In this document: one piece after another, positions 1 through 64,000 of the stretch
How the letters are laid out: each line of letters begins with the position of its first letter
How positions within the stretch are numbered: position 1 is the first letter of the stretch
DNA from: a virus
UHGV virus genome: UHGV-0214148
DNA: 64,000 nucleotides
Direction: 5' to 3' (one strand)
The notes under the pieces: generated by a model
What the model saw: the letters and a program-made list of their open reading frames with translations, nothing else
Told to the model about the DNA's origin: nothing
The model's database searches: none
Translations under genes and position numbers: made by a program

Positions 1-1
1 G

Positions 2-499
2 AACGGTGAGAAAGCGGCGTGGTTATTTCAGTTTGATAATGCAAATGGCACGTGGCAGTGTGTTGACCACAAAGGGAATAAGTATTACATTAACTCGGTG
101 GAAGATGATCTCGGGTTTGAGAATGCGATGCTCTCAAAAGTGAACATCAACAAAGAAGATGCGTTCATTTATTCAAAGCGTTCTATTAACCTGGAAACGA
201 AAACAATTAATGAAAAATGCGAAGTTCGCAATACGGAAGCAGCGAAATCCGTTACGTTTAAAACGCAAACCTGGTTAACGGAAGCAGGGAGTTCGACAAC
301 ATTTAAAACGCCGAACTTTAAACAAGAAGGGAATGAAGCGATGTTCACCGGTAATCTGGAAATCGCTAAGAACTTCAAATACGGCGGTACGGGTGAAGGC
401 GTGGGTGTCTTTACGGTTAAAGATGCCGTTATTTCTGGTATTACCTTTAGCGTTCACATTCACCAAGGTAAACATGGCCCGACATCACCTCCGCAATAA
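2..499 (+). CDS. hypothetical protein, C-terminal part (5' end lies outside the window)
   Basis: The frame is open from the window edge to the stop at 497-499; track ORF 98..499 is the internal-GTG version. No recognisable motif. Confidence 0.45.
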   Translation, partial: NGEKAAWLFQFDNANGTWQCVDHKGNKYYINSVEDDLGFENAMLSKVNINKEDAFIYSKRSINLETKTINEKCEVRNTEAAKSVTFKTQTWLTEAGSSTTFKTPNFKQEGNEAMFTGNLEIAKNFKYGGTGEGVGVFTVKDAVISGITFSVHIHQGKHGPTSPPQ

Positions 500-616
500 T
501 TCCCCTTTTTCTTACGTTGTTTTTATATATTGTGACCTGACGTTGGTAAAACTTTTTATCAACACTTTTCTTAAACCCATCGTTTAGTTAAGCAGGCCAC
601 TTTTTCGCGCACTCTA

Positions 617-636
617 CTCCTCCCTACGGGGAGGAG
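617..636 (+). terminator. GC-rich stem-loop (CTCCTCCC-TACG-GGGAGGAG), possible terminator or RNA structure
   Basis: Perfect 8-bp inverted repeat with a 4-nt loop; no clear U-tract follows. Confidence 0.3.
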
Positions 637-704
637 CTATCTTATGCTTCGGTTGTAACACACGTCGGTCTTAGACCACTAACCTTTTGAAATGGAGAGC
701 TGTT

Positions 705-914
705 ATGTCTATTAAAGAGTTCTCTTCTGCTGAGCATATTCCAGAAGAGTTTAAGAAAATCGGTAACGTCAGCGCTTTCGGCGATACCGTTGATCATGTA
801 ACTGGTAAACTGGCTGCTGAAGCCGAAAAAATTGGCGGCGACGCATTCAAAGTTATCGGTATTTCCGGCAACAACAAACTGCACGGTAACGCGATTGTCT
901 ACAAAAAAGACTAA
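705..914 (+). CDS. BhsA/YcfR-like (DUF1471-type) small protein without signal peptide
   Basis: 69 aa from ATG 705 with GGAGAG 5 nt upstream. The C-terminus ISGNNKLHGNAIVYKK resembles the conserved TGPNTLHGTAVIYK end of enterobacterial BhsA-family proteins (recalled from memory). Track ORF 687..914 starts at an upstream ATG lacking an SD. Confidence 0.55.
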   Translation: MSIKEFSSAEHIPEEFKKIGNVSAFGDTVDHVTGKLAAEAEKIGGDAFKVIGISGNNKLHGNAIVYKKD

Positions 915-934
915 GCGAAAAAAAAAACGTGCTA

Positions 935-975
935 CTCCTACCCTCTAAGAGGGTAGGAGGTTACTTTATTTTTTT
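935..975. terminator. bidirectional intrinsic terminator between convergent genes
   Basis: 11-bp perfect stem CTCCTACCCTC/GAGGGTAGGAG (935-945/949-959), A9 run upstream and T-rich run downstream. Confidence 0.7.
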
Positions 976-2228
976 CGTGCTTTAAAGCGATGCATTTCTA
1001 AATACACTTTTTCCCAGGGACCGAATGGACCAACGATTGCTTGAGCATCGTTAATCTTCTTCTGATTATACCACCGGGCTTCACGAAAGACGTAGTTTTG
1101 ACTGTCGAATTCGGTAGTGTTAAATACCCACTCACCTTCCTCCCACGTAGGCCAATAACCTACCGTCTTACCAAATCGATTATTTAAGTACCCTAATGGT
1201 TTTTCAGAATCAGGATCGTTGGGGTCCTTGAGGTAACAGCGTCCCCAAACGGCGTTATGCGAAACACCCACGACTTCTTCTTCTAAATACGGATTATCTA
1301 CCGTAAAGATAAAAGAGGATTCGTGGAGTAAAAGTGCCTTTAATGTTTCGGGGTTGCGAATACGTTGGACATTAGTAGGTGTTGATAAATCCCCCACACC
1401 GATGGCGTCCCAGTCGTAATAGCGACGGGTTTCCAGAACGGTCCGTGCAAGATCAAAATTCGGTAAAGAAATCATGATCGCACGGTCGGAGAAATAACCC
1501 CCCGGAGGCAACCAACGTAACAGTCCACCGATGACGAAACCCACCGTTTTTCCCGTGATAGATTCGGGCAGCGAAATCATTAACGTGGAGTAATAGTCAC
1601 GTGTAGTGTCGAGCTTGTTTAGGGTAAGGTTGGCAATGGGGTAAGTTTTAACATTCCCTAACTGACCAAAAACCATACAGCCGATATCTGGCGTACAGGC
1701 TCTCCGTACGATTTTACCGGCCCCGGGTAATCGGACACCTACGGTATCTGTCTGGTGCGGTACCCATTGACCGTTAATGTTGTACAGTACACTATTACGG
1801 TATTTGTCCTTCCACTTGTCCTCACAAACGATGACAACGTCATCAGCATCATCTAAGCTGAAATCTTGACTGTGGTGGTACCCAGGCGGACACAGGTACG
1901 TTTCAACGGGTACGTCGGCATTAATCGATTGGTAATGTGCCCAACCGAATTCGAGTTTCGGCAATCCGGCTTTTAGAGTGGGGATGACGTTTCCGGCTTT
2001 TTCATTTAACCAATCTTGTAAAGTGTCTGTTCGGTTTTGTAGTTCGGCAAGATGATATTGGCTGACTAACGTATAGTCTTTACCAAGTGCACTTAAACCG
2101 ATCTCAAAGGTGTGGTAGTCTGAACACAACGTAGTTAAGGGTTGCGTGACATCGATGGCTCCCCAGGTACGGGACTCTCGAGAGAAGCCAAAAGCGCTGT
2201 CGGGCCGCACTTGATAAGCAGTAGTCAC
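966..2228 (-). CDS. hypothetical protein (420 aa)
   Basis: Long ORF; GAGGA SD-like sequence about 8 nt upstream of ATG 2228; no motif recognised. Confidence 0.6.
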   Translation of the reverse strand: MTTAYQVRPDSAFGFSRESRTWGAIDVTQPLTTLCSDYHTFEIGLSALGKDYTLVSQYHLAELQNRTDTLQDWLNEKAGNVIPTLKAGLPKLEFGWAHYQSINADVPVETYLCPPGYHHSQDFSLDDADDVVIVCEDKWKDKYRNSVLYNINGQWVPHQTDTVGVRLPGAGKIVRRACTPDIGCMVFGQLGNVKTYPIANLTLNKLDTTRDYYSTLMISLPESITGKTVGFVIGGLLRWLPPGGYFSDRAIMISLPNFDLARTVLETRRYYDWDAIGVGDLSTPTNVQRIRNPETLKALLLHESSFIFTVDNPYLEEEVVGVSHNAVWGRCYLKDPNDPDSEKPLGYLNNRFGKTVGYWPTWEEGEWVFNTTEFDSQNYVFREARWYNQKKINDAQAIVGPFGPWEKVYLEMHRFKARKK

Positions 2229-2296
2229 AGCTCTTTTCCTCTATAGATTCAAGTCATAGTATGAACTTCGACGCCCACGGATTATAGGAGTAGAGA

Positions 2297-5200
2297 ATGG
2301 CTGTCGTCTTAGACCCACACTTCAAAAAACCGGGGAATAAAATAACCGGTGAAGCGGTCGCCGTCATTGGTACGAAATACCGAATGTTGGTACCTGCCCA
2401 CGCCCCTTTTTTCACCACATCCCTGGTGGTCAAGAGCGGCGGCAAAACACTGACCTTAGGCGACGATTACATTATTACACACCCGTACGAGACCGGTATG
2501 TTGCGCACAGCCTATCTCATTCACGGGATGATTTGGATTGTTAATGACAAATACAAATCGAATTTTACGGTAGATTACCACGCCGTTGGTTGTGGTCAGG
2601 CTACCCAACAACAGATTACCGCAGAACGCGAACTCAATAAAGATAAATACCCGACTACGTGTCAGTGGGACACCGTCATCGGGGACGTTTACTTTCCGCC
2701 GGTCGATATCCAGTTCGATTGGGAGAATTGGAAAGGTGAACTGGAATTAATGCAGGCTATTGCTGGATTAGGCGATTCGTTAGGGGAAGTCGTGAGTCGA
2801 CTTAACCCCATCGCACGCAATACCCTGGATTTAGAATACCGTGCTAACAGCAAGGTTATCACTTCCGAGCAGTATGCCGCATACGACAATAAAGGTGGGT
2901 TCACCTACAACACTACCCGTCATCGTTATAGCTTGAGTTATAAAACTGCAACCTTTAACAACTACGCCCTGTCAGTGAAACATAGAATTCCTGCTATTCT
3001 GCCAGACATGACGAAATTGAATCCAAACGAACAGATCGATTGGATGCTCTGTTATGCTAACGGCGGGGCAAGTATTCTACGGCTGCAGCTAAAACAGCGC
3101 AAAATCTCACTGGTCTTAACGGTCGCTATTGGTAGCGGTTCAACAAACTACGATTATACGTTAATCAACGGTTTAACTGACGATGAGTTAAAAAACGATA
3201 TCGATTTTAGTGTAACCCGTCAACCCGGAAACGGTGTTTACGTCATCGTAGTAAAAACAAATAAACAGACCATGGATTATACATTCAATGTCGATACGCC
3301 ACCTGATGAGTTCTCGGCAGGGTATTCGAAAACGGATGTTGCTAAATGGTTGAAGTCTAAAACGAACATTAACCTGAACTGGTATGCTGGACAAAAAGAT
3401 TATGTTCAAATTCGTTCTTTACCCGGTGCACCAGAACCTGACGTCGATAACGATGTTTACCAGTTAATAGTTAAATACCATCAATTAGTTGAGCAGCTGT
3501 ATCGTAACGCGCCTGCACACGAACACGTTACACGTAAGGACAACCCGCACACCGATACGTGGGGCCCGATCCGTGCGTTACAGCTGAATGGTATTGCGTC
3601 GGATGCCGCGTTAGCTTACGGGAAAACGAAACAACAGTTAACGGATTATGTTAATGCTAAGTACCCAACACAAGCAACGTTAACCGCACAGAAAAAACTG
3701 CTTCGTGAATCGGCGAACAAGAACGTTAACGGCACGATTACCACACTTCCGGGTTTTACTTCGTTCACGACGGAAGTTGATCCGGTTTCGATGTCGAAAT
3801 ACGTGAGTCCTCGTTTTAGCGAAAGCTACGTTAGTAATGGTCACAGGTATCACGGTGCGCTTCGTTACACAGGAACGAAGAGTGGATTCGCCACTTCTTT
3901 TAATGCGGTACCTGCCAACCTGCAAGATATTGACTTTATTGTTACCGGACGTAAAACAGCGTCTGGTAATGAAGCTGTCGGTACGGTTAGCCTACGTTTC
4001 TATCAGAAACCTGGTACTAACTCTGGAAAATTTATCCAGCTTACAGGTGAAATTTCTGCGGGTAAAGTCGGCGTTAAGTTGGAACTGAACGGTTTTTCGA
4101 ATACCACACCGGAAGTTCAGTATCTTTCCCAAGCCCCTAATCCAGCAATACCGGATGGGGATTTTACTCTGCGTTTTCAACTGAAACGCACAGGGAACGT
4201 GTTTGATGTCGTTATTACCATAAACGGCAAGACATACAGTGCACGTGTTAACTTCACTAACATGGACGCTGCACTAGAAGCATTGGAGAATAGCCACCAC
4301 TTTAAATCATTGATCAGTAATGTTGCTGACAACGTCACTATTAGCTCGGGGAATAAAGGTAACACGGTTACCATTAAGAAAGCGCCCGACGTCGTTGACG
4401 GGACCCGTTTAGGTGCCCAGTTTGTCGTTGACCCGAAATCCATTAAGTTTATTGGACAAGGTTCAACCGAGGTTAATGCGGGGAATAACCCTGTAACGTT
4501 TCAAGCAGGTACTAACCAACTTATATTGTATCCTGATGATCGTGGGTTACAGTGGCGTGGTAAGAAACTCTTAGACCCCACTACCGTGGCTCCGTATCTG
4601 CCAGGCAATACCGCGGGCGGTACGGGATTATTCTACGGTACATCTACAACCACGGTAGAGCTTACCGGTAGCGGGATAAAAGCATCGCCGTTCGTAGCGA
4701 CTTTTATTCTCCCTACCGCGACCGATACAACAGCCCTGGCAGCTTGGCAGTTGACCGATGAGTTTGGTACCGCTGAAAACCTTGCAGCAACGCCAGCACT
4801 GATTGAAAAACTCGATGCGGAGTTCACCGGTAAATTAGTTGCGGTTAAATCGTACATTAACGACATGCAACTTACCAGCTCGGTCACTATCGACAAAATT
4901 ACCTTTGGTTTAGGTAACGTTGCGAATACACCCGATGTCAATTTACCGATTTCTACAGCACAACGTGCGGAGTTAGATAAATACTCGCCTAAAGTTCACC
5001 AACACCCGTTTACCGCTTTTGGTACTGGGAACGCAACCACAGCGAAACGTGGTCTGATTAAATTTGGTCTGGATGTGGATGATGCGACTTTAGCACTCGA
5101 TGGGAGTGTGGTAATGGCGCAGACTACCCAGATTGAAAAATTGGAAAGTGCTGTCGGGGGTGTTGACTCGGAGGCACGTCTCGACATTATACGTTTTGGT

Positions 5201-6619
5201 AAGTCTGGTAACGACTTAATTGATGTTACGGTCAAAGACAAAATACTGGTTACACTTCCAGCATCAACGTATTTTATCGGTGGCGAAACATACACCGTGC
5301 CGTTGACGACGATTAACGTCAGTGAACGTTTTCCGAAGTTGAATACAGAAATCTACGCGGGGATTTTTGTTGATATTGTTGACAACAAAGCGAAGTACAT
5401 TATTCACGACAGCTACAGTCAAGCTGAAACGGATACCATGACGCGTGTGGGATTAATCGGCGTCAATGACCTTTCTGAAGTGTTCGTTACAGAGATGCGT
5501 AACGTCACACGGCTGGACGATTTCCGTGAACTGAAAGATCACGCTGCTGACGATAACGCGCATATTCACCGCTCCACGACACGTGCAGTGCTTGGGTTAG
5601 CTAACTTAACGGTAGGTGCGCCCTGCTGGGCTTCGGGACTCCAGGCAGTAGTACGTGGTGAAGCAGATTGGCGTTATGTCGTCGGTGGACAGTATAGAGC
5701 CTTAGACGGGGTGAAATACGACCAGCTCGCATCAAAGTGGGTTTTCGATGCGAAAGGGGTAAGTGATAACCTTCATGGTTTTATTCACAACTTATTCCCG
5801 ACTTTCAAAAACGCAGGAATGCGGGTAAGTTGGGAAACAGAAAGCAACGCAAAAACCGGAACAGTGTTAGAAACTGTTTTAGGTTGTTGGAAGAACACCG
5901 ACGGCGAGTTTATGCGGTTGTCATTACTCATCACTCGCGGTTATCGTTTAACTGACAGTAACGGTGAATATTGTTACGCAGGGTTCGGTTTGAACTTCGG
6001 TAGCGGGAAATCGGTAGTGGTAGGTTTCACACCAACGAAGCGTGTTACAGCTGCACCGTGGAGTTCATTACAACCTGACGTAACGTTTACCCACACCCGT
6101 GGTGCAAACAACGCAATAACGTTTAATGCATCGCTGACTTTAGCTGGCACTGTGTATACTATCGTGGTGTTTTTATCCGCGACAGATAAATACGTAAGCT
6201 GTACGGCAGCAGGGGGAACTACGCAGAAAATCCCATTAGCCGACCGTTTAACCGGGTTCAATATCGAACCTATCGTTAACGATCCGTATACCCCTATTTA
6301 CTACGGTTTAGGGGGACTTTATGAGGATGAGGTTCGTGCCAACATCCGCTCTACAGCAGACAGCGCAACTGCGAACAAAGTCTACGGTACGTTGTTGGAC
6401 TATGTTAGCAACTATTCCTCATTAAATCGAGTACGCGTCATGGAATTGGCCGGTGTCAGCTCAGACCCCGAAACGCTTAATGCGTTAGTGGCAACTGAAT
6501 TTAATAACAGCCTGGCGGATTACGCTGCGTTACCGATACCTCCTTATCTTAACAAGGAGCGCGTAATGTCGTTTATCGACACCAACAATAAAGTGCAGGC
6601 GGTAATCATTCGCGATTAA
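2297..6619 (+). CDS. tail fibre protein (1440 aa)
   Basis: GGAG SD; N-terminal PFF...G.DY anchor motif shared with the next three genes; contains the T4/lambda-type fibre motif FGLGNVANTPD..LPISTAQ....KVHQH. Confidence 0.7.
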   Translation: MAVVLDPHFKKPGNKITGEAVAVIGTKYRMLVPAHAPFFTTSLVVKSGGKTLTLGDDYIITHPYETGMLRTAYLIHGMIWIVNDKYKSNFTVDYHAVGCGQATQQQITAERELNKDKYPTTCQWDTVIGDVYFPPVDIQFDWENWKGELELMQAIAGLGDSLGEVVSRLNPIARNTLDLEYRANSKVITSEQYAAYDNKGGFTYNTTRHRYSLSYKTATFNNYALSVKHRIPAILPDMTKLNPNEQIDWMLCYANGGASILRLQLKQRKISLVLTVAIGSGSTNYDYTLINGLTDDELKNDIDFSVTRQPGNGVYVIVVKTNKQTMDYTFNVDTPPDEFSAGYSKTDVAKWLKSKTNINLNWYAGQKDYVQIRSLPGAPEPDVDNDVYQLIVKYHQLVEQLYRNAPAHEHVTRKDNPHTDTWGPIRALQLNGIASDAALAYGKTKQQLTDYVNAKYPTQATLTAQKKLLRESANKNVNGTITTLPGFTSFTTEVDPVSMSKYVSPRFSESYVSNGHRYHGALRYTGTKSGFATSFNAVPANLQDIDFIVTGRKTASGNEAVGTVSLRFYQKPGTNSGKFIQLTGEISAGKVGVKLELNGFSNTTPEVQYLSQAPNPAIPDGDFTLRFQLKRTGNVFDVVITINGKTYSARVNFTNMDAALEALENSHHFKSLISNVADNVTISSGNKGNTVTIKKAPDVVDGTRLGAQFVVDPKSIKFIGQGSTEVNAGNNPVTFQAGTNQLILYPDDRGLQWRGKKLLDPTTVAPYLPGNTAGGTGLFYGTSTTTVELTGSGIKASPFVATFILPTATDTTALAAWQLTDEFGTAENLAATPALIEKLDAEFTGKLVAVKSYINDMQLTSSVTIDKITFGLGNVANTPDVNLPISTAQRAELDKYSPKVHQHPFTAFGTGNATTAKRGLIKFGLDVDDATLALDGSVVMAQTTQIEKLESAVGGVDSEARLDIIRFGKSGNDLIDVTVKDKILVTLPASTYFIGGETYTVPLTTINVSERFPKLNTEIYAGIFVDIVDNKAKYIIHDSYSQAETDTMTRVGLIGVNDLSEVFVTEMRNVTRLDDFRELKDHAADDNAHIHRSTTRAVLGLANLTVGAPCWASGLQAVVRGEADWRYVVGGQYRALDGVKYDQLASKWVFDAKGVSDNLHGFIHNLFPTFKNAGMRVSWETESNAKTGTVLETVLGCWKNTDGEFMRLSLLITRGYRLTDSNGEYCYAGFGLNFGSGKSVVVGFTPTKRVTAAPWSSLQPDVTFTHTRGANNAITFNASLTLAGTVYTIVVFLSATDKYVSCTAAGGTTQKIPLADRLTGFNIEPIVNDPYTPIYYGLGGLYEDEVRANIRSTADSATANKVYGTLLDYVSNYSSLNRVRVMELAGVSSDPETLNALVATEFNNSLADYAALPIPPYLNKERVMSFIDTNNKVQAVIIRD

Positions 6620-6632
6620 GGAGAATTTTTTG

Positions 6633-9600
6633 ATGAAAGCGTATCCTTACGATCCTCGGGGGACGAAAACCGAGAATCACTTCTTAGAGGAGCGTATCAT
6701 CGGGTCAGAAAACAACAACGATCGGGTGGTGATTCTAGACCATCGCCCGTTTTTTGAAGATTTAGTCGTCAGACAACCAGGTTCAACCACCCCACTGAGT
6801 CGTGGGGTGGACTACGAACTGCAATATCAGCTGACGGAACTGGATGACTCGGTAGCAGCCAACGTGTATTGTGGGGTACACCTTATCAACCCTTCCATCA
6901 AAGGCATCGTAACCTTTGAAGGACAAATGCTCGGCGGTACGTTCTACGACCCGTTTGTTGATATTCTCGATGAACTGGTGAAATATTTGAATAACCCAGT
7001 CAGTGCTGACTGGTTGTTATTAGAAGGCAGACCGTCGTTATACCCGGCTACGCCTGCGGCAACGTCCTGGGCGGATTTGCTGAACAAAAAATATTTAGCG
7101 TCGGCAGTTCACGATATTGAATTGAAAACCGACGACGCTAACCAGTTAATTAAAGACAAATTAGCTGAAGTTAAAGCGTTAGTCGCCGCGCTGGGTAAAG
7201 AAATCGAGGCATTTAACTACCCGGCACACATCGCGGAAACCAACCCGCACCAAACTACTTCTGCACAGATTAGCGCACATCCTGTTAACTTGAAAACACC
7301 CGACACCTTTATGGCGTACGGGTTAAAGTTGAAAGCACTGACGGATGAACTGAAAGCGTTTCGTTTACCACAGTCAGTTATTGACACGTATATCTCCCAC
7401 TGGATTTCTTCAGAAGTACGGGGTGTGTTTAACTGTACGGTGTCAGGAAACCGTGCACAATTCCGCTCAAAAAACGGTGAGTCAGAAATCATTTTTGCGA
7501 ATGATGGCTTTACGTTAAAATCCAACGGTTCTGTGGTGTTGGCGGTAGGGCATCTGGAGGGAACGGGTGCAGGACGTTACATTAACTGGCGTGCTGGTAA
7601 AAACACCTTACGTATCGAGTCAACAGGCGATGCTTTAGGGATGAACAAACTCACCCTAAACGGTAACCCGTTACTGACTACCACGGCGTTGATGGAATAC
7701 CAACAAGATCCTGATGCTGGCGGGAGCGGCGGCGGTGACCCTGATGACTCGAAGGTGTACATCGAAGGCCGTAATGGGATTAGCTTCACCGGTAAAGGCT
7801 CTCGGACCGATCCTATCGTGGGTACTATCGACCCGACGAAAGCGACAACCGCTGAAAAAGGTGTTGTTAAGCTTAAAACTGGTAAAGGTACAGAAACGGT
7901 TGGGGTTGCAGCAACGCCAGCGTCATTAACACCTTATTCGACCGACCTATCAGGGTATGTGGCTAAAACGACCATGATTAACGGTAAGCCAATGAATGAC
8001 GGCTCCAGGACAATCACGAAAGCTGACCTGGGGTTAGGGCAAGCGGATAACACCGCAGACCTTGACAAACCGTTGTCAACCGAGTTAACTAAGGCGGTTA
8101 GCGGTCTAGCAGATGTAGGCCATCATCACGATTGGTCGGAGTTAGGCATTTATAAAGCTTCTCAATCTGTTTACGGTATTGGACGTTATGCAACTAACCA
8201 GAACGGTTTGGTTGAAAACCGTGCAGTGGTACCGAACATCTTAAAAGAGCTTTCGGCACGTTTAAGTGTGGTCGCTGCGGCAATTGCAAATGCGAAAGAA
8301 GGAACAGTAACGGATTTCGCTGCTGTAAAAGGCGCAGACTGGCGATTTAATAGCCAGGGTACGGCAATCTCCGTTCAGGATTTGAAATATTTCTATTTGC
8401 TGGACGGCACGAAAGGTGACAGTACCGTTACCGGTGCGATTGACCTGCAAACCACCCCGATGTTTAACTGGTTCTCACCGAATAACCAACTTGAGCTGAC
8501 TTGGGCTACGGGTAAGGTGAGTAACGGTACGGGAATCAACTGGACGGGTATTGAAGAACCGCCATTGATGGGGTTCCAGTCTGTCCCGGTAGGTAAAACC
8601 GCTACGCAGATGGGTGACCAGTCAGTTGTTACTGTATTGGCAAAAACGCGTGTAAAAGCATACCAACCGAAGCTCTGGGTTTATGCTGCTGGGGGTGGTC
8701 CGGTTACGGTTTACATTAACGGTATCCAGGCCGCTTCAGGCGAGTCCCCACTCGTTGCGGTGTACGAAACGTCGTCAGACGTTGAAAATTACACAGTGGC
8801 GGTTAAAGCCGAGTGCAGCGACACGACTAAATCCGCAGCGGTACAGTTCGAAGTTTACGATGGTGACTACCCCGTTTATTTCAGTGGTCCTGAAACGCGC
8901 GTAGAGCTTCTCCAGGAGTTTGTTACAACGCACGTAGGGGTTCGTCACTATTTGTACGTTAACATGCTCACAGGCTCTTTGTATTCGCGTGCTGAACCGA
9001 TTCAGAGTATTGCCGTTGACCCAGAGCGCGGTTATATCGGATATGTTGATATCGTTCCTGGTCAGTCTTACGCGAATAAAACTGTGGGGTTTGAAACCAC
9101 GTTTGATTTCGGGAAAAGTGCGGAAGTTAGCGAGCACATCAGCACTCGTAAGGCACACGGACTCAGCGCTGTTGACTGGGCGTTAACGGATAACCCACGG
9201 CTGCCGTTATTAAACCGTGCTATTGCTGAACCAAGAGCGTGTATCTTTAGGAAACCGTTAGCAACCGCTACAGGGGATGTTTTCCATCTTGTCAGTCGCG
9301 GCCTTTATACCTACGCACACAACCAAAACGTGAAGTCGAGTCTTCAATACGTTGTGATACCTGAAGGTGCTACGCCGTATTGTTGGTTTACACCATTTAA
9401 CCCGAAAGAAAACAACGCACCGACATTCGAAGGCTCGTTTGCGTTCGATGTTGACGATGTTGGTGGAACGCAAGCCCTTGCTGCTGCGCCGGATTTGGTT
9501 CTATGCACGTCAACGCAAGGTAGCAGCGTTAAACGTCGCTATCTGCGCATTGACCTAACTACCAAAACCTGTAAGTTGGGGATTGGTTCCCGTTCAGATT

Positions 9601-10814
9601 CTGCTGTTACGGATATTCCGTTAGTGATGGAGGAGTCTGGGGAAACGGCAGTGGCCGCAACGTTTAAGGATGTGTTGTTCAACGGTGAGGAAACCAACCC
9701 CGCGACGCTCGACTTGATAGGTTGGGGTGCCAGCCGAGATAAAATTTCTGCAAACCATGCACCTCGTGGCATGATTCGGTATCGTTACAACGTAAACACA
9801 CGGGTATTACGTTTAGCACTGACGTTCTCACAGTTCGGAACGACAACAGTTAAACATCGACAGCTGGAGATTCAATTCCCGTTCGATTTAGTGGATTATT
9901 TCACTGGCGACGGTGTGGGATTGTCGTTTAAAGAACTGTCTGCGAAATGTCGTGTAACGATTAGTCACGCGCTGATTGATCCGGCTACGAGTAACGTCGA
10001 CATTGATAAGTACCATTACTTACGTTCGTTGTTCGAATCGTATCTGGATTCTTCCGTTGGGTATTTGGCTGATACCAAAGACGTTGATTTTAGTCAGTCT
10101 GTGATTGACCCTGCGACTTACGAGGTTAGTCAAAAATACCGCGTTACAGAAAGCATCGCGCTGCCAACCGGCCAGGGAAGTGTTGCTGTTTCCCATGACG
10201 GCCAGTTGCCTGCGCAGTTCTTTGACCGTAAGCTGTCTCGTGGTGCCTTGATGGCCAAGAAAGGTGAACTCAACGCTTCCTGGAATAATGAGTGGAGCAC
10301 GACTAAAGCTGCTGCGAGTCGTTATCGCCATAAACTCATTCTACGCTTTGCACAAGGTGCTGATAAACAGCAGTATCGCGTTGCAAAAGTGGCCGGGACG
10401 GTGAAGTCTAACTGGCCGGGTAAAGTGATTATTGGTGATGCCGGGAAGGACCCGTATGTATCGGCTATTGATAGCGTATCTTTTGCGCTTTCGACCGCCT
10501 CTGATACAGGTAAAGCGATTACTCTTACGCCAAAGGACTTACGTGTAGGTCAGGACATTTATATTGTCTTAGAACCACCCGGCAATAATCCAGAAGGTTA
10601 TGAACTTAACTTCACTTGTTCGTTAGATGTCACTGACGAGAAAAGTGTCCGTCAAGATCAACTCAATGCACAGAGTTTCGAACTCCGTAGCGGCGAAAGT
10701 CAGTTCTTAATGGAGAAACGCAACCCGTACCACATCACGAGTAAAGCGTGGAAGTGGATTTTGGCTGTACTGAAACGTGAACTTAACGGGAAGCAGTTAG
10801 GGGATCGTACTTAG
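6633..10814 (+). CDS. tail fibre protein (1393 aa)
   Basis: AAGGAG SD 9 nt upstream of ATG 6633 (track start 6630 is TTG); N-terminal PFF...GVDY motif; fibre motif ADLGLGQADNTADLDKPLSTELTKAV..GHHH; Gly-rich linker. Confidence 0.7.
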   Translation: MKAYPYDPRGTKTENHFLEERIIGSENNNDRVVILDHRPFFEDLVVRQPGSTTPLSRGVDYELQYQLTELDDSVAANVYCGVHLINPSIKGIVTFEGQMLGGTFYDPFVDILDELVKYLNNPVSADWLLLEGRPSLYPATPAATSWADLLNKKYLASAVHDIELKTDDANQLIKDKLAEVKALVAALGKEIEAFNYPAHIAETNPHQTTSAQISAHPVNLKTPDTFMAYGLKLKALTDELKAFRLPQSVIDTYISHWISSEVRGVFNCTVSGNRAQFRSKNGESEIIFANDGFTLKSNGSVVLAVGHLEGTGAGRYINWRAGKNTLRIESTGDALGMNKLTLNGNPLLTTTALMEYQQDPDAGGSGGGDPDDSKVYIEGRNGISFTGKGSRTDPIVGTIDPTKATTAEKGVVKLKTGKGTETVGVAATPASLTPYSTDLSGYVAKTTMINGKPMNDGSRTITKADLGLGQADNTADLDKPLSTELTKAVSGLADVGHHHDWSELGIYKASQSVYGIGRYATNQNGLVENRAVVPNILKELSARLSVVAAAIANAKEGTVTDFAAVKGADWRFNSQGTAISVQDLKYFYLLDGTKGDSTVTGAIDLQTTPMFNWFSPNNQLELTWATGKVSNGTGINWTGIEEPPLMGFQSVPVGKTATQMGDQSVVTVLAKTRVKAYQPKLWVYAAGGGPVTVYINGIQAASGESPLVAVYETSSDVENYTVAVKAECSDTTKSAAVQFEVYDGDYPVYFSGPETRVELLQEFVTTHVGVRHYLYVNMLTGSLYSRAEPIQSIAVDPERGYIGYVDIVPGQSYANKTVGFETTFDFGKSAEVSEHISTRKAHGLSAVDWALTDNPRLPLLNRAIAEPRACIFRKPLATATGDVFHLVSRGLYTYAHNQNVKSSLQYVVIPEGATPYCWFTPFNPKENNAPTFEGSFAFDVDDVGGTQALAAAPDLVLCTSTQGSSVKRRYLRIDLTTKTCKLGIGSRSDSAVTDIPLVMEESGETAVAATFKDVLFNGEETNPATLDLIGWGASRDKISANHAPRGMIRYRYNVNTRVLRLALTFSQFGTTTVKHRQLEIQFPFDLVDYFTGDGVGLSFKELSAKCRVTISHALIDPATSNVDIDKYHYLRSLFESYLDSSVGYLADTKDVDFSQSVIDPATYEVSQKYRVTESIALPTGQGSVAVSHDGQLPAQFFDRKLSRGALMAKKGELNASWNNEWSTTKAAASRYRHKLILRFAQGADKQQYRVAKVAGTVKSNWPGKVIIGDAGKDPYVSAIDSVSFALSTASDTGKAITLTPKDLRVGQDIYIVLEPPGNNPEGYELNFTCSLDVTDEKSVRQDQLNAQSFELRSGESQFLMEKRNPYHITSKAWKWILAVLKRELNGKQLGDRT

Positions 10815-10852
10815 GACAGACTGCCTGCGGGCAGTTGTGTGTCCGTAGGTAA

Positions 10853-10889
10853 CCCCTCCCTGTAATGGGGAGGGGTATCCATTTTATTT
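10853..10889 (+). terminator. intrinsic terminator
   Basis: Stem CCCCTCCC/GGGAGGGG (10853-10860/10868-10875) followed by a T-rich tract; a second short hairpin sits at 10820-10835. Confidence 0.6.
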
Positions 10890-10908
10890 AAAAGTAGGAG
10901 TCTTTACG

Positions 10909-13900
10909 ATGCCGAGAGAAGACGCGGCGCAGTTTAACGGTACGCTAAGCACAGCGACGTACCCTAACCGATTTAACGTGGTCATTCCGCCTGAAGGACC
11001 TTTTTATCGTATCGGATTAAAACTCACAGTAGCCGACGATACCGCGCCTAACGGACGTCGTACTCTGATTGAGGGGCTGGACTACTATTTAGGCTATTAC
11101 TTTAAAGAACTCGCCGAAGCTGAACAAGATCAGATTTATGGCGGGTTTATGTTGCTTACTGCAACAGAAATCGAATATGAGATTTTAGGGGTAGCACGGC
11201 AGTATCGTGTACCGCAATCTGAAATCGGGAAGTTCTTAGTTCGTACTGACCTGAAAGACCCACGTAACGTGGACTGGTCGGAGTTAATGGCGTACGCGCC
11301 GGTTATTCAACCAATCGACCCCCCTGCTAACTTAGAAGAAGCTATTCTGAGGGACGAGGTCGTTAAAGCGTTGAACGATATCCGCAAGAAAATCATTCAG
11401 CGTTCAACAGAGTTAGATGCGGCCTTCACCGAAGTCACTAACCTTATTTACGAGAACGGTAAAAAGATTTTCGATGAAGAACTATACCAACACCACCTTA
11501 ATCCTAACGCTCACCAGTATACGACCAATGACGTTGGGGCCCTTCCGGTTTTAGGACGTGCTGTTGACGCTACAAAAGCGTTTGGGTTGACAATTGACCA
11601 ACTGGCTACGCTGATGGGTTCGGCGGGCATTGAGCAATCAGACGTTGAACAGCTAATGGGTGAAGCCCTCGGTACCGTTTACGGTCGTTGGGGCACCACG
11701 AACGGTAACGAACTAACGTTTAAAACACCGGGTGGACACATCATCAGCATCCGTGGTGATAAGTGGTTAATTACCTCCCCGCAACCGTTAGTGATTAAAG
11801 CAGACCAAGACAACAACGAATCCGGTTTGGCGGTTGAGTTTAGTGCGGGACTGAATACGCTTTGGGTACACTCTGGGTCAGAACAGGATGTATTAGCACC
11901 GGTCTATAACTCTGTGTATCTCGTTACACCAGAAATGGTGAACATGTACCTGACGTCTGTAACGTTACTTGAAGCGAATGCCTATTTCAAACCGTCAGAC
12001 ACCGTAAAACCGTACGGTACAGCGAAGCAGTCTAACCCACTAACGTTGAACGCGAATATTCCCACAGCAACCGAGTCGGTTTATGGGGTGTTTTCGATTA
12101 CGAATATCGCAACCTCTGTAGCGCTAGGCACTGCTATTTCCCAAAAGGCTGTGACCGAGTTAAAAAACCGGTTGGACTTGTACGTTGACGACGACTACAC
12201 GGTTAACGGTAGAGGGTTTGTTAAGACAGGCGACAACATGGTGTTAACCTTAACGAAGGCCGATTTCGGTATCGATAAGATGAATAACACCACACCCATC
12301 GCTAAACCGGTAACAAAAGCATTAGCGAACGTGCTGAAAAATAAAAGTTTGAAGGTACACACGCACACTACCGCTGATTTGGATAATGTCCCGATTGGTA
12401 GCGCAACAGTGGACGGTATCTTACAGCTGTGGGATGCGATTGATACCACGAATGATAAAGCCGTCACATCACGCCAAGGGTGGCTGTTCGCAAAAGAGAT
12501 TAAGAAGGTCTCTGATAAACTGAATACCCTCTTGCCCGCATGGACAACGGCCGGGAGCAAATATACCAACAATTCGATATTGCCGATCTTGTCGATGGGT
12601 AATTACGAAGGTTATGGTAAAAACATGGATGCGCTCCAGATGGTTATAGGGGTACAACAAGGTAAGCTTTATGCTTTAATTAGCTCTAAATCCGCCCTTC
12701 CGGGAACCGAGGGTATTTATTACGCCGTTGCCGGGTTAAAAAACGACAAAAGTCTTGGTGAAATTTACAAAACAACGTTCCGTTATAAGCCGAAAGGGTT
12801 AGAGACGAATTATCCTGGGGTGGAACTAAAAGAAATTACCGTTACGGGTACCGAAGCATTTATAGCGAAAGGCAGCGACGATAATTACTATTTAGTTAAA
12901 CTGAACGGTTCAATGGATTACACCAAACATACCGATGTCAGGTTGGTAACTTTCTCAGAATTTGTTTCAGAAACAACATGGGAATTTGTGCCGAATATGT
13001 TCATGGATCGTGTGGTCATAGCCGATAACGGCGTCTATGTTTTGCGTACGATGCTAATGGCCGATCTGAAAAACAATAGTCTGGTGGACTACATTAAGGA
13101 TACTCCGCAACCTATGTTCCGTGTTGGGTTATTGCGACTTAATAAAACCGATCGGTTTGAACAGGTTGATTTAAGCTCTACACGAAAAATCGGTAAGTGT
13201 GCCGATTTGGTTGAACCTGGCGCGTTCGATGTAGATAATCCGAATACGAAGCGTCTTGCCTACTTCACTGCGGAAGGCAAAGCGTTGTGGACAGTGAATT
13301 TACAATTAACTAGAGGGGTGTCAAGATGGATAACGCCCGTTGTTAAGGACGGTAATCTGTTAACCGTCGGCGTGTCTGGCGTTTGTCTTGGTTTTTCTTC
13401 AACGAAAGGTACCACATTCGGGCCATGGAATGGTGCTTATCGTCTCGACCTATTAACCGGGGAGGTTGGGTTAGAGACAACTAACATCTTCCCAATCAAA
13501 ATCGATACTACAGGTTGCTACTTAAAAGACGGAACAAAAATAGAGCTGAAATGGAAATGGGCTACTCGAAGTTCTGGCTATATGGCCGACAATAGAATCT
13601 GTGTCGGTGATATGGTTTATTCTTGCTGCTGTTCGACAGAAAAACAACTTGCACCGTCTCTCCATTACCAGAAACTCCCAGAAGGAGTTAGTTATCTGGA
13701 CTATGTTAAGTTGAGTGCGGGGTATGAGGGGCAATCTACGTTTGAAAATCGGATAAACCCTGTGGTGGGTTCGGTGTGGAAACCGTCTATGACTCTACCA
13801 TTGTTCTTCCCAGGAACAAACAAAGTATGGCTTAAACATCAAAAAACGGCTTATTTCATTGAAGCCGAATATGATAAAGATACGACTTATGGTTATCCTG

Positions 13901-16095
13901 GATACGGCGGGTTTGGACCAACATCCCGCCGTGTTGAAAAAAAAGCGAACGAATACGGCGTATTGACAAATATACCGCTGGTTGTTACGCCAGACATACC
14001 GAAAGGTCTACTAGATGGGGCTTACTTTATCGGTGCTGAAAGTAAACCATGTAAAGTTGTTTACGGTACCACTACGGTGGCTAGTGATCGGTTGTCTATC
14101 GATGCGGCAGAATGGGCGAAGTTGACTAATATTGTTCAGTCCAGCCAGTTCTCTGGGGCTTCTAACGGCAACGCCTATGAGCGGATTAGCGTAGCTAAGA
14201 CCAAAAAGAACAACTACAGTTTGTCCTTTTGGGTGCTTGGTCAAACGATGTCTGGTGGTCCGCTTTGTATCGCGATAGTGAGTCTTATCTATAAAGACAC
14301 TGACGGGGTAAATAAGTTTGCTTTTTACTTCTTTCAGGTAAAACCGACTATAACCAACGGGGTCATAAGGTTCGTTAGTTCGGAAGCGAGAATGATGACG
14401 TTCAGGGAAAAAATGGCCAGTAACGCCATTAATCTCTCACCCACAGCTTTTAATGGTGAACTTAAACAACGCTCCGGTCAAGTTTTCCTTTATTCGCAAG
14501 ACGGACAAAAGTTCAGATTCTCAATACATAACCTGGTTGGCGGGAATCTTGTAGGATCAGAGATTTCTTTTGCTTTTGGGATAAACTTGACTAAAAAAGG
14601 AGAATGGTTTACCGGCGAAATTCATCGGGCGTGGGGCTATACGTATACGCTGAATAATACATCTGAAGTCTATATACCCGATCTCTCGGGCATCGCGCTA
14701 TTGACTTGTAACTCGGAAGATTTAAACGAGTTGTATCTCGGTGGCGAACAGTATAGAATCTCTGATTTGTTTAACAAAAAATATACTGTTATCGATAAGA
14801 TTATTATTGGCGGCGTACAAACACAGAGCGGTTGGAATTTCTATCTGACGGAGGAAACCGAGTTAAGTTTTGGAAATAAAAGATATACCGTTCCAAGATG
14901 GTCCGTTGATTTAAGCGATGAATTCCCGACTAATCACGCTAACCAGACATTCTACGTTTATGCTGAAGTGGTCGGTTCTACTGCCCAATACCGCATCGGT
15001 TTAGAGCAGTTAGCTGATACCTCGTCGAGACTGTTTGTTGGGACAGTAACCACTGATTCGAACCGTATTACGGATATCAGTATCGATAAAGTAAAACGGT
15101 TAGGTCGTGTAAAAGAGCTGGAAAATCATGCCTCGGTTGTTGATCAGCACGATGTGGCGCAGGCGTTCGACAGGAAAACTGGTCCACTATTAACAGTGGT
15201 TAATAAACCCGTTAAAGCCATTACAGCATCTGCGAGCAAGGGTGCTGGGTATGTCGATGGCCAGAAATGGAATACGTTGTCCGGGATTGCAACGCGGCCC
15301 AGGTTGCCGGTACAGGAAACCTATTCAGGTTATAAAAGTATCAGCAGGGTGGCGTATGAGAACTGCGCTGACCAGTTCTGGCAGAAAGCGGTTGCTGCGA
15401 ACGTTGCAGCGGCTACTGCTTCTGAGAACAAACAAGCAGCAACCGCGAACATGAAGTGGCTGGGCGCGTATACGAGACCGACTACCGGTGCGAGTGTGTG
15501 TCTGGTACTAAGTCTACGTGTTAAAGTACCTGGTAATCCCGGCACCGCTAATCGTAGACTGAAAATCAGGCTTGCGGCTCCGACAGGTATAACTGAAGTT
15601 CGTTACGGGTTAAATCAGTCTGGCGGTACGATGGCTGAACAGACAGTAACGTTGACTGCCAACAGTTATCTGGAAAAAGAGCACGCCGGATTTAAGCCAG
15701 CCGAAGAAGTTCGTGTTCATGCTACCTTTGTCATTCCAAAAAATGAATACGAGAGTTACCGTACGAAGTTCGGTGCGGTTCAGTTGATTGACGTTGAATC
15801 GAACACTGTCATTAAACAGACAGATATCGACACACCGTTTTTCGTGTACACCGCCACGGAGCAAGCGGCACAATCTGGTTTGGTGTATAAAGCGGTTAAG
15901 AGTCAGTTTCGTCAACTCCCGGCTCAACCTGTCGTCATTGTAACTGATGGACAGACAGGGACTACGCCACCGGTGAAAACCTCGTTTGCTGACGGGACAT
16001 TAACGGTCTACGTGGCAACCACGTACGACGCGGTTAACCCAGCACAAACACGCGATATCGACAAGCTCCAGTTCAATCTTATGTTTACATCTTAA
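10909..16095 (+). CDS. tail fibre protein (1728 aa)
   Basis: AGGAG SD; N-terminal PPEGPFY...GLDY motif; fibre motif GIDKMNNTTPIAKPVTKAL...KVHTH. Confidence 0.7.
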   Translation: MPREDAAQFNGTLSTATYPNRFNVVIPPEGPFYRIGLKLTVADDTAPNGRRTLIEGLDYYLGYYFKELAEAEQDQIYGGFMLLTATEIEYEILGVARQYRVPQSEIGKFLVRTDLKDPRNVDWSELMAYAPVIQPIDPPANLEEAILRDEVVKALNDIRKKIIQRSTELDAAFTEVTNLIYENGKKIFDEELYQHHLNPNAHQYTTNDVGALPVLGRAVDATKAFGLTIDQLATLMGSAGIEQSDVEQLMGEALGTVYGRWGTTNGNELTFKTPGGHIISIRGDKWLITSPQPLVIKADQDNNESGLAVEFSAGLNTLWVHSGSEQDVLAPVYNSVYLVTPEMVNMYLTSVTLLEANAYFKPSDTVKPYGTAKQSNPLTLNANIPTATESVYGVFSITNIATSVALGTAISQKAVTELKNRLDLYVDDDYTVNGRGFVKTGDNMVLTLTKADFGIDKMNNTTPIAKPVTKALANVLKNKSLKVHTHTTADLDNVPIGSATVDGILQLWDAIDTTNDKAVTSRQGWLFAKEIKKVSDKLNTLLPAWTTAGSKYTNNSILPILSMGNYEGYGKNMDALQMVIGVQQGKLYALISSKSALPGTEGIYYAVAGLKNDKSLGEIYKTTFRYKPKGLETNYPGVELKEITVTGTEAFIAKGSDDNYYLVKLNGSMDYTKHTDVRLVTFSEFVSETTWEFVPNMFMDRVVIADNGVYVLRTMLMADLKNNSLVDYIKDTPQPMFRVGLLRLNKTDRFEQVDLSSTRKIGKCADLVEPGAFDVDNPNTKRLAYFTAEGKALWTVNLQLTRGVSRWITPVVKDGNLLTVGVSGVCLGFSSTKGTTFGPWNGAYRLDLLTGEVGLETTNIFPIKIDTTGCYLKDGTKIELKWKWATRSSGYMADNRICVGDMVYSCCCSTEKQLAPSLHYQKLPEGVSYLDYVKLSAGYEGQSTFENRINPVVGSVWKPSMTLPLFFPGTNKVWLKHQKTAYFIEAEYDKDTTYGYPGYGGFGPTSRRVEKKANEYGVLTNIPLVVTPDIPKGLLDGAYFIGAESKPCKVVYGTTTVASDRLSIDAAEWAKLTNIVQSSQFSGASNGNAYERISVAKTKKNNYSLSFWVLGQTMSGGPLCIAIVSLIYKDTDGVNKFAFYFFQVKPTITNGVIRFVSSEARMMTFREKMASNAINLSPTAFNGELKQRSGQVFLYSQDGQKFRFSIHNLVGGNLVGSEISFAFGINLTKKGEWFTGEIHRAWGYTYTLNNTSEVYIPDLSGIALLTCNSEDLNELYLGGEQYRISDLFNKKYTVIDKIIIGGVQTQSGWNFYLTEETELSFGNKRYTVPRWSVDLSDEFPTNHANQTFYVYAEVVGSTAQYRIGLEQLADTSSRLFVGTVTTDSNRITDISIDKVKRLGRVKELENHASVVDQHDVAQAFDRKTGPLLTVVNKPVKAITASASKGAGYVDGQKWNTLSGIATRPRLPVQETYSGYKSISRVAYENCADQFWQKAVAANVAAATASENKQAATANMKWLGAYTRPTTGASVCLVLSLRVKVPGNPGTANRRLKIRLAAPTGITEVRYGLNQSGGTMAEQTVTLTANSYLEKEHAGFKPAEEVRVHATFVIPKNEYESYRTKFGAVQLIDVESNTVIKQTDIDTPFFVYTATEQAAQSGLVYKAVKSQFRQLPAQPVVIVTDGQTGTTPPVKTSFADGTLTVYVATTYDAVNPAQTRDIDKLQFNLMFTS

Positions 16096-16135
16096 CGCCA
16101 CGGGACAAGGACGTCTCGGATTAAGGAGAGTGGCC

Positions 16136-17335
16136 ATGGCCTCCATTGTATACCAATACCCTTTAGATTTAACGGGAAGCCTAACCTCTAACGCCGTGGA
16201 GCGTCAGGTTACGTTAGGTACAGGTAAAGTTAACCGTGCGTTTGCTTTTCCTGATGGACCGTTTTATGCTGATACGTTCCGCTTGCGGGTTGCTAACCGA
16301 CCCGATGCGACGTATGAGCGCGGAACGGACTATGAGTTGATTTTTGCACACCCGGCTTACGAGAAATTGACGAAGAACCGGGAAGTGGTAATGGCGGTTG
16401 TTGTAACGAACACCGCGATTCCGACCGATATCACGGTATCGGCGCAAGTAGTCGGGGGCCCGCAGTCGGCAAACGTGACTGCGATAGAACAGGCGATTGC
16501 TGAGTTGAATCTCGATAATCGAACTGTTGGCTTTAAAGACTTGCGAAATGTTCCTGATACATTTCCGTCGGCACCGACGTATAAAGACGTCGGCGATATT
16601 TACGGCTTCGAATATATCATTACAGTGCTCGCTGGCATTAAAGATGCGATAACGGCGGGCGATGCTGTACAGCTTGAGAACATCAAAGCGATTCTCGAAA
16701 GCCTGAAAAACGATTTCCTGGACGCACTGAACGCGCACATTAACGCCACGGGTAACGTCCACCATCTGGACATTCATCAGGTTAACGGGTTAACGGAAAC
16801 GGAGATCCGTGCACTGATTCGTGACGTACAGTCTGCCATCGATGCAACGATTGCCGATATCAATGCATTGAAGAAAGCGGACGAAGCGTTAGGAAAACGT
16901 ATTGATGCTGTTGTCAAATCTTTGGAAGCGTGGAACGACCAACTTAACGTCGTTGCACAAAACTACCAGAAAATGGCACTGGCAATGGCGAACCTAAACT
17001 CGTTAGTGTTACAGTTACAGAAAAATATCAACGATCTGAGCACCAAACTCAACCAAGCGATTCAACGTATTGCTGCGTTAGAACAGCGGGGTAATGAGTC
17101 CGATCAGAAAATTGATAAACTGCAACAAAACCTGGATGCGCTTAAACAGCAGGTTAATAATAACACGAACGCAATCAGTCAGGCGAACCAGAACCTGCAA
17201 AACCATATTGCGGCAGATAACCCACACACAGGCTATCTCCACAAGAAATACGGTGGTGTGGTTCAGGCTCCAGTACACGTTAACGCTAACTTGACGTCCC
17301 GTGATGACGTTCAGGCAGAAGCGGGTACGAAATAA
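16136..17335 (+). CDS. short coiled-coil tail-fibre-like protein (399 aa)
   Basis: AAGGAG 7 nt upstream of ATG 16136 (track GTG 16130 is too close to the SD); N-terminal FPDGPFY...GTDY motif; long heptad-like Q/L/N-rich segment. Confidence 0.6.
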   Translation: MASIVYQYPLDLTGSLTSNAVERQVTLGTGKVNRAFAFPDGPFYADTFRLRVANRPDATYERGTDYELIFAHPAYEKLTKNREVVMAVVVTNTAIPTDITVSAQVVGGPQSANVTAIEQAIAELNLDNRTVGFKDLRNVPDTFPSAPTYKDVGDIYGFEYIITVLAGIKDAITAGDAVQLENIKAILESLKNDFLDALNAHINATGNVHHLDIHQVNGLTETEIRALIRDVQSAIDATIADINALKKADEALGKRIDAVVKSLEAWNDQLNVVAQNYQKMALAMANLNSLVLQLQKNINDLSTKLNQAIQRIAALEQRGNESDQKIDKLQQNLDALKQQVNNNTNAISQANQNLQNHIAADNPHTGYLHKKYGGVVQAPVHVNANLTSRDDVQAEAGTK

Positions 17336-17345
17336 CTTTATTACA

Positions 17346-17390
17346 GGAGGAACTATGCTTATGGGCGTAGTCCTCCATTCTTTTTTATTT
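17346..17390 (+). terminator. weak hairpin plus T-tract, possible attenuator
   Basis: GGAGGA...TCCTCC inverted repeat with a large loop followed by CTTTTTTATTTT. Confidence 0.3.
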
Positions 17391-17402
17391 TAAGGATACG
17401 TG

Positions 17403-17798
17403 ATGGCGATCAGTGTTAAAAATGTACGTGACCGAATCACCAACGTAGAGAACCAAATGGCAACTGGCCCACGTGTTGATCCGCAAGTTGCGTCGAAAGC
17501 ACATAATGCCGCCGACACTTTTTCGGGTTGGACGCCAAGTCGGTTAGACTGCGGGGGAAGTTGCAGCTGGACGTGCTCAAACGGCTGTACGCACGGCTGT
17601 ACGAGTTGTTCGGGCACCTGTACGTCAGTATGTGTAGGTAGCTGCTCCTCTGCGTGCGGTAACCAGTGTACTGGATGTAGTTCAACATGTTCCGGCGGCT
17701 GTTCAGGTTGCAGTGGGACCTGTGGGGGTGCTTGCTCGGGCCGTTGTTCTACGGGTTGTTCTGGTGCTTGCTCTGGTGGCTGTTCTGGCCCAACCTAA
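17403..17798 (+). CDS. Cys/Gly/Ser-rich precursor-like protein 1 (131 aa; about 50-aa leader plus 21-Cys core)
   Basis: AGGA 6 nt upstream of ATG 17403; leader ISVKNVRDRI...; core starts DCGGSCSWTCS and continues with Cys every 3-4 residues. Confidence 0.6.
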   Translation: MAISVKNVRDRITNVENQMATGPRVDPQVASKAHNAADTFSGWTPSRLDCGGSCSWTCSNGCTHGCTSCSGTCTSVCVGSCSSACGNQCTGCSSTCSGGCSGCSGTCGGACSGRCSTGCSGACSGGCSGPT

Positions 17799-17808
17799 GA
17801 GGTGAAAA

Positions 17809-18207
17809 ATGGCAATTGGATTACCTGCGCTACAAGCGCGGCTAAATAACATTGACAACACTGCATTGAAGAATACGGGTGCAGTGCAAAACTATATTCG
17901 TGGGAAAGCGACGAACAACGCAGACTTATTCGGTGGACAAGCTCGCAACCATTACGACTGTGGTGGGAGCTGTAGCTGGACCTGTTCGAGCTGTTCTGGT
18001 GGTTGTACAGGGAACGCATCAGGCGGCTGTGGTTCTTCGTGTTCTGCAAACTGTGTATCAGGTTGCAGCGCAGGCTGTAGCGGATGTTCGAATACATGTT
18101 CTGGTGGCTGCTCAGGAAGCTGTACGGGGAGTTGTTCTAACTCGTGTGTGGGAAACTGTTCTTCAGGCTGTTCGGGCAGTTGTTCTGGTGGGTGTTCTGG
18201 GAGGTAA
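17809..18207 (+). CDS. Cys/Gly/Ser-rich precursor-like protein 2 (132 aa; 20-Cys core)
   Basis: GAGGTG SD; same core start HYDCGGSCSWTCS; paralogue of the previous gene. Confidence 0.6.
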   Translation: MAIGLPALQARLNNIDNTALKNTGAVQNYIRGKATNNADLFGGQARNHYDCGGSCSWTCSSCSGGCTGNASGGCGSSCSANCVSGCSAGCSGCSNTCSGGCSGSCTGSCSNSCVGNCSSGCSGSCSGGCSGR

Positions 18208-18209
18208 TT

Positions 18210-18416
18210 GTGATTAGCCTTAAGAACCTTCGTGATCGATTAGTAACAGCGGAAGGGTATATTACGACCGCTAACGCAAACAACTATATTGCAAACCAGG
18301 GCACCGTGTCTTCAACCAATAACCTTGCCGGTTTACCTTTAAGCCATTATAACTGTAACGGCGGATGTAGCTGGTCGTGTAGCGGTAGCTGTAGTAAAGG
18401 TGCGGGGGGAAGGTAA
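18210..18416 (+). CDS. Cys-rich precursor-like protein 3 (68 aa, short core with 5 Cys)
   Basis: GTG 18210 with GGGAGG 5 nt upstream, directly after the previous stop; leader ISLKNLRDRL resembles the leader of peptide 1; core HYNCNGGCSWSCSGSCS. Confidence 0.5.
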   Translation: MISLKNLRDRLVTAEGYITTANANNYIANQGTVSSTNNLAGLPLSHYNCNGGCSWSCSGSCSKGAGGR

Positions 18417-18565
18417 CTAAGCCCTCCAGTGGTAGTATGTCTATTACGCAATAACCGAGTTAATCGTACGGGTTTACTGCTGAGTTTCAAGTTACCGGTA
18501 GGCAATGGCGCGGTGGGTTCTATACCCTGAATGTCCGTTTGACCGTGAAATAATTGGAGCAATCA

Positions 18566-19453
18566 ATGAAGAATGATTTACATTTAGCGTACAAAACAAT
18601 TTTCAATCATCCACTTCACATTTCTTCCCCTGATTCCGTACGTGCACACTTAGCAGATGAAGTTCGTCTGCTGACTCAGTTGCCGGGCGAATGGCCTAAA
18701 GTGCGCGGACGTTTCTTTACCGATCGTAAAAACTATCGTGTAGAAAATACGTTTAAGATTCGTGATCTGACGGCAGAAAGTGTGGTGGTCTTTACCGGTG
18801 ACTCCGAGTTGCGTGGTAAACTGGTTGCGGGTAAATATTTCTTTAGTGACGGGATTTTGAATAACTCCGTAGATATGGAATTGTTCTTTACCCCATTTGA
18901 AGAAATGGGCGCAAAACCGGTTGCCCGTCGTTGGTGGTCACCGGATTACTTAGGCTCGTTCCCGTATTTCTTTACCCTGGTAACACCAGAAACGAAGAAC
19001 TATTTCGATACGGAATCGTATATCGAAATTGAAGGGTACGAAGCGTTAGGGATTAATTGCTTAGCGGATTTAATGGCGTATAGCTATAAGTTCGTGTGGG
19101 ATCGTGAACGTTCCGTGTGGGTTGCCCTGACAGATGAACACGAAATCACAAAACGCATCCGTAAGCCTTGGATGCAGCATTTGATTCAAACACGTGTTGG
19201 CGAGCATCCGTCAACAGAAGCGGATCTGGCAAAACTCGTTAGTTTCTTAATGACGAAAGTCACGTTAACTAACGAAGAGAAAGCAGCAGTGTCGGCGGTG
19301 TTGGACCGTAACGTAACGTTGGCGGATTTAGAACGTTTAAATGTCCGTTATAAAGACCTTAACCGTATTTTGGAAGCGTATAACTCTCCATTCTTGTTAA
19401 CCCCTGGTGCTAACGTAGACGACGATCCTTTGTTCGCCATTGATTATATTTAA
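18566..19453 (+). CDS. hypothetical protein (295 aa) in the radical-SAM cassette
   Basis: GGAG SD upstream of ATG 18566; no recognisable motif; sits between the precursor-like genes and the radical-SAM genes. Confidence 0.55.
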   Translation: MKNDLHLAYKTIFNHPLHISSPDSVRAHLADEVRLLTQLPGEWPKVRGRFFTDRKNYRVENTFKIRDLTAESVVVFTGDSELRGKLVAGKYFFSDGILNNSVDMELFFTPFEEMGAKPVARRWWSPDYLGSFPYFFTLVTPETKNYFDTESYIEIEGYEALGINCLADLMAYSYKFVWDRERSVWVALTDEHEITKRIRKPWMQHLIQTRVGEHPSTEADLAKLVSFLMTKVTLTNEEKAAVSAVLDRNVTLADLERLNVRYKDLNRILEAYNSPFLLTPGANVDDDPLFAIDYI

Positions 19454-19474
19454 AAACGACCGGAGTCACCTGCA

Positions 19475-20398
19475 ATGACAACCAATGCAGAACCAAGGTT
19501 ATCGAATCGTTTATACGATAAACCCACCGTATTGTCCGTAGTCGCTACGTCCAAGTGCAACCTGGATTGTAGCTTCTGCGGTGGAGCCTATTACATGAAT
19601 CGTGAAGATTCTCCGCGAGAGTTTCAACGTGAGCGAATTTTGGAAGCGCTGGAAGCTAATCCAACCATTACCGAAATTCAGTGGACGGGTGGTGAGCCAT
19701 TACTGGCAACCCGTAAAATTGAGGCGTTTGTTGACGAATTAAAAGTGATTCGTCCAGAACTCAAACACCAGTTGTATACCAATGGCTTAAAGATGCGTAA
19801 ATCGCATCTCCCGTTGCTAAAACAGTTTGACAATGTCTACGTTAGCATCGATGGGTTTAAGTCGTCTGAGCGCCCGTTTATGCGCTTTATTGACGAAGGC
19901 TGTTACGAAGCACTGGAAACGATCTACGAGCTGGATAATGTCCAGACTTGGGGTGTCCTGACACGGGACCGTTTAGGGGACAAACGCTGGCACGAAGATA
20001 TTATTCAGCTGCACAGCGCGATTTACCATTACGGTTTCCGTGCAATGACGTTACTCTTAGATGCGAAAATGCCAAAACCTTTATCGCCCGACCACGTCAT
20101 GAACTTTATTTACGGCTACTATCAGGTTCAGGATAACATTGAACGACTGAATGTAGTAAATAGTCGTGAATGCGGCTTTACGGTAAGTAAAGTGTTTGAA
20201 GAAGGGTGTAACGTTTGCAGCGAAAGTCTTTGGATTAATGCAGACGGTGGTGAGCACCAACTCCAGAATGCACCTAACGTTCTGGAATCGGGATGTAACC
20301 AACTGGCCTTCTCTATCGGTGTAGAGGCGTACGAATATATTCGTCGCGTAGTGATGGCAGGGCGTAATAGAGGGGCGGCAAATGAGTCAAGTAAATGA
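19475..20398 (+). CDS. radical SAM enzyme (307 aa)
   Basis: N-terminal CNLDCSFC (CxxxCxxC) cluster and TGGEPLL SAM-binding motif; extra C-terminal cysteines (CNVC...C). Confidence 0.8.
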   Translation: MTTNAEPRLSNRLYDKPTVLSVVATSKCNLDCSFCGGAYYMNREDSPREFQRERILEALEANPTITEIQWTGGEPLLATRKIEAFVDELKVIRPELKHQLYTNGLKMRKSHLPLLKQFDNVYVSIDGFKSSERPFMRFIDEGCYEALETIYELDNVQTWGVLTRDRLGDKRWHEDIIQLHSAIYHYGFRAMTLLLDAKMPKPLSPDHVMNFIYGYYQVQDNIERLNVVNSRECGFTVSKVFEEGCNVCSESLWINADGGEHQLQNAPNVLESGCNQLAFSIGVEAYEYIRRVVMAGRNRGAANESSK

Positions 20399-21704
20399 AT
20401 TCCCTAAGCAGTTAACGTATCAGATCGTAACCAACCTTTCGTGTAACCTGGACTGCGAATATTGTTACGAACGTAAGTACCCGCGTAACAACAAAGCGGC
20501 GGATATTGTTGATTTCTTACACGCCTGTTTTGAACGTGATAAAAACGAACCGAATGTTGAAGTTATTATCGACATTATCGGTGGTGAGCCGTTCATGCAG
20601 CCTAAACTGCTGCTGGCTGCGTTTGAAACCGCTGAGCAGTTGTGTAAAGAACACAACCGACCGTTTATGTTTAGTATCTCCACGAACGGAACGCTGTTAG
20701 ATCGTCCGTTGAACCGTGAGATTGTAGAACGTTGGAAAGACAAACTTTCGGTTGGGGTTTCGATTGACGGCTTACCTGAGTCCCATGACCGTTATCGTAT
20801 CTTCACAACAACACGCCAGGGTTCTTACGAAGCCGCAGTACGTGGCTATAACTACTTAAAAGAGGTTGGCATTGCAGAGCTCGGCGTAAAAGCAACCTTT
20901 ACGTTAGAAACGCTGCCGTTCTATGCTGCGGGGATGAAGTCATTAATTGACATTACTGGCGGTGGGACAATTTCTGGAAACGTAACTTTCGAAGACGTTA
21001 TGCCACGTAGCATGGCGACGTCAATCGCTTTACAGATGATGGATGTGATAGATTACTGGGTTGAGAAAGGATTACACACCAACCCACGTAATATCTTATC
21101 GCACATCATTCCAGAAGGGTTGGATTTCGATACGATTTGGGAACCGAACTGGCGTGACCAGTTACTGTATAATGACACCGTACGGTTGAACCCAGAACGT
21201 TTACGTCCGTTCTGTGGGACGTTAACGCACATGACGTGCTTAGGGTTTGACCGTAAGATCTTTGGCTGTAACCGCTTTATGTCAACGGTAACGTCGCGTT
21301 CTGCGGTGTTTGAGTTGGTAGGTCGGGAATTCGTCAGTCTGGACAACGGTAAATTGTTAGAAGAGATTCAAACGCAATATACCAACTACCCAGAGACCTG
21401 TTTAGGTTGTCCGATGAAACACGCTTGTGGTAGCTGCGCGGCTGCTTCTTACGAGAACGGGGAAGGAACGTTAGAAGACCGTAAAGCGTATCACGCTGAA
21501 CGACGTCAGTGCGGCTGGACGACAGCGAAACTGATGGTGGCGGAATACTGGAAACAGAAGATGGGTACGACGTCAGCAAAAGCGTTCCATGACACGAGCA
21601 TGTGTTATTGCCCACGCTGTGTTCGTGAACGTGCCCAAAAGGAAAAATTATTAAGAGAAGCCAAAGATGAAACCAATTCTGATCAACAATATTACGAAGC
21701 GTAG
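20382..21704 (+). CDS. radical SAM enzyme with SPASM-type C-terminal domain (440 aa)
   Basis: N-terminal CNLDCEYC and GGEPF motifs; C-terminal CLGCPMKHACGSC plus further Cys pairs; start overlaps the upstream gene by 17 nt. Confidence 0.8.
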   Translation: MSQVNEFPKQLTYQIVTNLSCNLDCEYCYERKYPRNNKAADIVDFLHACFERDKNEPNVEVIIDIIGGEPFMQPKLLLAAFETAEQLCKEHNRPFMFSISTNGTLLDRPLNREIVERWKDKLSVGVSIDGLPESHDRYRIFTTTRQGSYEAAVRGYNYLKEVGIAELGVKATFTLETLPFYAAGMKSLIDITGGGTISGNVTFEDVMPRSMATSIALQMMDVIDYWVEKGLHTNPRNILSHIIPEGLDFDTIWEPNWRDQLLYNDTVRLNPERLRPFCGTLTHMTCLGFDRKIFGCNRFMSTVTSRSAVFELVGREFVSLDNGKLLEEIQTQYTNYPETCLGCPMKHACGSCAAASYENGEGTLEDRKAYHAERRQCGWTTAKLMVAEYWKQKMGTTSAKAFHDTSMCYCPRCVRERAQKEKLLREAKDETNSDQQYYEA

Positions 21705-22239
21705 AATTCGACTTCTGGATAAGTTTCTGGAAAACAGTAAGCTATTCGGTTGTTATGTGGTGATTAACGGTGAAGATTTTACCGATGACGTAAAACGCTT
21801 ACTGATTCGTCACGGCGTGACTGTAATCATCCCAATGTACTGCACCGAACTTACTGACCTGTCGGTCGCGGAAATTGAAAAACGTAACCCAGGGTTTGAA
21901 GAACGGGTATTGGATTTCCCACGTCACAAAATTGCGTTTCTACGCCGCTCTTTAAGCGAACCCAGCGCAGAATCTATCACTGTGTTGGCATTGTCCTTCC
22001 CCGGCATTACTATCTTCGCAACACGTAACCCGAACTCACCGATTGATGGGTTTTACGATGAGCGGGAGAAATTTAATAGCGTGATTTTTCCTGAGCTAAC
22101 GCCAGAAGAATGCCAGGGTATCCGTATCGATTGGGAATCTGACTTCGACACAAGATTCCGTCATATCGATTTTGAACTGTTAATCGAATTAGGGTTGATT
22201 AAAGGAGACGATGAATGTCTGCTACTGGTGAAGGCTTAA
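21667..22239 (+). CDS. hypothetical protein (190 aa), translationally coupled to the radical-SAM genes
   Basis: ORF overlaps the upstream gene by 38 nt; no motif recognised. Confidence 0.5.
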   Translation: MKPILINNITKRRIRLLDKFLENSKLFGCYVVINGEDFTDDVKRLLIRHGVTVIIPMYCTELTDLSVAEIEKRNPGFEERVLDFPRHKIAFLRRSLSEPSAESITVLALSFPGITIFATRNPNSPIDGFYDEREKFNSVIFPELTPEECQGIRIDWESDFDTRFRHIDFELLIELGLIKGDDECLLLVKA

Positions 22240-22886
22240 CGAAAGAAGAAATCCGTCGCCGTTATTTTGCGCACGATTTACCGATCGACCGTCATGGTAA
22301 CTACATGGAGAAAATCGGTAGCGAAGATCACGGCCGTACAGGGTTTTGTGCGTTACTGCACTATAAGCTGATTGATGGGATGTCTGATCGCGAAGCATTG
22401 GAACAAATGCGTAACTACGACATGTCTGAAATCGAAGCACGGTTTACGCTACAGAAAGCGAAAGACTTTGTTAACGACACGTTGGGGATTGACCTGGAAG
22501 AAATTCGTGCAGGTTTACGTTCCACGGTGCGGTACATCTTTACCGATGTTCAGAAAATTCTAAGCGCTTTGGAATTCCGTTATCAGGATGCACGCTATGC
22601 TGAGATTCAGGTAGGTGATTTCACTTTCCAGGCAGATGAGAAGTCACAGGTAGCACTGAGTCGTTATATCCAGTCAGAAACTGCGCCAGCGTATTGGTTA
22701 ACGGCTAACAACACCCGTATCGAACCGTTTACGTTAGAACAGTGCAAGACGTTGCTGGCAGCAATCGTTGAGCGTGATCAAAGACTACACCACGCAATGT
22801 CTGAGCAGAAAAGAGAAGTCAGGGCTTGGGCTGAAGCACGTGATTACGATTCGATAAAAGCGTTTGCGTTAGAGCAAGGGCTGTAA
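22215..22886 (+). CDS. hypothetical protein (223 aa)
   Basis: AAAGGAG 7 nt upstream of ATG 22215; overlaps the previous gene by 25 nt; last gene before the bidirectional terminator. Confidence 0.55.
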   Translation: MSATGEGLTKEEIRRRYFAHDLPIDRHGNYMEKIGSEDHGRTGFCALLHYKLIDGMSDREALEQMRNYDMSEIEARFTLQKAKDFVNDTLGIDLEEIRAGLRSTVRYIFTDVQKILSALEFRYQDARYAEIQVGDFTFQADEKSQVALSRYIQSETAPAYWLTANNTRIEPFTLEQCKTLLAAIVERDQRLHHAMSEQKREVRAWAEARDYDSIKAFALEQGL

Positions 22887-22911
22887 TCGACAGCGAAAAA
22901 AAAAAACAGTA

Positions 22912-22951
22912 TACCTACCTCCCGTAATAGGAGGTAGGTATTTTTATTTTT
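22912..22951. terminator. bidirectional intrinsic terminator at the strand switch
   Basis: 11-bp stem TACCTACCTCC/GGAGGTAGGTA, A11 run upstream, T-rich run downstream. Confidence 0.7.
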
Positions 22952-22953
22952 TC

Positions 22954-23484
22954 TTAGGACGTAAAACCGTCCAGCTCACCGTTGGTGGTGGCCAGGTCAA
23001 TACGATTATCAACAACCTTCGGCGTAATTACGAAAGTTGCCATTACACCTGGCTTATAACGGAGGTTCTTTTCAGTAACGGTACACGTTACCGTACGCAG
23101 AGTGACGCTATCGTGTTCGTCTTTCTGGTCTTCGGTGGTGTACTCAACGTCACCAGGTGCGATAGAGTCGTCAGGTTTTACTTTATTGATGTAAAACTGT
23201 AATCGGTCGCGTAGTTCGTTTTCTCCAGTCCAGAGAGCCAAATCGTCCGTTACCTCAATGCGTCCGACAACGCCAGGTTCCAGACGATCGTAATGCAGTT
23301 CGATTGCGCCTTTAAAATTTTCAGACTCTGTACGTGCGGTCATGGTAACTTTGGTATTTTTATCGCCCTTTTCAAGAGCGACAGGTTGACCAAAAGTTAC
23401 CTCTTTATCAGTGACCTGATGCGGTAGCTCTGTGTTAGCAGCATTATAAAGCGCAACTAACATCATCTGGTTAGTAGCTGCCAT
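22954..23484 (-). CDS. hypothetical protein, paralogue family A (176 aa)
   Basis: Shares NFKG..E.HY.RL and TNGELDGFT blocks with 23552..24082. Confidence 0.6.
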   Translation of the reverse strand: MAATNQMMLVALYNAANTELPHQVTDKEVTFGQPVALEKGDKNTKVTMTARTESENFKGAIELHYDRLEPGVVGRIEVTDDLALWTGENELRDRLQFYINKVKPDDSIAPGDVEYTTEDQKDEHDSVTLRTVTCTVTEKNLRYKPGVMATFVITPKVVDNRIDLATTNGELDGFTS

Positions 23485-23535
23485 TATCTTAAATCCTTAA
23501 AATGAAAGTTAAAGAAATATCGGGGGAGGTTACCA

Positions 23536-23544
23536 CCCCCCCCC
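23536..23544. repeat. C9/G9 homopolymeric tract inside a GC hairpin
   Basis: Nine consecutive C on the plus strand in the intergenic region about 50 nt upstream of the 23484 start. Confidence 0.6.
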
Positions 23545-23551
23545 GAATCAA

Positions 23552-24082
23552 TTACTCTTTAGGCGCTGGTGCGGTGAAGCCATCCAGTTCACCTTCCAAA
23601 CCGTTCAGTGCTACTTTCTCAATAGCTGGAGGGGTAACTTTATACGTCGCAACAGTACCTGGCAGGAACTTCAAGTGGCCAGCCACAACCGTTACCACGT
23701 AAATGGTTTTGCCTTCTTCTTCACGAGAGATAGTTTGCAGGTCGTTTTCACCGAACTCGTCATCGGTGTACCCTTTCTCAGCCATGGCTGCGTTAACTTT
23801 CGCCAGGATTTTCGTCGGTGAATCGAAATCGGTAGTAGGTGCAGTTACTTCAACTTCACCAACGATGTCGCAGGAAAGACGAGTATAGTGGAATTCTTTC
23901 TCGCCTTTGAAGTTCTGGCTTTCTGCCTTGGCGGTCAGAGTAATTTTAGTGTTGCGGCCAGCTTCTCCGGTGAACTCAGCGACAGCACTAAAATTAACAT
24001 CATTTACAGTCAGCTTAGAAGCAGTTTGGTTGTTTTTAGCAATTACAATCTCGATAAGCTGCTGTTGAAAAGTTTTAGCCAT
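23552..24082 (-). CDS. hypothetical protein, paralogue family A (176 aa)
   Basis: Start moved to ATG 24082 (MAKTF...), which has a GAGGT SD and gives the same length as its paralogue; the track start is 24118. Confidence 0.55.
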   Translation of the reverse strand: MAKTFQQQLIEIVIAKNNQTASKLTVNDVNFSAVAEFTGEAGRNTKITLTAKAESQNFKGEKEFHYTRLSCDIVGEVEVTAPTTDFDSPTKILAKVNAAMAEKGYTDDEFGENDLQTISREEEGKTIYVVTVVAGHLKFLPGTVATYKVTPPAIEKVALNGLEGELDGFTAPAPKE

Positions 24083-24222
24083 TGTTTTTACCTCGTAAGT
24101 AGTATGGGTGGTTTGCATAGTATTGTTCGGATTATAGAAGTGTTGTTAATAGTTATGACAGACAGCAGTAAGGGTTGTCTGTAAAATTATTATTTTTTAA
24201 CTTTTTATAGAAGGGTGAAAAC

Positions 24223-24705
24223 ATGCTAAAACGTTTTCTATTTGTTGTAACTGCAGCACTTTCGTTGGCAAGCTGTGCCCTACAACCCACCGCTAACGGT
24301 CAATTCTCGACTGTACCCGTAGAGCCACACGACATGGTTATTTACACCTGTATGGGTGTAGAGCAAGATTTTGTAAATTATAAACCTGTCGTCAATTCGA
24401 CTAACCTAATGTTAGGCTCAGTAACTGTAATCGATACTGGTGCTAACTGGGTAGCCACCTGGCCAAATGGTAAGATTGAGTCACCCCAACTTTATAAAGA
24501 TCTATTAGGTAAAGTTAATGGAAATATCGATCCTATCACGGGACAACGTTACTACCGTGTAAATGGGTTACTTTCAAAAACACCAACATTTGCGTATTCT
24601 ACTTTAGAATATAAAACGGGTGATGGTAAAGGCATTACTTTCTTCCACTGTAAAGAAGGTGTAGCGTCTGACACTGGAACAATGCTCCATCCTGCGGAAC
24701 AATAA
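24223..24705 (+). CDS. lipoprotein (160 aa)
   Basis: Signal peptide ending in lipobox LASC; lone plus-strand gene with its own terminator among minus-strand genes. Confidence 0.65.
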   Translation: MLKRFLFVVTAALSLASCALQPTANGQFSTVPVEPHDMVIYTCMGVEQDFVNYKPVVNSTNLMLGSVTVIDTGANWVATWPNGKIESPQLYKDLLGKVNGNIDPITGQRYYRVNGLLSKTPTFAYSTLEYKTGDGKGITFFHCKEGVASDTGTMLHPAEQ

Positions 24706-24711
24706 AAACTA

Positions 24712-24735
24712 CCCTACTCCTTAACGGGAGTAGGG
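24712..24735 (+). terminator. intrinsic terminator
   Basis: 9-bp stem CCCTACTCC/GGAGTAGGG with a 6-nt loop. Confidence 0.6.
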
Positions 24736-24820
24736 TATAGTCATTTTAACCGCCAAATCGTGCGTAGAACGCATTCTAAGCGCCTTTATACAAAATAAGG
24801 TATAAACGCCTTAGAAATAA

Positions 24821-25336
24821 TTAAATCTCGACTAAGGCGCTCCAATCGATTGGTTTTTGCTTAACAACCTTCACAGTACCTCGATTTGGTGACCAGAAAG
24901 TAATGTTAGGCTGGTTACGAACGTCGATGTGTAACCAACTGATGTCACATTCAATAAAGTGAATGAACGGAAACTCGTCAGGGTTAGCAGCGATATAGTC
25001 GTGGACCTGTTTTACGGTGCTATCCAGCAACGTTGCATCAATGGCGTTACCGAATTTGTGTTGACTTCCTGAATCGGCGTAAAGCTGCAACGCACGTTGT
25101 TTATAACTACCGCCCTTAGGCTTTTCTTGATTAATAAAGAAGTCTAAGGTTCTTAGTCCGCGTTGTTGTGCAGCGGTTGAGTTAATGACCATTCTACCGA
25201 AACGATTACGAATCTGCTGTAGCGAAATCATTAACAACGGATTCATAAACCGAATTGCAGAATCGCCGTATTTGGCAATATAAGACTGTGGTACTAACTC
25301 TTTGAGTTTAAAGTTACTCGGATTTGGATGAAACAT
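24821..25336 (-). CDS. L-alanyl-D-glutamate peptidase-type endolysin (peptidase M15/LAS family)
   Basis: SQHKFGNAIDA (H-x6-D) and WLHID zinc-ligand motifs, as in T5-type endolysins. Confidence 0.6.
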   Translation of the reverse strand: MFHPNPSNFKLKELVPQSYIAKYGDSAIRFMNPLLMISLQQIRNRFGRMVINSTAAQQRGLRTLDFFINQEKPKGGSYKQRALQLYADSGSQHKFGNAIDATLLDSTVKQVHDYIAANPDEFPFIHFIECDISWLHIDVRNQPNITFWSPNRGTVKVVKQKPIDWSALVEI

Positions 25337-25988
25337 CTTCCCTCCCAGACAGAAAAGCCCGTTTGATGTTCAGGTATTTGACATTAACGGGACATTCTGT
25401 GGTGATATCAATACGTTCGTGGTCAGGGATTGCAGGTTCCTTAAACTCGCGAACGAATAAATAGTTTCGATTGTAATCTAACGTACGAAACGCGTTAGTG
25501 CTGTAGGATGGCTTTGCATTAGGATCTGCGTAGGCATCCCAGCCGAATTCAACAACGGCCTTATAAAATGTTTGGCAGATATAAGGCGAGATTTCCAACG
25601 ACTGCATAATACGCAGGAAAGTTAAGTCAGAGAACTCTTTATCGATGAAACGCGAAACGTTACCACCCGGTGTCATGGGATAGCTACGCTCCGTGTTGCA
25701 TTTTTGATAGAGTAAGTCGTGAATACAGGCCGCAGGTGCCCACGGTCCGTCAGGATGGAAAATTCCCTGGAGGTGTTCAGGAATTGACGCTAAATCAGTA
25801 ACGAACCCTTTCGGTGCTGTTAACCACAGTTGTGTGTCAGGCAATACACCCGTTAAATAAACCGCACGGTCTAAGTGTACGTGGTCGTGATATATCTCAC
25901 GTAACGTAAACGGATAATGGTAATCCTCCGTTAATACAAACCACTTATTGTCTAAACGTTTATATTGAAGCTTCTCCATTACCCACAC
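25314..25988 (-). CDS. DUF1353-like protein
   Basis: FVTDLASIP...HD..Y block resembles the DUF1353 signature (recalled from memory). Confidence 0.45.
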   Translation of the reverse strand: MWVMEKLQYKRLDNKWFVLTEDYHYPFTLREIYHDHVHLDRAVYLTGVLPDTQLWLTAPKGFVTDLASIPEHLQGIFHPDGPWAPAACIHDLLYQKCNTERSYPMTPGGNVSRFIDKEFSDLTFLRIMQSLEISPYICQTFYKAVVEFGWDAYADPNAKPSYSTNAFRTLDYNRNYLFVREFKEPAIPDHERIDITTECPVNVKYLNIKRAFLSGREDVSSKSE

Positions 25989-25994
25989 CTTCCC

Positions 25995-26099
25995 TTATAG
26001 AAACCAGAAAAATTCGTATCCACGCTTTTCGTCTTTACGTTTCCGCCCAGACGTTAACGCTTTCCACAATAGTGCTAAGAGTTTAGCAAACCAGTTCAT
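25995..26099 (-). CDS. possible 34-aa membrane peptide (MNWFAKLLALLWKALTSGRKRKDEKRGYEFFWFL)
   Basis: ATG overlaps the stop of the muramidase gene (ATGA); hydrophobic N-terminus then a basic tail; too short for the ORF track. Confidence 0.3.
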   Translation of the reverse strand: MNWFAKLLALLWKALTSGRKRKDEKRGYEFFWFL

Positions 26100-26686
26100 T
26101 TTACTAACCCCGCCTTCACTACATAATCCGGCATTTCCCTGAACACACGTGCATACCAACCGTAAGCGAATTTTTCATTCTTCTTACGCTTTTCGGAGAT
26201 TTCTGTGTAGTAAGTTACCTGGTGTGAGATTAACGCAAAGATTAAAATGCCTAATCCCTCGCCTTTACGGTAATTCAGATAAGCATTCAGAGCACCTAGC
26301 GTTTTAGGCCCCATACCGCCGTCGGTGTCAATATCTGCGTAAAGTTTCCCTTCGTTATTTAAAACGTTGAGAATACGTTGTAACGATTTCACACAATTAA
26401 CGCGGCCAGAGTTAATAGCAAAATCAAACATCCGGTCGGCGAGTATCGGCGAGATAGCGAAAATCTCATCGAGTTTAAGTTTCTTCCACCAACCACGATC
26501 GTAAATGTCAAACGCTTGCGCACGGGTCAGATCTTTCATTCTTCCTTTGTACCCGTATTCGCGTGCAGTTGTCAGTGTTACCCCGTGACAGGTTTCCCCA
26601 CCTTTATCGTCAGGGTCGTTCACGTACCCGCCTTCTAAATCTGTTTTCGAAGCAATAATACCTTCTTTAGTCCAACGTTCGGCCAT
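26096..26686 (-). CDS. GH108-family muramidase with C-terminal peptidoglycan-binding domain
   Basis: N-terminal EGGYVNDPDDKGGETCHGVT signature of GH108 lysozymes. Confidence 0.7.
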   Translation of the reverse strand: MAERWTKEGIIASKTDLEGGYVNDPDDKGGETCHGVTLTTAREYGYKGRMKDLTRAQAFDIYDRGWWKKLKLDEIFAISPILADRMFDFAINSGRVNCVKSLQRILNVLNNEGKLYADIDTDGGMGPKTLGALNAYLNYRKGEGLGILIFALISHQVTYYTEISEKRKKNEKFAYGWYARVFREMPDYVVKAGLVK

Positions 26687-26722
26687 TTTGTTTAACTCCT
26701 CTTTTACACAAAAAAAGAAAAG

Positions 26723-26743
26723 AGGGTGGGATTACCCCACCCT
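26723..26743 (-). terminator. intrinsic terminator
   Basis: Stem AGGGTGGG/CCCACCCT; U-run on the minus-strand transcript. Confidence 0.55.
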
Positions 26744-26757
26744 GTAGTTATTTCTTC

Positions 26758-27222
26758 TTAGCGAGATGGCTTGGCTGGCGCTGCGGCGACAGCCGGTTTA
26801 CGCGCAACGCGTACTGTAAAACCACCGACCCAGGTTAGGCACTCAGGACGGAAGAAAATACCGTGCTCGATTGCACTGCCGTCTAGCGGTAACGCACCAA
26901 CCTGCTCTACCCATACATCGTCTTCTGTAAGGGTTAAGCCATACTGCTCGTTAATTACAGGCAGCAAGTCCGCAGTCGTGGTTGCTGCCTCAACTAACAG
27001 TTTCGGCAATACGTTGAGGAAATACAAACCTGCATCAATGCGGTTATACTGGAACGTTTGCTTATTAACATAACCGAGATTCTTAACCGGCACAACCGTA
27101 ATTTCGGTGTTGTACGTACCGGTACTTACGACGGGCTCACCCAATGTGACTTTGGCGGTGTCGAGCTCGGCGTCTGGGTTAGCCTTTTTAATAAGGTCGA
27201 AGATAGTTTCTTGACTGGTCAT
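26758..27222 (-). CDS. hypothetical protein, distant A-type paralogue (154 aa)
   Basis: ORF length; N-terminal pattern resembles family A. Confidence 0.5.
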   Translation of the reverse strand: MTSQETIFDLIKKANPDAELDTAKVTLGEPVVSTGTYNTEITVVPVKNLGYVNKQTFQYNRIDAGLYFLNVLPKLLVEAATTTADLLPVINEQYGLTLTEDDVWVEQVGALPLDGSAIEHGIFFRPECLTWVGGFTVRVARKPAVAAAPAKPSR

Positions 27223-27235
27223 TACTGTAATCCTC

Positions 27236-28084
27236 TTAATCTAAGAATCCCGGTAAGACCGAATTAGTCTTGGCTAATTCAATCTTCGACTTCGGACGAT
27301 CGGTTCCGTTAAAGTGAATTAACAGTTTACCGGTCAGGTTAGAACACATACCGCTTAGGGCGAGTACCAGCACACGCGTGTACTTCGCATTTGCGCCTTC
27401 GAAACCTGCGGTAGGGCCATCGTAGATAACCTTAGCACCGAACAAGTTATTAGCAGCGTTCTTAGGTACGCTTACCCATTTCTCATCAACAACGTTAGTC
27501 AGTTTAGTAGCTAACTCTACTAAGTCTACGGTGCCGTTGATGGTAATTGGATCAAGGTAATCTTTTTCTGCGGTGAAGTCAATTGGGTAAGAATAAACCG
27601 CAGCGTTACCTTTCTTAGTGGACGGATACTCTACCAGGTTTTCTAATTGAGTAACAGGTAACAGTTTAGCCAGATCAATAGGGTCGCGTAGCGTGAGTGT
27701 CACCTCGCCACACCACTCGTAGGATTTCTCGTTAGCGGTAAGCTGATGGGTTTCACCTTCAACTTTCGCATCAACGATATCCGACGGTAGAATATTTAAA
27801 TCGTATTTTGCGTTGATTGCATTAAGCAAATCTGCAGCGGTTACAACACCGTCGTTACCGAATACCAACTCACCTGTTAGGTATTCGGGCAAATTACGAC
27901 GATGGTAAGTCACGGTTAAAGTAGTAGACTCATCGCCTTTGAGTTTAGAAGTCAGAACCACCTGGGTATCAACCCCAGTACCAGTAGGTTCGCCGATATC
28001 AACATCACTGAAAGTCAATGGCGGAACAATATTGTTTTCAGTGTTGATGAGTTTTAGCAGTTTCTGTTTTGACGTAAGAGACAT
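27236..28084 (-). CDS. hypothetical protein, distant A-type paralogue (282 aa)
   Basis: ORF length; N-terminal pattern resembles family A. Confidence 0.55.
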   Translation of the reverse strand: MSLTSKQKLLKLINTENNIVPPLTFSDVDIGEPTGTGVDTQVVLTSKLKGDESTTLTVTYHRRNLPEYLTGELVFGNDGVVTAADLLNAINAKYDLNILPSDIVDAKVEGETHQLTANEKSYEWCGEVTLTLRDPIDLAKLLPVTQLENLVEYPSTKKGNAAVYSYPIDFTAEKDYLDPITINGTVDLVELATKLTNVVDEKWVSVPKNAANNLFGAKVIYDGPTAGFEGANAKYTRVLVLALSGMCSNLTGKLLIHFNGTDRPKSKIELAKTNSVLPGFLD

Positions 28085-28216
28085 CGCGTTAACTCACAAT
28101 AAGTAAAAAGGTTTAAGAGGTCGTTTTACATCCCTCAGCCAGCATAGGAATAGTCGAGTAGAGGGTAAGCAAAGTAGTGTCAAAATAACAAAAAAAGAAA
28201 AGGGAAAGAAAATTAA

Positions 28217-28244
28217 TTCCGCTATAGACCGAAGCCTATAGCGG
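28217..28244 (-). terminator. intrinsic terminator
   Basis: 10-bp stem TCCGCTATAG/CTATAGCGGA with an A-rich flank (U-run on the minus transcript). Confidence 0.5.
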
Positions 28245-28251
28245 AGTGAGA

Positions 28252-28683
28252 TTAACGAACGTTGTGTGCTAAGTACATCAGGGTACGGGTGTCGATATCA
28301 CGAGAAGTTTGTGACATCTGACTCAGTAGAGCGCTGGCAGTAGGGTCATTGTAAACGCGACTTAACCACTCGTCAACCATTTCTGGTACAGTGTCGACCA
28401 GAAGCGGATAGTTAAGATTTTCCAGCGTGTATTCAACGAATTCGTGCATCAGATTCTGGTCACGATGCATAGTGTCACCTAACTCACCTACAGGGTACTC
28501 TTCGCGAGGACGTTTGCCCCAGCTACAGATGTGCATGTAGTTAGTATTCACAATTTCCTGATATTCTTCTAACTTAACTAAATCGAAATCAGTATTTGGA
28601 CGACAGAAACCTGCTAAAACGCCCAGAGCAATAGGGTTGTTACGAATGTAGTTACGGATATCATCTTTTAATACGAAAAACAT
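28252..28683 (-). CDS. hypothetical protein (143 aa), paralogue of 29550..29978
   Basis: Shared D.R.YIR..P N-terminus and overall pattern. Confidence 0.55.
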   Translation of the reverse strand: MFFVLKDDIRNYIRNNPIALGVLAGFCRPNTDFDLVKLEEYQEIVNTNYMHICSWGKRPREEYPVGELGDTMHRDQNLMHEFVEYTLENLNYPLLVDTVPEMVDEWLSRVYNDPTASALLSQMSQTSRDIDTRTLMYLAHNVR

Positions 28684-28715
28684 TTTAATACTCCTTTAGG
28701 TAAATACAATAATAG

Positions 28716-28735
28716 AGGGGTGGTTTACCACCCCT
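28716..28735 (-). terminator. intrinsic terminator
   Basis: Stem AGGGGTGG/CCACCCCT. Confidence 0.45.
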
Positions 28736-28759
28736 TAGATGAATCTAGAACGTCGTTAA

Positions 28760-29527
28760 TTAACGACGTTTTTGACAATTAGGACAATCGCAATCTTTGT
28801 TGTAAATATCAAAAATCTTTTCGAGAACCATGGCACGTGCTTTTTCGATATAAGAATCCGTTGAAACTATTCGCATAAAGTTCGTTAATGATTTGAAAAC
28901 CTCAACATCGTTGTCGATCAAAACGGTGAGCGTTTCACCTTTGTAAACGGATTGATGAATTTTCTCCTTGTGTTCGTGAACAGCCACACGCATGAGTTCA
29001 TCAGCGGTATCTTTTCCGATACCATGAATCGAAATAAGTCGAACAGCGTCGTTATCGATCAGCTTAACGATAGAACGAATATCTTCCATGAGGTTACGAT
29101 CGTCTTTCTTCAATCGAACGAGGAGCTTGCTGTTATCCCAGTAAATGCCTAAATCGTCGTGATAGAGGGTCTCTAACGCTTCTTTAATTTCCTTAATCTT
29201 CTTACCTTCGTACCAGAGGACGTGCGGTTCGTCTTTCTGCTGTTTTTCGGCCTCGGCTTTCGGTTGTTCAGTCTCGGTCGTTTCTACCCAGGCGTTCGTG
29301 GTACCTTCTGCTGGGTTGAGTAACTCACCGATTTCTTTCGCAATAGTGTCACAAAGATAATCGTTGCTGTGAGTCCAGTAGAACACGATGCTTTCATCAT
29401 TGAGTTGTTCTACACGGAAATGCACACCTTTATCCAGGAATATGCGATAAAGTTGATCGAGTAACTGTGCTTCAGGAACCGGACGGATTTCAGTTTTAAC
29501 GAGCGGGGTAATTTCGATACTAAACAT
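28760..29527 (-). CDS. hypothetical protein (255 aa)
   Basis: ORF length; first gene of the second copy of a duplicated two-gene module. Confidence 0.55.
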   Translation of the reverse strand: MFSIEITPLVKTEIRPVPEAQLLDQLYRIFLDKGVHFRVEQLNDESIVFYWTHSNDYLCDTIAKEIGELLNPAEGTTNAWVETTETEQPKAEAEKQQKDEPHVLWYEGKKIKEIKEALETLYHDDLGIYWDNSKLLVRLKKDDRNLMEDIRSIVKLIDNDAVRLISIHGIGKDTADELMRVAVHEHKEKIHQSVYKGETLTVLIDNDVEVFKSLTNFMRIVSTDSYIEKARAMVLEKIFDIYNKDCDCPNCQKRR

Positions 29528-29549
29528 GTCATTTTTTCCTTTTGGTAAA

Positions 29550-29978
29550 TTAACTGTAATTGTGCTTAAAGAACTCTAAAGCACGCTGGTCGTTTGTAAT
29601 CGCCGTTGTGGACATTCGTTTTAACGCCTGGCGACAGTAAGGGTCATTAAGAATACGTTGCTGCCAAGCATTGACTATTTCCGTCACTGTTTCCCCTTCT
29701 ACAGCAGTGTTAAGTTTATCGAGGCAGTGTCGGCCTAACAGAAACGCAACCGCATAATCTGTAAACATCTCTGTGCCGAAAGGACCATCAGGATAATCGC
29801 AACGTTTACGTACTGAGGTTGCGGTAATGGAGTTATATGCGGTTTTTATTATCTCGTGAAATTGTTCCACAGTTAAGACGTTAACGTCAGTACCTGAAAG
29901 CGTAAGTGATGCCAGTACAGGAATACTGGCTGGGTACTTACGGATATAATCACGCAAATCTGAATTGAGCGTCTTCAT
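29550..29978 (-). CDS. hypothetical protein (142 aa), paralogue of 28252..28683
   Basis: Paralogy; overlaps the upstream gene by 29 nt. Confidence 0.55.
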   Translation of the reverse strand: MKTLNSDLRDYIRKYPASIPVLASLTLSGTDVNVLTVEQFHEIIKTAYNSITATSVRKRCDYPDGPFGTEMFTDYAVAFLLGRHCLDKLNTAVEGETVTEIVNAWQQRILNDPYCRQALKRMSTTAITNDQRALEFFKHNYS

Positions 29979-30726
29979 TCTTGAACCCCTTTGTTTTTAT
30001 CCAATATAAGCAATTTGTACCAACCTGAACTGGTTCGATCCTATCGAGTTCTTCCATCAAAGCCAGATAAGTCTGCCAAACGATTTGACGTTCGAGGAAA
30101 AATGATGTTGTGCCATTAGACCTAACACAAGCACGTACCAGGTGCTCGGTTTGTGAAAACTGTATATTAACGTTGTTCAGGACACGTTGAATAGTATCAG
30201 AATCGTAATGCGCGAAACGATCTTTGTGTACCAGAACCAACTCTATAGGCGTGGAATCGTCATTGACTGAAAAAGGTTCGTCAATACGAATAAGGTTATT
30301 CCGGTGAGGTACCCCATCATAACCGAGCGTATAAACATCCATACCTTCCCCTGGGTTACAGTCGAAATACTCCAGAAGTTTATCAGCGTTTTTCTCCGCC
30401 GAACGTTTAAAGTAAACAATATAAACGCCATGACTAACCTTCTCAACTTCGTATACTTTTTCGGAGAGTGCCCTGAAGATTGCCATGACGTTTAATCTTC
30501 CTTTGTCTTTAGCAACGTAACTTGCAACTAAACACGTTGCTTCACCACGAAGAACATCGTCAATGAACTCTTTTGCTCGTTTTAATTCATCCTCGTTAAA
30601 ACCACCGATAGTGAGCTCATTCCCACAAATCTGATAAGCAAGATGTGGAGTAACGTTTTTCAGGAAACTCGTAATGATGTGCGTGTATGCCCAAAGACTA
30701 CTATTCTTAAACTCGATAGTTTTCAT
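29950..30726 (-). CDS. hypothetical protein (258 aa)
   Basis: ORF length. Confidence 0.55.
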   Translation of the reverse strand: MKTIEFKNSSLWAYTHIITSFLKNVTPHLAYQICGNELTIGGFNEDELKRAKEFIDDVLRGEATCLVASYVAKDKGRLNVMAIFRALSEKVYEVEKVSHGVYIVYFKRSAEKNADKLLEYFDCNPGEGMDVYTLGYDGVPHRNNLIRIDEPFSVNDDSTPIELVLVHKDRFAHYDSDTIQRVLNNVNIQFSQTEHLVRACVRSNGTTSFFLERQIVWQTYLALMEELDRIEPVQVGTNCLYWIKTKGFKNEDAQFRFA

Positions 30727-30759
30727 TTTATTTTCCTTTTGGTTTTACAAGTCGAAATA

Positions 30760-30786
30760 ATAGGGTAAGGGAATCCCTTACCCTAT
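30760..30786 (-). terminator. intrinsic terminator
   Basis: 12-bp stem ATAGGGTAAGGG/CCCTTACCCTAT. Confidence 0.6.
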
Positions 30787-30793
30787 AGCGTAA

Positions 30794-31300
30794 TTAAACG
30801 TTGAAGTTAAAACGTACGTCTAAGATATTGGATATAAGATTGAAAAGTTCAACTTTGGTAGCTAAACCGGCTCTTAAGTAAACGTCAAAGCTATCCTTAC
30901 GGAAACTAAATTTAACCGAACTACCTAGCTCCTTTCTGAATTCGTCATAAAGTTCGTACTTATCGACATCCGTTAAGTCTTTATCGAATTCTACCGTGAA
31001 GCGATATTTTTCTTTGGCTTCCATTCCTTTAGTGTAAACCGCACATTTAGCGGTGGTGGTACCGACGATTTCGCACACCATATTGAACATTTCCTCATCG
31101 GTACGTACTGCGGCGGTGTAACCAATATCGATGGAGTCTTTACGGAAACCCATAAAGAACAACGCACCGAAGTGTTTGCGGAAAGCTTTATACAGCGCAT
31201 CTTTTTCATCTTCGGTTAATACGTAGTCCAGTTCAACAGTAAACTTGTAATCTTCTTTAGAAACGAATTCTTTAGCATAATCAACTTTAGTGAAGTTCAT
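30794..31300 (-). CDS. hypothetical protein with internal tandem duplication (168 aa)
   Basis: Two roughly 80-aa halves share K..Y.FTVE.D..LT...K..LY..FRK..G.....FRKDS.D. Confidence 0.55.
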   Translation of the reverse strand: MNFTKVDYAKEFVSKEDYKFTVELDYVLTEDEKDALYKAFRKHFGALFFMGFRKDSIDIGYTAAVRTDEEMFNMVCEIVGTTTAKCAVYTKGMEAKEKYRFTVEFDKDLTDVDKYELYDEFRKELGSSVKFSFRKDSFDVYLRAGLATKVELFNLISNILDVRFNFNV

Positions 31301-31346
31301 GGTATATTCTCCTAAAATGGTTTTTCGTTAAGTGAGAGCTTTTGTA

Positions 31347-31372
31347 CCCTCACCTAAGTAATATATATCTGA
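31347..31372 (-). promoter_or_regulatory. conserved 26-bp promoter-like element, copy A
   Basis: CCTCACCTAAGTAATATATATCTGA, nearly identical to copies at 35726 and 55204, each 47-76 nt upstream of a minus-strand start codon. Confidence 0.45.
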
Positions 31373-31383
31373 AATTATTTTTA

Positions 31384-31686
31384 TTAAAACCCCGCAATAA
31401 AACTACCTAGCGAGACACGCTGTAGGTATTTTGGTTTGCGTGCCAGGTAACAGTTCTTAGGATTACCTATTGCCATCTGCGCAACTGCACGTTCTAAACG
31501 CGGTGCTTCTAAGATGGCGCGATAGTTCCCTTCGTAATGCATTAACCACGCACACTCTTCAACGAAACGTTTTGCTTCGCGATAATCTAACGTACGAATT
31601 AACTTCTTGCCCCGGTATTGTTTTACATCACCGTTTTGACAAAATACAATAGTTTCACGATTCATTGATAATCTCCCAGAATTCAC
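31384..31686 (-). CDS. hypothetical protein (100 aa)
   Basis: ORF length. Confidence 0.5.
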   Translation of the reverse strand: MNSGRLSMNRETIVFCQNGDVKQYRGKKLIRTLDYREAKRFVEECAWLMHYEGNYRAILEAPRLERAVAQMAIGNPKNCYLARKPKYLQRVSLGSFIAGF

Positions 31687-31792
31687 GTACTAAATTACTT
31701 TTATATCCTTCAACCTCGGCACGACAACCTTTTGAGATTTTCTCAAGCACTGTCAGCCCACCCTCTTTAGATAGCTTACCTTCGCAGATCAA

Positions 31793-31951
31793 TTAAGATA
31801 TTGCACAGAGCTTGTAATAAAGTTCCCATTGTTCGGTGATTGATTTCGACTGTACCTTGATCAGTTCATCTTGCGTAGCAATAAGTTTTTCGCTGATCTC
31901 ACAGACATCGCATTTCTTACGTTTAAAGAATTCGATTAGTTTAAAAACCAC
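31793..31951 (-). CDS. small CxxC protein (52 aa)
   Basis: GTG 31951 with AGAGGAGGT SD 5-6 nt upstream; overlaps the upstream stop by 11 nt; the track gives a longer ATG version 31793..31984. Confidence 0.4.
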   Translation of the reverse strand: MVFKLIEFFKRKKCDVCEISEKLIATQDELIKVQSKSITEQWELYYKLCAIS

Positions 31952-32252
31952 TGTTACCTCCTCTGGCAATCCAGGTCGCCACACGCATATGGGCGTCTTG
32001 AAAAGATGAGATCAGTAAGATCACACCGCCTAACGTACGAGGTACGCGTAAGGCTTCGAAACGTCGGCAGTAAGAGCGTACACAATACTCGGAACCTAAG
32101 ATAACGATTTCGCAGTATTCTGAACGAATCGGTAGTAATTGAGAAACGAGTTTATCGCACGTTTCTTTGTTGTCTTCTAATAACCCGCCACTGAGAATAT
32201 AATTGACAATGTTCTCAGGTGCCGATGTGTTCGCGATTTTATTTTCCATCAT
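31941..32252 (-). CDS. hypothetical protein (103 aa)
   Basis: ORF length. Confidence 0.5.
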   Translation of the reverse strand: MMENKIANTSAPENIVNYILSGGLLEDNKETCDKLVSQLLPIRSEYCEIVILGSEYCVRSYCRRFEALRVPRTLGGVILLISSFQDAHMRVATWIARGGNSGF

Positions 32253-32650
32253 TAAACTCCTATTGTGATCTCCGTAATGTGCATTCTTCGCATCTCACGG
32301 GTCATTCTCTCCATTGCTCGTTGACACTCGAATAAATTGTCGTAGTATTTCTGGGCGGTAACATTGAATAAAACTCGACCATCTTTCAATTGTTTAGCAG
32401 CGACTCTTATAGTTTCCGATTCAAACAACCGACCGCCTCCCCTGCCAACCTTAACCATAACGTCACGAATAGTAACGTTTATAAGTTCACCGTTAGGGGA
32501 AGTCACAACCTCCGTATACCAGTCACCTTCTTTAACGACATATTGTACTCTTTTACCACACAGCCAGTTTTTAACTTTCCCGTTAACAAACAGTTGGGCT
32601 TTTAATGACAAACGCCTTTTTAAGTAAAATAAACGCATCATGTAAATCAC
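32252..32650 (-). CDS. hypothetical protein (132 aa)
   Basis: ORF length. Confidence 0.5.
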   Translation of the reverse strand: MIYMMRLFYLKRRLSLKAQLFVNGKVKNWLCGKRVQYVVKEGDWYTEVVTSPNGELINVTIRDVMVKVGRGGGRLFESETIRVAAKQLKDGRVLFNVTAQKYYDNLFECQRAMERMTREMRRMHITEITIGV

Positions 32651-32654
32651 CTTA

Positions 32655-32679
32655 TCTCCCTCGGCGTTCCCGAGGGAGA
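32655..32679 (-). terminator. intrinsic terminator
   Basis: Stem TCTCCCTCGG/CCGAGGGAGA. Confidence 0.5.
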
Positions 32680-32684
32680 GCTAA

Positions 32685-32966
32685 TCACAGTTTCTCTTCT
32701 ATTGTATCTAATCGAACTAACGCATCGTGACTGACTTTACGTGCATGTCCAATCGTACTGCCTAAAGCTTTTGTTGTTGGGTCTAAGGTATTCAGACGGT
32801 GATACTGATAATCGATATCCCGTATACAACGCGCCTGTTGTTTTACCATCCGAATTAATTGTCGTTTGGTTTGACGATTGTTACTAAGTTCCTGCCGTAA
32901 CCGTGCGTTTTCTTTATAAAGCTCCTGTTGACGTGAGTTAATTAATCCCAACAACCAATCTAACAT
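32685..32966 (-). CDS. hypothetical coiled-coil protein (93 aa)
   Basis: ORF length; charged helical pattern. Confidence 0.5.
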   Translation of the reverse strand: MLDWLLGLINSRQQELYKENARLRQELSNNRQTKRQLIRMVKQQARCIRDIDYQYHRLNTLDPTTKALGSTIGHARKVSHDALVRLDTIEEKL

Positions 32967-32968
32967 TT

Positions 32969-33484
32969 TTACCCCCGGTGCAAGAAAATACGGTTAGTGT
33001 TTTCGAATTTCGGTTCCGTCCACTCTAGTTCCCAGTAAGCCTGGTTAATATCGCGAGACGTAAGTTTCAAATTCGAAACGCCGGGGATATCGATCTGTTG
33101 CAGTAAATTAATAATCGTCATCAGCTCTTTACGAGGACGGTTCCAGATAACTTCAAGATATTCCTTTAGGCGTTCTGGGTAAGCGACAGGACGAATATAA
33201 ACTAACCCAGAAGGATACTCAATTGCTGAGGGCGTTCTTGGCACTAACCAAACCCAGTCTTTTAATAGCGGTCCTGGGTGATAGTTGGAGAGTTGGGTAA
33301 GCGCGTTTGCGACCGAACAGCAACGGAAGTAGGTGATATCCCAATCGCGTTCATGACAATTTCGCGCAACGATAACTTTTAAACGGTCAATAGGTTTACC
33401 GTCGATGGTCGTAACACCAGGTTGATTCGCCAGAATCTGACGTTCACGTTTAGTGTAAAGATTCATGTTAATATTTACTGACAT
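32969..33484 (-). CDS. hypothetical protein (171 aa)
   Basis: ORF length; AAAGGAG SD. Confidence 0.5.
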   Translation of the reverse strand: MSVNINMNLYTKRERQILANQPGVTTIDGKPIDRLKVIVARNCHERDWDITYFRCCSVANALTQLSNYHPGPLLKDWVWLVPRTPSAIEYPSGLVYIRPVAYPERLKEYLEVIWNRPRKELMTIINLLQQIDIPGVSNLKLTSRDINQAYWELEWTEPKFENTNRIFLHRG

Positions 33485-33510
33485 TTAATGCTCCTTTAGG
33501 TAAATGGTGT

Positions 33511-33519
33511 GGGGGGGGG
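33511..33519. repeat. G9/C9 homopolymeric tract, intergenic
   Basis: Nine consecutive G on the plus strand between the stop at 33534 and the start at 33484. Confidence 0.6.
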
Positions 33520-33533
33520 TAGTTAATGCTTCG

Positions 33534-34376
33534 TTATTTAAGATTCTGAATTTCTCTCATCTCGTTACAAAACTTATCAAACAACTGGGCGTATTTGTCA
33601 ATGTGATTTTCGAACTCCCCAAAAAGGTGGCGTGAAAGGCGTTCGCTGACTTCCTTTTCGTATTTCTCGAGAAGTTGTTTAAAATATTCACTGTCTCTCT
33701 TAATTTTCTTCACATGGGATTCCAAAACTTTAAGAATCCATGATTCGTTTCTGATCAAGAGATTCAAATTACCTTCAAGATATTTGCTTTGATAAATCAT
33801 AAATTCGCGGCCTTCGAGTTCATCTTTCACGCGTCGGATAAACTCGCCAGCATTGGCTTCGCTAATATCTTCAACTGTAAATACCAGAACATTTTCTCCC
33901 TCTATGTCTTCCAATAGTTGATTTAAAAGAACACGATAGCTAGTATATTCATAGTTCACCCTAAGTACGTTGTTTTCAACCAGATAAGTGAATTTGTCGC
34001 TGTAAAAAAGGTATAATATCGATCCAATTTTACCTGCTTGTTTGGGGGTAAGCGGAATCTCGTCTGTGAAGTAAGCGACGTCTTTTGCGGTGGGCTTGTC
34101 TTTTAGCCTACAAGTCATTTGATCGGGTATTTCTTGCCCTTTAGGCATCTCAACAGGCCGTACCAAAATATCCATAACTGCACTAATGAGCTTGTTAGAG
34201 AAATCGACCTCGCCTTCTACCCAGAAAATATTAAATGTTTCCGATTTAACTTTATAGTAAAAGGTGTACGTTTTTTGTAACTCAGCGATTTCCTTAATTT
34301 GTTCTTCTGTGGGGATAGGGGAGATCTTAAACCTGCTGATGACTTTTTCTTCTTCGGTGAGTTCGAACTGTAACAT
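33534..34376 (-). CDS. hypothetical protein (280 aa)
   Basis: ORF length. Confidence 0.55.
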   Translation of the reverse strand: MLQFELTEEEKVISRFKISPIPTEEQIKEIAELQKTYTFYYKVKSETFNIFWVEGEVDFSNKLISAVMDILVRPVEMPKGQEIPDQMTCRLKDKPTAKDVAYFTDEIPLTPKQAGKIGSILYLFYSDKFTYLVENNVLRVNYEYTSYRVLLNQLLEDIEGENVLVFTVEDISEANAGEFIRRVKDELEGREFMIYQSKYLEGNLNLLIRNESWILKVLESHVKKIKRDSEYFKQLLEKYEKEVSERLSRHLFGEFENHIDKYAQLFDKFCNEMREIQNLK

Positions 34377-34387
34377 GTTATAGTTCC

Positions 34388-34831
34388 TTAAATCATACCT
34401 GGGAATTCGAAATCGATTTTATCTAAAAGTTTGTAGTCGTCTTTTAGTTGAAGCATTAGTGTATTCTTAAACAGTTCAAGTGAACCGATAAAGTAAGCCG
34501 TATAGCAGCTACCACGAACAGAAGAGGAAAGACCCAAGTCTCTTAAACACTGTTTCAAGATTTCATGTTCTTCAGCGGTACCGAAAAGTTGGAAATTGAT
34601 AACGGTAATCTGTTTATTAATGATTGCCGATAACCATTCTTTAATTCTTCTCGTGGTTATACGTTCTTTGAAATCACTAGCTTCTGGCAACCAGGTAATG
34701 TGAACGAACGGTGCATCGTAATCCACGAGAACTTTTTGCTGCCAACGTACTTGCATCAAACCACGAATACGGTTTGCTAACGTTTCAGAATCACAAAGTA
34801 ACATAATGCCGTTAGTAGTATTTGGTTTCAT
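34388..34831 (-). CDS. hypothetical protein (147 aa)
   Basis: ORF length. Confidence 0.5.
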   Translation of the reverse strand: MKPNTTNGIMLLCDSETLANRIRGLMQVRWQQKVLVDYDAPFVHITWLPEASDFKERITTRRIKEWLSAIINKQITVINFQLFGTAEEHEILKQCLRDLGLSSSVRGSCYTAYFIGSLELFKNTLMLQLKDDYKLLDKIDFEFPGMI

Positions 34832-35679
34832 AATTGCCCTTCCTTCTTAATGTAATCTTCAACCAACTTATCAAACACGATTTTTATTTTCTCGCGTTCA
34901 TCTTCATTCAATTCACCAGAACAGGTTAGCCCATTTATCTTTCCGTACCGTAATTCCAACACATATTTCAACCGATGACGTAAGGCTTGTTCAAAATGCG
35001 TCGGGATATAGATCGGTTCGAAGTTGTGTAATAAAGTAAAATTGTCTTCGGTGTGTTTAGGGGGTTCGAATTTTACTTTATCTAAGATAGTAAGCCAACG
35101 GTGTCTGTCGACTAACCGATCGTCCCAATAAACCGGTTTTGTCTTAGAGGGAGTAAGTGTGTTGTAGTTACTGGAATCAGAGACACGGAAATTTGCCGTG
35201 ACATAAGTCTTCGAGAGTAACGAGAGAAGACAAATCGTACCTTCTTCAGAGAAACTTAAACCCTCGTCGAGTACGTCTTTAGCTTTCTTGAAGTAGTCCT
35301 CAATATAGTCTTCAGCAATTGGTTGAATTTCTACCTCCATACAGCTAATTTGGGGCCCGTCTATCCGTAAAGGAATTTTTAGTTCAGCAATATATTGCCT
35401 ATCCGATGTATAAGCTCGCGTAATAATAGGGTACGTAACAGGCTTAGCTAAATGACGATATTCGCCATCGCTAATGACTGAGAGACGTCCAAAGCCATCT
35501 TTATTCGATTTTGAAAAACTGTAAAGGTCTTTTAGATACTCCAGATACTGGTCATCCGTCATTTCATCGGTATCAAATTCACGAATGTAAAGTTGATTAA
35601 AAGATCCCTTTGTTTGTTCGTAGTAATAACCAGGGTCCCTATTTGCTAGAATGTGCGGGAGATAATACGGGTGATACAT
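34828..35679 (-). CDS. hypothetical protein (283 aa)
   Basis: ORF length; sits downstream of promoter-like element B. Confidence 0.55.
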   Translation of the reverse strand: MYHPYYLPHILANRDPGYYYEQTKGSFNQLYIREFDTDEMTDDQYLEYLKDLYSFSKSNKDGFGRLSVISDGEYRHLAKPVTYPIITRAYTSDRQYIAELKIPLRIDGPQISCMEVEIQPIAEDYIEDYFKKAKDVLDEGLSFSEEGTICLLSLLSKTYVTANFRVSDSSNYNTLTPSKTKPVYWDDRLVDRHRWLTILDKVKFEPPKHTEDNFTLLHNFEPIYIPTHFEQALRHRLKYVLELRYGKINGLTCSGELNEDEREKIKIVFDKLVEDYIKKEGQL

Positions 35680-35725
35680 CTAATCCTCCTTTAGGCTATA
35701 ACTAATGGAGTGAACGTAAATTTCA

Positions 35726-35752
35726 CTCTCTCCTAGGTAATATATATCTGAG
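35726..35752 (-). promoter_or_regulatory. conserved 26-bp promoter-like element, copy B
   Basis: CTCTCTCCTAGGTAATATATATCTGAG, 47-73 nt upstream of the 35679 start and just downstream of terminator 35766-35796. Confidence 0.45.
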
Positions 35753-35765
35753 AAAAAATATAAAA

Positions 35766-35796
35766 ACCGTAGGATGGACTAAGTCCATCCTACGGT
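35766..35796 (-). terminator. intrinsic terminator
   Basis: 14-bp perfect stem ACCGTAGGATGGAC/GTCCATCCTACGGT with a 3-nt loop. Confidence 0.65.
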
Positions 35797-35801
35797 TTAA
35801 A

Positions 35802-37922
35802 TTAAATAACTACCCAGCTTTTGCCATCGGAACCAATCTGCATTAGCGTAATACTTTCATTGGTCTCAATGGGTTTGGCAAGACCTTCCGTCCCACTCTT
35901 TGGAGTGATGAGAACGTTTGAGTTTTCCGGTTTAACGATGATCTTACCAGCCTTATTTGCCACGATCTGTATATTTCTACCCACACTATATTCTAGATCA
36001 GGAATAGTAAGTTGGCCGCCACGGTTGGTGGCTGGGAAATACACATAAGACGACACATCTTCCTCAGATAACACTATACCACCAGAATCACGATTGACCG
36101 AGATCTCAAACTTAGAAATATCGATATCGTAGGCAGTAACTTTCGTAATATCTGTCAGAACCAATTCGTTCAAATCGGTATTAGCTGGACTGTTCGCCAG
36201 ATCAAACGGAGTGCCATTCTTGCCGTCAAGCACAGGTGTGACTTTGATTTTATTGTCACCCGGATAAATGATTTCAAGCGTATGCCAGTTATTATCGTAT
36301 GCACCAAAAGTTCCTAATTGCGCATTCTGCTTTTTATGATGCATCAGATAAAGATTCGTAGCGTCGGTCTGTAAGAAAAAAGACATTAGGTACGGGTTCG
36401 TCTTAGCCACACCAGCGTCAGCAAGTGTAGTACCAGAAGGTAGGTCGGACGCGGAAATACGCCAATAAAGTCCTAATCCGAAACGATCTGCTGCTAAATC
36501 ACCTTTTAGTCTAAAAGTAACGGTCAGACGTCCACCGTAACGTATCATGTCCGCAGCAGTCGCCATTGACTTAGTTACATTCCAAGGTTTCATCGTTACA
36601 GCCTTTCTTAATTCGACGAAATGCCCGTTTCCATCCTCAGTTTTTTGCACGGTTACGTTACAATCAACGATATTGTTCCAACCTTGCCCTTTCAGGGAAC
36701 CATCTCCACGACGACCGTTATAACCAACAGACTCTACTAATGGGGTATAGCTTCTTACCACATTCATATTGTCTTTGGAGCTCTTAGTGTCGTTCTTCGT
36801 CAGGAACATTGCACCAATCGCTGTTCTTGATAATATCTCGGCAGCTATTCTCTCTGAGATAATACCGCGTCGTGCCCAAGAACTGAAATGACTATTCCTT
36901 TCTGCAGACGTCCAGTTATCAGAACTACGGGAGGCAGCACCGTAATAGGCAGCACCAGTGATATTAGGATCGTCAGTGGGATCATTAGTCGGAACATGTT
37001 GGCCATTATCGTCGTACATGAATGGAACAAAAAAGATATTTTTTTGTTCGTTGTTACGATAATTACCGTATATGGTTTCATATTGAGCAGGATATTTTTC
37101 CTTCCAATAATAGGTAGTGTCCCCACAGATCCATGGTACTTCGGCGGTGGCGTACTCGGGCATCTGAGAGAGATGGTCAGAGAGATCAGTTCGGAAACGC
37201 TCTACCATTGCGTTAAATAACGCTGGTTGTTGTGCGTATTGTACTTTAGTCAGATCATACTCTCCCTGCATCCACACTACAGCCAAGAGTTTATTTTTAG
37301 GATTAACTTCCAGGGCTTTTTTGGTCCGGCTAACTAAATCTTTATAAAGCGGTTTGTCCACCCCCCATACCGATGACGCCGCAGAGGCTCCTGTGGCTTC
37401 ATCGAAGGTACCTTCTGCACCACCCGTGAAAGCAGAACCGCCGCGTGCGCAGGGTACTAGTAAGATACCGGCGTTCTTAGGAATATACGGGAGAAGACGC
37501 TTCGCGATATGAAGACCTTGACCCACACATCCGTATTCACCTTTGTCTAAATTGGCATTGGGATGCGAGTATTTGGACATATCTTGCACGTCGTGCAGAC
37601 AGTGATCCGCTGGAATGACGTCGTTATATTTACAATCAGCCCCATTAGGCGTTACCTTCGCACGGCGCGCCATCTGTTTAATTCGCGGATCGGGAGCGTC
37701 CAACGTCGCCGGTAGAGGCAACCCTTCACCATAACTCATCGCATTAGATTGCCCGGCTATAGGAATCACGAAGTAATACTCCGGCTCCGTCGTGCCCTGA
37801 AGTTTTGCAATATCAATTTTATATTCTTTTTCTTCCTTAGAAAGAAGAACTAACGCACCTTTGAGATCGCCAGAGAAATTGTCGAGTTCATGGATACGTT
37901 TCTTTCCAATTGGCTGACTCAT
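35802..37922 (-). CDS. tailspike-like protein with sialate-O-acetylesterase (SASA/SGNH) domain (706 aa)
   Basis: GQSNAMSYG and WMQGEYD blocks typical of the SASA esterase family; N-terminal roughly 35 aa resemble the N-terminus of the 1479-aa fibre. Confidence 0.7.
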   Translation of the reverse strand: MSQPIGKKRIHELDNFSGDLKGALVLLSKEEKEYKIDIAKLQGTTEPEYYFVIPIAGQSNAMSYGEGLPLPATLDAPDPRIKQMARRAKVTPNGADCKYNDVIPADHCLHDVQDMSKYSHPNANLDKGEYGCVGQGLHIAKRLLPYIPKNAGILLVPCARGGSAFTGGAEGTFDEATGASAASSVWGVDKPLYKDLVSRTKKALEVNPKNKLLAVVWMQGEYDLTKVQYAQQPALFNAMVERFRTDLSDHLSQMPEYATAEVPWICGDTTYYWKEKYPAQYETIYGNYRNNEQKNIFFVPFMYDDNGQHVPTNDPTDDPNITGAAYYGAASRSSDNWTSAERNSHFSSWARRGIISERIAAEILSRTAIGAMFLTKNDTKSSKDNMNVVRSYTPLVESVGYNGRRGDGSLKGQGWNNIVDCNVTVQKTEDGNGHFVELRKAVTMKPWNVTKSMATAADMIRYGGRLTVTFRLKGDLAADRFGLGLYWRISASDLPSGTTLADAGVAKTNPYLMSFFLQTDATNLYLMHHKKQNAQLGTFGAYDNNWHTLEIIYPGDNKIKVTPVLDGKNGTPFDLANSPANTDLNELVLTDITKVTAYDIDISKFEISVNRDSGGIVLSEEDVSSYVYFPATNRGGQLTIPDLEYSVGRNIQIVANKAGKIIVKPENSNVLITPKSGTEGLAKPIETNESITLMQIGSDGKSWVVI

Positions 37923-37925
37923 CTA

Positions 37926-38438
37926 CTACTCTCCAAAAGTTAAGATTTTATTGTCAAACGTCAACACGACAGAATCATCACCGATGCCACACGGTGTTTC
38001 ATCTGGGCCGAAAACCACCACGGAGAACTGTCCTTTATAAGCGATGGAATTTGGAGCGATGCTAAGCGTTACCGCGTCTTTACCTACCGTGAACGACTGG
38101 TCGGTTAAATCGTCGGTTTGTAAGTTAGCACCACAAACGGCATTGACGGATTCGATAAGATCGTGTGCATTAAACCCTTCACCTATTACTTTTACCAGAA
38201 TAGGTTGTTGGTTTAACCACCGCTCTGCGGTTAAACGGTTGTAGTAGATTTGCAACGTTCTGTTTCCAGGACGTTTAATCTTTACAATGGCAGTGGAGTC
38301 ACGATCCATTTCATCACTGGTTTTTACGTCACTGACTTCAACCTCGTTCTCTTGCAAGTCAAGTTGGAGGTCATGGTTAACCAGTGAAATAACCATGTTA
38401 AGTGAAGTTAGTGATAAATCTGGTGTGAATTTTTCCAC
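37926..38438 (-). CDS. hypothetical protein, paralogue family B (170 aa)
   Basis: GTG start with TAGGAGGT SD; shares PDLSL...NHD...YY.RL...CG.NLQ..DL and C-terminal CGIGDD.VLTF blocks with 44527..45087. Confidence 0.55.
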   Translation of the reverse strand: MEKFTPDLSLTSLNMVISLVNHDLQLDLQENEVEVSDVKTSDEMDRDSTAIVKIKRPGNRTLQIYYNRLTAERWLNQQPILVKVIGEGFNAHDLIESVNAVCGANLQTDDLTDQSFTVGKDAVTLSIAPNSIAYKGQFSVVVFGPDETPCGIGDDSVVLTFDNKILTFGE

Positions 38439-38492
38439 GTATGTTTACCTCCTAAGGTTGGGGGTCATAAAATATTGACTAAAAAACATTCA

Positions 38493-38501
38493 CCCCCCCC
38501 C
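38493..38501. repeat. C9/G9 homopolymeric tract, intergenic
   Basis: Nine consecutive C on the plus strand about 55 nt upstream of the family-B gene start at 38438. Confidence 0.6.
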
Positions 38502-38535
38502 ACGATTATTTTCAACCGCTTTCAGTTGAAAATAA

Positions 38536-38979
38536 TTAGCTAATTCTCAAATCACGCAGTGCGCCTGTCGATTTCATCGCGTTTTGGAACGCGCCACTGA
38601 TGTTATTAGTCCAGTAATAATGCTGTCCGTTAATAACCTGCTGATAGGTCAGTGCGCAGGTGTTACCACCTAAATTTACGGTAATGTTAGAGGCTCTGCC
38701 TCCTTGTAAGTAAACCGCTAAAGTAGGCTTTGCGTTGGCAACTATCGTCGTTAACTGTAACTCAATACCTACTAAAGTTCCCACCCCGCAGTTACCCGCG
38801 TTTTGAATGGTTCCCTGATTTTTCTGGTTTAACGGCCAGCTTGGTCCTACCGCGCCCCATTTCTTACCTAAAGAATCGCTATATGCAGCGGTTGCAATTT
38901 TACAGCCCATAGATCTTCCCACCATTTGACTCATCATAAAAGGTCTACCCAATCCTAATTTACTACCAGCAGCGCTCAT
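38536..38979 (-). CDS. adhesin-like Gly-rich protein, paralogue family C (147 aa as an intact ORF)
   Basis: Paralogue of 39298..39843; the conserved N-terminal extension and its SD/ATG lie upstream in another frame (see 38980..39044). Confidence 0.55.
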   Translation of the reverse strand: MSAAGSKLGLGRPFMMSQMVGRSMGCKIATAAYSDSLGKKWGAVGPSWPLNQKNQGTIQNAGNCGVGTLVGIELQLTTIVANAKPTLAVYLQGGRASNITVNLGGNTCALTYQQVINGQHYYWTNNISGAFQNAMKSTGALRDLRIS

Positions 38980-39044
38980 CCATTGTTCGCCCGTTTCGTT
39001 CTTAGCCGAAGAACCGACCCACGAACCGGTTACCCCCCCCCCAT
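38980..39044 (-). other. out-of-frame N-terminal extension of the family-C gene with its own SD and ATG, interrupted at a G-tract
   Basis: AGGAG 7 nt upstream of ATG 39044..39042. As sequenced the frame reads M-G-G-G-stop; one extra G, or two fewer, gives MGGGVTGSWVGSSAKNETGEQWMSAAG, which matches the paralogue's MGVASGWVGSSAKAVTGQEWMSVAG. Confidence 0.55.
39033..39042. repeat. C10/G10 homopolymeric tract at the start codon of the family-C gene
   Basis: Ten consecutive C on the plus strand; the last C is part of the minus-strand ATG. Confidence 0.7.
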
Positions 39045-39056
39045 CGCGATCTCCTG

Positions 39057-39287
39057 TTAAGATTTTCTACATGTTATTGAATCGAAAGCACCACGCCCAA
39101 CCCAACGCCAATTATAATGATGATCAGCTTTATAAAGTGTGTATCTGCCCTGCTTTTTTACGTCGAAAATATTGATCGTAGTCTCTTCATTACCCAGCTT
39201 AGCTGTGCCGTAACATACAGGTTCGGGTAGTTGTTGACATCCACTTACTGTAAGCAATGCGAAACCCAGTAAAACTTTTCTTAACAT
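39057..39287 (-). CDS. small lipoprotein (76 aa)
   Basis: Signal peptide with lipobox TVSGC; mature part about 58 aa; lies between the two family-C genes. Confidence 0.6.
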   Translation of the reverse strand: MLRKVLLGFALLTVSGCQQLPEPVCYGTAKLGNEETTINIFDVKKQGRYTLYKADHHYNWRWVGRGAFDSITCRKS

Positions 39288-39297
39288 CTTTCTGTCC

Positions 39298-39843
39298 TTA
39301 GACTACACTTATTGAAATTGTTGCACCGTTCTGATTAAATAACCAGTTGGTTGCCGTCTTAGCCTCATAGCGCCGGACGCCGTTACTGTAAGAGTACGGT
39401 AGAAAAGTAATCTTCGTTCCGTTAAACGAAAGCGTAATATTCTGATTTGGTCCATTAGTTAGGGCCATGTAGATAATACCAGTATTTTGTACTTGGCTAA
39501 GATGTGTGACGCTACAACCCAAGATCGAACCTGACACCGAACCGGCCGCATTTTGTGTTTGCACACGATTCGATACTGTAGAACCAGCACCCGTTGTTGT
39601 AGAGTTGTTCGAATACCCCCCATACGTATTTGTAATAGGAACCCACTGCGTGTTCGTAGCCTGCACCAAAACAACATAGGTTGATCGGCCTACAACGAGT
39701 TTAAGATCCTCTACGCTACGCCCGACCATCTGCGACATGTTAAATGGTGTGCTCAGTTTAAGCTTATTACCTGCCACACTCATCCACTCCTGACCGGTTA
39801 CTGCCTTTGCTGAGCTTCCAACCCAGCCGGATGCTACCCCCAT
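39298..39843 (-). CDS. adhesin-like Gly/Ser/Thr-rich protein, paralogue family C (181 aa)
   Basis: ORF length; paralogy with 38536..38979 including the N-terminal extension. Confidence 0.6.
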   Translation of the reverse strand: MGVASGWVGSSAKAVTGQEWMSVAGNKLKLSTPFNMSQMVGRSVEDLKLVVGRSTYVVLVQATNTQWVPITNTYGGYSNNSTTTGAGSTVSNRVQTQNAAGSVSGSILGCSVTHLSQVQNTGIIYMALTNGPNQNITLSFNGTKITFLPYSYSNGVRRYEAKTATNWLFNQNGATISISVV

Positions 39844-39861
39844 AAATCCTCCAAACTAAAA

Positions 39862-39881
39862 TAGGGGGATTACTCCCCCTA
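39862..39881 (-). terminator. intrinsic terminator
   Basis: Stem TAGGGGGA/TCCCCCTA. Confidence 0.5.
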
Positions 39882-39884
39882 TCT

Positions 39885-42800
39885 TTAATTCCCCTTGAGT
39901 TCTTTAAGCTCTTGGCGAAGAGTTTTCATGCCTTCTACTAACAACGCAATAACACCATTGTAATTTAGACGTAAACGTTTTTCGCCTGAAATGGCATCAT
40001 CATCCTCAGACACAAGCTCAGGTAACGCTTCTAGAGCGTCCTGAGCAATTAGACCTACAGAAGTCTGCCAGCCGTCGTCAGGATGCTGAATTTCGTACAA
40101 ATAACCGGTTAGTAACTCTAACCGATCCAAAGCCTTATCCAGCTTCACCAGATTACGTTTGTTACGACGGTCAGAACGAATCTGTACGTCGTTAAACGAA
40201 CCGTTACCGTTGCCAGTAACGTTATGTCCAAAGTTTACTTGGCCGTTAGAATTATTAAAAGACAACGGGCGTAATCCGTTCCAGGAACCCGCTGCGGCTT
40301 GTCCGGCGTCGGTTACTAAGAAATAGGTATTGGCACCGTCGTTACGTAAAATAAAACCGTAGGTACCGTAAGCGATTCGAAAATCAGGGTATTTAGTGGC
40401 CAATTTACCATTAACGGTTAAATCACCGCCTACAGTACCGCCCCCTGACGGTAACGCGCCCACTTCCGCAGCAGTTGGCTTGTTTCTCGTATTGTAAGCA
40501 CGACGCCAGCCTGGTGAGTATCCATCGCCGTTAAATACGTAGATAAACTCCGCATTAGTGAGTGCTCCGCCGACGCTCGTCGTTGTGGCGGTCGTTATAC
40601 GGATCGTGTAGTTGTTTGTGCTGTTGCCGTTACTAATGACTTCTATAACGGCCCCAGCTAACGGAATGACACCACAACCCGTCTCGCTGTGAGGTATGGA
40701 CGCACTGGCGGCATAAGCCCACGCACAGCGAGCAACCCACGATCTTGTGGTAAATGCGCCGTTATTTTTCAATAACGTCACTAGCTGTGCTGTAGTTATT
40801 GCACCGCCATTAGCGCCAGTTTCTAACCAACCACTAGGTGATGCCGGACAACCTATTTCGGCTGGCCCTAACGATATATTTCTAGTGCCATCAAACGCAA
40901 TACCATTGATGGTTCTTGCGGTTTGCAACTTTGTTGCCGTGGCTGCGTTTCCGGTGGTCGACTGATTCCCTGTTTGGTTTACTCCAGGTAAGTTGATGTC
41001 TTTAGTACCATCAAAAGCTACGCCACCTATATTTCGCGCAGTCTGGAGCTTAGTCGCAGTCGCAGCATTCCCCGTCGTCGATTGGTTACCGGTTTGGTTC
41101 ACACCGGGCAGACTAATGTCTTGCGAACCATCAAAGTTAATACCACCGATCTTACGTGGCGTTTGTAACTTAGTAGCGGTCGCTGCATTACCTGTCGTAT
41201 TCTGGTTACCTTGCTGGTTAACCCCCGGTAAATTGATATCCCCAGTACCGTCAAAGGTAACGCCCCCGATTCTGCGAGCAGTTTTCAGTTTCGTCGCGGT
41301 AGCAGCGTTACCAGTAGTATCTTGATTACCGGTGGTATTTACACCAGGAATACTATCACGGGCAGTATAAACTTGTGCCCAATCTGACCACGGCGCATCC
41401 GCTGTATCGCGTCGACTACGAATATAAACGGGTGCGTGCGCACCACTCGTGCCCGACCAACCGATTAACAGTTCACCTTCACCTAGCGCAGTAGAACCGC
41501 CCAAATGCAGCAAGTTACCATAAGCGGTCGGATAACCGTTATTGTAAACTTCGTACATCTGAATACCGGGTGTACCTTTGTTTGAACCGGTTAGTGCAGT
41601 AACCCGACCACGACCTACCAGGGTGTTGATATTGATGTCAGCAGAACCATCGAATCTCACACCGTTAATATTTCTGGCAGTTTGAAGTTTAGTGGCTGTC
41701 CCGGCATTACCCGTGGTGTTTTGATTACCCTGTTGGTTAACACCTGGGAGGTTAATATCAGCACTACCGTCGAAAGCGACTCCACCAATTCTACGTGCCG
41801 TCTTTAATTTCGTTGCGGTTGAAGCATTGCCTGTTAACTCGCCTGCTAACCCTTTTGCAAAGGTCTGTTTTTCTGCCCAGGTGTGTGCTGCATTCAATAC
41901 AGGCATCTGTCGTGGTGTAATCGTACGACTACCTTTCTCACCAGCGATACGTACTGCAAAGAATCGATAGTTGGCAGTAGACACCGTACTACGCCAAACC
42001 AACATACTCCGGCCTGATGTAGCGCCATCTGATGGACCAACCAGAATGCTAACTAAGTTACCGTCAATAACACCCCAATCCATTCCCGTAGGAATGTTTT
42101 TCATGGTGTTAAGCGGCGTACAGATTAACTCACCCGGTTTAAAGTCATAGGTTTGCCAGTCTAAAGGATCAACATTCGCACGTTCACCGCCGATACCTAA
42201 TACCAGCGGAAGCGAATACGATGTGAAAACCTCACGCCAATCGCTCCAAGCGTTACCCGTACGGATACGTTGGAATTTACGACCTTTAGTTTCTGTACCC
42301 GTACCGTATGTAGTATAATTCTGTTCGACCCCTGTACCGTCTAAGCGTAAGGTAACTTCACAAACGCCTAATATGGTTTCACCAGAAGAACCGGTAAGTG
42401 GACCGTTAGTTGCTTCACCAGTGACACTGAAACGTCCCGGTTTAACGAGATCGTTAAAATTGGCTTTAAAGAAAGCACCGTCAGTCTGATAACCAACCTG
42501 AATCCAATCTTCCCATTGCGGGTTTGATGAATCCCACGTTGCGGTCAAACCACGAACATACATCGTACCACGACGTGTGGTGTATCGCTGCAACCGTCCG
42601 AAAAGACCACCTTCCATTACTTCTAGTACGCCTTGCGCACCGCCACCTTCTTCAGGGTAATGTCTGCTAAAAACAGCCAGCGAACTGCTTGAGTTTCGCC
42701 AGTTACCCATATGCTCAGCGCCACCCAAACTGTTCAAGTCTATAGCGGTAGATAATGGACGTACACCAGTAGTTACCATTCTCCACGGCGACCAGGGTCC

Positions 42801-44324
42801 ATTGGCACCATTCCACTCGCCACTCAGCATACGGTTGTACACGTTACCATTACGACAGGTAAAACGCTGTGCACCACTGTAATTACCGGCTTTATACACT
42901 TCCAGATAACCGACTGCACCGTCTTCTGGGAAATGTTTTGCCATCGACGCATTGGTTGACGTCGACTTAGCCCACGTTCCTGTGTAATTGGCATCAGGAG
43001 CAAATGTGTTAATATCAGCATCTACAGGCATTTCGCCACGGAAACGTAGATAGGTGTCAGGAGACAGACCGATATTGCGAGCAAACGTTTCTTTATCTGG
43101 GATATCAGCGCCGTTAGAGTTTTTCTGTAACGCGCCATTCGCTTTATCTACAGTGGCTTTTAATCCCAAGAAATTGATGATATCCGCAGTTGACCCTTTC
43201 GCTAACAAGGATCTGGCCGTTTCTGTAAAATCCGTTAATCCGACTTTATTACTGCCAGTGAAATACATGAGTTTATTTGCCGCTGTGGTGACTGCGGCAA
43301 TGGCGGTGAGCAACGGACTGAGAGGTTGTTTCTGCGCAAGTTCCCCAGTAATCGTTGTTGCGAAGTTAGGGTCATTACCTAACGCCTCAGCTAATTCCGC
43401 TAAGGTATTTAACGTCTCGGGTGAAGAACCAACCAGTTCCGCAATCGCGTCACGCACCCAGGCCGTTGTGGAGATGCTCGTGTCGTTCGAGTCCTTCGGG
43501 GGTGTTGGGGATGACGGTTTACCCGTAAAATTCGGCGAATGTTTATTGGCTTTTAACTGTAATTCGTCATTCAGCTGTTTAACCGTGGACGGTGTGGCGG
43601 CCTCAGTCACGGATTCGCTAGTCAGTGTATCGTTAAGTTTAACGATACCTTTACCGGTCGTACTAGCGTCGATTAAGCCCTGCGCAGCGATTTTCTCCGC
43701 ACGTAAGGCAGCTGACTCCGAGCGTGTTGCTGCGCCTTCTGAACTTTCTTTATCTTTCGCGACCTGTGCAGCAATCTTCTCCACTGCGCCCTTACTGGCC
43801 TCAACTGAAGCCGCAGTATTCTCGACACCGGTAGCCGTCTGTTGGACTTGTCCGGCCTGTTGCGTAACCGTTTCTGCTTTCTTAGTTACATCAGCCGCTG
43901 CAGCCGTCACCGATTGTTCGCTTGTAGCGACAGCTTGAGCTTTCTCATTTACCGACTGTAATACAGTATCTACGGCAGTTTTCGCGGCTAAAACTTCAGC
44001 GTGTTTTTTGTTAACCTCAGCAGTTTTAGTGGCAACGGTTCCCGCTTGCTCGCTAACGGTGGAAGCTAACGTGTCAGTTTGTTGCTTCGCGGTTTCTGCT
44101 AAGTCTTTTGCTTGTGTGGCTTCTGTTGCAGACTGTTGTGATTTGGCCGCAGCCGTTTGTGCGTCAGCAACCGCGTTTCTGACGGTGTCAATATCCGCAA
44201 CAATCTCGCGGACAGGTAACTGATAATCCCTTTCGTCTTTCGAAAAAAGTAAAACGCCTTCACCGATATCCCCGGTGTATGGACGTAAATCGTGTAAACG
44301 AATTTTCTTTACCGCTTTAGCCAT
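39885..44324 (-). CDS. long tail fibre with coiled-coil shaft, tandem fibre repeats and C-terminal intramolecular chaperone domain (1479 aa)
   Basis: Ala/Gln/Thr-rich coiled coil; about six copies of a roughly 40-aa repeat (NTTGNAATATKLQTAR.IGGV.FDG..DINLPGVNQ.GNQ); C-terminal SDRRNKRNL...LTGYLYE resembles peptidase-S74 chaperone domains. Confidence 0.85.
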   Translation of the reverse strand: MAKAVKKIRLHDLRPYTGDIGEGVLLFSKDERDYQLPVREIVADIDTVRNAVADAQTAAAKSQQSATEATQAKDLAETAKQQTDTLASTVSEQAGTVATKTAEVNKKHAEVLAAKTAVDTVLQSVNEKAQAVATSEQSVTAAAADVTKKAETVTQQAGQVQQTATGVENTAASVEASKGAVEKIAAQVAKDKESSEGAATRSESAALRAEKIAAQGLIDASTTGKGIVKLNDTLTSESVTEAATPSTVKQLNDELQLKANKHSPNFTGKPSSPTPPKDSNDTSISTTAWVRDAIAELVGSSPETLNTLAELAEALGNDPNFATTITGELAQKQPLSPLLTAIAAVTTAANKLMYFTGSNKVGLTDFTETARSLLAKGSTADIINFLGLKATVDKANGALQKNSNGADIPDKETFARNIGLSPDTYLRFRGEMPVDADINTFAPDANYTGTWAKSTSTNASMAKHFPEDGAVGYLEVYKAGNYSGAQRFTCRNGNVYNRMLSGEWNGANGPWSPWRMVTTGVRPLSTAIDLNSLGGAEHMGNWRNSSSSLAVFSRHYPEEGGGAQGVLEVMEGGLFGRLQRYTTRRGTMYVRGLTATWDSSNPQWEDWIQVGYQTDGAFFKANFNDLVKPGRFSVTGEATNGPLTGSSGETILGVCEVTLRLDGTGVEQNYTTYGTGTETKGRKFQRIRTGNAWSDWREVFTSYSLPLVLGIGGERANVDPLDWQTYDFKPGELICTPLNTMKNIPTGMDWGVIDGNLVSILVGPSDGATSGRSMLVWRSTVSTANYRFFAVRIAGEKGSRTITPRQMPVLNAAHTWAEKQTFAKGLAGELTGNASTATKLKTARRIGGVAFDGSADINLPGVNQQGNQNTTGNAGTATKLQTARNINGVRFDGSADININTLVGRGRVTALTGSNKGTPGIQMYEVYNNGYPTAYGNLLHLGGSTALGEGELLIGWSGTSGAHAPVYIRSRRDTADAPWSDWAQVYTARDSIPGVNTTGNQDTTGNAATATKLKTARRIGGVTFDGTGDINLPGVNQQGNQNTTGNAATATKLQTPRKIGGINFDGSQDISLPGVNQTGNQSTTGNAATATKLQTARNIGGVAFDGTKDINLPGVNQTGNQSTTGNAATATKLQTARTINGIAFDGTRNISLGPAEIGCPASPSGWLETGANGGAITTAQLVTLLKNNGAFTTRSWVARCAWAYAASASIPHSETGCGVIPLAGAVIEVISNGNSTNNYTIRITTATTTSVGGALTNAEFIYVFNGDGYSPGWRRAYNTRNKPTAAEVGALPSGGGTVGGDLTVNGKLATKYPDFRIAYGTYGFILRNDGANTYFLVTDAGQAAAGSWNGLRPLSFNNSNGQVNFGHNVTGNGNGSFNDVQIRSDRRNKRNLVKLDKALDRLELLTGYLYEIQHPDDGWQTSVGLIAQDALEALPELVSEDDDAISGEKRLRLNYNGVIALLVEGMKTLRQELKELKGN
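40850..41340 (-). repeat. tandem roughly 120-nt coding repeats (fibre repeat units)
   Basis: Near-identical DNA units seen directly; further copies lie around 41640-41830. Confidence 0.6.
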
Positions 44325-44526
44325 GATATTTAATTCTCTATCGGGAGCTAAAAGATCTGAGGAAGTGTTTTACCCCTCAACATTTTTATAAGCGGATTAT
44401 TATACTGGTTTTAATCCATCATCTTCTAACGTGAAAGTGATGCCCAACTCCGCGCTTCATGATTTGGGATTGTTAAGTTTTGATAAAAGTTTGCTTTGAC
44501 CTCCATTACCGGTAAAACGGTCAAGT

Positions 44527-45087
44527 TCATGTAGCCGGGTTTTCTTCAGCTGTGTCGTCATCTGGAACCTCAAAGGTAAGAACGGCATCATCACCAATAC
44601 AGAAGATCGCATCATCTTCGTTTGCTAATGCTCGTTCGGTTGTATCGAATAACGTTACCATAAACGCATTCATCCACGCAGGAGAATCGTCAGCAACGTT
44701 AACAGCAATGGGTTCGTTACCTAAGGTGATATCTGCAGCACGTAAATCTTCGGGTTGTAAGTTCGTTCCGCAGAATTCATTTACAACACCTAAAATGTCA
44801 CGAAGGTTGTCTTCAGTACCGTCTAACGAAATCAAAATAGGTTCAGACGCTAACACTTCGTCCGCATCCAAACGGTCGTAATAAACAACCACAGAAGCAC
44901 CATCAGGTTTCCTGATTTTTGTAATCTCTGTCAGTGTGTTACGACGCGAAGTGGTCGGGGACGGGTTTGCCATAGTGTTGCTAATACGGATTTCGTTTAG
45001 AGACAACCGTGAACCGTTATCGTGGTTGATTAAAGCGACCACTAATTCGGCTGAGGCCAGACTTAAATCAGGTACGTAAGTAGTCAC
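44527..45087 (-). CDS. hypothetical protein, paralogue family B (186 aa)
   Basis: Start reassigned to GTG 45087 (GGGAGG 5 nt upstream); the track ATG 45153 lies upstream of terminator 45121-45144, and homology to 37926..38438 begins right after the GTG. Confidence 0.55.
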   Translation of the reverse strand: MTTYVPDLSLASAELVVALINHDNGSRLSLNEIRISNTMANPSPTTSRRNTLTEITKIRKPDGASVVVYYDRLDADEVLASEPILISLDGTEDNLRDILGVVNEFCGTNLQPEDLRAADITLGNEPIAVNVADDSPAWMNAFMVTLFDTTERALANEDDAIFCIGDDAVLTFEVPDDDTAEENPAT

Positions 45088-45120
45088 TAAAACCTCCCAG
45101 ATCAAAAAAATAAAAACACC

Positions 45121-45144
45121 TACCGCCCATAGAATCGGGCGGTA
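45121..45144 (-). terminator. intrinsic terminator
   Basis: Stem TACCGCCC/GGGCGGTA followed on the minus transcript by a U-rich run. Confidence 0.55.
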
Positions 45145-45173
45145 GACAGTCATTTTACAGCTAAAAAATCAAA

Positions 45174-45548
45174 TCAGTCCGTTAATTCTCCACACAACTC
45201 GACGTCAATACCGAACATCAATCCCACCTCTTGAAGCTTGTTCGCCAATAAGTGGCGATGACAAAACTTACCTGGCGGACAATAACACATCAAAACCAAA
45301 TCTTCGTGTCTAAGTAATGACACTAAAGTTTCGGCGTCGGTATCTAACAGTCGTTCGAGTTTGTACAAATACTTTATCGTGTACTCGCGTTCAGCAGCTG
45401 CATCCTTTGCAGAGTTTTTATACGCCATTAAGAAATCCCAGTCGGGGGCGAGTTCCTTTCGCCCCGACTTCACAGTGATATCCACTACGTGAAACCCTTT
45501 CTGCTTAGCTAACCGCCACTTAGCGAGTTGTAACGTCCAGATACGCAT
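45174..45548 (-). CDS. DUF488-like protein (124 aa)
   Basis: LMCYCPPGKFCHRHLLANKL resembles the DUF488 C.C...CHR signature (recalled from memory). Confidence 0.45.
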   Translation of the reverse strand: MRIWTLQLAKWRLAKQKGFHVVDITVKSGRKELAPDWDFLMAYKNSAKDAAAEREYTIKYLYKLERLLDTDAETLVSLLRHEDLVLMCYCPPGKFCHRHLLANKLQEVGLMFGIDVELCGELTD

Positions 45549-45745
45549 TAGGAACGAGTCTGCGATTCAGCCATCAACGCACAACTTTTCACAGCCTGTG
45601 CATGAAGCTCTGTACCAGGTGTGTAATCCTTTATACAATCCTGATACAATTCGCTTTTCTTTTCTAAAACACGATTGTCGCACTCGGCACTTGCTAGTGC
45701 CCCAGCGATAAGGATAAAAGCTACAATCGGTAACCAAATCTTCAT
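45548..45745 (-). CDS. small secreted protein (65 aa)
   Basis: Cleavable signal peptide (ALASA/E); two conserved Cys shared with the next gene. Confidence 0.45.
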   Translation of the reverse strand: MKIWLPIVAFILIAGALASAECDNRVLEKKSELYQDCIKDYTPGTELHAQAVKSCALMAESQTRS

Positions 45746-45969
45746 CGGCCATCTCCCATTAGTTTAGCATGTTCTGTGCACGCCTTTACCAATTCGCTGT
45801 AACGCGGATCGTCTACGGTCTTTCCTGACATACACTCACGATAAAGGCTTTCTTTGCGCGAGTCATCTGACACACGGACATAAAACATCAGCATCGTCAC
45901 AACCAGCACGGTTGAAACAATCGCTGAGATGATGTATCCATTAGCTCTTTTCATCGTATAAAACACCAT
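45742..45969 (-). CDS. small single-pass membrane protein (75 aa)
   Basis: N-terminal hydrophobic helix; the C-terminal ELY.EC...VKAC pattern is paralogous to 45548..45745. Confidence 0.45.
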   Translation of the reverse strand: MVFYTMKRANGYIISAIVSTVLVVTMLMFYVRVSDDSRKESLYRECMSGKTVDDPRYSELVKACTEHAKLMGDGR

Positions 45970-46472
45970 GGTTCTGGATAAAACCCTGTAAGTAAATCAA
46001 CGTAAAAACTATGTAAATTTGTTAGTGTTATAACGCACCCTAACAAATCATGCTCAGTATGGTGATAAATCACTACAGATGTTTCTGATACTCGTTTAAC
46101 ATGTATATGGCCCACGTCTTTAATGCTCTGATACAATCGTCCGAAATCGACCGTACCGACAGCATCAGATGAATCCGTAACCGAGTACCGTATACGTGGA
46201 GTCTCATTATTTACTAACGAAAGAAATTTCTCCACACTTTCAGCATGGATTTGTTCCATAAAGGATAAGTGTGGGAACACTTCTTTACGTAACGCGCTGC
46301 TTGAAATCTTAGCAAAAACCTGACGTTCCGTTAAGCGCATTAACTCGCCTAATCTTTTCAAGTCTTTGTTATAGTTCAGAAAAGCAACCACCTTTTCATC
46401 GTGCGTAATAGGCGGCCATTCGACCGCCTTTGCCCGACGTTGCTTAAACCAACTCGCGAGTCGCGCTATCAC
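45951..46472 (-). CDS. hypothetical protein (173 aa)
   Basis: ORF length. Confidence 0.5.
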   Translation of the reverse strand: MIARLASWFKQRRAKAVEWPPITHDEKVVAFLNYNKDLKRLGELMRLTERQVFAKISSSALRKEVFPHLSFMEQIHAESVEKFLSLVNNETPRIRYSVTDSSDAVGTVDFGRLYQSIKDVGHIHVKRVSETSVVIYHHTEHDLLGCVITLTNLHSFYVDLLTGFYPEPWCFIR

Positions 46473-46474
46473 GC

Positions 46475-47167
46475 TTAGTAATCCTCTTCCTGATTCACTA
46501 CCGATTGGATACGGGATGCGACTTCGTTAGTGTCCAGGTCAGTTTCGTCTACCTTATCCACAAGTTTCTGTACTTTACGTACATGTGATTCGGTAATATC
46601 AAAACGACCACGATCGGCTAACAACAACGTTACCATGTCCTTACGTGTAACCATCAGTTCTTCTTCAGGTAAGTGTAAGGATTTGTCTAACAGACCCGAA
46701 TGCATGAAGTTTTCCAGTAAGCGTTCTTCCCCCTGGTCGAAATCATAACGTTCGTTAGGTGCAGCAACGAAAGCATAACCGAAGTAGTTTTCTTCCGTCT
46801 CACGTAGCGACTTGATGATTTTGTCACCGTGTTGACAGAAATCACTTAACGTGTAGTCGTCAAGCGTTGCCACGACGGTTTCTGCTTGCACACCATTATC
46901 TGTTTCGTACAGATGCGCAACCCACAGTTTCCAGTTACGTGGCTCGTCAAACAAACCACCGATTAACATATCGGTAGCCGCCATGCGCATACGCGGTGAC
47001 GTTGTAAACTGGAAACCACGACCTGCGTACGGACCGATAGGACGAATAGAGCTACCGACGAAAGTAATGCGGTTTAGCGCATTTTCAGCAATGGTGTGCG
47101 CAGTACGGTTAGCAGCGGCTTTCGGATTATACTTTTTGTTACGCGGTTTCTTTTGTTTGGTAGCCAT
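46475..47167 (-). CDS. hypothetical protein with basic N-terminus (230 aa)
   Basis: ORF length. Confidence 0.55.
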   Translation of the reverse strand: MATKQKKPRNKKYNPKAAANRTAHTIAENALNRITFVGSSIRPIGPYAGRGFQFTTSPRMRMAATDMLIGGLFDEPRNWKLWVAHLYETDNGVQAETVVATLDDYTLSDFCQHGDKIIKSLRETEENYFGYAFVAAPNERYDFDQGEERLLENFMHSGLLDKSLHLPEEELMVTRKDMVTLLLADRGRFDITESHVRKVQKLVDKVDETDLDTNEVASRIQSVVNQEEDY

Positions 47168-47649
47168 TATTTATTCTCAACTAATACTGTGTGAAATGCT
47201 TTGTAAAGAGCTTGACGTGTCTCAATTAACGCGGGACGATTAATCAAGCACATGTATCCAATTTTCCAAGACCAGTAAGAAGTGTCGTCGGTATTTAACC
47301 CGTAATCAGGTTCAAGATATACCAAATCCGTGTATGCATCTGGTATATAAAGACGACACAAACTAAGATTCCAGAAATTCGGTAAATCCGATTTTGCAAG
47401 TTCAGTCATAACCTGCATTGGAATCTGACTTCCAATAGCGTCTGTTGCAAAAACGATATGCAGATTTCCAGGTGACTTAGAATACATACCGTGACCTTCA
47501 CAACTCCACATTGTCGCCAAGTGTGGATGGTCGTTGATTAGCTTGCAGGTGTCACGAACACCTTTTTCAATATAGCCGTTTTTAACTGCAAACTGACTAC
47601 GCTCTTTAAATGATGCTAGTCTTTCTGCATCAACAGAAAATTGATTCAT
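47167..47649 (-). CDS. hypothetical protein (160 aa)
   Basis: ORF length. Confidence 0.5.
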   Translation of the reverse strand: MNQFSVDAERLASFKERSQFAVKNGYIEKGVRDTCKLINDHPHLATMWSCEGHGMYSKSPGNLHIVFATDAIGSQIPMQVMTELAKSDLPNFWNLSLCRLYIPDAYTDLVYLEPDYGLNTDDTSYWSWKIGYMCLINRPALIETRQALYKAFHTVLVENK

Positions 47650-48152
47650 GTTGGGTTCTTCCCTAAAATTATCTCACGCATTTCCAGGTAGGTGTCAAAC
47701 GGCACCACGGTGTCTTTATAACGTAGCGTTACGTAGGTTACAAAATGTTGGGGTGCCAGGAAAGGACGTTTTGGTGACCCGTCGTGATTGTAATACTGCT
47801 TCGGACGATATTTGTTGAAAATGTCTTCCCGTGGGAATAATGATTTCTGAATAACCACTTCCCAACGGTGCGGCGTTTCCAAGAGCCCAATACGGATCAG
47901 CATACCATCTACCCACCGGCTCATGTTTTCGGTTAATACGAAACTGACGTGGTGATGTTGTACCTCTGCTAACGCGACTTCGGGTTCTTTATCCAGTCGC
48001 ATTAATACCGCAAACAGTGGGCGATAATCAGAATCGTACAAGTCACGGAAAGCAGTTTTCTCACGCTGTTTAAACAACTCAACAATTTCTTTAGATTCGA
48101 AGTAATTCATTTTGAAATCCCCAATTCGTAAGTAACTAAATCGAACAAACAC
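47646..48152 (-). CDS. hypothetical protein (168 aa)
   Basis: ORF length. Confidence 0.5.
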   Translation of the reverse strand: MFVRFSYLRIGDFKMNYFESKEIVELFKQREKTAFRDLYDSDYRPLFAVLMRLDKEPEVALAEVQHHHVSFVLTENMSRWVDGMLIRIGLLETPHRWEVVIQKSLFPREDIFNKYRPKQYYNHDGSPKRPFLAPQHFVTYVTLRYKDTVVPFDTYLEMREIILGKNPT

Positions 48153-48502
48153 ATTTCCAGCATCGCTTGATACAATGTGTGTTCCCCATTACCCACAAAA
48201 CCATTGTTCAACATTTTATACGTATCTACCCCAAACATCGTCTTTACGTCTATAGGACGTTTTTCGAGAATACGTAATAGCGATATTTCCATTACAATCC
48301 AATAAGCAGGCTCAACCTTAATTCTGAATAACGGATTGATTTTACTTATTGTTTTATCCCAAATATTAAACCAGCGAACCCATTCTGTGCTATTCTGGGG
48401 TTTACGCAATCTAAGACGCGTATACGGTGAGTTGTTATATTGGTCGATAAATGTCTTAATGACATCAGCTTTTCTTGACATTATACCTATTATTGCGGTC
48501 AT
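48107..48502 (-). CDS. hypothetical protein (131 aa)
   Basis: ORF length; overlaps the downstream gene. Confidence 0.45.
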   Translation of the reverse strand: MTAIIGIMSRKADVIKTFIDQYNNSPYTRLRLRKPQNSTEWVRWFNIWDKTISKINPLFRIKVEPAYWIVMEISLLRILEKRPIDVKTMFGVDTYKMLNNGFVGNGEHTLYQAMLEMCLFDLVTYELGISK

Positions 48503-48548
48503 CTCTATATTCTCCTAATCATTAAAATAGCCGCAGTTGTAAAAAAGA

Positions 48549-49070
48549 CTACGGGTTAAAAGGTAGCGGCTTGCAATCCCGCTTTTTCATCTCCTCTACT
48601 AACTCAGGTAATGTACACCAGCGTTTAAATTGGTTGTTAGCTTTAAAGTGGCTGAGAATCTCCTCAATGCGCTCAATAGACCACTTCCCTTTCCCTACGT
48701 TGTCTAGATCCTTACGTACCGATAGCGTCTCAATGGTAAACGCTAACTCTGAACTATCCGAGTGGTCGTACAACAATCTTACTGGTGTTGGTTGGTGTAG
48801 CGTAACACGCCACCCTGCCTCTTTAGCCCAATAGACGTCTTTAATTCGACCGCTGACGTCAATTACGGAACTGATATAAGTCCAATCGCTATCCAATTTG
48901 TTCTTTTCGGCGGTTAATGCATCTTCTAATCGTAAGGAGTTAGGGGACGGAATCCACCAACCGTACTTACCGTAATAATCGTCTATTACAGTAATACCTT
49001 CGTAATACAAATATTGTGTTTTTGTATTAACGAATATTTCATCGCCAATTAAAACCACGTTTATCTTCAT
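48549..49070 (-). CDS. hypothetical protein (173 aa)
   Basis: ORF length. Confidence 0.5.
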   Translation of the reverse strand: MKINVVLIGDEIFVNTKTQYLYYEGITVIDDYYGKYGWWIPSPNSLRLEDALTAEKNKLDSDWTYISSVIDVSGRIKDVYWAKEAGWRVTLHQPTPVRLLYDHSDSSELAFTIETLSVRKDLDNVGKGKWSIERIEEILSHFKANNQFKRWCTLPELVEEMKKRDCKPLPFNP

Positions 49071-49558
49071 CGTAAGTGCTTCCTGTAAAACAAGTCATAG
49101 GTGGTCGAGCTAGATGGATCAATAGAACCTACCAATGGCATAATTTTCTTTTCTGATATTCCAGTTGCCCAAGCAGCTCGCGCAAAACCTCCGCCAGAAC
49201 CCGTTGTCCAAACCGCATTTTTATTTATTACAAACGTTTTAAACTTATCTGCTACTAATGTCAGCCAATGTGTTTCTTTAGCCGTAAAAATGACGATTTG
49301 ATCGTATATTCGCTCTTTTTCGATAAGATCCGCAAGCAAGGGCTCAACCTTCTTACGTTTATCCTCGTCTAAATATTCTTCTATAGCAGCGGTAATCGAC
49401 ATTTTCCAAAACTCGGTGTCCAGTACACGTTCGCCCGTGTAGAAAACAAACTTGTTTTTGTGTTTATGCAGTTTGGGCAATTCTTTAACCGTACCAGCAT
49501 AATCCACAAGTCGGTCAGCTAAAATGTAATCCTTTGTTACCAATACCGTTGTCATCAC
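49067..49558 (-). CDS. hypothetical protein (163 aa)
   Basis: ORF length. Confidence 0.5.
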   Translation of the reverse strand: MMTTVLVTKDYILADRLVDYAGTVKELPKLHKHKNKFVFYTGERVLDTEFWKMSITAAIEEYLDEDKRKKVEPLLADLIEKERIYDQIVIFTAKETHWLTLVADKFKTFVINKNAVWTTGSGGGFARAAWATGISEKKIMPLVGSIDPSSSTTYDLFYRKHLR

Positions 49559-49582
49559 ACACCTCGAAGAAAAATAAAAGTA

Positions 49583-49606
49583 CCCTCTCTCCTAACGGAG
49601 AGAGGG
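49583..49606 (-). terminator. intrinsic terminator
   Basis: 10-bp stem CCCTCTCTCC/GGAGAGAGGG with loop TAAC. Confidence 0.6.
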
Positions 49607-49613
49607 GCACTGC

Positions 49614-49883
49614 TTAAATCTTACGGCTGCTACCGTAGCAGCCACGACCGGCTGTCGTTTTCGCAGCACTGACAGGCGCTAACGCAACCATCGTACCATC
49701 GTCCTTAACAATCTGTAAGTTACCTGCGCGAACCAGACCTTTAAAGGTAATCTTCACGCCCTTACGTAAACTCTTCACATTGAAACCGTCGAGTTTGAGT
49801 GTTTTGATTTTCTCAGGTTTACCTTCTTCGTAATAAGAAAGTACATTACCTGCACGTTTTTCAACAATATAGATCTTAGCCAT
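49614..49883 (-). CDS. hypothetical protein (89 aa)
   Basis: ORF length. Confidence 0.5.
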   Translation of the reverse strand: MAKIYIVEKRAGNVLSYYEEGKPEKIKTLKLDGFNVKSLRKGVKITFKGLVRAGNLQIVKDDGTMVALAPVSAAKTTAGRGCYGSSRKI

Positions 49884-49956
49884 TTTAGATTACTCCATTT
49901 AGTTAAGTGAGAATTCTCACATAGATGAAATATATCTTAAATTTTTTAGACAGCCA

Positions 49957-50265
49957 TTAACATAGCGCAATATTAACCGACTTACCAGGCAGCGGGAAAT
50001 GCTGAAGTTCTATCGATAGAAGTTTCCTGTCAATAGTCAGTATTTCATCAACGTTGGGTGTAAGGCGGAACACAGTGCGCGGTAACGTGAAAGGCACGTT
50101 CGTTGAACAGTTTTTTAACAGTAACTGATCCTGAGGATAGTCAATTTCTACCACCCTCCCAATTACCCAACGTTCGTGAACCTCACCACCTAGCGGTGCA
50201 GTTAGTGCCCGTTGCAAGCGCTGTAAATTCGTTTCGTCGGTATTAGTGTGGTTTTGGTTCGACAT
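49957..50265 (-). CDS. hypothetical protein (about 102 aa)
   Basis: Start moved to ATG 50265 (GGGGAA SD), cutting the 134-nt overlap with the upstream gene to 23 nt; the track start is 50376. Confidence 0.4.
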   Translation of the reverse strand: MSNQNHTNTDETNLQRLQRALTAPLGGEVHERWVIGRVVEIDYPQDQLLLKNCSTNVPFTLPRTVFRLTPNVDEILTIDRKLLSIELQHFPLPGKSVNIALC

Positions 50266-50560
50266 AGATTTCCCCAAACACGTATGCGGTTCCGGCTTCA
50301 TTTGTCGGTTTAGCAACGCACCACTTCCATTCTTTAGTTTCAGGGTTTTGCCAGGACAACAAAAGAGAACCCTCACAGATTTCAGAGGTATCGACCTCAG
50401 GGTGGAACAGCATGAATTCGTTTTCGTTGTCGTCCACTACGACGAATTGACCTTCTTCTACCCTTTCGAACTTAGCAACACCTACTACAGTTGCTGGCTC
50501 GCCAACAGTAAATACCATTTCTTGTTTTGGTAAATCACGGTGAATCGCACTTAACCACAT
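50243..50560 (-). CDS. hypothetical protein (105 aa)
   Basis: ORF length. Confidence 0.5.
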   Translation of the reverse strand: MWLSAIHRDLPKQEMVFTVGEPATVVGVAKFERVEEGQFVVVDDNENEFMLFHPEVDTSEICEGSLLLSWQNPETKEWKWCVAKPTNEAGTAYVFGEIYVEPKPH

Positions 50561-50628
50561 TTAGCTGTTCCTCAATTAATTTTGTTTACGTGTGCATAAT
50601 TAGACACGAAACCGTAAAAATAAATACT

Positions 50629-50652
50629 CCCTCTCTCCAAACGGAGAGAGGG
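50629..50652 (-). terminator. intrinsic terminator
   Basis: 10-bp stem CCCTCTCTCC/GGAGAGAGGG with loop AAAC; same stem sequence as terminator 49583. Confidence 0.6.
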
Positions 50653-50657
50653 TAAGT

Positions 50658-51164
50658 TTACAGTACGTTTTCTTCGCGATCGTCTACTAAAATCGAAGTA
50701 ATCACATAACGCGCTAAGCGACTGCGTGCTTCTTCCGTTTCTTCTTCAGAAGGTAACTGTTCGCCCGCAGGTGCACACAACGTTAGCCCAGATTCACGAA
50801 GCTGCTCGGTATAGTCTTCCACAGCGCTGTCGAACGTACCACGAATACCTGCTACCGCATCCATAATTTCGTCGTTCGGAATAATGGATTCTTTTAGCAC
50901 GGCGTGAGCATCCGTAGGCTCCACCATTTGCAGGTTCTGTTCTACCAGCAACGCCTGTTTCGCTAAGCTGTCGGTGATAAAGCAAGATAGAATCTTTTCG
51001 AAATCGTCTAACGAGAATTCGGAGTCTTCAGATGCCCCGGTAATCAATTGCCCGTAGCGATTAAAGAATTCTTTACAACGCGTTTCGTAGTCAGCTTCTA
51101 AGTCGCGAACACCGAGATCAAAATCGTGCTGCTCAAGCTGATTAAAATCCAGAGTCTCTTTCAT
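50658..51164 (-). CDS. hypothetical acidic protein (168 aa)
   Basis: ORF length. Confidence 0.5.
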   Translation of the reverse strand: MKETLDFNQLEQHDFDLGVRDLEADYETRCKEFFNRYGQLITGASEDSEFSLDDFEKILSCFITDSLAKQALLVEQNLQMVEPTDAHAVLKESIIPNDEIMDAVAGIRGTFDSAVEDYTEQLRESGLTLCAPAGEQLPSEEETEEARSRLARYVITSILVDDREENVL

Positions 51165-51202
51165 CTCTAAGTCTCCAGTTAAGAGGTCATATTACCTGCT
51201 GG

Positions 51203-51430
51203 TTAGAGTGCCAACGTTAACCCGGTATGGGTTTCTACTGAACCAACACCGTCACGCGCTTTTGCTTTGGCGATGAGTTTGTCAATTACACGTTGATGAC
51301 TGCGAGTAATATCTTTACCTGGATAACCGATAATCAGCACGTTCTCAGCATTAATAACCGCCGAGAACTCGTTATCACCTGCAACATAAGCAATCTTTTT
51401 GTCTTTGGTTACAATACGTTTGATTTCCAT
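51203..51430 (-). CDS. hypothetical protein (75 aa)
   Basis: ORF length. Confidence 0.45.
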   Translation of the reverse strand: MEIKRIVTKDKKIAYVAGDNEFSAVINAENVLIIGYPGKDITRSHQRVIDKLIAKAKARDGVGSVETHTGLTLAL

Positions 51431-51439
51431 TCAATGTCC

Positions 51440-52213
51440 TTAAAAGATAAAATGACCAGTTAATGCTTCTGCTTCAACACCAGGCATCGATGGAGGTGCT
51501 GAATATGGAAAAGTAAGACGCACGGTTGCGCCCTTTAAATACGCAATACGGTAGTACGTGGTCAAGAGCGCATTCCCGTAAGTACAATCGTTATAGAAGA
51601 AACCTTCGGTGGCAAACGTCTTTTCGTTGATTTTCGAATAGACTAAGATACCTTCAACTTTACCATCTTTACGGCAGCACAAACCTTCTGCTGCACCAAT
51701 CGCTAACAATTCCAGGCAGCGCGTATCCAAATTGACATTAACCACCTTAGTGATCGTAATCGTTTCTTCTAACGTTAGAGATTCAATATCATCTACATCA
51801 GGCAAATCGGTGCGAACTTCAGGTTTTTCAGTAAACGTCAGCTCATAATCGATGAACGACGGCTGCATACGCAAGAACGCCATTAACTGATCGCGACGTT
51901 TTAGGTCATTGGCAGGGTATGTGACATCAAACACCTCTACATTTAACAAACGTTTGAGTTGTGCGAAATTAATTTTCTTCTTCGCAAACACAACGATTGC
52001 CGACATGTAGAAAATCTTACCATCGGCGCGACCGGAGAAGACACATTGCAGCTGATTCGTGTTCGAAAGAATGATAAAGGTCGGATCTTCAGATTCGCGA
52101 ATGATGTCTTTTTCTATCAACCCTTTTCGTAGACGGGTTAGCGAAACTATTCTACCGCCCACACCAATTGCTAAATGGTCATTACGATAATCGTCAATAT
52201 CCACTATACGCAT
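51440..52213 (-). CDS. hypothetical protein (257 aa)
   Basis: ORF length. Confidence 0.55.
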   Translation of the reverse strand: MRIVDIDDYRNDHLAIGVGGRIVSLTRLRKGLIEKDIIRESEDPTFIILSNTNQLQCVFSGRADGKIFYMSAIVVFAKKKINFAQLKRLLNVEVFDVTYPANDLKRRDQLMAFLRMQPSFIDYELTFTEKPEVRTDLPDVDDIESLTLEETITITKVVNVNLDTRCLELLAIGAAEGLCCRKDGKVEGILVYSKINEKTFATEGFFYNDCTYGNALLTTYYRIAYLKGATVRLTFPYSAPPSMPGVEAEALTGHFIF

Positions 52214-53028
52214 TAGAGCACTCCCAGTAATTCAGTCACTGTTTTCCGAGCGGCACCAGACGCACCCATATAGCGACCGACCTCAATACTGCGCCACTCA
52301 AAACCGTAATAAATTTCTCGGGTGAGTAGGGTGTCTGCATTTGACAGCACGACGCTGTTGCCACGTCCCACCTGCTGCTGTAGTAACTTGGCTAATTCAC
52401 GATGATCCGTTTGTGAGAATTCTTTACGGTGGTATTGCGCGTGTTTCGCGGTATCCGATAACGGAATATAAGGAGGATCAGCATAAATCACGGCATCTTC
52501 AGGTGTCCGTGCTAATACAGAACGAAAGTCCTCACAAACAATTTCTAGATACTCAACTTCTGCGCAACGTTTAGCCCAATCCCGAATTTCTTCTAATGGA
52601 TAATAAACGCCATTCGGGTAACGTCCAAACGGAACATTGAACCCACCACTACTGTTATAGCGACACATCCCGTTATAACCGTGACGCATTAAGTATAAAA
52701 ACATTGCAGCACGTTCAACTTCGGTCATCGTTTTACCGCTATTAAACAGTTCACGACGTTCCATATACTTTACAGTGGTATTGCCGTCTAAGAACAACGG
52801 TTGCGATGCAGCGATCAGTTCTTCAGGCTGTTCACGCGCAACACAAAGTAAGCGTATCAAATCGGGGTTAGAATCCGATAGAATATACCGGCTGTAATTC
52901 GTATTTAGGAAAACAGACCCTGCGCCCACAAACGGTTCTACAAAGGTTGAACGTTTAGGTAAGACCTTTTGTAATTCACCCAAAACGCGTGTTTTCCCAC
53001 CCATCCATTTAATTATCGGTTTCCGCAT
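52213..53028 (-). CDS. dam: DNA adenine (GATC-type) methyltransferase, Dam family
   Basis: VEPFVGAGSVFLNTNYSRYILSD, LYLMRHGYNGMCRYN..GGFNVPFGRY and DPPY motifs closely parallel E. coli Dam (recalled from memory). Confidence 0.9.
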   Translation of the reverse strand: MRKPIIKWMGGKTRVLGELQKVLPKRSTFVEPFVGAGSVFLNTNYSRYILSDSNPDLIRLLCVAREQPEELIAASQPLFLDGNTTVKYMERRELFNSGKTMTEVERAAMFLYLMRHGYNGMCRYNSSGGFNVPFGRYPNGVYYPLEEIRDWAKRCAEVEYLEIVCEDFRSVLARTPEDAVIYADPPYIPLSDTAKHAQYHRKEFSQTDHRELAKLLQQQVGRGNSVVLSNADTLLTREIYYGFEWRSIEVGRYMGASGAARKTVTELLGVL

Positions 53029-54007
53029 TATATCCGCCTTGTAACGATGACACTTCGTCGACTAACACCAATTTGACATGATTTTTCTGACGCTCCCAAC
53101 TGACGACGTTTTCGTCACGCACTAAAACAAATTCGTATTCGTAGGGGCGAAATTTAAATAATTCGACGGCCAGGTGCCTGAATGCAGGGTTGTTATTGAA
53201 ACACCCTATTTCTAATGGTGCCGCTGTTGTCGATGCAATTTGTAGAGCACGATACAATAAAGTCCGTCCGATACCACGACCCCGATGTGTCTCACTTACC
53301 GCAATGGCTTTTAATTCACACTCGTTAAGATTACGCAATTTAACTTGCACCGCGCCCACAATATCGTTGCCGTCCATCCAAACGTAGGTGTGGTGGTTGA
53401 CGTGGCGTACTAACTCCACCAACGTTTCGACTTGTGGCATGATTTGACGTGAGCGACTCACAGGGTCAGCGTTGATGTTTTCAACGACACTCGTACCCAA
53501 AAGCAACATAAGCTGTTCACGTTGTGCGGCAGTTAACTCTTTATAAAAATCGCCGGAAATGTTCTTCACGTTTGTTGGTAGAGCGATATCCAACAACGAG
53601 CGTGTACCTAAGCGATACGTAGTGTGGGTGTGTCTAAATCCTAAGTCATTAAGCTCAGCGATTTCTTCTACACCACTGGCGATTCGATTAAGGTACGTAA
53701 AACCGGTATAGTCGAGTACCAGTAGCAGGTTCAGTTTGTTCAAACAACCCGGTACAATTTCATGCATATACAAGCAGTGTAACGTTGGGTCGCCGTAAAT
53801 GTGTTTTGTGATGATAAACCCTTGGATTGTTTTTCCTTTTTGTAAAGAGAACGTATTCAGTTCACTATTGCACAACGCCTCACGAATCACAGCACCGTTA
53901 GGGCCCGATAAACATGCCTGAAGTTGAGGGTTGCGAATATCTCTACGTGCTAACCGACCTACTGTTAAATCCGTGGCGGTATGTTTTATAATCTTCATAA
54001 AAGCCAT
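53009..54007 (-). CDS. protein with C-terminal GNAT acetyltransferase domain (332 aa)
   Basis: ETHRGRGIGRTLL acetyl-CoA-binding motif in the C-terminal part. Confidence 0.55.
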   Translation of the reverse strand: MAFMKIIKHTATDLTVGRLARRDIRNPQLQACLSGPNGAVIREALCNSELNTFSLQKGKTIQGFIITKHIYGDPTLHCLYMHEIVPGCLNKLNLLLVLDYTGFTYLNRIASGVEEIAELNDLGFRHTHTTYRLGTRSLLDIALPTNVKNISGDFYKELTAAQREQLMLLLGTSVVENINADPVSRSRQIMPQVETLVELVRHVNHHTYVWMDGNDIVGAVQVKLRNLNECELKAIAVSETHRGRGIGRTLLYRALQIASTTAAPLEIGCFNNNPAFRHLAVELFKFRPYEYEFVLVRDENVVSWERQKNHVKLVLVDEVSSLQGGYNAETDN

Positions 54008-54071
54008 GTTAATTACTCCTTAAAAGGTCGTCTCAAAACAATACGCTAAAGTTGTAAAAACAAAAAAGAAA

Positions 54072-54089
54072 GGGGAACCGAAGTTCCCC
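54072..54089 (-). terminator. intrinsic terminator
   Basis: Stem GGGGAAC/GTTCCCC with loop CGAA; A-rich flank. Confidence 0.5.
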
Positions 54090-54101
54090 AATTATTAAAC
54101 A

Positions 54102-54773
54102 TCATGCAGAAGGGGCAGAGTTTGTAAAAGCAAGATTGGGTGTCAAGCCAGCTTTCCCTAATTTTTCATACAGGTAATTGAAAAATCTGAGATGGGCGTC
54201 GTAGTGGCCAGCCGCTACTCGCTGGCCGTAAACTTCTACCAAGTCAGGCGAAAACTTAATATGGCAGTTTTGTCTAGAGAACAAAGGTTGTTGCACCCCA
54301 CCCTTAATTAAGATGCGATACTTTTTACCGTCGTCTGTTACGGCGTGAAGAATATTTGTACTGAAATGGAAATAGATAGAAGGGTTAAAACACAACCAGG
54401 TGGCGGCATTGATTAGTAAGTCAGCTAACTTAACAGCGATTTTGTCAAGTTCAGGCCCTTCAAACTTATGCATTAACCGCAGAAGAATTTCAGTAATAAC
54501 CGTGCCTGTAAGTAATTTGTCTCTATTAAGACCAGGTGCAACCGCCAAAACATCACCATTATAAGTGCAGACAAGTGTGAATAAGTTGAAAGGCTGGTCT
54601 TGATAAAGTTCGAAAACCAGGTCAGTATACGGGCTAAAAGTTAAGAATTTCACCCCGAGTATTTCATTAACGCAGGGTAAAAGCTCAACTTTCACAGGCG
54701 GTTGAGCTTCGTTAACTTTAGTCTCGTTCTTTACAGCTTCTTCAATTACGGTTTTACCAATTTTCGGTGGCAT
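54102..54773 (-). CDS. hypothetical protein (223 aa)
   Basis: ORF length. Confidence 0.5.
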   Translation of the reverse strand: MPPKIGKTVIEEAVKNETKVNEAQPPVKVELLPCVNEILGVKFLTFSPYTDLVFELYQDQPFNLFTLVCTYNGDVLAVAPGLNRDKLLTGTVITEILLRLMHKFEGPELDKIAVKLADLLINAATWLCFNPSIYFHFSTNILHAVTDDGKKYRILIKGGVQQPLFSRQNCHIKFSPDLVEVYGQRVAAGHYDAHLRFFNYLYEKLGKAGLTPNLAFTNSAPSA

Positions 54774-54794
54774 GATAATACTCCTTCAGGTTGA

Positions 54795-55154
54795 TTAGTG
54801 TGTTGCGGCGTTAGTGATAAAACGCACATTCTTCGTGGTGCGTTTAATGGACGTGTTTGCAACGTAGTCCAACGCGGACTCTACGTGAACGGTTACTGAG
54901 CAACGACCCTTAACGGAATTAAAACTAATCTGGTATTTCAGACGAATCGCATCAGCAACTTTCATCATAATCGGCAAACTTAAACGTTCTGAGTGATCGT
55001 TCTTAATAGACGAGATAACGGGTTGTGAAACTTTCGCAAGCTGGGCAAGTTCACGCTGAGTAATGTCTTTTGTGGTCAAATGACGAATTACGTAAGACAA
55101 GTGAAGACCGAATTTACGCTTTGCCAGAATGATGGAATTGTGATTGTAAGCCAT
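54795..55154 (-). CDS. helix-turn-helix transcriptional regulator (XRE-like)
   Basis: ITQRELAQLAKVSQPVISSIKN helix-turn-helix signature; sits downstream of promoter-like element C. Confidence 0.6.
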   Translation of the reverse strand: MAYNHNSIILAKRKFGLHLSYVIRHLTTKDITQRELAQLAKVSQPVISSIKNDHSERLSLPIMMKVADAIRLKYQISFNSVKGRCSVTVHVESALDYVANTSIKRTTKNVRFITNAATH

Positions 55155-55203
55155 TGTAAATACTCCTTTAGGTTAACAAGTCGGTGTAAAGAGTTAATCA
55201 TAA

Positions 55204-55230
55204 CTCTCACCTAGGTAATATATATCTGAG
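55204..55230 (-). promoter_or_regulatory. conserved 26-bp promoter-like element, copy C
   Basis: CTCTCACCTAGGTAATATATATCTGAG, 50-76 nt upstream of the 55154 start; terminator 55246-55267 lies immediately upstream. Confidence 0.45.
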
Positions 55231-55245
55231 AAAAAATAAAATATA

Positions 55246-55267
55246 GGTACCACCGTTGGGTGGTACC
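55246..55267 (-). terminator. intrinsic terminator
   Basis: 9-bp stem GGTACCACC/GGTGGTACC with loop GTTG. Confidence 0.6.
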
Positions 55268-55274
55268 TAAGCGG

Positions 55275-55898
55275 TTAGTTTGCTAAAATGTGCGTAACAA
55301 TCTCAGCGGCTTTCAAACGGTAATCGTCATTCTGCGTTACTGGTAATAATGCGTGAAGACAACCACCTTCTGTTAAGATGTGATGCGCGAAACGATAATG
55401 GTCGCGTAAGCCATCCCAAGATTGGTTGTCCTTTAGGTACTTAACCGTAAGTACCTCATCGTCCCAATTCTTACCTTGTTCTTCTACACGTTTCTTAAAT
55501 CGCGCTAACGCTGTTGGGTAATCAACATCTGTCCAAATATAAAGGTCTGGCGTGTGGAAATGACGAGTTAGCTTACGTTGGAAAACTACGTCCTTGCCAT
55601 CTGTCCCCTGATAAACAATCGTTGAAGGGCAAAAACGATCGAAAATAACGACATCGTACTCGTCAACAACATGGTCTAACGTGTGAAGGAAGTCATCACA
55701 CATTGCTTCAGCAATTTTTGTTTTCGAAGCAGACTGTACAACCAAGCTACGTGCACGAATACCCGCCTCGGTTTCAGACGTCGGATGGTTCCGAATACAC
55801 ACTTTTAATCCTGCGGACTCCAACATCGCTTTTACCATTTTACACAATGTTGATTTCCCAGAAAAATCAGGACCATCAATAGACACTGTCTTAAGCAT
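55275..55898 (-). CDS. thymidylate-kinase-like (d)NMP kinase
   Basis: P-loop IDGPDFSGKST and DRF.PS.IVYQG block resembling the TMPK DR..S..YQG motif. Confidence 0.7.
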   Translation of the reverse strand: MLKTVSIDGPDFSGKSTLCKMVKAMLESAGLKVCIRNHPTSETEAGIRARSLVVQSASKTKIAEAMCDDFLHTLDHVVDEYDVVIFDRFCPSTIVYQGTDGKDVVFQRKLTRHFHTPDLYIWTDVDYPTALARFKKRVEEQGKNWDDEVLTVKYLKDNQSWDGLRDHYRFAHHILTEGGCLHALLPVTQNDDYRLKAAEIVTHILAN

Positions 55899-55986
55899 TA
55901 TTGTTTTACCTTTTTACGCACGTTAAGTGAAACCTCTCACAATGAGAGTAACAGTTGTAATAATTTACAATAAAAAAAGAAACCCG

Positions 55987-56006
55987 CCCCTACCGTTAAG
56001 TAGGGG
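55987..56006 (-). terminator. intrinsic terminator
   Basis: Stem CCCCTAC/GTAGGGG; A-rich flank. Confidence 0.5.
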
Positions 56007-56013
56007 TAAGGTT

Positions 56014-56619
56014 TTATTGGTGATCAACAATCGGATCACTCCACACTTCTGACGTTTGTGGTGCGGTGAGGTTAGCAGCCTGTGCAGATGTTACGCACAG
56101 CAAGACTAACCCTTGTTTAGCAAGATAATGTTGCATTCTTGCAGCCTGCACAGCGGTGTCCACAATAACGAGCTCAGCGCCACGTAGAAGCGTTAGAGCC
56201 GCTTGACCCTCTTGCGGTGTGGTTAAGGCATCACTGTCGTCCAGAATGCGTTTAAGGCGGTTATACGCCAGCCCAGTTACATTACTTCGACCTGCACGAA
56301 GATCGACAACCATATCGTTGTATTCCCCCACCACTTGTTGCGTCGAATTGGGATAAAATCGAAACGCGGCACGGCGGCGTTTACGACGCACCTCAGAAAT
56401 CGCGCGTTGTAAAACCAGTAAAACGTATTTCGGTGCCGCTTCGCTATTCGGACGACGCATCTTAGCTAAACGTGCAGCTAAATCCAAAATTTTCGTTAAG
56501 GGATAGCGGTGTTTAAACCCGTCACGTTCGATAGTAACGCCACGCTTAGGCAACTTGCCCGTTTTGTTGATATACGATACTGTAATCAATAGTAATGAAT
56601 CGAGAATCATCTCTGACAT
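56014..56619 (-). CDS. hypothetical protein (201 aa)
   Basis: ORF length. Confidence 0.5.
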   Translation of the reverse strand: MSEMILDSLLLITVSYINKTGKLPKRGVTIERDGFKHRYPLTKILDLAARLAKMRRPNSEAAPKYVLLVLQRAISEVRRKRRRAAFRFYPNSTQQVVGEYNDMVVDLRAGRSNVTGLAYNRLKRILDDSDALTTPQEGQAALTLLRGAELVIVDTAVQAARMQHYLAKQGLVLLCVTSAQAANLTAPQTSEVWSDPIVDHQ

Positions 56620-56633
56620 TACAAGGCCCTCTC

Positions 56634-57005
56634 TTAGAACCCCTCAAGAACAGCTTTCACAAATTCATAAACCGTGCGTCGGTGTTCTTCAAGCGGATAA
56701 ACAAACTTAGAATAATCGTTGTTCCAGACAACCGGATAGAGGTCGCCGTCACAACTTAAATAGCTCTTACGAACCATGTAATAATCTAAACCTACACGGA
56801 AGTTTAACGACAGGCTCCCGTGTTTACTACAAACGTGTAGCTGGAGCGATTTCACACCGTCATGGGTCGGCGATTCAATCGTTTCCGCATACAATACATC
56901 CGAACACTGTTCTATAGTGCTAACGACATCTCTGAGGTTGTTGTCCGCATCGATGGTCGCTTTTCGGAGAGCGTCGGTGTATTGCTGAAGTTCTCGATAG
57001 AACAT
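56634..57005 (-). CDS. hypothetical protein (123 aa)
   Basis: ORF length; overlaps the 3' end of the upstream ORF by 94 nt. Confidence 0.45.
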   Translation of the reverse strand: MFYRELQQYTDALRKATIDADNNLRDVVSTIEQCSDVLYAETIESPTHDGVKSLQLHVCSKHGSLSLNFRVGLDYYMVRKSYLSCDGDLYPVVWNNDYSKFVYPLEEHRRTVYEFVKAVLEGF

Positions 57006-57544
57006 CCTGCTAATCTCCTGTCTCTACCGTATGGCAGAGGAAATGCTTTGTGTTCAAATTCTGCAACGACATACGCAGGATAGAACAAAAGGTATTTATA
57101 GAACGTAGCTAACGTAACGTCTTTCGGGGTGGCTAAGAAGTAATTAAGATCGGGGTTGTCTGGAAAAGCAAAATGCAACCCTGTGTATACCTGACCTTTG
57201 TACTCCCCATTAAAGGGCGTCACTGCACATCGTGGACGTGTTGGTTCGACGTGTAACCAACGACTCCCTACGTGATAAACACCACGTACCGCCGCGTTTC
57301 GTGTTTTACCCAAATAACGGCAACGGATATTCTTTTCCCACGCAGCACGTTGGGTGGGTGAACCCAGAGAAACAAACCGCGTTAAAGCTTCAGGTGTAAA
57401 GTAATCAAAAATGCCCGTCGGTAAATACCAGCACGCCTTATCGATTCGTACCACTCTCCAACCAGGACGAAAACCCACAGCGTAACGCTCTACACCAAAA
57501 GTATATCTAGACCCGTCGTGAAACGGTACGAATCTTGCAGCCAT
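56912..57544 (-). CDS. hypothetical protein (210 aa)
   Basis: ORF length; low-complexity C-terminal tail within the overlap. Confidence 0.45.
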   Translation of the reverse strand: MAARFVPFHDGSRYTFGVERYAVGFRPGWRVVRIDKACWYLPTGIFDYFTPEALTRFVSLGSPTQRAAWEKNIRCRYLGKTRNAAVRGVYHVGSRWLHVEPTRPRCAVTPFNGEYKGQVYTGLHFAFPDNPDLNYFLATPKDVTLATFYKYLLFYPAYVVAEFEHKAFPLPYGRDRRLAGCSIENFSNTPTLSEKRPSMRTTTSEMSLAL

Positions 57545-57545
57545 T

Positions 57546-58013
57546 TTAGATTTCCTTTATCATTTCCCTGCATTCAGTACGGAATCCCATTTTCTCATAC
57601 AAGGAGATAGCTTTAACGTTGTTGTCTAACACATCCAAACTCATCCAACCACAACCTTTGGACTTTCCATATTCACGGACTTTGTCCATAAGTGCACGAC
57701 CCACCCCTTGAGAACGCGCTTCGGGAATCACGTAGTAGTTCCCAATATAAACAAATGTGTCCTTCGAGCAAGAACCCATTGAAAAGGTCATAATTCCCAG
57801 AAGTTGTTCGTTGTCATCCACGGCACACGCACAGAGATAATCTTGGGGCCAGATCTCTTCTAAGTGTTCAATTGGGTTGAACGTGTCGCGTCCGGTTAAC
57901 TGACTAATACGCACTTTCTCTTCTGCGAACAACATGTTGTGCAGTTTGAGTACCTGGTCGCCGTATAACTTTCCGTATTTACTGTCGGGTTTGAGAATAA
58001 TAGTGATACGCAT
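57546..58013 (-). CDS. GNAT-family N-acetyltransferase (155 aa)
   Basis: ARSQGVGRALM acetyl-CoA-binding motif. Confidence 0.7.
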   Translation of the reverse strand: MRITIILKPDSKYGKLYGDQVLKLHNMLFAEEKVRISQLTGRDTFNPIEHLEEIWPQDYLCACAVDDNEQLLGIMTFSMGSCSKDTFVYIGNYYVIPEARSQGVGRALMDKVREYGKSKGCGWMSLDVLDNNVKAISLYEKMGFRTECREMIKEI

Positions 58014-59146
58014 TATTTAACCTCAATCAGTGACAACCTGCACCACTCCAGTAACCCTTCCGCAACGCGCACTAACGAGGTAGTAAACGCATCTTCTAAA
58101 CGCAGTGCGTTTTTATAACGTACGGTAGCGTCGCGTAACTCCCGCCCTTCAAGCGACTTAAGTTCCTTACGCATACGCTGAATCTCATCATAAATTCCTG
58201 TATACCCAACACTACGTCGTTTCGCACCACGCTGACGTAACGCTCGGATAATGTTTCTAACGGCGTCGAGTGCTGAACCGATTTCGTGCAAGTTTAGAGA
58301 TTTGATTGTGTGGCCAAAATCACCATCGCGAGCAATCGCCCATTCAATCTTACCGCTGTCGTGTTCAACGACCACCACGTTACCTGGCCACGGATATGCC
58401 TTCACCGTTTTAAACGGATCGATAATACCGAACAGCCCTGCGCTTCGTTTAATCGCCCAGTTCGTTGACCGGCCCACTTTCTCCAAACCGCTCTCGGTAA
58501 CTTTCTTGCTCTTACCGATTAACGTACGTGTTTTAACGGTATACTCGTTGACCATCGCATCCATTGCACTCAGGTTCTTACTGAACTCAATACATGCTTT
58601 TACGTTAGGCTTGTCTTCTAAACAAACTTTGGTTGTCCAACTTCCCGTGTCACAGTCAACCGGTTCTAAAGTGTCCTTGATACCGAGTAAACTTAAACGT
58701 GCTTCTAACTTCTGTAGCTTGCGCTCTAACGACGATGCTTTGGACGTCGCTTCTTTCAGTTCATTAATAACTTCTTTACCGGCGGCTTCCGCGAAGTCGA
58801 TGAAACGTAAGGCCAGCTGCTTAGAATGTTTACCTGCGAATTTTCCAGACGCTTTGGCTCCTGCCACTGCTGCTTTTCCAGCAACGCGTCCAACTCCCTT
58901 AACCGCTCTGCCGGTCGCACGCGCGACCGCTTTACCTACCCCTGCGTAAGGCTCGGTGTCCGCAACAAATTGCGCGCGTTCCATCATCGCTGCGGACTCC
59001 AACGCAACGTGGACATCATCTAAAGCCCACCGTTTTCGGATAGCGACAACCGCTGGATAATTGTCTTTAACATTAAGCGATTCTAACGCGACCAATCGAT
59101 CGTAGTCATCGCAAAGGACTTCTAAATCGGAATCTAATGTTGACAT
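58013..59146 (-). CDS. hypothetical protein (377 aa)
   Basis: ORF length. Confidence 0.55.
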   Translation of the reverse strand: MSTLDSDLEVLCDDYDRLVALESLNVKDNYPAVVAIRKRWALDDVHVALESAAMMERAQFVADTEPYAGVGKAVARATGRAVKGVGRVAGKAAVAGAKASGKFAGKHSKQLALRFIDFAEAAGKEVINELKEATSKASSLERKLQKLEARLSLLGIKDTLEPVDCDTGSWTTKVCLEDKPNVKACIEFSKNLSAMDAMVNEYTVKTRTLIGKSKKVTESGLEKVGRSTNWAIKRSAGLFGIIDPFKTVKAYPWPGNVVVVEHDSGKIEWAIARDGDFGHTIKSLNLHEIGSALDAVRNIIRALRQRGAKRRSVGYTGIYDEIQRMRKELKSLEGRELRDATVRYKNALRLEDAFTTSLVRVAEGLLEWCRLSLIEVK

Positions 59147-59196
59147 CCTTTACCCCATTTTAAGCTAAAGCGGGGAGAAGCCCGCCCTGACTAACT

Positions 59197-59745
59197 TCAT
59201 AATAAGCGTAGGTCTTCTAACCACTTAGATGCATCCGTAACATGATAATAACAAGGGATGTTCAGTGACTGTGCGTAGCGAACACCCATCGCCGTACCCC
59301 CTTTTGGATTTCCCTTTTTATCATGCTCGGCGTAATAATAGACGGCGTCTACATGATCGTCCAAAGAATCACCGGATACAATATTTAAGTTTCGTCCATG
59401 CAACGCCCAAGCTATTTCCGATAGCTTATCAGGATTAGGGTGAAGCGATGCCACAATCCCACGATAACGGACGTCTTGTGGAATAACGCGAAAATCCACA
59501 TTCGGATGTAACTTACGTAACCACAACTTACGTTCGTCAGGCAAATAACAAATATGTGGACCTGGTTCAGTACGTGCTAACATAAACTGTAATTGGTCTG
59601 GTCCTTTGTAACAACCGCCTGACCGCGTTTCGATACTGTGCTGTTTATTACGAAGAATTTTGAACCCACGTTGCAACACATCCAACATTTCTTGCATCGT
59701 GTCTTCGGGCGTTTCTCGAGAACCAATAATAGCAATTTTATACAT
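59197..59745 (-). CDS. SLOG-type (DprA/Smf-like) Rossmann-fold protein
   Basis: N-terminal IAIIGSR, then SGG and a C-terminal GGTAMG block, as in DprA/LOG-like families (recalled from memory). Confidence 0.4.
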   Translation of the reverse strand: MYKIAIIGSRETPEDTMQEMLDVLQRGFKILRNKQHSIETRSGGCYKGPDQLQFMLARTEPGPHICYLPDERKLWLRKLHPNVDFRVIPQDVRYRGIVASLHPNPDKLSEIAWALHGRNLNIVSGDSLDDHVDAVYYYAEHDKKGNPKGGTAMGVRYAQSLNIPCYYHVTDASKWLEDLRLL

Positions 59746-59790
59746 TTGTCACCTCCATACTGAAGTTGTGAAGTGAAAAAAAAAGAAAGC

Positions 59791-59819
59791 AGGAGAGAAC
59801 CCTGAAAAGGTTCTCTCCT
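59791..59819 (-). terminator. intrinsic terminator
   Basis: 11-bp stem AGGAGAGAACC/GGTTCTCTCCT; A-run flank. Confidence 0.6.
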
Positions 59820-59832
59820 ATCGGTGATGTTA

Positions 59833-60495
59833 TCACGCTTCTAAACCACTTAAAACGACGGTCTCGAGTAACGCTTTGCCCATCCAGACGTCCAACTCAC
59901 CATCTAAGCCCCCTAAAGGACGTTTATTCAGTTCGTTGTTGTAATTAAGTCCGTCAAGGGTTTTATTCGTAATAATTTGCCCAATATGAAGCGGTAGAAT
60001 AAATCGATTTCGTGCGCTATAAATAAACGAATCACATTCGTAAATTACCACATAGCGTTCGAGATCCTCATCATACTCAACGTGACACTGCGAGCCCGTG
60101 TCCCATGCACGTGACAAAACCATACCACGGTCTTGACACATCTTCTCCACCGACACTTTCGCGGACTCTGCCCATTTATCGTAATTTTTAGGTTGGCCGT
60201 TTTCGAAATCGAACCAATCCAGATACTTACCGGGAATATCAAGAAAGTCGTTCAATTGAAGTTTCGTGTAAGATATCATCACCGCGTCGTTAATATCATT
60301 GCGGTTAGTTAACTTTACTCGATACCGACCTTCCGGTGTGGGTGCGCCTATTAAAGAAACATCCACTTTCTCAGCCGAAAGCTTTTTACGTACACTGCCG
60401 CTATTACAGTAACTAACGAGGTTGAGTAAGTTCTGTCTATGACCAACTTCAAAATCAATTACAAAAGACATACAAACTCCGCGGGGGTTAATCAC
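59833..60495 (-). CDS. hypothetical protein (220 aa)
   Basis: ORF length. Confidence 0.5.
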   Translation of the reverse strand: MINPRGVCMSFVIDFEVGHRQNLLNLVSYCNSGSVRKKLSAEKVDVSLIGAPTPEGRYRVKLTNRNDINDAVMISYTKLQLNDFLDIPGKYLDWFDFENGQPKNYDKWAESAKVSVEKMCQDRGMVLSRAWDTGSQCHVEYDEDLERYVVIYECDSFIYSARNRFILPLHIGQIITNKTLDGLNYNNELNKRPLGGLDGELDVWMGKALLETVVLSGLEA

Positions 60496-60887
60496 TAATA
60501 CCCGTATAATGGGTACCGTGCGGTGATCTCATCACCAACATAGAAAGTTAAACGTTGAACATTAATACTTTTATTTGCGTAGGGTACAGTTTCTAACGTT
60601 ACCTTTACACTGGCAGAACAACTACCCGGATCAACAAACTGATATGTACGCCGTTTGATGTTTACCAAATAGTAGCCGCCTGCCGGGCACAATTCGGTTT
60701 TACCGTAATTTACCGTGGCGAACTCATCGTTTTGAACTGCAACAACTGGCTGGTCGGTAGATTTAAAAACGACGGGTTTATCGCCCGGCACTGTAGGTTC
60801 AAAACGACTAATATCGTGCGGTTTAAATTCCGCGAACGCGGAAAATGAAAGTAACGTTAGAAATAGGGTAATGACAGTTCGTTTCAT
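60495..60887 (-). CDS. secreted or periplasmic protein (130 aa)
   Basis: Typical signal peptide with an AFA/EF cleavage site. Confidence 0.55.
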   Translation of the reverse strand: MKRTVITLFLTLLSFSAFAEFKPHDISRFEPTVPGDKPVVFKSTDQPVVAVQNDEFATVNYGKTELCPAGGYYLVNIKRRTYQFVDPGSCSASVKVTLETVPYANKSINVQRLTFYVGDEITARYPLYGY

Positions 60888-61363
60888 CGGTCTACCTCAT
60901 CAAGATGATCGCGTAGCCATGGCATCGACTCTAAGCGCGGAATCATATTCCGTGTGTTCGGCGAAAACCATAGCGCTTCACGATATTTCTTTTTGAAACG
61001 TTCCCAGTGATACGAGAAAGGTTTGGGTGTAAAACCGCGCTCTTTTAGCACCTCCTCCCAAACCAAGTCTTTAATAAAATCGTCCACTAAAATTAATACC
61101 AACACTTTCCATTTACTGCGTCGGTAGTGCCGTGTAAAAGATTTGCGGAGATCAGAAAAGTCCTCTCGACGACGAGAACGTACTGCTGGAGTTGCCTTCT
61201 CTTTAAATTGCGAACAAGGATTATGTTGTAGTATCGTTACAGGAACTCCCCGAACACGGCCTGTACGTAAATCAACCTCGTGTGCGGGGATAACTTCAAC
61301 GCAACGTAACACTTTTGCTTTATTGCCTTCCAAGCACCGCGTCTCATATTCGACACGAATCAT
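60884..61363 (-). CDS. hypothetical protein (159 aa)
   Basis: ORF length. Confidence 0.5.
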   Translation of the reverse strand: MIRVEYETRCLEGNKAKVLRCVEVIPAHEVDLRTGRVRGVPVTILQHNPCSQFKEKATPAVRSRRREDFSDLRKSFTRHYRRSKWKVLVLILVDDFIKDLVWEEVLKERGFTPKPFSYHWERFKKKYREALWFSPNTRNMIPRLESMPWLRDHLDEVDR

Positions 61364-61382
61364 TTTGGGCTCTCAACTGTTT

Positions 61383-61859
61383 CTAATAAATCTTATCCGC
61401 AACAGAGAGAAAGATGGGGGTGTTTTCAATAAAATCCACCAAATATCCTTCTTCCGGCGGGGCGTATGACGAATCAACGTTACTGTTCGTCATACGAAAA
61501 TACCGACGGGAGTCACTGGCAATAAACCATCGGTCTATTTGGAAGCCTTTTTTGGAAAAGAAACACAACCCGTCTATGTTTGAGGGATGGACACGACACA
61601 TCACCATTTGACGATCTGAATTAAGTTGAACGTATTTCAGTAAAAAGGAACCTACGCCGCTACGACGAGAACCTTCGGCCACTACCAGATAGATAAGATT
61701 CCCCGGTTCCCAGATTGCAACCCCATGTGTAATATCGTCTTCAACAGCCAACGTGATTCTAACTGGCGTTTCCCGAATCGAATTTAAGTCGTTGACGTAT
61801 TCACGTAATTCAGGAAATTTAGCGGAAATTTTGTCTTCGGTAATATCTAACTGCTGCAT
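61383..61859 (-). CDS. GNAT-family N-acetyltransferase (158 aa)
   Basis: EGSRRSGVGSFLL acetyl-CoA-binding motif. Confidence 0.6.
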   Translation of the reverse strand: MQQLDITEDKISAKFPELREYVNDLNSIRETPVRITLAVEDDITHGVAIWEPGNLIYLVVAEGSRRSGVGSFLLKYVQLNSDRQMVMCRVHPSNIDGLCFFSKKGFQIDRWFIASDSRRYFRMTNSNVDSSYAPPEEGYLVDFIENTPIFLSVADKIY

Positions 61860-62539
61860 TATTGTTCCCCTATCGATAAAACGTTTTTAACAAATTCATC
61901 CCACGTGGTGTTCCCACCAGAAGTAAATAAACTGCTAAGTGGAACGTTTCGATGCTGTGGAATAATCGCATCGAGTTTCGTTACTGGAACTTCGGCCCAT
62001 AAAGCCCAACCGTACAACCCCTCCACTGTTTTTCTCTCACCACGTAGGGATGGCACCCACCAGGTAAACTGTATGAATCTTTTACCGCGACAGATTTTAA
62101 GGCTGGTAGTAAAACCGTGGTCTAACATCCGAACGTCGTCAAACTTACAATTAATCGAGAAAAGACCATAACGGGCAAGTAATCTCCTTATCTGTAACAT
62201 TAGGTCGTTTTGGTATTTGTTCAGTGTGGCAATGTCTACAAAAACCTGTCCCTTCCCAACCCCAAACCCTTTCTTTTCTAAATGCTCCGCTATTAACGCA
62301 GACGTACTCCCCTCTACACCCGGACAATCTAGACTGCCGGATAAAGGTACTGCACGATAATAGCGATGGAGCGTCTCTTGAAAAGCCGCCGTAAGAATTT
62401 TTTCCTCTTTAACGAAATCAACAATTTCCCCATTAGAGGTGACCAGCGGTCCAACCTTCAGGTCCTGAATAGGTATCAGTAACGTTCTGGTCATTAAGCG
62501 TAATGGTTCCACAATAGCACTCCTTCTTTTAAGTCTCAC
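61859..62539 (-). CDS. hypothetical protein (226 aa)
   Basis: ORF length. Confidence 0.5.
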   Translation of the reverse strand: MRLKRRSAIVEPLRLMTRTLLIPIQDLKVGPLVTSNGEIVDFVKEEKILTAAFQETLHRYYRAVPLSGSLDCPGVEGSTSALIAEHLEKKGFGVGKGQVFVDIATLNKYQNDLMLQIRRLLARYGLFSINCKFDDVRMLDHGFTTSLKICRGKRFIQFTWWVPSLRGERKTVEGLYGWALWAEVPVTKLDAIIPQHRNVPLSSLFTSGGNTTWDEFVKNVLSIGEQ

Positions 62540-62573
62540 AGTATGTTTAAAAATTGTAAAAATAAAAAGAAGT

Positions 62574-62597
62574 AACCTCTACCCGAAGGTAGAGGTT
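62574..62597 (-). terminator. intrinsic terminator
   Basis: 10-bp stem AACCTCTACC/GGTAGAGGTT with loop CGAA. Confidence 0.6.
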
Positions 62598-62601
62598 AAT
62601 G

Positions 62602-63180
62602 TTATTTCGTTGTTGGGCTTTCCGTCTTCGACTTAAGCTGGCCTGATTTCTCAAGCTTCTTCTCAACAACTTTTGTGGCTATCTCAAGAGACTTATAAGC
62701 CAACGTTTTAATCGGCCAAGTCGCAAAAACAACCAACGCAAAGAACGGTACCAACGTCACAATCAGAACATCTAAACTGTCTTCTGGAAAATGTTGATGC
62801 GTGTCATAACCCAGGAAACCGGTTACAACAACCGTCGCTAACGTCAGGAGGGCAATAATGAACTTCTGGGGAGCGGATAATTTCGGCCATAAGGTTAGCA
62901 TGGTTTCTTTGCTAATCTCATCCCCTAGAGATTCCACAGCGTCAGTTGCCTGCTGATGGAATTGTTCTGACAGTTTGCCTAAGTTATCGATTAGCGTCGG
63001 GCGTAAGTCGGAAAGAATCTTTGTTCCAGAACGGGTGACGTCAACGTCGACGTCATCCCCATACGCCGCTTTCAAGAGTTTCGTTAACTGTTCAGACTGT
63101 TCTTTACTTAACTTTCTGTTTCCAGCTTGGATCAATAAGTCAAGTATTTCAGTGGGTAGTGCTTGTGTGCTCGGTTCCAT
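62602..63180 (-). CDS. membrane protein with two predicted transmembrane helices (192 aa)
   Basis: Two hydrophobic stretches (IIALLTLATVVVTGFLGY and VLIVTLVPFFALVVFATWPI). Confidence 0.5.
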   Translation of the reverse strand: MEPSTQALPTEILDLLIQAGNRKLSKEQSEQLTKLLKAAYGDDVDVDVTRSGTKILSDLRPTLIDNLGKLSEQFHQQATDAVESLGDEISKETMLTLWPKLSAPQKFIIALLTLATVVVTGFLGYDTHQHFPEDSLDVLIVTLVPFFALVVFATWPIKTLAYKSLEIATKVVEKKLEKSGQLKSKTESPTTK

Positions 63181-63824
63181 TATCGTTTTCTCCGACGCCT
63201 TCTCCGCCTGGAGGTCTTAGTCGACTTTTGTTTAGGCGGTAGCAGGCTGTTTAAGTTTAACAGATTTACCCTGACGAAAATATTTCCCACCGCCACAGCA
63301 TCAATACTGTGCTCATCTAACGTTGTAATATCAAACAAAGCATGTTCGCGGTAGAGCTTGGTCACGGCCCGAAACATATCGGTTTTATCCGTCCCCTTCG
63401 CTTCCACCCCAACGAATGATTTTACAATGATAGGATTGAAGCCGTGTAAAATTTTCTCCGGGTAAACGTCCCACAAAGTACGTCGCAACATTAATTGTAG
63501 TTCGACACCAGATTCATAAGCGGAGAGTTTTGCTCTCCGCATAAACGGTGTCTCTGTTGCAACGAAAGTTGGGCAGGCAATCCGAAGAAATTCACGGTAA
63601 CAAGCTTCGAGCTTAACTAAACGATCGTCACGCTTACCGACACACTCTGCAAACGCATTTGGATGCGTTGGGTCTAATACATGCATGGTATCAGCCCAAA
63701 CCACTTCGGCTTGATCGCTGCCGTATTCCCAATCCAATACTGCCATACCAAGATGGCTCGTACCGGGGTCTATTGCCGCGATTCTTACCATCTTATCTGG
63801 AAGTCTCGGCTCGGGTATCAACAT
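63180..63824 (-). CDS. RuvC-like Holliday junction resolvase with basic C-terminal tail
   Basis: IAAIDPGTSHLGMAV start block, ATETPFM and DEHSIDAVAVG acidic motifs as in RuvC-family nucleases; the true start may be the internal ATG at 63791. Confidence 0.6.
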   Translation of the reverse strand: MLIPEPRLPDKMVRIAAIDPGTSHLGMAVLDWEYGSDQAEVVWADTMHVLDPTHPNAFAECVGKRDDRLVKLEACYREFLRIACPTFVATETPFMRRAKLSAYESGVELQLMLRRTLWDVYPEKILHGFNPIIVKSFVGVEAKGTDKTDMFRAVTKLYREHALFDITTLDEHSIDAVAVGNIFVRVNLLNLNSLLPPKQKSTKTSRRRRRRRKR

Positions 63825-64000
63825 CAGTTAGCTGTCCCCAGGAAGAACGGTGCAGGTTGTCCGATACGAATGGTCAAAGACAATTTGTCATTCGTCTGTG
63901 CCAGGTTGGTAAACATCGAAATATAGTACAGCGCTTGAACACCGATCGCCTCGTTATAGCTGAATTTAGACCCAGTTGCAGAGTCCCCGGACGCGACCTG

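What the first reader, a model, noticed from the sequence alone, without database searches (positions are those of the whole stretch)
2297..17335. Four consecutive fibre genes with a shared N-terminal anchor motif and T4-type fibre motif
All four plus-strand proteins begin with a related segment (PFF or PFY, then G.DY within about 60 residues). The three large ones carry the conserved long-tail-fibre motif (GLG.NT.D..KP.ST.....H.H), and the fourth has a related HHLDIH. C-terminal regions are unrelated. This is the pattern of a multi-fibre, multi-receptor virion with interchangeable receptor-binding domains on a common attachment domain.
Basis: partly seen in the sequence, partly recalled or inferred. 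Interest (0 to 1): 0.5.

Follow-up and report, generated by a model that had tools for sequence, protein, structure and literature searches.

The report
Jumbo-phage baseplate fibre paralog module
Four neighbouring genes of a giant phiKZ/SPN3US-like phage encode baseplate fibre proteins that share one attachment domain. The family is already known, but here one member carries a swapped internal cassette that probably sets which host surface the phage grips.

Summary
The four ORFs exist and are homologous at their N-termini. PHROG 2163 hits all four, and the PF[FY]..G.DY pattern occurs in only these 4 of 86 ORFs. They are orthologues of SPN3US gp170, gp169, gp168 and gp167. They are also the counterpart of phiKZ gp131-135, and they sit next to a divergently transcribed gp130 homologue at 966-2228(-). 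The family is published as SPN3US 'Paralog family C'. The 2026 phiKZ atlas places six gp131-like N-domains and a six-helix bundle under gp130 at each fibre site.

- The GLG..NT.D..KP.S...HxH motif is absent from T4 gp34-37, so it is a generic fibre motif, not a T4 one.
- HHLDIH in the small protein belongs to a different, proximal H..NPH motif that all paralogues share.
- The C-terminal regions are not all unrelated. P1 and P3 share a ~100-aa domain.
- P4 is a uniformly conserved coiled-coil protein with no variable domain.

New here: near-identical relatives differ by an internal 780-aa cassette in P3 (98% / 31% / 86% identity). That cassette is predicted to be beta-propeller-rich.

The exchangeable binding module is supported. 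Four independent fibres are less likely than one co-assembled fibre complex.

Verdict: new member of a known kind, modest interest.

The parts
966..2228 (-). P0, 420 aa. Homologue of phiKZ gp130 and SPN3US gp171; the likely docking protein of the outer baseplate under which the fibre bases attach. Transcribed divergently from P1.
   Evidence: BLASTP against phiKZ gp130 gives E = 3e-13 over the full length. It is 81% identical to Asesino gp191 and matches phrog_3337. Synteny with phiKZ gp130/gp131 is shown. The role of gp130 comes from PMC13250141.
2297..6619 (+). P1, 1440 aa. Orthologue of SPN3US gp170 and Asesino gp190 (PHROG 7557).
2297..2776 (+). P1 gp131-like N-terminal anchor domain (aa 1-160; PFF at aa 37, GDDY at aa 55).
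   Evidence: PHROG 2163 E = 1.2e-17. Alignments A1 and A4. This is the only part conserved at DNA level with GenBank phages.
2837..3451 (+). P1 hypervariable insert (aa 181-385) between the anchor domain and the H..NPH motif. GC is 0.424, against 0.47-0.48 in the flanks.
   Evidence: Only 15-25% identity to orthologues whose flanks are 50-85% identical. GC.
3737..4456 (+). P1 insertion of about 240 aa (aa 481-720), present in this lineage and absent from the SPN3US and Asesino orthologues.
   Evidence: P0116, 92% identical, also has it.
4907..5005 (+). P1 fibre motif GLGNVANTPDVNLPIST...HQH (aa 871-903).
5264..5563 (+). P1 'domain X' (aa 990-1089), shared with P3 and with tail proteins of many other jumbo phages.
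   Evidence: HMM E = 6e-13. BLASTP P1-P3 2e-5.
6633..10814 (+). P2, 1393 aa. Orthologue of SPN3US gp169 and Asesino gp189 (PHROG 8078). It has the anchor domain at aa 1-165 and the fibre motif at aa 467-499 (nt 8031-8129). Identity to orthologues falls steadily from the N- to the C-terminus.
   Evidence: ATG start with AAGGAG 8 nt upstream.
10909..16095 (+). P3, 1728 aa. Orthologue of SPN3US gp168 and Asesino gp188 (PHROG 7449). It has the anchor domain at aa 1-160 and the fibre motif at aa 454-486 (nt 12268-12366).
   Evidence: hhalign of the P3 family against phiKZ gp131 matches the N-terminus, probability 96.9%, E = 1.9e-10.
12529..14868 (+). P3 exchangeable internal cassette (aa 541-1320), predicted to be rich in beta-propellers. 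DNA similarity to the close relative L006 is lost at nt 12545-14893. GC is 0.433, against 0.47-0.48 in the flanks.
14773..15153 (+). P3 'domain X' (aa 1289-1415), at the 3' edge of the cassette. It is widely shared among the tail proteins of jumbo phages.
   Evidence: phrog_3573 E = 9e-28.
16136..17335 (+). P4, 399 aa from the ATG (401 aa from the GTG at 16130). Orthologue of SPN3US gp167. Made of the anchor domain, a helix, the NVHHLDIH motif (nt 16760-16777), a single ~139-residue helix (nt 16796-17212) and a short tail. It is uniformly conserved.
   Evidence: PHROG 2163 E = 5e-103. BLASTP against phiKZ gp135 E = 1e-14 over the N-terminal 211 aa. AF2 model. Start codon. Conservation.

Best explanation
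Identity (probability about 0.95). This is the baseplate-fibre module of an SPN3US/Asesino-like, phiKZ-related jumbo myophage. P0 is the gp130/gp171-type docking protein. P1-P4 are the gp131-type paralogues, equivalent to SPN3US gp170, gp169, gp168 and gp167.

Shared architecture. Each paralogue starts with the same ~160-aa beta-sandwich anchor domain. A helix of about 45 residues follows, then an H..NPH motif.

Mechanism (inferred, probability about 0.55). By analogy with phiKZ, the anchor domains and helices of several paralogues co-assemble into one hetero-oligomeric fibre base: six N-domains plus a six-helix bundle, docked beneath P0 on the outer baseplate.
- P4 contributes a conserved coiled-coil strut.
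- P1, P2 and P3 contribute a colinear stem, ending in the GLG..NT..KP.S..HxH fibre motif.
- Beyond the stem lie long, fast-evolving distal arms made of globular all-beta domains, including beta-propellers in P3. These arms contact the host surface and pass the signal to the baseplate.

Specificity. Specificity is retuned by recombination between conserved flanks. This swaps internal cassettes (P3 aa 541-1320; P1 aa 181-385 and 481-720) while the anchor and stem stay fixed.
For: Shown here:
- N-domain homology among the four proteins and to phiKZ gp131/133/134/135.
- P0 is homologous to gp130, in the same divergent arrangement.
- Same gene order and sizes in Asesino, SPN3US and a metagenomic relative.
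- The anchor is the most conserved part and the distal parts the least conserved.
- A sharp cassette replacement in P3 between phages that are 98% identical in the flanks, with a GC dip.
- The N-domain family has 3251 clusters, almost always with the domain at residue 1-10 and with proteins of 166-2164 aa.
- The N-domain is often fused to tail-fibre domains: Peptidase_S74 in 15 of 64, plus Collar and Gp53-like_C.

From the literature:
- SPN3US gp168-170 are virion proteins absent from a tailless mutant, and gp171 is essential (PMC5694885, PMC5105663).
- SPN3US gp167-171 are near-equimolar by mass spectrometry. Spectral counts per unit mass are 0.74-1.9, against 0.93 for the 12-copy portal.
- The phiKZ cryo-EM atlas describes the hetero-hexameric fibre base under gp130 (PMC13250141).
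- phiKZ gp131-135 all lack transposon insertions (PMC12676376).

Inference: the paralogous N-domains are only 16-27% identical to each other, yet 70-100% identical to their orthologues. This fits non-equivalent, fixed positions in one complex.
Against: - The phiKZ fibre-base composition was assigned by docking AlphaFold models into maps of about 4.4-4.6 A resolution. Its authors call it a candidate.
- No SPN3US-clade baseplate structure was found.
- HxH and GLG..NT..KP motifs, and the Peptidase_S74 domains on distant N-domain relatives, are typical of homotrimeric fibres.
- Spectral counts cannot separate 12, 18 or 36 copies.
- The good monomer model of P3 does not exclude trimerisation.
- No receptor or binding data exist for any of these proteins.
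- The solved-structure copy searched here returned no phiKZ fibre-base chain, so the fold identity of the N-domain could not be tested.
Confidence: 0.55

Rival explanations
1. P1, P2, P3 and perhaps P4 each form their own homotrimeric fibre. Each docks by the common N-domain at an equivalent site, giving a virion with several independent fibres and several receptors.
For: Trimer-type fibre motifs (HxH, GLG..NT..KP.S) occur in P1-P3. Distant N-domain relatives end in Peptidase_S74 chaperone domains, which are typical of homotrimeric fibres. The distal parts of the three large proteins differ and evolve fast. Roughly equal abundance in SPN3US virions also fits this model.
Against: phiKZ shows six N-domains per site and only two classes of site (PMC13250141). 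All phiKZ paralogues are needed on a single host. The four orthogroups are invariant in number and order rather than mixed and matched. The paralogous N-domains have diverged to 16-27% identity, which is unexpected if they bind equivalent sites. P4 has no distal binding domain.
Confidence: 0.3
2. The large proteins are mainly structural parts of the oversized peripheral baseplate, such as struts or a shield. Host recognition is done elsewhere, for example by DUF7941 filaments or other tail proteins.
For: SPN3US annotations say only 'virion structural protein'. [quoted passage not shown] DUF7941 proteins, proposed as a host-recognition fibre cloud in Goslar, are encoded close by.
Against: The divergence gradient and the cassette swap are the signature of host-interaction surfaces. 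The beta-propeller, lectin-like and glycosidase-like folds point the same way. phiKZ gp131 maps to fibres at the baseplate periphery.
Confidence: 0.08
3. The distal propeller domains are enzymes (glycan depolymerases or esterases) that clear a surface polysaccharide, rather than simple binding domains.
For: The best fold matches of P3 include the GH130, GH117, GH43 and GH32 families, sialidases and the phi92 endosialidase.
Confidence: 0.07

Closest known systems
Pseudomonas phage phiKZ gp130 plus the gp131-gp135 fibre module (Sycheva 2012; structural atlas, PMC13250141)
   Same: Both have a divergent gp130-type gene followed by a tandem run of paralogues. The paralogues share the same N-terminal domain, helix and H..NPH motif. 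The C-termini differ between paralogues. Both include a distal beta-propeller (gp131; predicted for P3).
   Different: There are four paralogues here rather than five. Three are giants (1393-1728 aa, against 457-771 aa) with an extra shared stem and fibre motif. There is no sequence similarity to the gp131 propeller. P4 is a coiled-coil member with no obvious phiKZ equivalent. No similarity was found to phiKZ gp145 or gp146, although PMC5105663 lists ORF145 as the gp168 homologue.
Salmonella phage SPN3US gp167-gp171 ('Paralog family C' = gp168-170) and Erwinia phage Asesino gp187-gp191
   Same: These are direct orthologues in the same order and of similar sizes. Identities to Asesino are P0 81%, P4 76%, P1 about 47%, P2 52% and P3 43%. 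In SPN3US they are virion proteins absent from tailless particles.
   Different: The window phage is a distinct lineage with no GenBank phage closer than these. P1 carries an extra ~240-aa insertion. P3 carries a divergent central cassette. The published family lists three members, and the gp167-type protein is shown here to be a fourth.
T4 long tail fibre proteins gp34-gp37
   Same: Both are long fibre proteins with HxH motifs and modular exchange of receptor-binding parts (the latter from general knowledge).
   Different: There is no sequence similarity. The GLG..NT.D..KP.S motif is absent from gp34-37, which contain no KPx[ST] at all. The anchoring domain and the assembly are different.
Branched multi-receptor-binding-protein systems (CBA120/G7C gp10-like adaptors; Klebsiella phage phiKp24, PMC9700779)
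   Same: Several different fibre or spike proteins sit on one baseplate, with conserved N-terminal attachment parts. phiKp24 encodes a protein with this same N-domain (hit H84).
   Different: Those systems use T4 gp10-like docking domains and homotrimeric beta-helix depolymerases, in variable numbers. Here the set is fixed, and no gp10-like or beta-helix domains were detected.

Membership tests
phiKZ gp131-like baseplate-fibre paralogue family (SPN3US Paralog family C) | A gp131-like domain at the extreme N-terminus, homologous to phiKZ gp131/133/134/135 | tested here: met
   PHROG 2163 hits on all four proteins. Alignment with the phiKZ proteins. hhalign of the P3 family against gp131: probability 96.9%, E = 1.9e-10. 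P4 against gp135: E = 1e-14.
phiKZ gp131-like baseplate-fibre paralogue family (SPN3US Paralog family C) | Tandem paralogues next to a divergently transcribed gp130 homologue | tested here: met
   P0 against gp130: E = 3e-13. Gene maps.
phiKZ gp131-like baseplate-fibre paralogue family (SPN3US Paralog family C) | An alpha-helix after the N-domain (the six-helix-bundle element), followed by an H..NPH motif | tested here: met
   AF2 model of P4 has a helix at aa 160-204, then the NVHH loop. The motif is aligned in all paralogues; in P1 it is displaced to aa 406-420 by an insert. The bundling itself is not testable here.
phiKZ gp131-like baseplate-fibre paralogue family (SPN3US Paralog family C) | Location in the virion at the baseplate periphery or on the fibres | not testable with these tools
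   Known only for orthologues. SPN3US gp167-171 are in virions, and gp168-170 are absent from a tailless mutant. phiKZ location is from immuno-gold labelling and cryo-EM.
phiKZ gp131-like baseplate-fibre paralogue family (SPN3US Paralog family C) | Hetero-hexameric assembly of N-domains beneath gp130 | not testable with these tools
   No multimer prediction or map was available. The solved-structure copy searched returned no phiKZ fibre-base chain.
phiKZ gp131-like baseplate-fibre paralogue family (SPN3US Paralog family C) | A distal beta-propeller like the gp131 C-terminal domain | tested here: inconclusive
   The P3 model matches many 5- to 7-bladed propellers. However, it has no sequence-profile similarity to the gp131 C-terminus, and no phiKZ structure appears among the matches listed. 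P1 and P2 were not modelled.
T4-type long tail fibre (gp34/36/37) | Sequence similarity to, or shared motif with, T4 gp34-37 | tested here: not met
   Best BLASTP E = 0.095. No GLG..NT..KP.S and no KPx[ST] in gp34-37.
Homotrimeric fibres or spikes with a C-terminal intramolecular chaperone (Peptidase_S74) | A Peptidase_S74 domain at the C-terminus | tested here: not met
   No Pfam hit in P1-P4. The domain is present in 15 of 64 distant N-domain relatives.
T7-like tail-fibre N-terminal adaptor domain | Fold similarity of the anchor domain to podophage fibre N-terminal domains | tested here: inconclusive
   The top Foldseek hits of the P4 model are chains from podophage tail-complex entries (7y22_e, 8i4m_M, 7ey9_b, 8ck1_B). 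All are non-significant: E = 0.013-0.044, probability 0.44-0.75. Which protein each chain represents was not checked.

The most novel reading that the evidence does not exclude
The reading is that P1, P2 and P3 do not form three separate homotrimeric fibres. Instead they contribute one chain each to a common heterotrimeric stem, joined with a P4 trimer in a hetero-hexameric base. The stem then splits into three different monomeric, propeller-rich arms. Every one of the ~12 fibres would then be a branched, three-headed sensor. Each head would be replaceable on its own, by internal cassette recombination between conserved linker motifs. That would be a fibre design not described for any phage.
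Probability: 0.25. Interest if true: 0.65.

Novelty: new member of a known kind. Interest (0 to 1): 0.3.

Why it matters
Host recognition by phiKZ-like (Chimalliviridae-related) jumbo phages is poorly understood, although these phages are candidates for therapy and resist many bacterial defences. This window adds four things:
- a new lineage of the known gp131-type fibre family;
- evidence that the short gp167-type protein is a fourth member of that family;
- a natural cassette swap with sharp boundaries (P3 aa 541-1320), which points to the likely specificity determinant and to usable junctions for engineering host range;
- evidence that the common N-domain is very widespread (more than 3000 clusters at 50% identity) yet matched no curated Pfam or NCBIfam family in the libraries searched.

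None of this overturns current knowledge.

Tried and rejected
- Pfam and NCBIfam on the four proteins and on their sub-segments gave only coiled-coil noise for P4.
- Sequence searches of the PDB with P1, P2, P3 and P4 gave nothing relevant.
- A PDB search with an N-domain profile gave only a short W..P..F.P..H repeat in a 'tail collar fibers gp4' chain, 9d93.
- A PDB search with the fibre-motif profile gave nothing.
- The T4 relationship was tested and rejected.
- Similarity of P3 to phiKZ gp145 and gp146 was tested and not found.
- The search for homologous proteins with the P3 cassette alone returned no hits. This is a limit of the word index, because full-length P3 recovered 58 homologues, including one with the same cassette.
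- Internal repeats within P1-P3 were looked for by self-BLASTP and not found.
- Foldseek of the P4 model against the PDB gave no significant match for the anchor domain.
- L002 and L004 were not available to Python, so the phiKZ and SPN3US comparisons used the alignment tools instead.
- Sycheva et al. 2012 is not held in the paper library.
Full report
WHAT IS THERE

The interval holds four plus-strand ORFs (translations):
- P1, 2297-6619, 1440 aa.
- P2, 6633-10814, 1393 aa. The ATG lies 8 nt after AAGGAG.
- P3, 10909-16095, 1728 aa.
- P4, 16130-17335. The real start is probably the ATG at 16136, giving 399 aa like its closest homologue, again 8 nt after AGGAG.

Immediately upstream, and divergently transcribed, is a 420-aa ORF (P0, 966-2228, minus strand).

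CHECK OF THE OBSERVATION

The N-terminal resemblance is real.
- The pattern PF[FY].{8,40}G.DY occurs in exactly these four of the window's 86 ORFs of at least 100 aa. Shuffling the first 110 residues reproduces it at 3.5e-4 per protein.
- One PHROG family (2163) matches the N-terminus of all four, with E = 1.2e-17, 4e-30, 3e-40 and 5e-103.
- Pairwise BLASTP alone is convincing only for P2-P3 (1e-19, colinear over ~500 aa) and P2-P4 (1e-6). P1 is weak against the others, 0.03-0.1.

The fibre motif is present in the three large proteins but only loosely as written. The K is replaced by L in P1, and P3 has GID and KPVT.

HHLDIH in P4 is a different element. In alignments it falls on a proximal H-x5-N(P/V)H motif that follows the post-domain helix. 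All four proteins and phiKZ gp131/133/134/135 carry that motif. P1 has it at aa 406-420, displaced by an insert.

The claim that the C-terminal regions are unrelated needs qualifying.
- P1, P2 and P3 share a ~150-aa stem around the fibre motif.
- P1 990-1089 and P3 1289-1415 share a further domain, HMM E = 6e-13. P2 lacks it.

WHAT IT IS

The window comes from a jumbo myophage related to Salmonella phage SPN3US (Seoulvirus) and Erwinia phage Asesino (Erskinevirus).
- At DNA level only the first ~465 nt of P1, plus a few other patches in P1-P2, match GenBank phages, at 71-76%.
- At protein level the block P0-P4 is colinear with Asesino gp191-gp187 and with the SPN3US genes numbered gp171-gp167 in the literature.
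- phiKZ has the same layout: gp130 on one strand and gp131-gp135 on the other.
- P0 is homologous to gp130, E = 3e-13 over the full length.
- P4 matches gp135 with E = 1e-14 over the N-terminal 211 aa.
- A profile of the P3 family matches gp131 residues 7-237, probability 96.9%, E = 1.9e-10, and nothing further along gp131.

WHAT IS ALREADY PUBLISHED

- Ali et al. 2017 defined SPN3US 'Paralog family C' (gp168, gp169, gp170) as baseplate or tail-fibre candidates similar to phiKZ gp131 and absent from a tailless mutant (PMC5694885).
- Thomas et al. 2016 listed gp171 as essential, with phiKZ ORF130 as its homologue (PMC5105663).
- Their supplementary table shows gp167 in the virion as well, but with no paralogue family assigned. 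The evidence here makes it a fourth member.
[quoted passage not shown] The proposed composition is gp131x3 + gp133 + gp134 + gp135 (PMC13250141).
- A transposon screen found no insertions in any of phiKZ gp131-135 (PMC12676376).
- SPN3US is reported to use flagella as its receptor (PMC11428620).

ANATOMY AND EVOLUTION

A profile of the four window N-domains finds 3251 clusters (at 50% identity) among 1.84 billion representatives, of which 2346 have E <= 1e-10. In the listed best hits the domain starts at about residue 1-20, in proteins of 166 to 2164 aa.

Of 64 diverse family members, 15 end in the Peptidase_S74 fibre chaperone domain. Others carry PKD, Collar or Gp53-like_C domains. This is a general N-terminal fibre-anchor module, yet the window proteins match no Pfam or NCBIfam family there.

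The AF2 model of P4 shows the following:
- a confident beta-sandwich at aa ~10-110 (pLDDT about 90);
- a loosely predicted loop;
- a helix at aa 160-204;
- the NVHH loop;
- a single 139-residue helix at aa 223-361;
- a disordered tail.
Foldseek finds no significant structural neighbour. The weak top hits are chains from podophage tail-complex entries.

Against Asesino, P0 (81%) and P4 (76%) are evenly conserved. P1-P3 fall from 70-88% in the first ~120-180 residues to 20-45% distally. Representative orthologues show the same pattern.

THE CASSETTE SWAP

The most informative comparison is with near relatives from SRA assemblies.
- Contig L006 has the same four genes, of 1440, 1393, 1727 and 399 aa.
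- P2 and P4 are 93% identical to their L006 counterparts.
- P3 is 86-100% identical over aa 1-540, 20-46% over aa 541-1320, and 76-86% over aa 1321-1728.
- DNA similarity vanishes exactly between nt 12545 and 14893.
- Among P3 homologues, P0259 carries the window's cassette (96% identity). P0260 has 98% / 31% / 86% identity for the N-terminal, central and C-terminal parts. P0115 and P0261-P0263 repeat that pattern.

So two cassette types circulate on one backbone. The breakpoints lie just after the HxH stem motif and near the start of the widely shared domain X.

The cassette has lower GC (0.433, against 0.47-0.48 in the flanks). So does the hypervariable P1 segment aa 181-385 (0.424).

P1 also has a ~240-aa insertion (aa 481-720) that the SPN3US and Asesino orthologues lack.

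NATURE OF THE DISTAL PART

P3 aa 529-1728 was modelled with 51 homologues. It gives a confident all-beta, multi-domain model (mean pLDDT 81.9, pTM 0.65). The only long disordered stretch is at P3 aa ~1400-1465.
- Foldseek matches tandem beta-propeller proteins and 5-bladed glycoside hydrolases, with E down to 4e-10.

This fits a glycan-binding or glycan-processing head. It parallels the gp131 propeller in kind, but homology to gp131 there is not shown.

THE 'T4-TYPE' LABEL

T4 gp34-37 were fetched and tested. They contain no KPx[ST] at all, and no BLASTP similarity is better than E = 0.095. The motif region gives only weak hits to PHROG families annotated as tail fibre or minor tail protein, and no solved structure. 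It is a generic fibre motif, not a T4 one.

MECHANISM AND ITS RIVALS

Identity as the gp130/gp131-type baseplate-fibre module is near certain. How the four proteins are arranged is inferred.

I favour co-assembly into a phiKZ-like hetero-oligomeric base under P0 (probability about 0.55), for these reasons:
- the phiKZ map shows six N-domains per site;
- all phiKZ paralogues are required on a single host;
- the four orthogroups are fixed in number, order and length across the clade;
- the paralogous N-domains are only 16-27% identical to one another, yet 70-100% identical to their orthologues, which suggests non-equivalent positions;
- SPN3US gp167-171 are near-equimolar and close to the 12-copy portal in spectral counts per unit mass.

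The trimer-type motifs and the S74-bearing relatives support it. The phiKZ assignment rests on docking at 4.4-4.6 A.

A purely structural role (about 0.08) fits the evolutionary pattern poorly. An enzymatic rather than binding role for the propellers is possible but untested (about 0.07).

VERDICT

The family is already described, the T4 label is wrong, the exchangeable unit is internal, and P4 is a conserved strut rather than a receptor binder. This is a new member of a known kind. Interest is modest.

Noticed in passing
window 22954-23484 (-) and 23552-24118 (-): Two adjacent paralogous DUF7941 proteins (Pfam E = 5e-9 and 9e-10; phrog_4862). A 2026 Goslar preprint proposes that DUF7941 proteins polymerise into a host-recognition 'fibre cloud' attached to the peripheral baseplate. 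The close relative L006 has a third copy further on.
   Followed up: partly
window 19475-20398 (+) and 20382-21704 (+): Two overlapping radical SAM / 4Fe-4S genes lie directly downstream of the fibre block. They are conserved in SPN3US, Asesino and L006. Their function in a phage tail-gene neighbourhood is unexplained.
   Followed up: no
window 17400-17798 (+) and 17809-18207 (+): A tandem duplicate pair of 132-aa proteins (both phrog_6085, E about 1e-40) sits right after P4. The equivalent stretch in L006 holds genes of different sizes (92, 69 and 164 aa), so this small region is also variable between close relatives.
   Followed up: no
window 22215-22886 (+), 25314-25988 (-) and 26096-26686 (-): A DUF4376 protein and a phrog_1158 'tail assembly chaperone' lie within 9 kb of the fibre genes, and are possible fibre-assembly factors. 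By synteny with L006, a Glyco_hydro_108 / PG_binding_3 endolysin follows; the window ORF itself was not scanned.
   Followed up: partly
window 2837-3451 and 12529-14868: The two most variable fibre segments have clearly lower GC (0.424 and 0.433) than the conserved fibre parts (0.47-0.49). This fits acquisition from a lower-GC donor.
   Followed up: partly
whole window; L006 (Logan SRR29999939): No GenBank phage is close; the best matches are 77% (aa) for P4 and 43-53% for P1-P3. In contrast, proteins 92-93% identical occur in SRA assemblies, in clusters with hundreds of member sequences (P0001 656, P0115 803, P0259 103). The lineage therefore seems common in sequenced samples, yet no close relative is in the GenBank phage collection searched.
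   Followed up: partly
window 687-914 (+): A small 75-aa ORF sits at the position of the SPN3US gene annotated 'DUF1471 domain-containing protein', between the baseplate assembly gene (outside the window) and P0. It was not analysed.
   Followed up: no
N-domain loop, e.g. P4 aa ~130-150; PDB 9d93 chain La: The W..(L/I)...P..FPP..H segment of the anchor domain resembles a repeated unit in a solved 'tail collar fibers, gp4' chain (profile E = 1.7e-5). This hints that part of the anchor is built from a common fibre repeat.
   Followed up: no

Follow-up and report, generated by a model that had tools for sequence, protein, structure and literature searches.

The family models TIGR04115, the "radical SAM peptide maturase, CXXX-repeat target family", and TIGR04114/PF27846, the "rSAM target Cxxx repeat", form a pair that was defined bioinformatically and whose chemistry is, to our knowledge, uncharacterised. 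QhpD cross-links cysteines inside a small protein subunit that is kept within a larger complex, an earlier case of a product that is structural and not secreted. Among phages, structural proteins with covalent or metal stabilisation include the HK97 capsid with its isopeptide chainmail and the T4 fibre tip with its His-metal sites. In both, part of the virion is strengthened by extra covalent or metal bonds, but these are autocatalytic or metal-mediated, and we know of no dedicated radical-SAM enzyme for a virion protein. PapB, which acts on PapA in the pathway of the Paenibacillus polymyxa ranthipeptide freyrasin, is a SPASM enzyme that makes thioethers while holding the substrate cysteine on an auxiliary cluster; it requires a carboxylate acceptor in CXXXD/E and a leader bound by a RiPP recognition element (RRE) (PMC12373016).

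The window analysed here, a 64-kb (64,000-nt) stretch of DNA, belongs to a giant, Salmonella-type jumbo phage similar to SPN3US (Seoulvirus). Its plus strand carries, between positions 17403 and 22886, a cassette with the order: three Cys-repeat paralogs, a 295-aa protein, a small radical SAM enzyme (rSAM1), a SPASM-type radical SAM enzyme (rSAM2), a 190-aa protein and a DUF4376 protein. All of the elements of the original prediction were found where it had placed them, and the 17-, 38- and 25-nt overlaps that it had described agree with the coordinates. The strong bidirectional terminator that it had seen at the end of the unit is an intrinsic-terminator-like hairpin (22911-22941) with a 12-13 bp stem and T-runs on both strands, which closes the unit. 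A second terminator-like hairpin with a U-run, recognised from fold energy and sequence, is located between the fourth fibre gene and the Cys-repeat genes (17346-17391, plus strand); it folds at -21.4 kcal/mol (z=-4.6), and 0 of 200 shuffles fold equally well. This hairpin parts the Cys-repeat genes from the fibre genes, which counts against a fibre-maturation reading.

The four genes upstream of this hairpin, also on the plus strand, encode homologs of SPN3US gp170 (baseplate/tail-fibre candidate 1, 1440 aa, 2297-6619, assigned by synteny), gp169 (candidate 2, 1394 aa, 6630-10814), gp168 (candidate 3, 1728 aa, 10909-16095) and gp167 (a 401-aa virion protein, 16130-17335). Candidates 2 and 3 are paralogs (BLASTP, 24% identity over 499 aa, E=2e-19). 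The C-terminal half of the 401-aa protein is a long coiled coil, and all of its Pfam matches are of coiled-coil type. In SPN3US, gp167-170 are virion proteins outside the head, gp167 being abundant and gp169 a member of paralog family C; gp167-173 were found among the 86 proteins of the virion proteome, and gp161-165 were missing (PMC5694885). The genes had been called four tail-fibre genes; they do correspond to non-head virion proteins, but are only baseplate/tail-fibre candidates. Because their SPN3US homologs are missing from the virion proteome, the enzymes and the accessory 295-aa protein are not virion components. The Cys-repeat ORFs of SPN3US are annotated in the wrong frame or unannotated, and were therefore undetectable in the published virion mass spectrometry.

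Cys-repeat protein A (131 aa, 17403-17798, plus strand) comprises an N-terminal part of 49 aa, which ends in a junction motif, and an 83-aa core with 21 Cys, the spacing of which is 4 (17 times) or 3 (3 times). Protein B (132 aa, 17809-18207, plus strand) carries the motif ATNNADLFGGQARNHYDCGGSCSWTCS followed by 20 Cys. The short paralog C (68 aa, 18210-18416, plus strand) consists of the N-terminal part and the junction motif, with 4 Cys. The three tandem Cys-rich genes of the original prediction are thus present and in tandem, but as two long paralogs and a short one. All three match phrog_6085 (E=1.6e-40, 1.4e-39 and 2.3e-24 for A, B and C, respectively). The Cys-rich ORFs are real genes: each has a good ribosome-binding site, they are kept in ~62 cultured jumbo phages, and they are under purifying selection (dN 0.05-0.39 with saturated synonymous sites; dN/dS 0.06-0.24 where computable). 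The repeat unit is C-[S/T]-G-x. Over 470 intervals the Cys spacing is 4 in 85% and 3 in 15%, Cys makes up ~27% of residues with Gly/Ser spacers, and the cores contain no Asp or Glu (0 of 1837 residues). Against TIGR04114 (cutoff 20 bits), protein B scores 19.4, A 14.4 and the third 12.8 bits; PF27846 is present in a homolog of protein B. Neither strand of the window holds a further ORF with a run of at least 9 closely spaced Cys. A short paralog resembling C was observed in a distant phage contig (L110, 8373-8582).

Both enzymes belong to the radical SAM superfamily, as had been predicted. rSAM1 (307 aa, 19475-20398, plus strand) contains CNLDCSFC and GGEP motifs and rSAM2 (440 aa, 20382-21704, plus strand) a CNLDCEYC motif; they match PF04055 with E=6e-14 and E=3.4e-15 (53 and 57 bits, gathering threshold 29.5), and the cysteines of the CX3CX2C motif are invariant in the alignment of each. 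rSAM1 has a conserved C-terminal Cys triad (C245, C248 and C274). A Foldseek search with its AlphaFold model (pLDDT 86.3) returned CteB and SuiB at the top, then viperin-like enzymes and anSME, with EpeE among the structural neighbours. The SPASM-like Cys cluster predicted for rSAM2 is a C-terminal set of 7-8 Cys that is invariant over 20 homologs, with C286-x9-(G295)C296, C340-x2-C343-x5-C349-x2-C352 and C377, C278 being nearly invariant. This arrangement follows the 7-Cys SPASM/Twitch pattern that binds auxiliary clusters (CX9-15GX4C ... CX2CX5CX3C ... C), but with a last spacing of x2 instead of x3. Of the two profiles proposed as a check, PF04055 is matched by both enzymes, and the Pfam SPASM model (PF13186) by neither at E<=0.1.

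The best NCBIfam match of rSAM2 is the PapB family (E=1.2e-33; 116.8 bits, curated cutoff 340), and its alignment to TIGR04115 (E=6.5e-33) spans the whole model (positions 3-345 of 359). Since the latter score is 114.7 bits against a cutoff of 350, rSAM2 is, on its sequence, a divergent relative of TIGR04115 and PapB in a separate clade. Among solved structures, CteB (5wgg, E=5.8e-14) is the nearest in sequence, with rSAM2 residues 19-180 aligned on CteB 105-266, and anSME is also among the sequence neighbours. At the family level similarity is strongest to the thioether-forming maturases: PapB, the CXXX-repeat family, SCIFF and QhpD. CteB is thus the nearest solved structure to rSAM2 by sequence and to rSAM1 by fold. 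In contrast to the CteB/SCIFF and QhpD systems, however, the N-terminal RRE domain is absent here and the curated cutoffs are missed. The CX3CX2C motif of rSAM2 starts at residue 21, without the ~100-aa N-terminal domain of CteB, and no RRE was found in the cassette. A SCIFF or sactipeptide maturase was rejected on the scores against SCIFF TIGR03974 (59.5 bits, cutoff 425) and RumMC (50.9 bits, cutoff 720) and on the absence of the first ~100 CteB residues; SCIFF precursors, moreover, are ~45 aa long with six Cys. PapA resembles the Cys-repeat proteins in its repeated C-x-x-x, but has 6 repeats where ~20 are found here. The lack of Asp/Glu and of an RRE, and the score of 116.8 vs 340 bits, led us to reject a PapB-type ranthipeptide system as well. 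The predicted likeness to sactipeptide, ranthipeptide or SCIFF systems was therefore not borne out: curated scores are missed, and PapB-type chemistry fails for want of Asp/Glu acceptors.

The TIGR04115 pair likewise has an rSAM/SPASM enzyme beside proteins with Cys at every fourth residue, and three Cys-repeat targets lie 1-3 kb upstream of rSAM2 on the same strand. Relatives of rSAM2 on phage contigs score 299-497 bits against TIGR04115, many over the cutoff (384-497), and those that pass it adjoin Cys-repeat proteins. The rSAM2 clade differs in that its loci also encode a small second rSAM and an accessory protein of 250-295 aa, which TIGR04115-type loci lack, and in its targets, which are 120-900-aa proteins or fibre domains, not short peptides.

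The accessory protein (295 aa, 18566-19453, plus strand), a homolog of SPN3US gp165, is conserved with the rSAM pair; a search for fold relatives found none. The 190-aa protein (21667-22239, plus strand; gp162 homolog, phrog_7988) is outside the core module, and beyond the jumbo group it has a homolog in L110 only. The third of the proteins originally left as unknowns is a DUF4376 protein (223 aa, 22215-22886, plus strand; gp161 homolog, PF14301 E=4.8e-11), so that the proposed homology check gave a family for this protein and no fold relative for the 295-aa one. The DUF4376 protein has weak PHROG matches to tail-fibre and tail families, its gene is near the rSAM pair in contig L107 too, and it is possibly a fibre assembly factor. 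In profile searches none of the 8 cassette proteins matched a peptidase or transporter family, and a strict RiPP pathway, with leader protease and export, is not supported.

The synteny comparison that had been proposed revealed the same module in P2-like, lambda-like and other phages. A fibre ending in a Cys-repeat domain, a protein of the 295-aa family, a small rSAM and a SPASM rSAM recur together in unrelated phage types. In a Campylobacter P2-like prophage (L024), a fibre with PF12571 (E=1.8e-40) has the C-terminal end GCNGCSGSCSGSCSSGCTACSGCSGSCSG. In a Deferribacter lambda-like prophage (L023), GpJ is followed by a 302-aa fibre with HxHDDRYYTE repeats, then ATNADQLGGQAGSYYRCSDCSWTCSS and 28 Cys. 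The four-gene module is also found in L106, L107, L108, L110 and L037. The homologous Cys-repeat domains form the C-terminal portions of fibre proteins of 258-568 aa; they are fused to the PF12571 fibre in L024 and to fibre-repeat proteins in L023, L106 and L037, with a shared junction motif, NAxxLxGQxxxxYxCxxxCSWxC. This motif ends the ~48-residue N-termini of A, B and C, and elsewhere joins the fibre shaft to the Cys-repeat domain; in the alignment of stand-alone and fibre-fused forms, G, C, C-S-W and C-x3-C are invariant. The ~50-aa leader of the original prediction is accordingly not a typical one, as its C-terminal part is the junction motif and lies inside full-length tail-fibre proteins elsewhere.

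For 63 of 69 distant relatives of rSAM2 on viral contigs, an ORF on the same strand contains at least 9 Cys in a run (medians: 34 Cys, 305 aa, gap of 963 nt), and 3 of the 6 exceptions are cut by a contig end; at loci of other rSAM/SPASM families in bacterial genomes, such an ORF occurs in only 5 of 67. The Cys run of some gut-phage proteins lies at the N-terminus (13) or mid-protein (8), with further domains after it. Genes flanking the sampled loci (~13 of the 69) encode baseplate J/wedge, tail-fibre and minor-tail proteins. Among 50,697 phage records, the Cys-repeat N-terminus was detected in 62 and rSAM2 in 62 jumbo phages, with the listed records mostly the same in both sets. Short Cys-repeat peptides (68-82 aa) are encoded directly upstream of the rSAM gene in the remote relatives L018 and L019. 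The predicted coupling to the host-recognition apparatus is thus real and far more general, with fibre-fused Cys-repeat domains and fibre or baseplate neighbours in other phages.

We consider it fairly probable that the cassette serves the post-translational maturation of a C-[S/T]-G-x Cys-repeat domain of the tail-fibre apparatus. The Cys-rich proteins are almost certainly substrates of both radical SAM enzymes. Going by the genomic association, rSAM2 and rSAM1, aided by the 295-aa protein, would act on the repeats in the cytoplasm of the infected cell. The characterised near relatives PapB, CteB and QhpD all make a thioether from a substrate Cys bound to an auxiliary Fe-S cluster, and by homology to them Cys-derived thioether cross-linking would be the likeliest reaction. 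Because the cores are without Asp and Glu, the acceptor could not be of the PapB/QhpD type and may be Ser, Thr, Gly, Asn, Ala or another Cys. The product would be a covalently stapled domain, independent of redox state and disulfides, which may stay on fibres, or assemble onto them, as a distal or accessory element, neither cleaved nor secreted. In the jumbo phage this domain would be carried by the stand-alone small proteins A and B and the short C. Several findings count against such fibre-domain maturation: A, B and C are separate 68-132-aa proteins with no fibre fusion, which keeps a leader-and-core arrangement conceivable for this lineage; rSAM2 falls under the curated TIGR04115 and PapB cutoffs with PF13186 unmatched; and, without Asp/Glu, the cores lack the sole kind of acceptor that is documented for the closest characterised enzyme (PMC12373016). 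Among the roles first suggested, cross-linked peptides decorating the fibres fit best, and a secreted toxin or an anti-defence factor found no support.

In a classical RiPP pathway, ~48-aa leaders would be cut off the modified cores and the products freed at lysis as a toxin, a signal or an anti-defence factor. Tandem small precursors followed by rSAM/SPASM maturases are a fitting gene grammar, RiPP maturases are the best curated matches, the L018 and L019 peptides are genuinely short and directly 5' of the rSAM gene, and the 17346-17391 hairpin sets the cassette apart from the fibre genes. This pathway nevertheless appears unlikely in view of the protease, exporter and RRE not found in the cassette, the missing CteB-type domain of rSAM2, the fibre junction motif within the "leader", the Cys-repeat homologs that end fibre proteins, and the position of the module inside late structural operons of several phage types. 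What stands of the predicted RiPP-type grammar is the pairing of Cys-repeat substrates with maturases whose closest curated families, TIGR04115 and PapB, are peptide maturases; the leader and the secreted product are not supported.

The abundance of Cys between Gly/Ser spacers also recalls metal-binding proteins. The Cys-repeat proteins might be metallothionein-like, Fe-S-binding or disulfide-rich, and the rSAMs might carry out anSME-like Cys/Ser oxidation, EpeE-like epimerisation or a new C-C/C-S type of chemistry. Two distinct rSAMs imply two reactions, anSME and EpeE are near rSAM1 by structure and anSME near rSAM2 by sequence, and the Asp/Glu acceptor is absent. We regard this as improbable: rSAM2 is most similar to thioether-forming maturases, and extracellular disulfides or metal sites have no need of cytoplasmic radical enzymes; the proposal differs from fibre-domain maturation in chemistry alone. 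More doubtful still is an assembly tag or intramolecular-chaperone-like element that aids fibre trimerisation and is then removed, and so is absent from mature virions. Phage fibres commonly carry a C-terminal chaperone domain that is cut off once folding is complete, the DUF4376 protein weakly matches tail-fibre families, and paralog C is little beyond the junction motif. However, neither a protease domain nor an autocleavage motif was found, the cost of radical-SAM chemistry for a disposable domain is hard to explain, and some gut-phage Cys runs are followed by further domains.

We found no published description of this system, or of its tail-fibre context, in the literature. Since the module sits in tail-fibre regions of many unrelated phages, it suggests that the host-recognition apparatus is built in a way not described so far. 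It is conceivable, if short of probable, that the whole CXXX-repeat radical-SAM target family is a phage tail-fibre maturation system, in which radical-SAM enzymes put a ladder of ~20-60 covalent cross-links, possibly between trimer chains, into a Gly/Ser/Cys repeat and so make it a stapled distal element of the fibre, proof against redox changes and proteases; in the jumbo phages the domain would have become separate subunits, with a second rSAM and a new-fold protein as additions. Such a use of RiPP-type radical chemistry, on a structural protein of the virion, would be the first.

Host range is decided by tail fibres. If fibre-domain maturation is confirmed, virion assembly would gain a new principle, the modification of a fibre domain by dedicated radical-SAM enzymes, and RiPP-type enzymology a new natural use, on proteins instead of peptides. 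It would also give the widespread TIGR04115 and TIGR04114/PF27846 enzyme/target family a biological role, and explain why many gut, prophage and jumbo-phage genomes have radical-SAM genes in their structural modules. Fibre swapping in phage engineering could fail without the maturase genes, and the enzymes may offer acceptor chemistries past the carboxylate requirement of PapB. SPN3US, with amber mutants and deep proteomics, is a tractable system in which an annotation error has hidden the substrates. Finally, in the close relatives L004 and L016, a paralog of rSAM1 is located between Cys-repeat genes A and B.

Four large plus-strand genes lie upstream of the cassette (2297-6619, 6630-10814, 10909-16095 and 16130-17335) and are syntenic homologs of SPN3US gp170 to gp167. 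In SPN3US all four are virion proteins without a head assignment, and three of them (gp168-170) carry the label 'baseplate/tail fiber candidates' (PMC5694885). The window shares about 72% DNA identity with Salmonella phage SPN3US and other Seoulvirus jumbo phages, and its rSAM2 locus is 100% identical to IMG/VR contig 3300029126_000001. The two largest fibre-candidate proteins (6630-16095) are paralogous over their N-terminal ~500 residues (24% identity, E=2e-19), beyond which they have fully diverged, a pattern that would fit a common attachment domain carrying differing distal parts. The fourth gene is followed by a stable hairpin and U-run (17346-17391; -21.4 kcal/mol, z=-4.6).

The cassette itself comprises Cys-repeat proteins A (17403-17798, 131 aa), B (17809-18207, 132 aa) and C (18210-18416, 68 aa), a 295-aa protein without known fold (18566-19453), the small radical SAM enzyme rSAM1 (19475-20398), the SPASM-type radical SAM enzyme rSAM2 (20382-21704), a 190-aa protein to which family searches assigned no function (21667-22239) and a DUF4376 protein (22215-22886), and is closed by a bidirectional terminator (22911-22941). 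The coordinates reproduce the gene overlaps of 17, 38 and 25 nt in the original prediction. We searched all eight cassette proteins against Pfam, NCBIfam and PHROGs; the 295-aa, 190-aa and DUF4376 proteins received no function beyond family membership. Rfam gave no match in 17200-23100. The ~137 nt of non-coding sequence between ORF C and the 295-aa gene (18417-18553), which correspond to 22 nt in SPN3US, had neither an Rfam match nor significant structure (z=+0.48).

The Cys-repeat ORFs are real genes. Each SPN3US-like jumbo phage examined, whether its host was Salmonella, Escherichia, Proteus, Erwinia or Cronobacter, has orthologs of A, B and C. Against orthologs, dN is 0.05-0.39 with synonymous sites saturated, and dN/dS is 0.06-0.24 where computable. 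Cys-repeat orthologs were found in 62 of 50,697 phage records, a number equal to that of the cultured jumbo phages with rSAM2 (62). All three proteins belong to phrog_6085 (E=1e-24 to 1e-40) and have in common an N-terminal part of ~48 residues (MAIxLKxxRxRL...). Three tandem Cys-rich genes had been proposed; the description suits A, with 21 Cys within an 83-residue core, and B, with 20, the spacing being 4 and occasionally 3, but not C, which has only four Cys. Across the 1837 residues of 26 different jumbo-phage cores, the repeat follows the consensus C-[S/T]-G-[G/S/T], and neither Asp nor Glu occurs at all. The Cys-repeat proteins fall just under the cutoff of the target model TIGR04114 (19.4 versus 20 bits), and a homolog of protein B contains Pfam PF27846 (tSAM_targ_Cxxx_rpt).

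These ORFs are evidently overlooked by gene callers or put in a wrong frame. SPN3US gp166 (ACQ60_gp100, 11426-11761 of NC_027402) is annotated in the +1 frame over ORF B, and A and C are unannotated; the corrected ORFs are 10950-11342, 11353-11757 (B) and 11773-11979. In Erwinia phage pEa_SNUABM_29, antisense ORFs are annotated over A and B, and the first 82 residues of B, used as a protein query, gave a single match. Because the ORFs are mis-framed or omitted, A, B and C would have been undetectable in published virion proteomics. Diagnostic tryptic peptides are VQIVEANMATGPR and IDAQVASK for protein A, and LNTIDANALK, NTTNVQNYIR and ATNNADLFAGQGR for protein B. Among the SPFM Seoulviruses, several (SPFM5, 6, 9, 10, 12, 15; LR535903-LR535913) match the cassette by megablast in tiny pieces only, and their rSAM proteins align to rSAM2 by BLASTP over only 5-17% despite high HMMER scores; these discrepancies may be sequence-quality or annotation problems. 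The SPFM2 annotation names the two enzymes albA and moaA.

Both enzymes match PF04055, as expected for radical SAM proteins. rSAM2 also possesses the anticipated SPASM-type Cys set: its CX3CX2C motif, C278, C286, C296, C340, C343, C349, C352 and C377 are all invariant or almost invariant across 20 homologs, whose identity falls as low as 27%. Among curated families, rSAM2 scores best against the PapB-type ranthipeptide maturases (E=1.2e-33) and, with a full-length alignment, TIGR04115 (E=6.5e-33), the 'radical SAM peptide maturase, CXXX-repeat target family' for which TIGR04114 is the matching target model; neither score comes anywhere near its curated cutoff. Among solved structures, the thioether-forming SCIFF maturase CteB is the closest by sequence. 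Since the start of rSAM2 aligns at CteB residue 105, rSAM2 is without the N-terminal RiPP-recognition domain. In addition to the cluster motif and GGEP, rSAM1 has a conserved triad of C-terminal Cys (C245, C248, C274), and its confident predicted model (pLDDT 86.3) is nearest to CteB and SuiB, then to viperin-like enzymes, anSME, DesII and EpeE. A nucleotide-modification pathway was considered and rejected: the rSAM1 matches to QueE, MoaA, viperin and NrdG span the generic N-terminal half only, far below cutoffs, and relatives of the window have a paralog of rSAM1 in the midst of their Cys-repeat genes. Two such relatives, L004 and L016 (93% identical to the window at rSAM2), have a 303-aa paralog between A and B (4575-5486 in L004), making three rSAM genes in the cassette. 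This position links rSAM1 to the Cys-repeat genes.

Homologs of rSAM2 with 33-40% identity were found in prophages of entirely different architecture. In the P2-like prophage of Campylobacter pinnipediorum (L024), a tail-fibre gene (8070-9224; PF12571, E=1.8e-40) has the C-terminus ...GCNGCSGSCSGSCSSGCTACSGCSGSCSG and is followed by a 250-aa protein, a SPASM rSAM, a small rSAM and then the sheath gene. In the lambda-like prophage of Deferribacter abyssi (L023), a 302-aa protein encoded downstream of GpJ carries typical fibre repeats (HxHDDRYYTExE), then ...KATNADQLGGQAGSYYRCSDCSWTCSS... and 28 Cys, and precedes a 250-aa protein, a small rSAM and a SPASM rSAM. The 250-aa proteins are homologous over the same segment to the 295-aa protein of the window (E=1e-10 for Deferribacter, a weak 0.024 for Campylobacter), and both small rSAMs are rSAM1 homologs. 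Further instances occur at L106 (after GpJ, with three rSAMs), L107, L108, L110 and L037. Substrates, enzymes and accessory protein are conserved as a set, and in different phage lineages this module lies within tail-fibre regions. The 190-aa and DUF4376 proteins were rejected as core components, since they were not found in most other instances. Three radical SAM genes stand in a row at L106 (5306-8134) and two SPASM-like ones at L109 (3398-8251), which suggests that the modification chemistry diversifies.

Stand-alone jumbo-phage and fibre-fused forms have in common the motif NAxxLxGQxxxxYxCxxxCSWxC, spanning the stretch just before and at the start of the repeats, in which G, C, CSW and C-x3-C are invariant. 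The N-terminus of A, B and C had been read as a leader. This reading is not supported: the C-terminal part of that N-terminus is this junction motif, which in other phages joins the fibre shaft to the Cys-repeat domain. The short paralog C retains both the N-terminal part and the motif but only 2-4 Cys. It is conserved in jumbo phages, recurs in the distant phage contig L110 (8373-8582), and may act as a cap, a primer or a regulator.

A profile scan of IMG/VR yielded 69 loci with rSAM2 relatives (24-37% identity); 6 of 10 tested passed the TIGR04115 cutoff (384-497 bits). A same-strand ORF with a run of at least 9 closely spaced Cys was present at 63 loci (median 34 Cys, median length 305 aa), upstream in 53 and with the run C-terminal in 42; three of the other six loci were ended by the contig end. 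Neighbours in a sample of about 13 loci include baseplate J/wedge, tail-fibre, tail-collar-fibre and minor-tail proteins. As a negative control, their only use, we took loci from a scan of bacterial genome contigs, mostly other SPASM families matching the N-terminal half only; a Cys-run ORF lay within 8 kb in 5 of 67. Two short peptides of 68-82 aa with a Cys at every third position (CxxC period) lie ahead of remote rSAM relatives with 27% identity (L018 7534-8002, L019 4069-4540), an arrangement that is classic for RiPP-like loci and unlike the period-4 fibre domains.

The two radical SAM enzymes would modify the repeat region in the cytoplasm. The enzyme-side products gp161-165 are absent from the SPN3US virion, in which the flanking gp167-173 are present (PMC5694885). 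The chemistry is probably Cys-derived thioether cross-linking, as performed by all of the nearest characterised enzymes (PapB, CteB, QhpD). The PapB substrate contains repeated CXXXD motifs, whose Cys is bound at an auxiliary cluster (PMC12373016). Since the cores are devoid of Asp and Glu, neither residue can be the acceptor. As the cassette has no protease, exporter or RRE and homologous domains belong to fibre proteins, the product most likely stays with the fibres as a stapled distal or accessory element. Speculatively, a covalent staple independent of redox state would suit phages whose hosts are anaerobic or live in the gut, since disulfides cannot be relied on there.

As a bioinformatic pair, an rSAM/SPASM enzyme and its CXXX-repeat target already have curated family models (TIGR04114, TIGR04115, PF27846), and the TIGR0411x models reportedly originate from Haft and Basu in 2011; to our knowledge neither the chemistry nor the biology of the pair has been characterised. 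Judged by curated scores, the window system lies outside TIGR04115, PapB and SCIFF alike, and compared with TIGR04115 its divergent clade has acquired an additional rSAM and an accessory protein of novel fold. Our full-text literature searches, which did not reach the original family description, found neither a description of the module nor a report of a systematic tail-fibre-module location of both clades or of the repeat domain-fibre fusion. What appears to be new here is that CXXX-repeat rSAM systems of both clades lie systematically in phage tail-fibre modules and that the repeat domain is fused to fibres. The interpretation of the cassette as a putative fibre maturation module is drawn entirely from comparative genomics.

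Downstream of the cassette, tandem DUF7941 paralogs on the minus strand (22954-23484 and 23552-24118) converge on the bidirectional terminator. One of them is by synteny the counterpart of SPN3US gp160, which is among the most abundant head proteins (paralog family B). A DUF1353 protein is encoded ~2.4 kb downstream of the cassette (25314-25988, minus strand), and a DUF1353 gene also lies directly after the rSAM pair of the Campylobacter prophage (L024 12068-12433), which may be a coincidence or may indicate a further associated component.

What the first reader, a model, noticed from the sequence alone, without database searches (positions are those of the whole stretch)
17403..18416. Three tandem precursor-like genes share a leader and an invariant core junction
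The three proteins (131, 132 and 68 aa) share a leader flavour (ISVKNVRDRI / ISLKNLRDRL) and an almost identical junction (HYDCGGSCSWTCS / HYNCNGGCSWSCS) before cores of 21, 20 and 5 Cys. A conserved leader plus a variable core is the hallmark of RiPP precursor families. The Gly/Ser/Cys composition also recalls microcin B17-type azole precursors, yet no YcaO-like cyclodehydratase was recognised, which would make the chemistry unusual. The DNA is a low-complexity TGT/TGC-GGC-AGC repeat landscape prone to expansion and contraction.
Basis: seen in the sequence. Interest (0 to 1): 0.85.

Follow-up and report, generated by a model that had tools for sequence, protein, structure and literature searches.

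The report
Radical-SAM-matured cysteine-repeat tail-fibre proteins
Three small phage genes encode proteins with a cysteine at every fourth residue; they always sit beside dedicated radical-SAM enzymes in tail-fibre gene clusters, so they are most likely enzyme-cross-linked fibre parts, not free antibiotic-like peptides.

Summary
Three adjacent + strand genes (17403-17798, 17809-18207, 18210-18416) encode paralogues of 131, 132 and 68 aa. They share a ~48-aa N-terminal module and the junction C-x-G-x-C-S-W-x-C-S. The long ones continue with a strict Cys-x-x-x repeat (21 and 20 Cys). The short one has 4 Cys, not 5.

The window is an SPN3US-like jumbo phage. The genes are under purifying selection, and reference genomes annotate them in the wrong frame or not at all.

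They belong to the CXXX-repeat radical-SAM target family, known only from bioinformatics. In the viral collection, every untruncated close relative of the downstream SPASM radical-SAM enzyme has a CXXX gene beside it.

The "conserved leader, variable core" reading is not supported: the core is at least as conserved as the leader. No protease, exporter or YcaO enzyme is present.

In T7-like, lambda-like and other phages the same module forms the C-terminal end of true tail-fibre proteins, in the tail-fibre gene position.

Best reading: fibre-associated proteins whose Cys ladder is cross-linked, probably by thioethers. The enzyme set is two radical-SAM enzymes, a 295-aa protein of unknown fold and a cluster-less radical-SAM-like protein. 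Virion presence and chemistry are untested.

The parts
10909..16095 (+). 1728-aa baseplate/tail-fibre candidate (orthologue of SPN3US gp168); upstream context
   Evidence: phrog_7449 over the full length. SPN3US gp168 is a tail protein resembling phiKZ gp131 at the baseplate periphery (PMC5105663) and was detected in virions (PMC5694885 Supp. Table 1).
16130..17335 (+). 401-aa coiled-coil virion structural protein (orthologue of SPN3US gp167), immediately upstream of C1
   Evidence: phrog_2163 'virion structural protein', E 5e-103. gp167 was detected in SPN3US virions with 70% coverage. It precedes the CXXX genes in all 18 jumbo-phage loci.
17346..17391 (+). Stable hairpin followed by a U-rich tract between the 401-aa gene and C1 (terminator- or attenuator-like)
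   Evidence: MFE -21.4 kcal/mol, z -4.18, 0 of 200 shuffles as stable. A hairpin at the same place in SPN3US has a different sequence and z -3.65.
17403..17798 (+). C1: 131-aa CXXX-repeat protein (48-aa N-terminal module, junction LDCGGSCSWTCS, 21 Cys)
   Evidence: phrog_6085 E 1.5e-40
17809..18207 (+). C2: 132-aa CXXX-repeat protein (junction HYDCGGSCSWTCS, 20 Cys)
   Evidence: phrog_6085 E 1.4e-39; TIGR04114 19.4 bits against a cut-off of 20
18210..18416 (+). C3: 68-aa short paralogue. It has the same N-terminal module and junction (HYNCNGGCSWSCSGSCS) but no repeat tail; 4 Cys.
   Evidence: phrog_6085 E 2.3e-24. A short third paralogue is also present in the distant cassette L006 and in CR5/Wellington-type phages.
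18566..19453 (+). p299 (295 aa from the ATG at 18566; the ORF opens at a TTG at 18554): accessory protein specific to this system, with no known fold
19475..20398 (+). rSAM1: 307-aa radical-SAM enzyme (CNLDCSFC cluster motif, GGEPLL), with no N-terminal RRE domain
   Evidence: PF04055 E 6e-14. Closest solved relative is SkfB 6efn, with residues 20-156 matching 111-244. Conserved motifs are in alignment A5. It is fused to the rSAM2 type in L011.
20382..21704 (+). rSAM2: 440-aa radical-SAM/SPASM enzyme, the universal partner of CXXX genes
   Evidence: Best NCBIfam hits are PapB ranthipeptide maturase (1.2e-33) and TIGR04115 CXXX-repeat maturase (6.5e-33, full length), both below cut-off. Closest solved relative is CteB 5wgg, residues 19-180 matching 105-266. 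C21/C25/C28 and eight further Cys are invariant. Co-occurrence with CXXX genes.
21667..22239 (+). p190: 190-aa protein with a predicted radical-SAM-core-like partial barrel and no CxxxCxxC motif; overlaps the end of rSAM2 by 38 nt
22215..22886 (+). 223-aa DUF4376 protein, last gene of the operon in jumbo phages (possible fibre-assembly helper)
   Evidence: PF14301 E 4.8e-11. Weak tail-fibre PHROG hits. Present in all 18 jumbo loci. The SPN3US orthologue gp161 is not in virions.
22911..22941 (.). Bidirectional intrinsic terminator closing the operon
   Evidence: 12-13 bp stem with T-runs on both strands

Best explanation
C1, C2 and C3 are phage members of the Cys-x-x-x-repeat radical-SAM target family. 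They are made late in infection, together with the baseplate and tail-fibre proteins encoded just upstream.

Proposed steps:
1. Their conserved ~48-aa N-terminal module and the invariant C-x-G-x-C-S-W junction dock them onto a dedicated maturation set encoded just downstream. The set is p299 (unknown fold, probably the substrate-handling subunit), rSAM1, the SPASM enzyme rSAM2 and the cluster-less radical-SAM-like p190.
2. The enzymes modify the ladder of ~20 cysteines. The most likely product is sulfur-to-carbon (thioether) cross-links, giving a rigid, protease-resistant rod of small rings or covalent links between chains.
3. The N-terminal module is not cut off, and the protein is not exported.
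4. The matured proteins are built into or onto the tail fibres as a distal element, possibly as a long-long-short trio. This would match other phages, where the same module is the C-terminal end of the tail-fibre protein itself.

Shown here: the gene family, purifying selection, the strict enzyme-substrate gene linkage, the fusions to fibre proteins and the tail-fibre gene position.

Inferred: the chemistry, the role of each accessory protein, and virion incorporation of the three proteins of this phage.
For: Family and selection.

Enzyme linkage: 35 of 35 untruncated IMG/VR loci with rSAM2 relatives at E <= 1e-18 have a same-strand CXXX gene within 3 kb, against 0 of 35 weaker hits.

Conserved cassette: CXXX + p299-type + rSAM1-type + rSAM2-type recurs across jumbo, T7-like and lambda-like phages, and rSAM1 is fused to rSAM2 in L011.

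Tail-fibre position:
- After the Phage_T7_tail fibre gene in T7-like L003, L011 and L013.
- Directly after gpJ in lambda-like L012.
- After the gp167/gp168 fibre candidates in the window and 17 related jumbo loci.

Fusions: L033 has 456 aa with QLDLKAPL..A.LTG repeats before the CXXX domain. The N-terminal part of L034 hits 'long tail fiber protein distal subunit' at 2e-10, and that of L038 hits tail fibre and minor tail PHROGs at about 1e-10. The N-terminal domain of the podophage CXXX proteins is homologous to a domain inside the fibre protein L013_526 (2e-9).

Pre-core motif: it occurs verbatim (DADTLDGQHGSYY) in annotated tail-fibre proteins that lack CXXX.

Enzyme relatives: both radical-SAM enzymes are closest to thioether-forming peptide maturases (PapB, CteB, SkfB) and lack their N-terminal RRE domains.

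Non-virion helpers: SPN3US orthologues of p299, rSAM1, rSAM2, p190 and DUF4376 are absent from purified virions while the flanking fibre proteins are present, as expected for enzymes and helpers.

Bacterial homologues carry Tat-type signals next to tatA/tatC, which fits export of an already cross-linked protein.
Against: - No direct evidence that C1-C3 are in virions. The published SPN3US proteome could not detect them because the ORFs were not in the search database (gp166 is annotated in the wrong frame).
- C1-C3 have only a 48-aa N-terminal module, not a recognisable fibre domain. That module matches no other protein of the window, so how they would attach is unknown.
- In L006 the cassette is not visibly next to tail genes within 8 kb.
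- The chemistry is inferred from distant homology. rSAM2 scores 115-117 bits against cut-offs of 340-350. The cores lack the Asp/Glu acceptor that PapB uses.
Confidence: 0.6

Rival explanations
1. Classical RiPP natural product. The ~48-aa module is a leader removed by a host or unlinked protease. The cross-linked Cys-rich cores are released at lysis as free peptides with antimicrobial, signalling or anti-defence activity.
For: Precursor-like size, three tandem paralogues, a conserved N-terminal module and adjacent radical-SAM/SPASM enzymes related to ranthipeptide and sactipeptide maturases. The pre-core module travels with the CXXX domain in all architectures, as a recognition sequence would. 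In L006 there is no obvious tail-gene context.
Against: No peptidase or exporter in the operon. The core is not more variable than the leader. In many phages the module is internal to long fibre proteins, so it is not a removable N-terminal leader there. Small T7-like genomes place it in the fibre slot.
Confidence: 0.15
2. Assembly-only factor. The modified CXXX proteins act as a transient scaffold or chaperone for folding or trimerising the neighbouring fibre proteins, and are not retained in the virion.
For: They occupy the position where tail-fibre assembly genes usually lie (searches show 'tail fiber assembly' genes after comparable fibres). The other operon members are non-virion proteins.
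Against: In other phages the CXXX domain is covalently part of the fibre polypeptide. An investment of 3-4 enzymes to modify a disposable helper seems unlikely (inference).
Confidence: 0.1
3. Metal- or iron-sulfur-binding cysteine-rich proteins (metallothionein-like). The thiols stay free and coordinate metal ions, either within a fibre or as a sulfur/iron reservoir for the radical-SAM enzymes.
For: About 26% Cys with small residues between them. Tat signals in bacterial homologues are typical of cofactor-bearing proteins.
Against: This does not explain the strict co-inheritance with a SPASM peptide-maturase relative or the need for two radical-SAM enzymes plus accessory proteins.
Confidence: 0.08
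4. Spurious ORFs created by low-complexity GC-rich DNA; not genes.
For: Several frames and the antisense strand are open across the region, and reference genomes annotate different frames.
Against: pN is far below pS only in the Cys frame analysis. All 45 Cys columns are conserved. Each start has a ribosome-binding site. The non-repetitive N-terminal module is in frame. The family is found in hundreds of contigs.
Confidence: 0.01

Closest known systems
CXXX-repeat peptide modification system of bacteria (NCBIfam TIGR04114/TIGR04117 target, TIGR04115 radical-SAM maturase, TIGR04119 maturase, TIGR04116 associated protein; Pfam PF27846). As far as I could find, it is defined only by comparative genomics.
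   Same: Target with Cys at every fourth residue, next to a SPASM radical-SAM enzyme. The window's rSAM2 aligns to TIGR04115 over its full length (6.5e-33). A gut-phage rSAM (L004) matches the bacterial enzyme at 1e-76. A profile of C1-C3 retrieves named bacterial targets.
   Different: Phage targets have no Tat signal; they carry a fibre-type pre-core module or whole fibre domains instead. The accessory proteins differ: p299, rSAM1 and p190 replace TIGR04119 and TIGR04116 (hhalign probability 0.8%; phmmer not significant). Scores fall below the curated cut-offs. The genomic setting is the tail-fibre module.
PapA/PapB (freyrasin) ranthipeptide system
   Same: A string of C-x3 motifs processed by a SPASM radical-SAM enzyme. 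PapB is the top NCBIfam hit of rSAM2 (1.2e-33). PapB links Cys sulfur to the beta-carbon of Asp in CXXXD/E motifs (PMC10739248).
   Different: The cores here have no Asp or Glu. The score is 116.8 bits against a cut-off of 340. There are ~20 repeats rather than six, a second radical-SAM enzyme and two further proteins. The product is probably a protein domain rather than a free peptide.
Sactipeptide/SCIFF maturases CteB and SkfB
   Same: Closest solved relatives of rSAM2 (CteB 5wgg, 5.8e-14) and rSAM1 (SkfB 6efn, 3.1e-6); both form Cys-to-carbon thioethers.
   Different: The phage enzymes lack the ~100-residue N-terminal RRE domain (alignments start at CteB residue 105 and SkfB residue 111). 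Similarity is confined to the radical-SAM core.
Tail fibre plus downstream tail-fibre assembly/chaperone gene (for example Celeribacter phage P12053L gp55/gp54)
   Same: The same gene order: fibre with the ...DA(D)xLxGQxxSYY motif, then a distal domain, then one or more helper genes. Helpers are not in the virion.
   Different: The distal domain is a Cys ladder, and the helpers are radical-SAM enzymes that would act catalytically and covalently rather than as folding chaperones.
Microcin B17-type azole (LAP) precursors
   Same: Gly/Ser/Cys-rich composition.
   Different: No YcaO cyclodehydratase or dehydrogenase is present. There is a strict period-4 Cys pattern. The enzymes present are radical-SAM.

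Membership tests
CXXX-repeat radical-SAM target (TIGR04114/TIGR04117, PF27846) | Tandem repeat of period four with Cys at the first position | tested here: met
   Spacing is 4 in 17/20 (C1) and 16/19 (C2) intervals; 0 of 100,000 shuffles reach this.
CXXX-repeat radical-SAM target (TIGR04114/TIGR04117, PF27846) | Score above the curated model cut-off | tested here: not met
   TIGR04114 gives 19.4 bits (C2) and 14.5 bits (C1) against a cut-off of 20, and no hit for C3. PF27846 is not in the local Pfam copy. A profile of C1-C3 does retrieve PF27846-tagged and NCBI-named members.
CXXX-repeat radical-SAM target (TIGR04114/TIGR04117, PF27846) | Adjacent TIGR04115-family radical-SAM maturase | tested here: inconclusive
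   rSAM2 aligns to TIGR04115 over positions 3-345 of 359, but at 114.7 bits against a cut-off of 350. It is homologous to a bona fide member at 4e-22, bridged by a gut-phage enzyme at 1e-76.
CXXX-repeat radical-SAM target (TIGR04114/TIGR04117, PF27846) | Accessory proteins TIGR04119 (CXXX_matur) and TIGR04116 (CXXX_rpt_assoc) | tested here: not met
   No NCBIfam hit. hhalign of p299 against the bacterial 302-aa protein gives probability 0.8%. phmmer of all phage accessory proteins against both bacterial proteins is not significant.
RiPP precursor in the classical sense | Gene-encoded precursor next to its modifying enzymes | tested here: met
RiPP precursor in the classical sense | Conserved leader with a more variable core | tested here: not met
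   Core pN is at most leader pN in 5 of the 6 C1/C2 orthologue comparisons (the exception is window vs SPN3US C2, 0.225 vs 0.218). Examples: 0.052 vs 0.116 for SPN3US vs Erwinia phage C1; 0.213 vs 0.232 for window vs SPN3US C1. All Cys are invariant.
RiPP precursor in the classical sense | Leader peptidase and/or exporter in the cluster; leader removed | tested here: not met
   No peptidase or transporter family or fold was found among the operon proteins. In homologues the module is internal to long proteins. Actual cleavage cannot be tested here.
RiPP precursor in the classical sense | RRE (PqqD-like) domain that binds the leader | tested here: inconclusive
   Both radical-SAM enzymes lack the N-terminal RRE region of CteB and SkfB. 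p299 has no detectable structural relative, so a divergent recognition domain cannot be excluded.
PapB-type ranthipeptide | C-x3-D/E motif with an acidic acceptor residue | tested here: not met
   No Asp or Glu within the cores; the only Asp directly precedes the first Cys.
PapB-type ranthipeptide | Maturase scores as PapB family | tested here: not met
   116.8 bits against a cut-off of 340.
Microcin B17-type linear azole peptide | YcaO cyclodehydratase with partner and dehydrogenase | tested here: not met
   No such family among the nine neighbouring proteins.
Phage tail-fibre component | Encoded in the tail-fibre module | tested here: met
   Downstream of the gp167/gp168 orthologues here. 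After the T7-type fibre gene. After gpJ.
Phage tail-fibre component | Sequence homology to fibre proteins | tested here: inconclusive
   Met for homologues. For C1-C3 themselves there is only the short pre-core motif shared with fibres, and no match to other window proteins.
Phage tail-fibre component | Physically present in the virion | not testable with these tools
   The published SPN3US virion proteome used an annotation lacking these ORFs.

The most novel reading that the evidence does not exclude
Many tailed phages (jumbo myoviruses, T7-like podoviruses, lambda-like siphoviruses, gut phages) end their tail fibres in a 'cysteine ladder' domain that dedicated radical-SAM enzymes cross-link covalently. 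This would be the first case of RiPP-type enzymatic maturation of a virion structural protein, and a new kind of fibre tip. In SPN3US-like jumbo phages it has been split off as a conserved long-long-short trio of small proteins that may assemble as a heterotrimer.
Probability: 0.5. Interest if true: 0.85.

Novelty: new variant of a known kind. Interest (0 to 1): 0.72.

Why it matters
In SPN3US-like phages the radical-SAM genes have been read as host-metabolism boosters (PMC6614189). The three cysteine-repeat genes are missing or mis-framed in reference annotations.

The evidence here reassigns the block as one maturation system for fibre-associated proteins. It links RiPP enzymology to phage structural biology. 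It gives the uncharacterised CXXX-repeat family a testable biological role. It points to a chemically unusual, probably very robust adhesin or fibre module that could matter for host range, for phage stability in the gut, and for engineering cross-linked protein rods.

SPN3US is genetically tractable, and existing virion mass-spectrometry data can be re-searched at once.

Tried and rejected
- Pfam gave nothing for C1-C3, p299 or p190. PF27846 is absent from the local copy.
- Ten literature searches found no paper on CXXX-repeat systems, on TIGR04114/04115/PF27846, or on radical-SAM enzymes acting on phage fibres. The TIGRFAMs source paper I recalled was not held.
- No homology of p299, rSAM1 or p190 to the bacterial accessory proteins TIGR04119/04116.
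- The 137-nt spacer after C3 has no significant structure (z +0.36) and is absent from SPN3US, so it was dropped as a regulatory element.
- The sigma-70 promoter scan was at chance level (8 found against 9.8 expected).
- A profile of the pre-core module found no second copy in other window proteins, so I cannot name a docking partner.
- The apparent 'variant cassette' in SPFM9 turned out to be a scrambled database record.
- The Campylobacter phage radical-SAM expansion is unrelated in context.
- No SPN3US prohead-protease (A-x-E) site is visible by eye in C1-C3.
Full report
**What is there**

The window is an SPN3US-like jumbo phage. Megablast matches Seoulvirus genomes at about 72% identity across the radical-SAM genes. 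An IMG/VR contig of 225 kb is 100% identical over the rSAM2 gene (L016).

At the stated coordinates lie three consecutive + strand genes:
- C1: 17403-17798, 131 aa.
- C2: 17809-18207, 132 aa.
- C3: 18210-18416, 68 aa, GTG start.

Each has a Shine-Dalgarno sequence, and C2 and C3 are separated by only 2 nt.

Aligned with their orthologues from SPN3US and Erwinia phage pEa_SNUABM_29, they share an N-terminal module of about 48 residues and an invariant junction (C50, G52, C54, S55, C58, S59, C62). C1 and C2 continue with a Cys-x-x-x repeat. Spacing is exactly 4 in 17 of 20 and 16 of 19 intervals. No composition-preserving shuffle out of 100,000 reaches this. The consensus unit is C-S-G-x, and the cores contain no acidic residue.

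C3 has 4 Cys, not 5.

The DNA is not a clean tandem array. There are only weak 12-nt repeats of 1.9-2.7 copies, and orthologue lengths are stable.

**Are they genes?**

Yes. Between orthologues pN is 0.05-0.25 against a saturated pS of 0.62-0.81, the same regime as the neighbouring enzyme genes. All 21, 20 and 4 Cys columns are conserved. All three proteins hit phrog_6085 (E 1e-40 to 1e-24).

Reference genomes handle them badly. SPN3US annotates only a wrong-frame ORF (gp100 / SPN3US_0166) over C2 and nothing for C1 and C3. The Erwinia phage record annotates antisense ORFs.

The core is not more variable than the leader. The 'conserved leader, variable core' hallmark therefore does not apply.

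**The neighbours**

Upstream are the orthologues of SPN3US gp168 (1728 aa) and gp167 (401 aa). gp168 is a tail protein resembling phiKZ gp131 at the baseplate periphery. Both were detected in virions. A conserved hairpin with a U-tract separates the 401-aa gene from C1.

Downstream, on the same strand up to a bidirectional terminator at 22911-22941, are five genes:
- p299 (295 aa from the ATG at 18566).
- rSAM1 (307 aa).
- rSAM2 (440 aa, SPASM).
- p190.
- A DUF4376 protein.

rSAM2's best family hits are the PapB ranthipeptide maturase and TIGR04115, 'radical SAM peptide maturase, CXXX-repeat target family'. Both align over the full length but score far below the curated cut-offs. Its closest solved relative is the thioether-forming CteB; that of rSAM1 is SkfB. 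In both cases the alignment begins after the N-terminal RRE domain of the reference enzyme. rSAM2 keeps the SAM-cluster cysteines and eight further invariant Cys, as expected for a SPASM enzyme.

No peptidase, exporter or YcaO enzyme is present.

In the published SPN3US virion proteome, gp167-173 are present. gp161-165, the orthologues of DUF4376, p190, the two radical-SAM enzymes and p299, are absent. The CXXX ORFs were not in the search database.

**The family and its enzyme linkage**

A profile of the nine proteins finds 264 relatives. Many are tagged PF27846 (tSAM_targ_Cxxx_rpt). They include bacterial proteins named 'Cys-Xaa-Xaa-Xaa repeat radical SAM target protein' that carry Tat-type signals.

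A Bacteroidales locus shows the canonical bacterial system: target, TIGR04115 rSAM (618 bits), TIGR04119, TIGR04116, tatA and tatC. The phage accessory proteins are not homologous to TIGR04119 or TIGR04116.

A scan of IMG/VR with an rSAM2 alignment returned 73 loci:
- All 35 untruncated loci with E <= 1e-18 carry a CXXX-repeat ORF on the same strand within 3 kb.
- None of the 35 weaker hits, which match the radical-SAM core only, does.

Three architectures appear:
- (A) Jumbo phages: gp167-like, C1, C2, C3, p299, rSAM1, rSAM2, p190, DUF4376.
- (B) A long protein ending in a CXXX domain, plus p299-type, rSAM1-type and rSAM2-type genes.
- (C) rSAM2 alone, plus a protein with an N-terminal CXXX domain.

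A distant phage cassette (L006) reproduces architecture A part by part, including two long and one short CXXX gene. The short third paralogue also persists in CR5/Wellington-type phages, with only 2-3 Cys. In L011, rSAM1 and rSAM2 are fused into one 668-aa protein.

**The tail-fibre connection**

In T7-like contigs the CXXX gene follows the Phage_T7_tail fibre gene and precedes the radical-SAM genes, between the internal-core genes and the terminase (L011, L013, L003). In a lambda-like contig it directly follows gpJ (L012).

The N-terminal domain of the podophage CXXX proteins is homologous to a domain inside the fibre protein itself (2e-9) and to collagen-like fibre pieces.

Long fusion proteins exist:
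- L033: 568 aa, with typical QLDLKAPL..A.LTG fibre repeats.
- L038: 401 aa, collagen-like.
- L034: 267 aa.

Their non-Cys parts hit 'long tail fiber protein distal subunit', 'tail fiber protein' and 'virion structural protein' PHROGs.

The residues before the first Cys read DADTLDGQHGSYYRC..GCSWTC in some members. The same DADTLDGQHGSYY (or DADLLDGQHGSYY) motif occurs in annotated tail-fibre proteins without CXXX domains, just before their distal domain, and is followed there by a 'tail fiber assembly' gene. A profile of the 48-aa pre-core module aligns over most of its length to one of those fibres. It matches nothing else in the window.

**Interpretation**

I conclude that C1-C3 are phage versions of CXXX-repeat radical-SAM targets used as tail-fibre-associated elements. 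Their Cys ladder is most likely converted to thioether cross-links by rSAM2 and rSAM1, with p299 and p190 as system-specific partners.

The Tat signals of bacterial homologues fit a product that is already cross-linked before export (inference).

Still inferred are the chemistry (no acidic acceptor, distant homology), the roles of p299 and p190, the meaning of the long-long-short trio, and virion incorporation in this phage.

**Rivals**

- A true released RiPP (0.15).
- An assembly-only helper (0.10).
- A metal-binding protein with free thiols (0.08).
- Spurious ORFs (0.01, refuted).

**Novelty**

The family is catalogued (NCBIfam, Pfam, PHROGs). I found no experimental work on it and no paper linking it to phage fibres in ten full-text searches. 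The SPN3US-type radical-SAM genes have been described as metabolic helpers.

I rate this a new variant of a known kind. It has a different accessory enzyme set and a new structural setting, and it can be tested directly in SPN3US.

Noticed in passing
L001 (SPN3US NC_027402) 7950-8979; L002 (Erwinia phage pEa_SNUABM_29) 7952-8974: Reference annotations miss or mis-frame the CXXX genes. SPN3US gp100/SPN3US_0166 is a +1-frame ORF over C2, and C1 and C3 are unannotated. The Erwinia record annotates two antisense ORFs. This explains why virion proteomics could not see them.
   Followed up: yes
L010 (LR535907.1, Salmonella phage SPFM9) whole locus: The deposited record (description 'XXX.') looks block-scrambled. 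Translated proteins read as orthologue segments in reversed block order (for example rSAM2 and p299), so its 'variant cassette' is a database artefact.
   Followed up: partly
L017 3563-4483 and L031 3564-4484: Two close relatives of the window phage (93% identity in rSAM2) carry an extra rSAM1-like gene (61% identical to rSAM1) inserted between C1 and C2.
   Followed up: no
window 18417-18565: A spacer of about 140 nt separates C3 from p299 here, against about 25 nt in SPN3US. Its predicted RNA structure is no better than shuffles (z +0.36).
   Followed up: partly
L004 and L005 (gut-phage contigs): All genes contain in-frame stop codons under table 11, including the CXXX protein and the rSAM, yet the protein database entry reads through. 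This indicates a recoded stop codon in that phage.
   Followed up: no
L011 10330-12336: A single 668-aa protein fuses an rSAM1-type and an rSAM2-type domain, showing that the two enzymes work together.
   Followed up: yes
L008 (Bacteroidales MAG) 6001-9732: The bacterial CXXX system is followed directly by tatA and tatC and preceded by DsbD-, superoxide-dismutase- and flavin-reductase-like genes. Its target has a twin-arginine signal.
   Followed up: partly
window 22954-23484 and 23552-24118 (- strand): Two tandem paralogous genes (176 and 188 aa). By synteny the first corresponds to SPN3US gp160, a very abundant head protein of paralogue family B (>300 copies per capsid in PMC5694885).
   Followed up: no
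L001 10031-10825 (SPN3US gp102): The annotated start of SPN3US rSAM1 lies downstream of the CxxxCxxC motif. The stop-to-stop ORF is longer (311 codons in L018), so the annotated protein is probably N-terminally truncated.
   Followed up: partly
L040-L053 (IMG/VR loci, architecture C): A separate class of phage proteins has the CXXX domain at the N-terminus (29-65 Cys), followed by a conserved ~110-aa C-terminal domain with no PHROG hit. Up to three paralogues occur per locus, with only an rSAM2-type enzyme nearby.
   Followed up: partly
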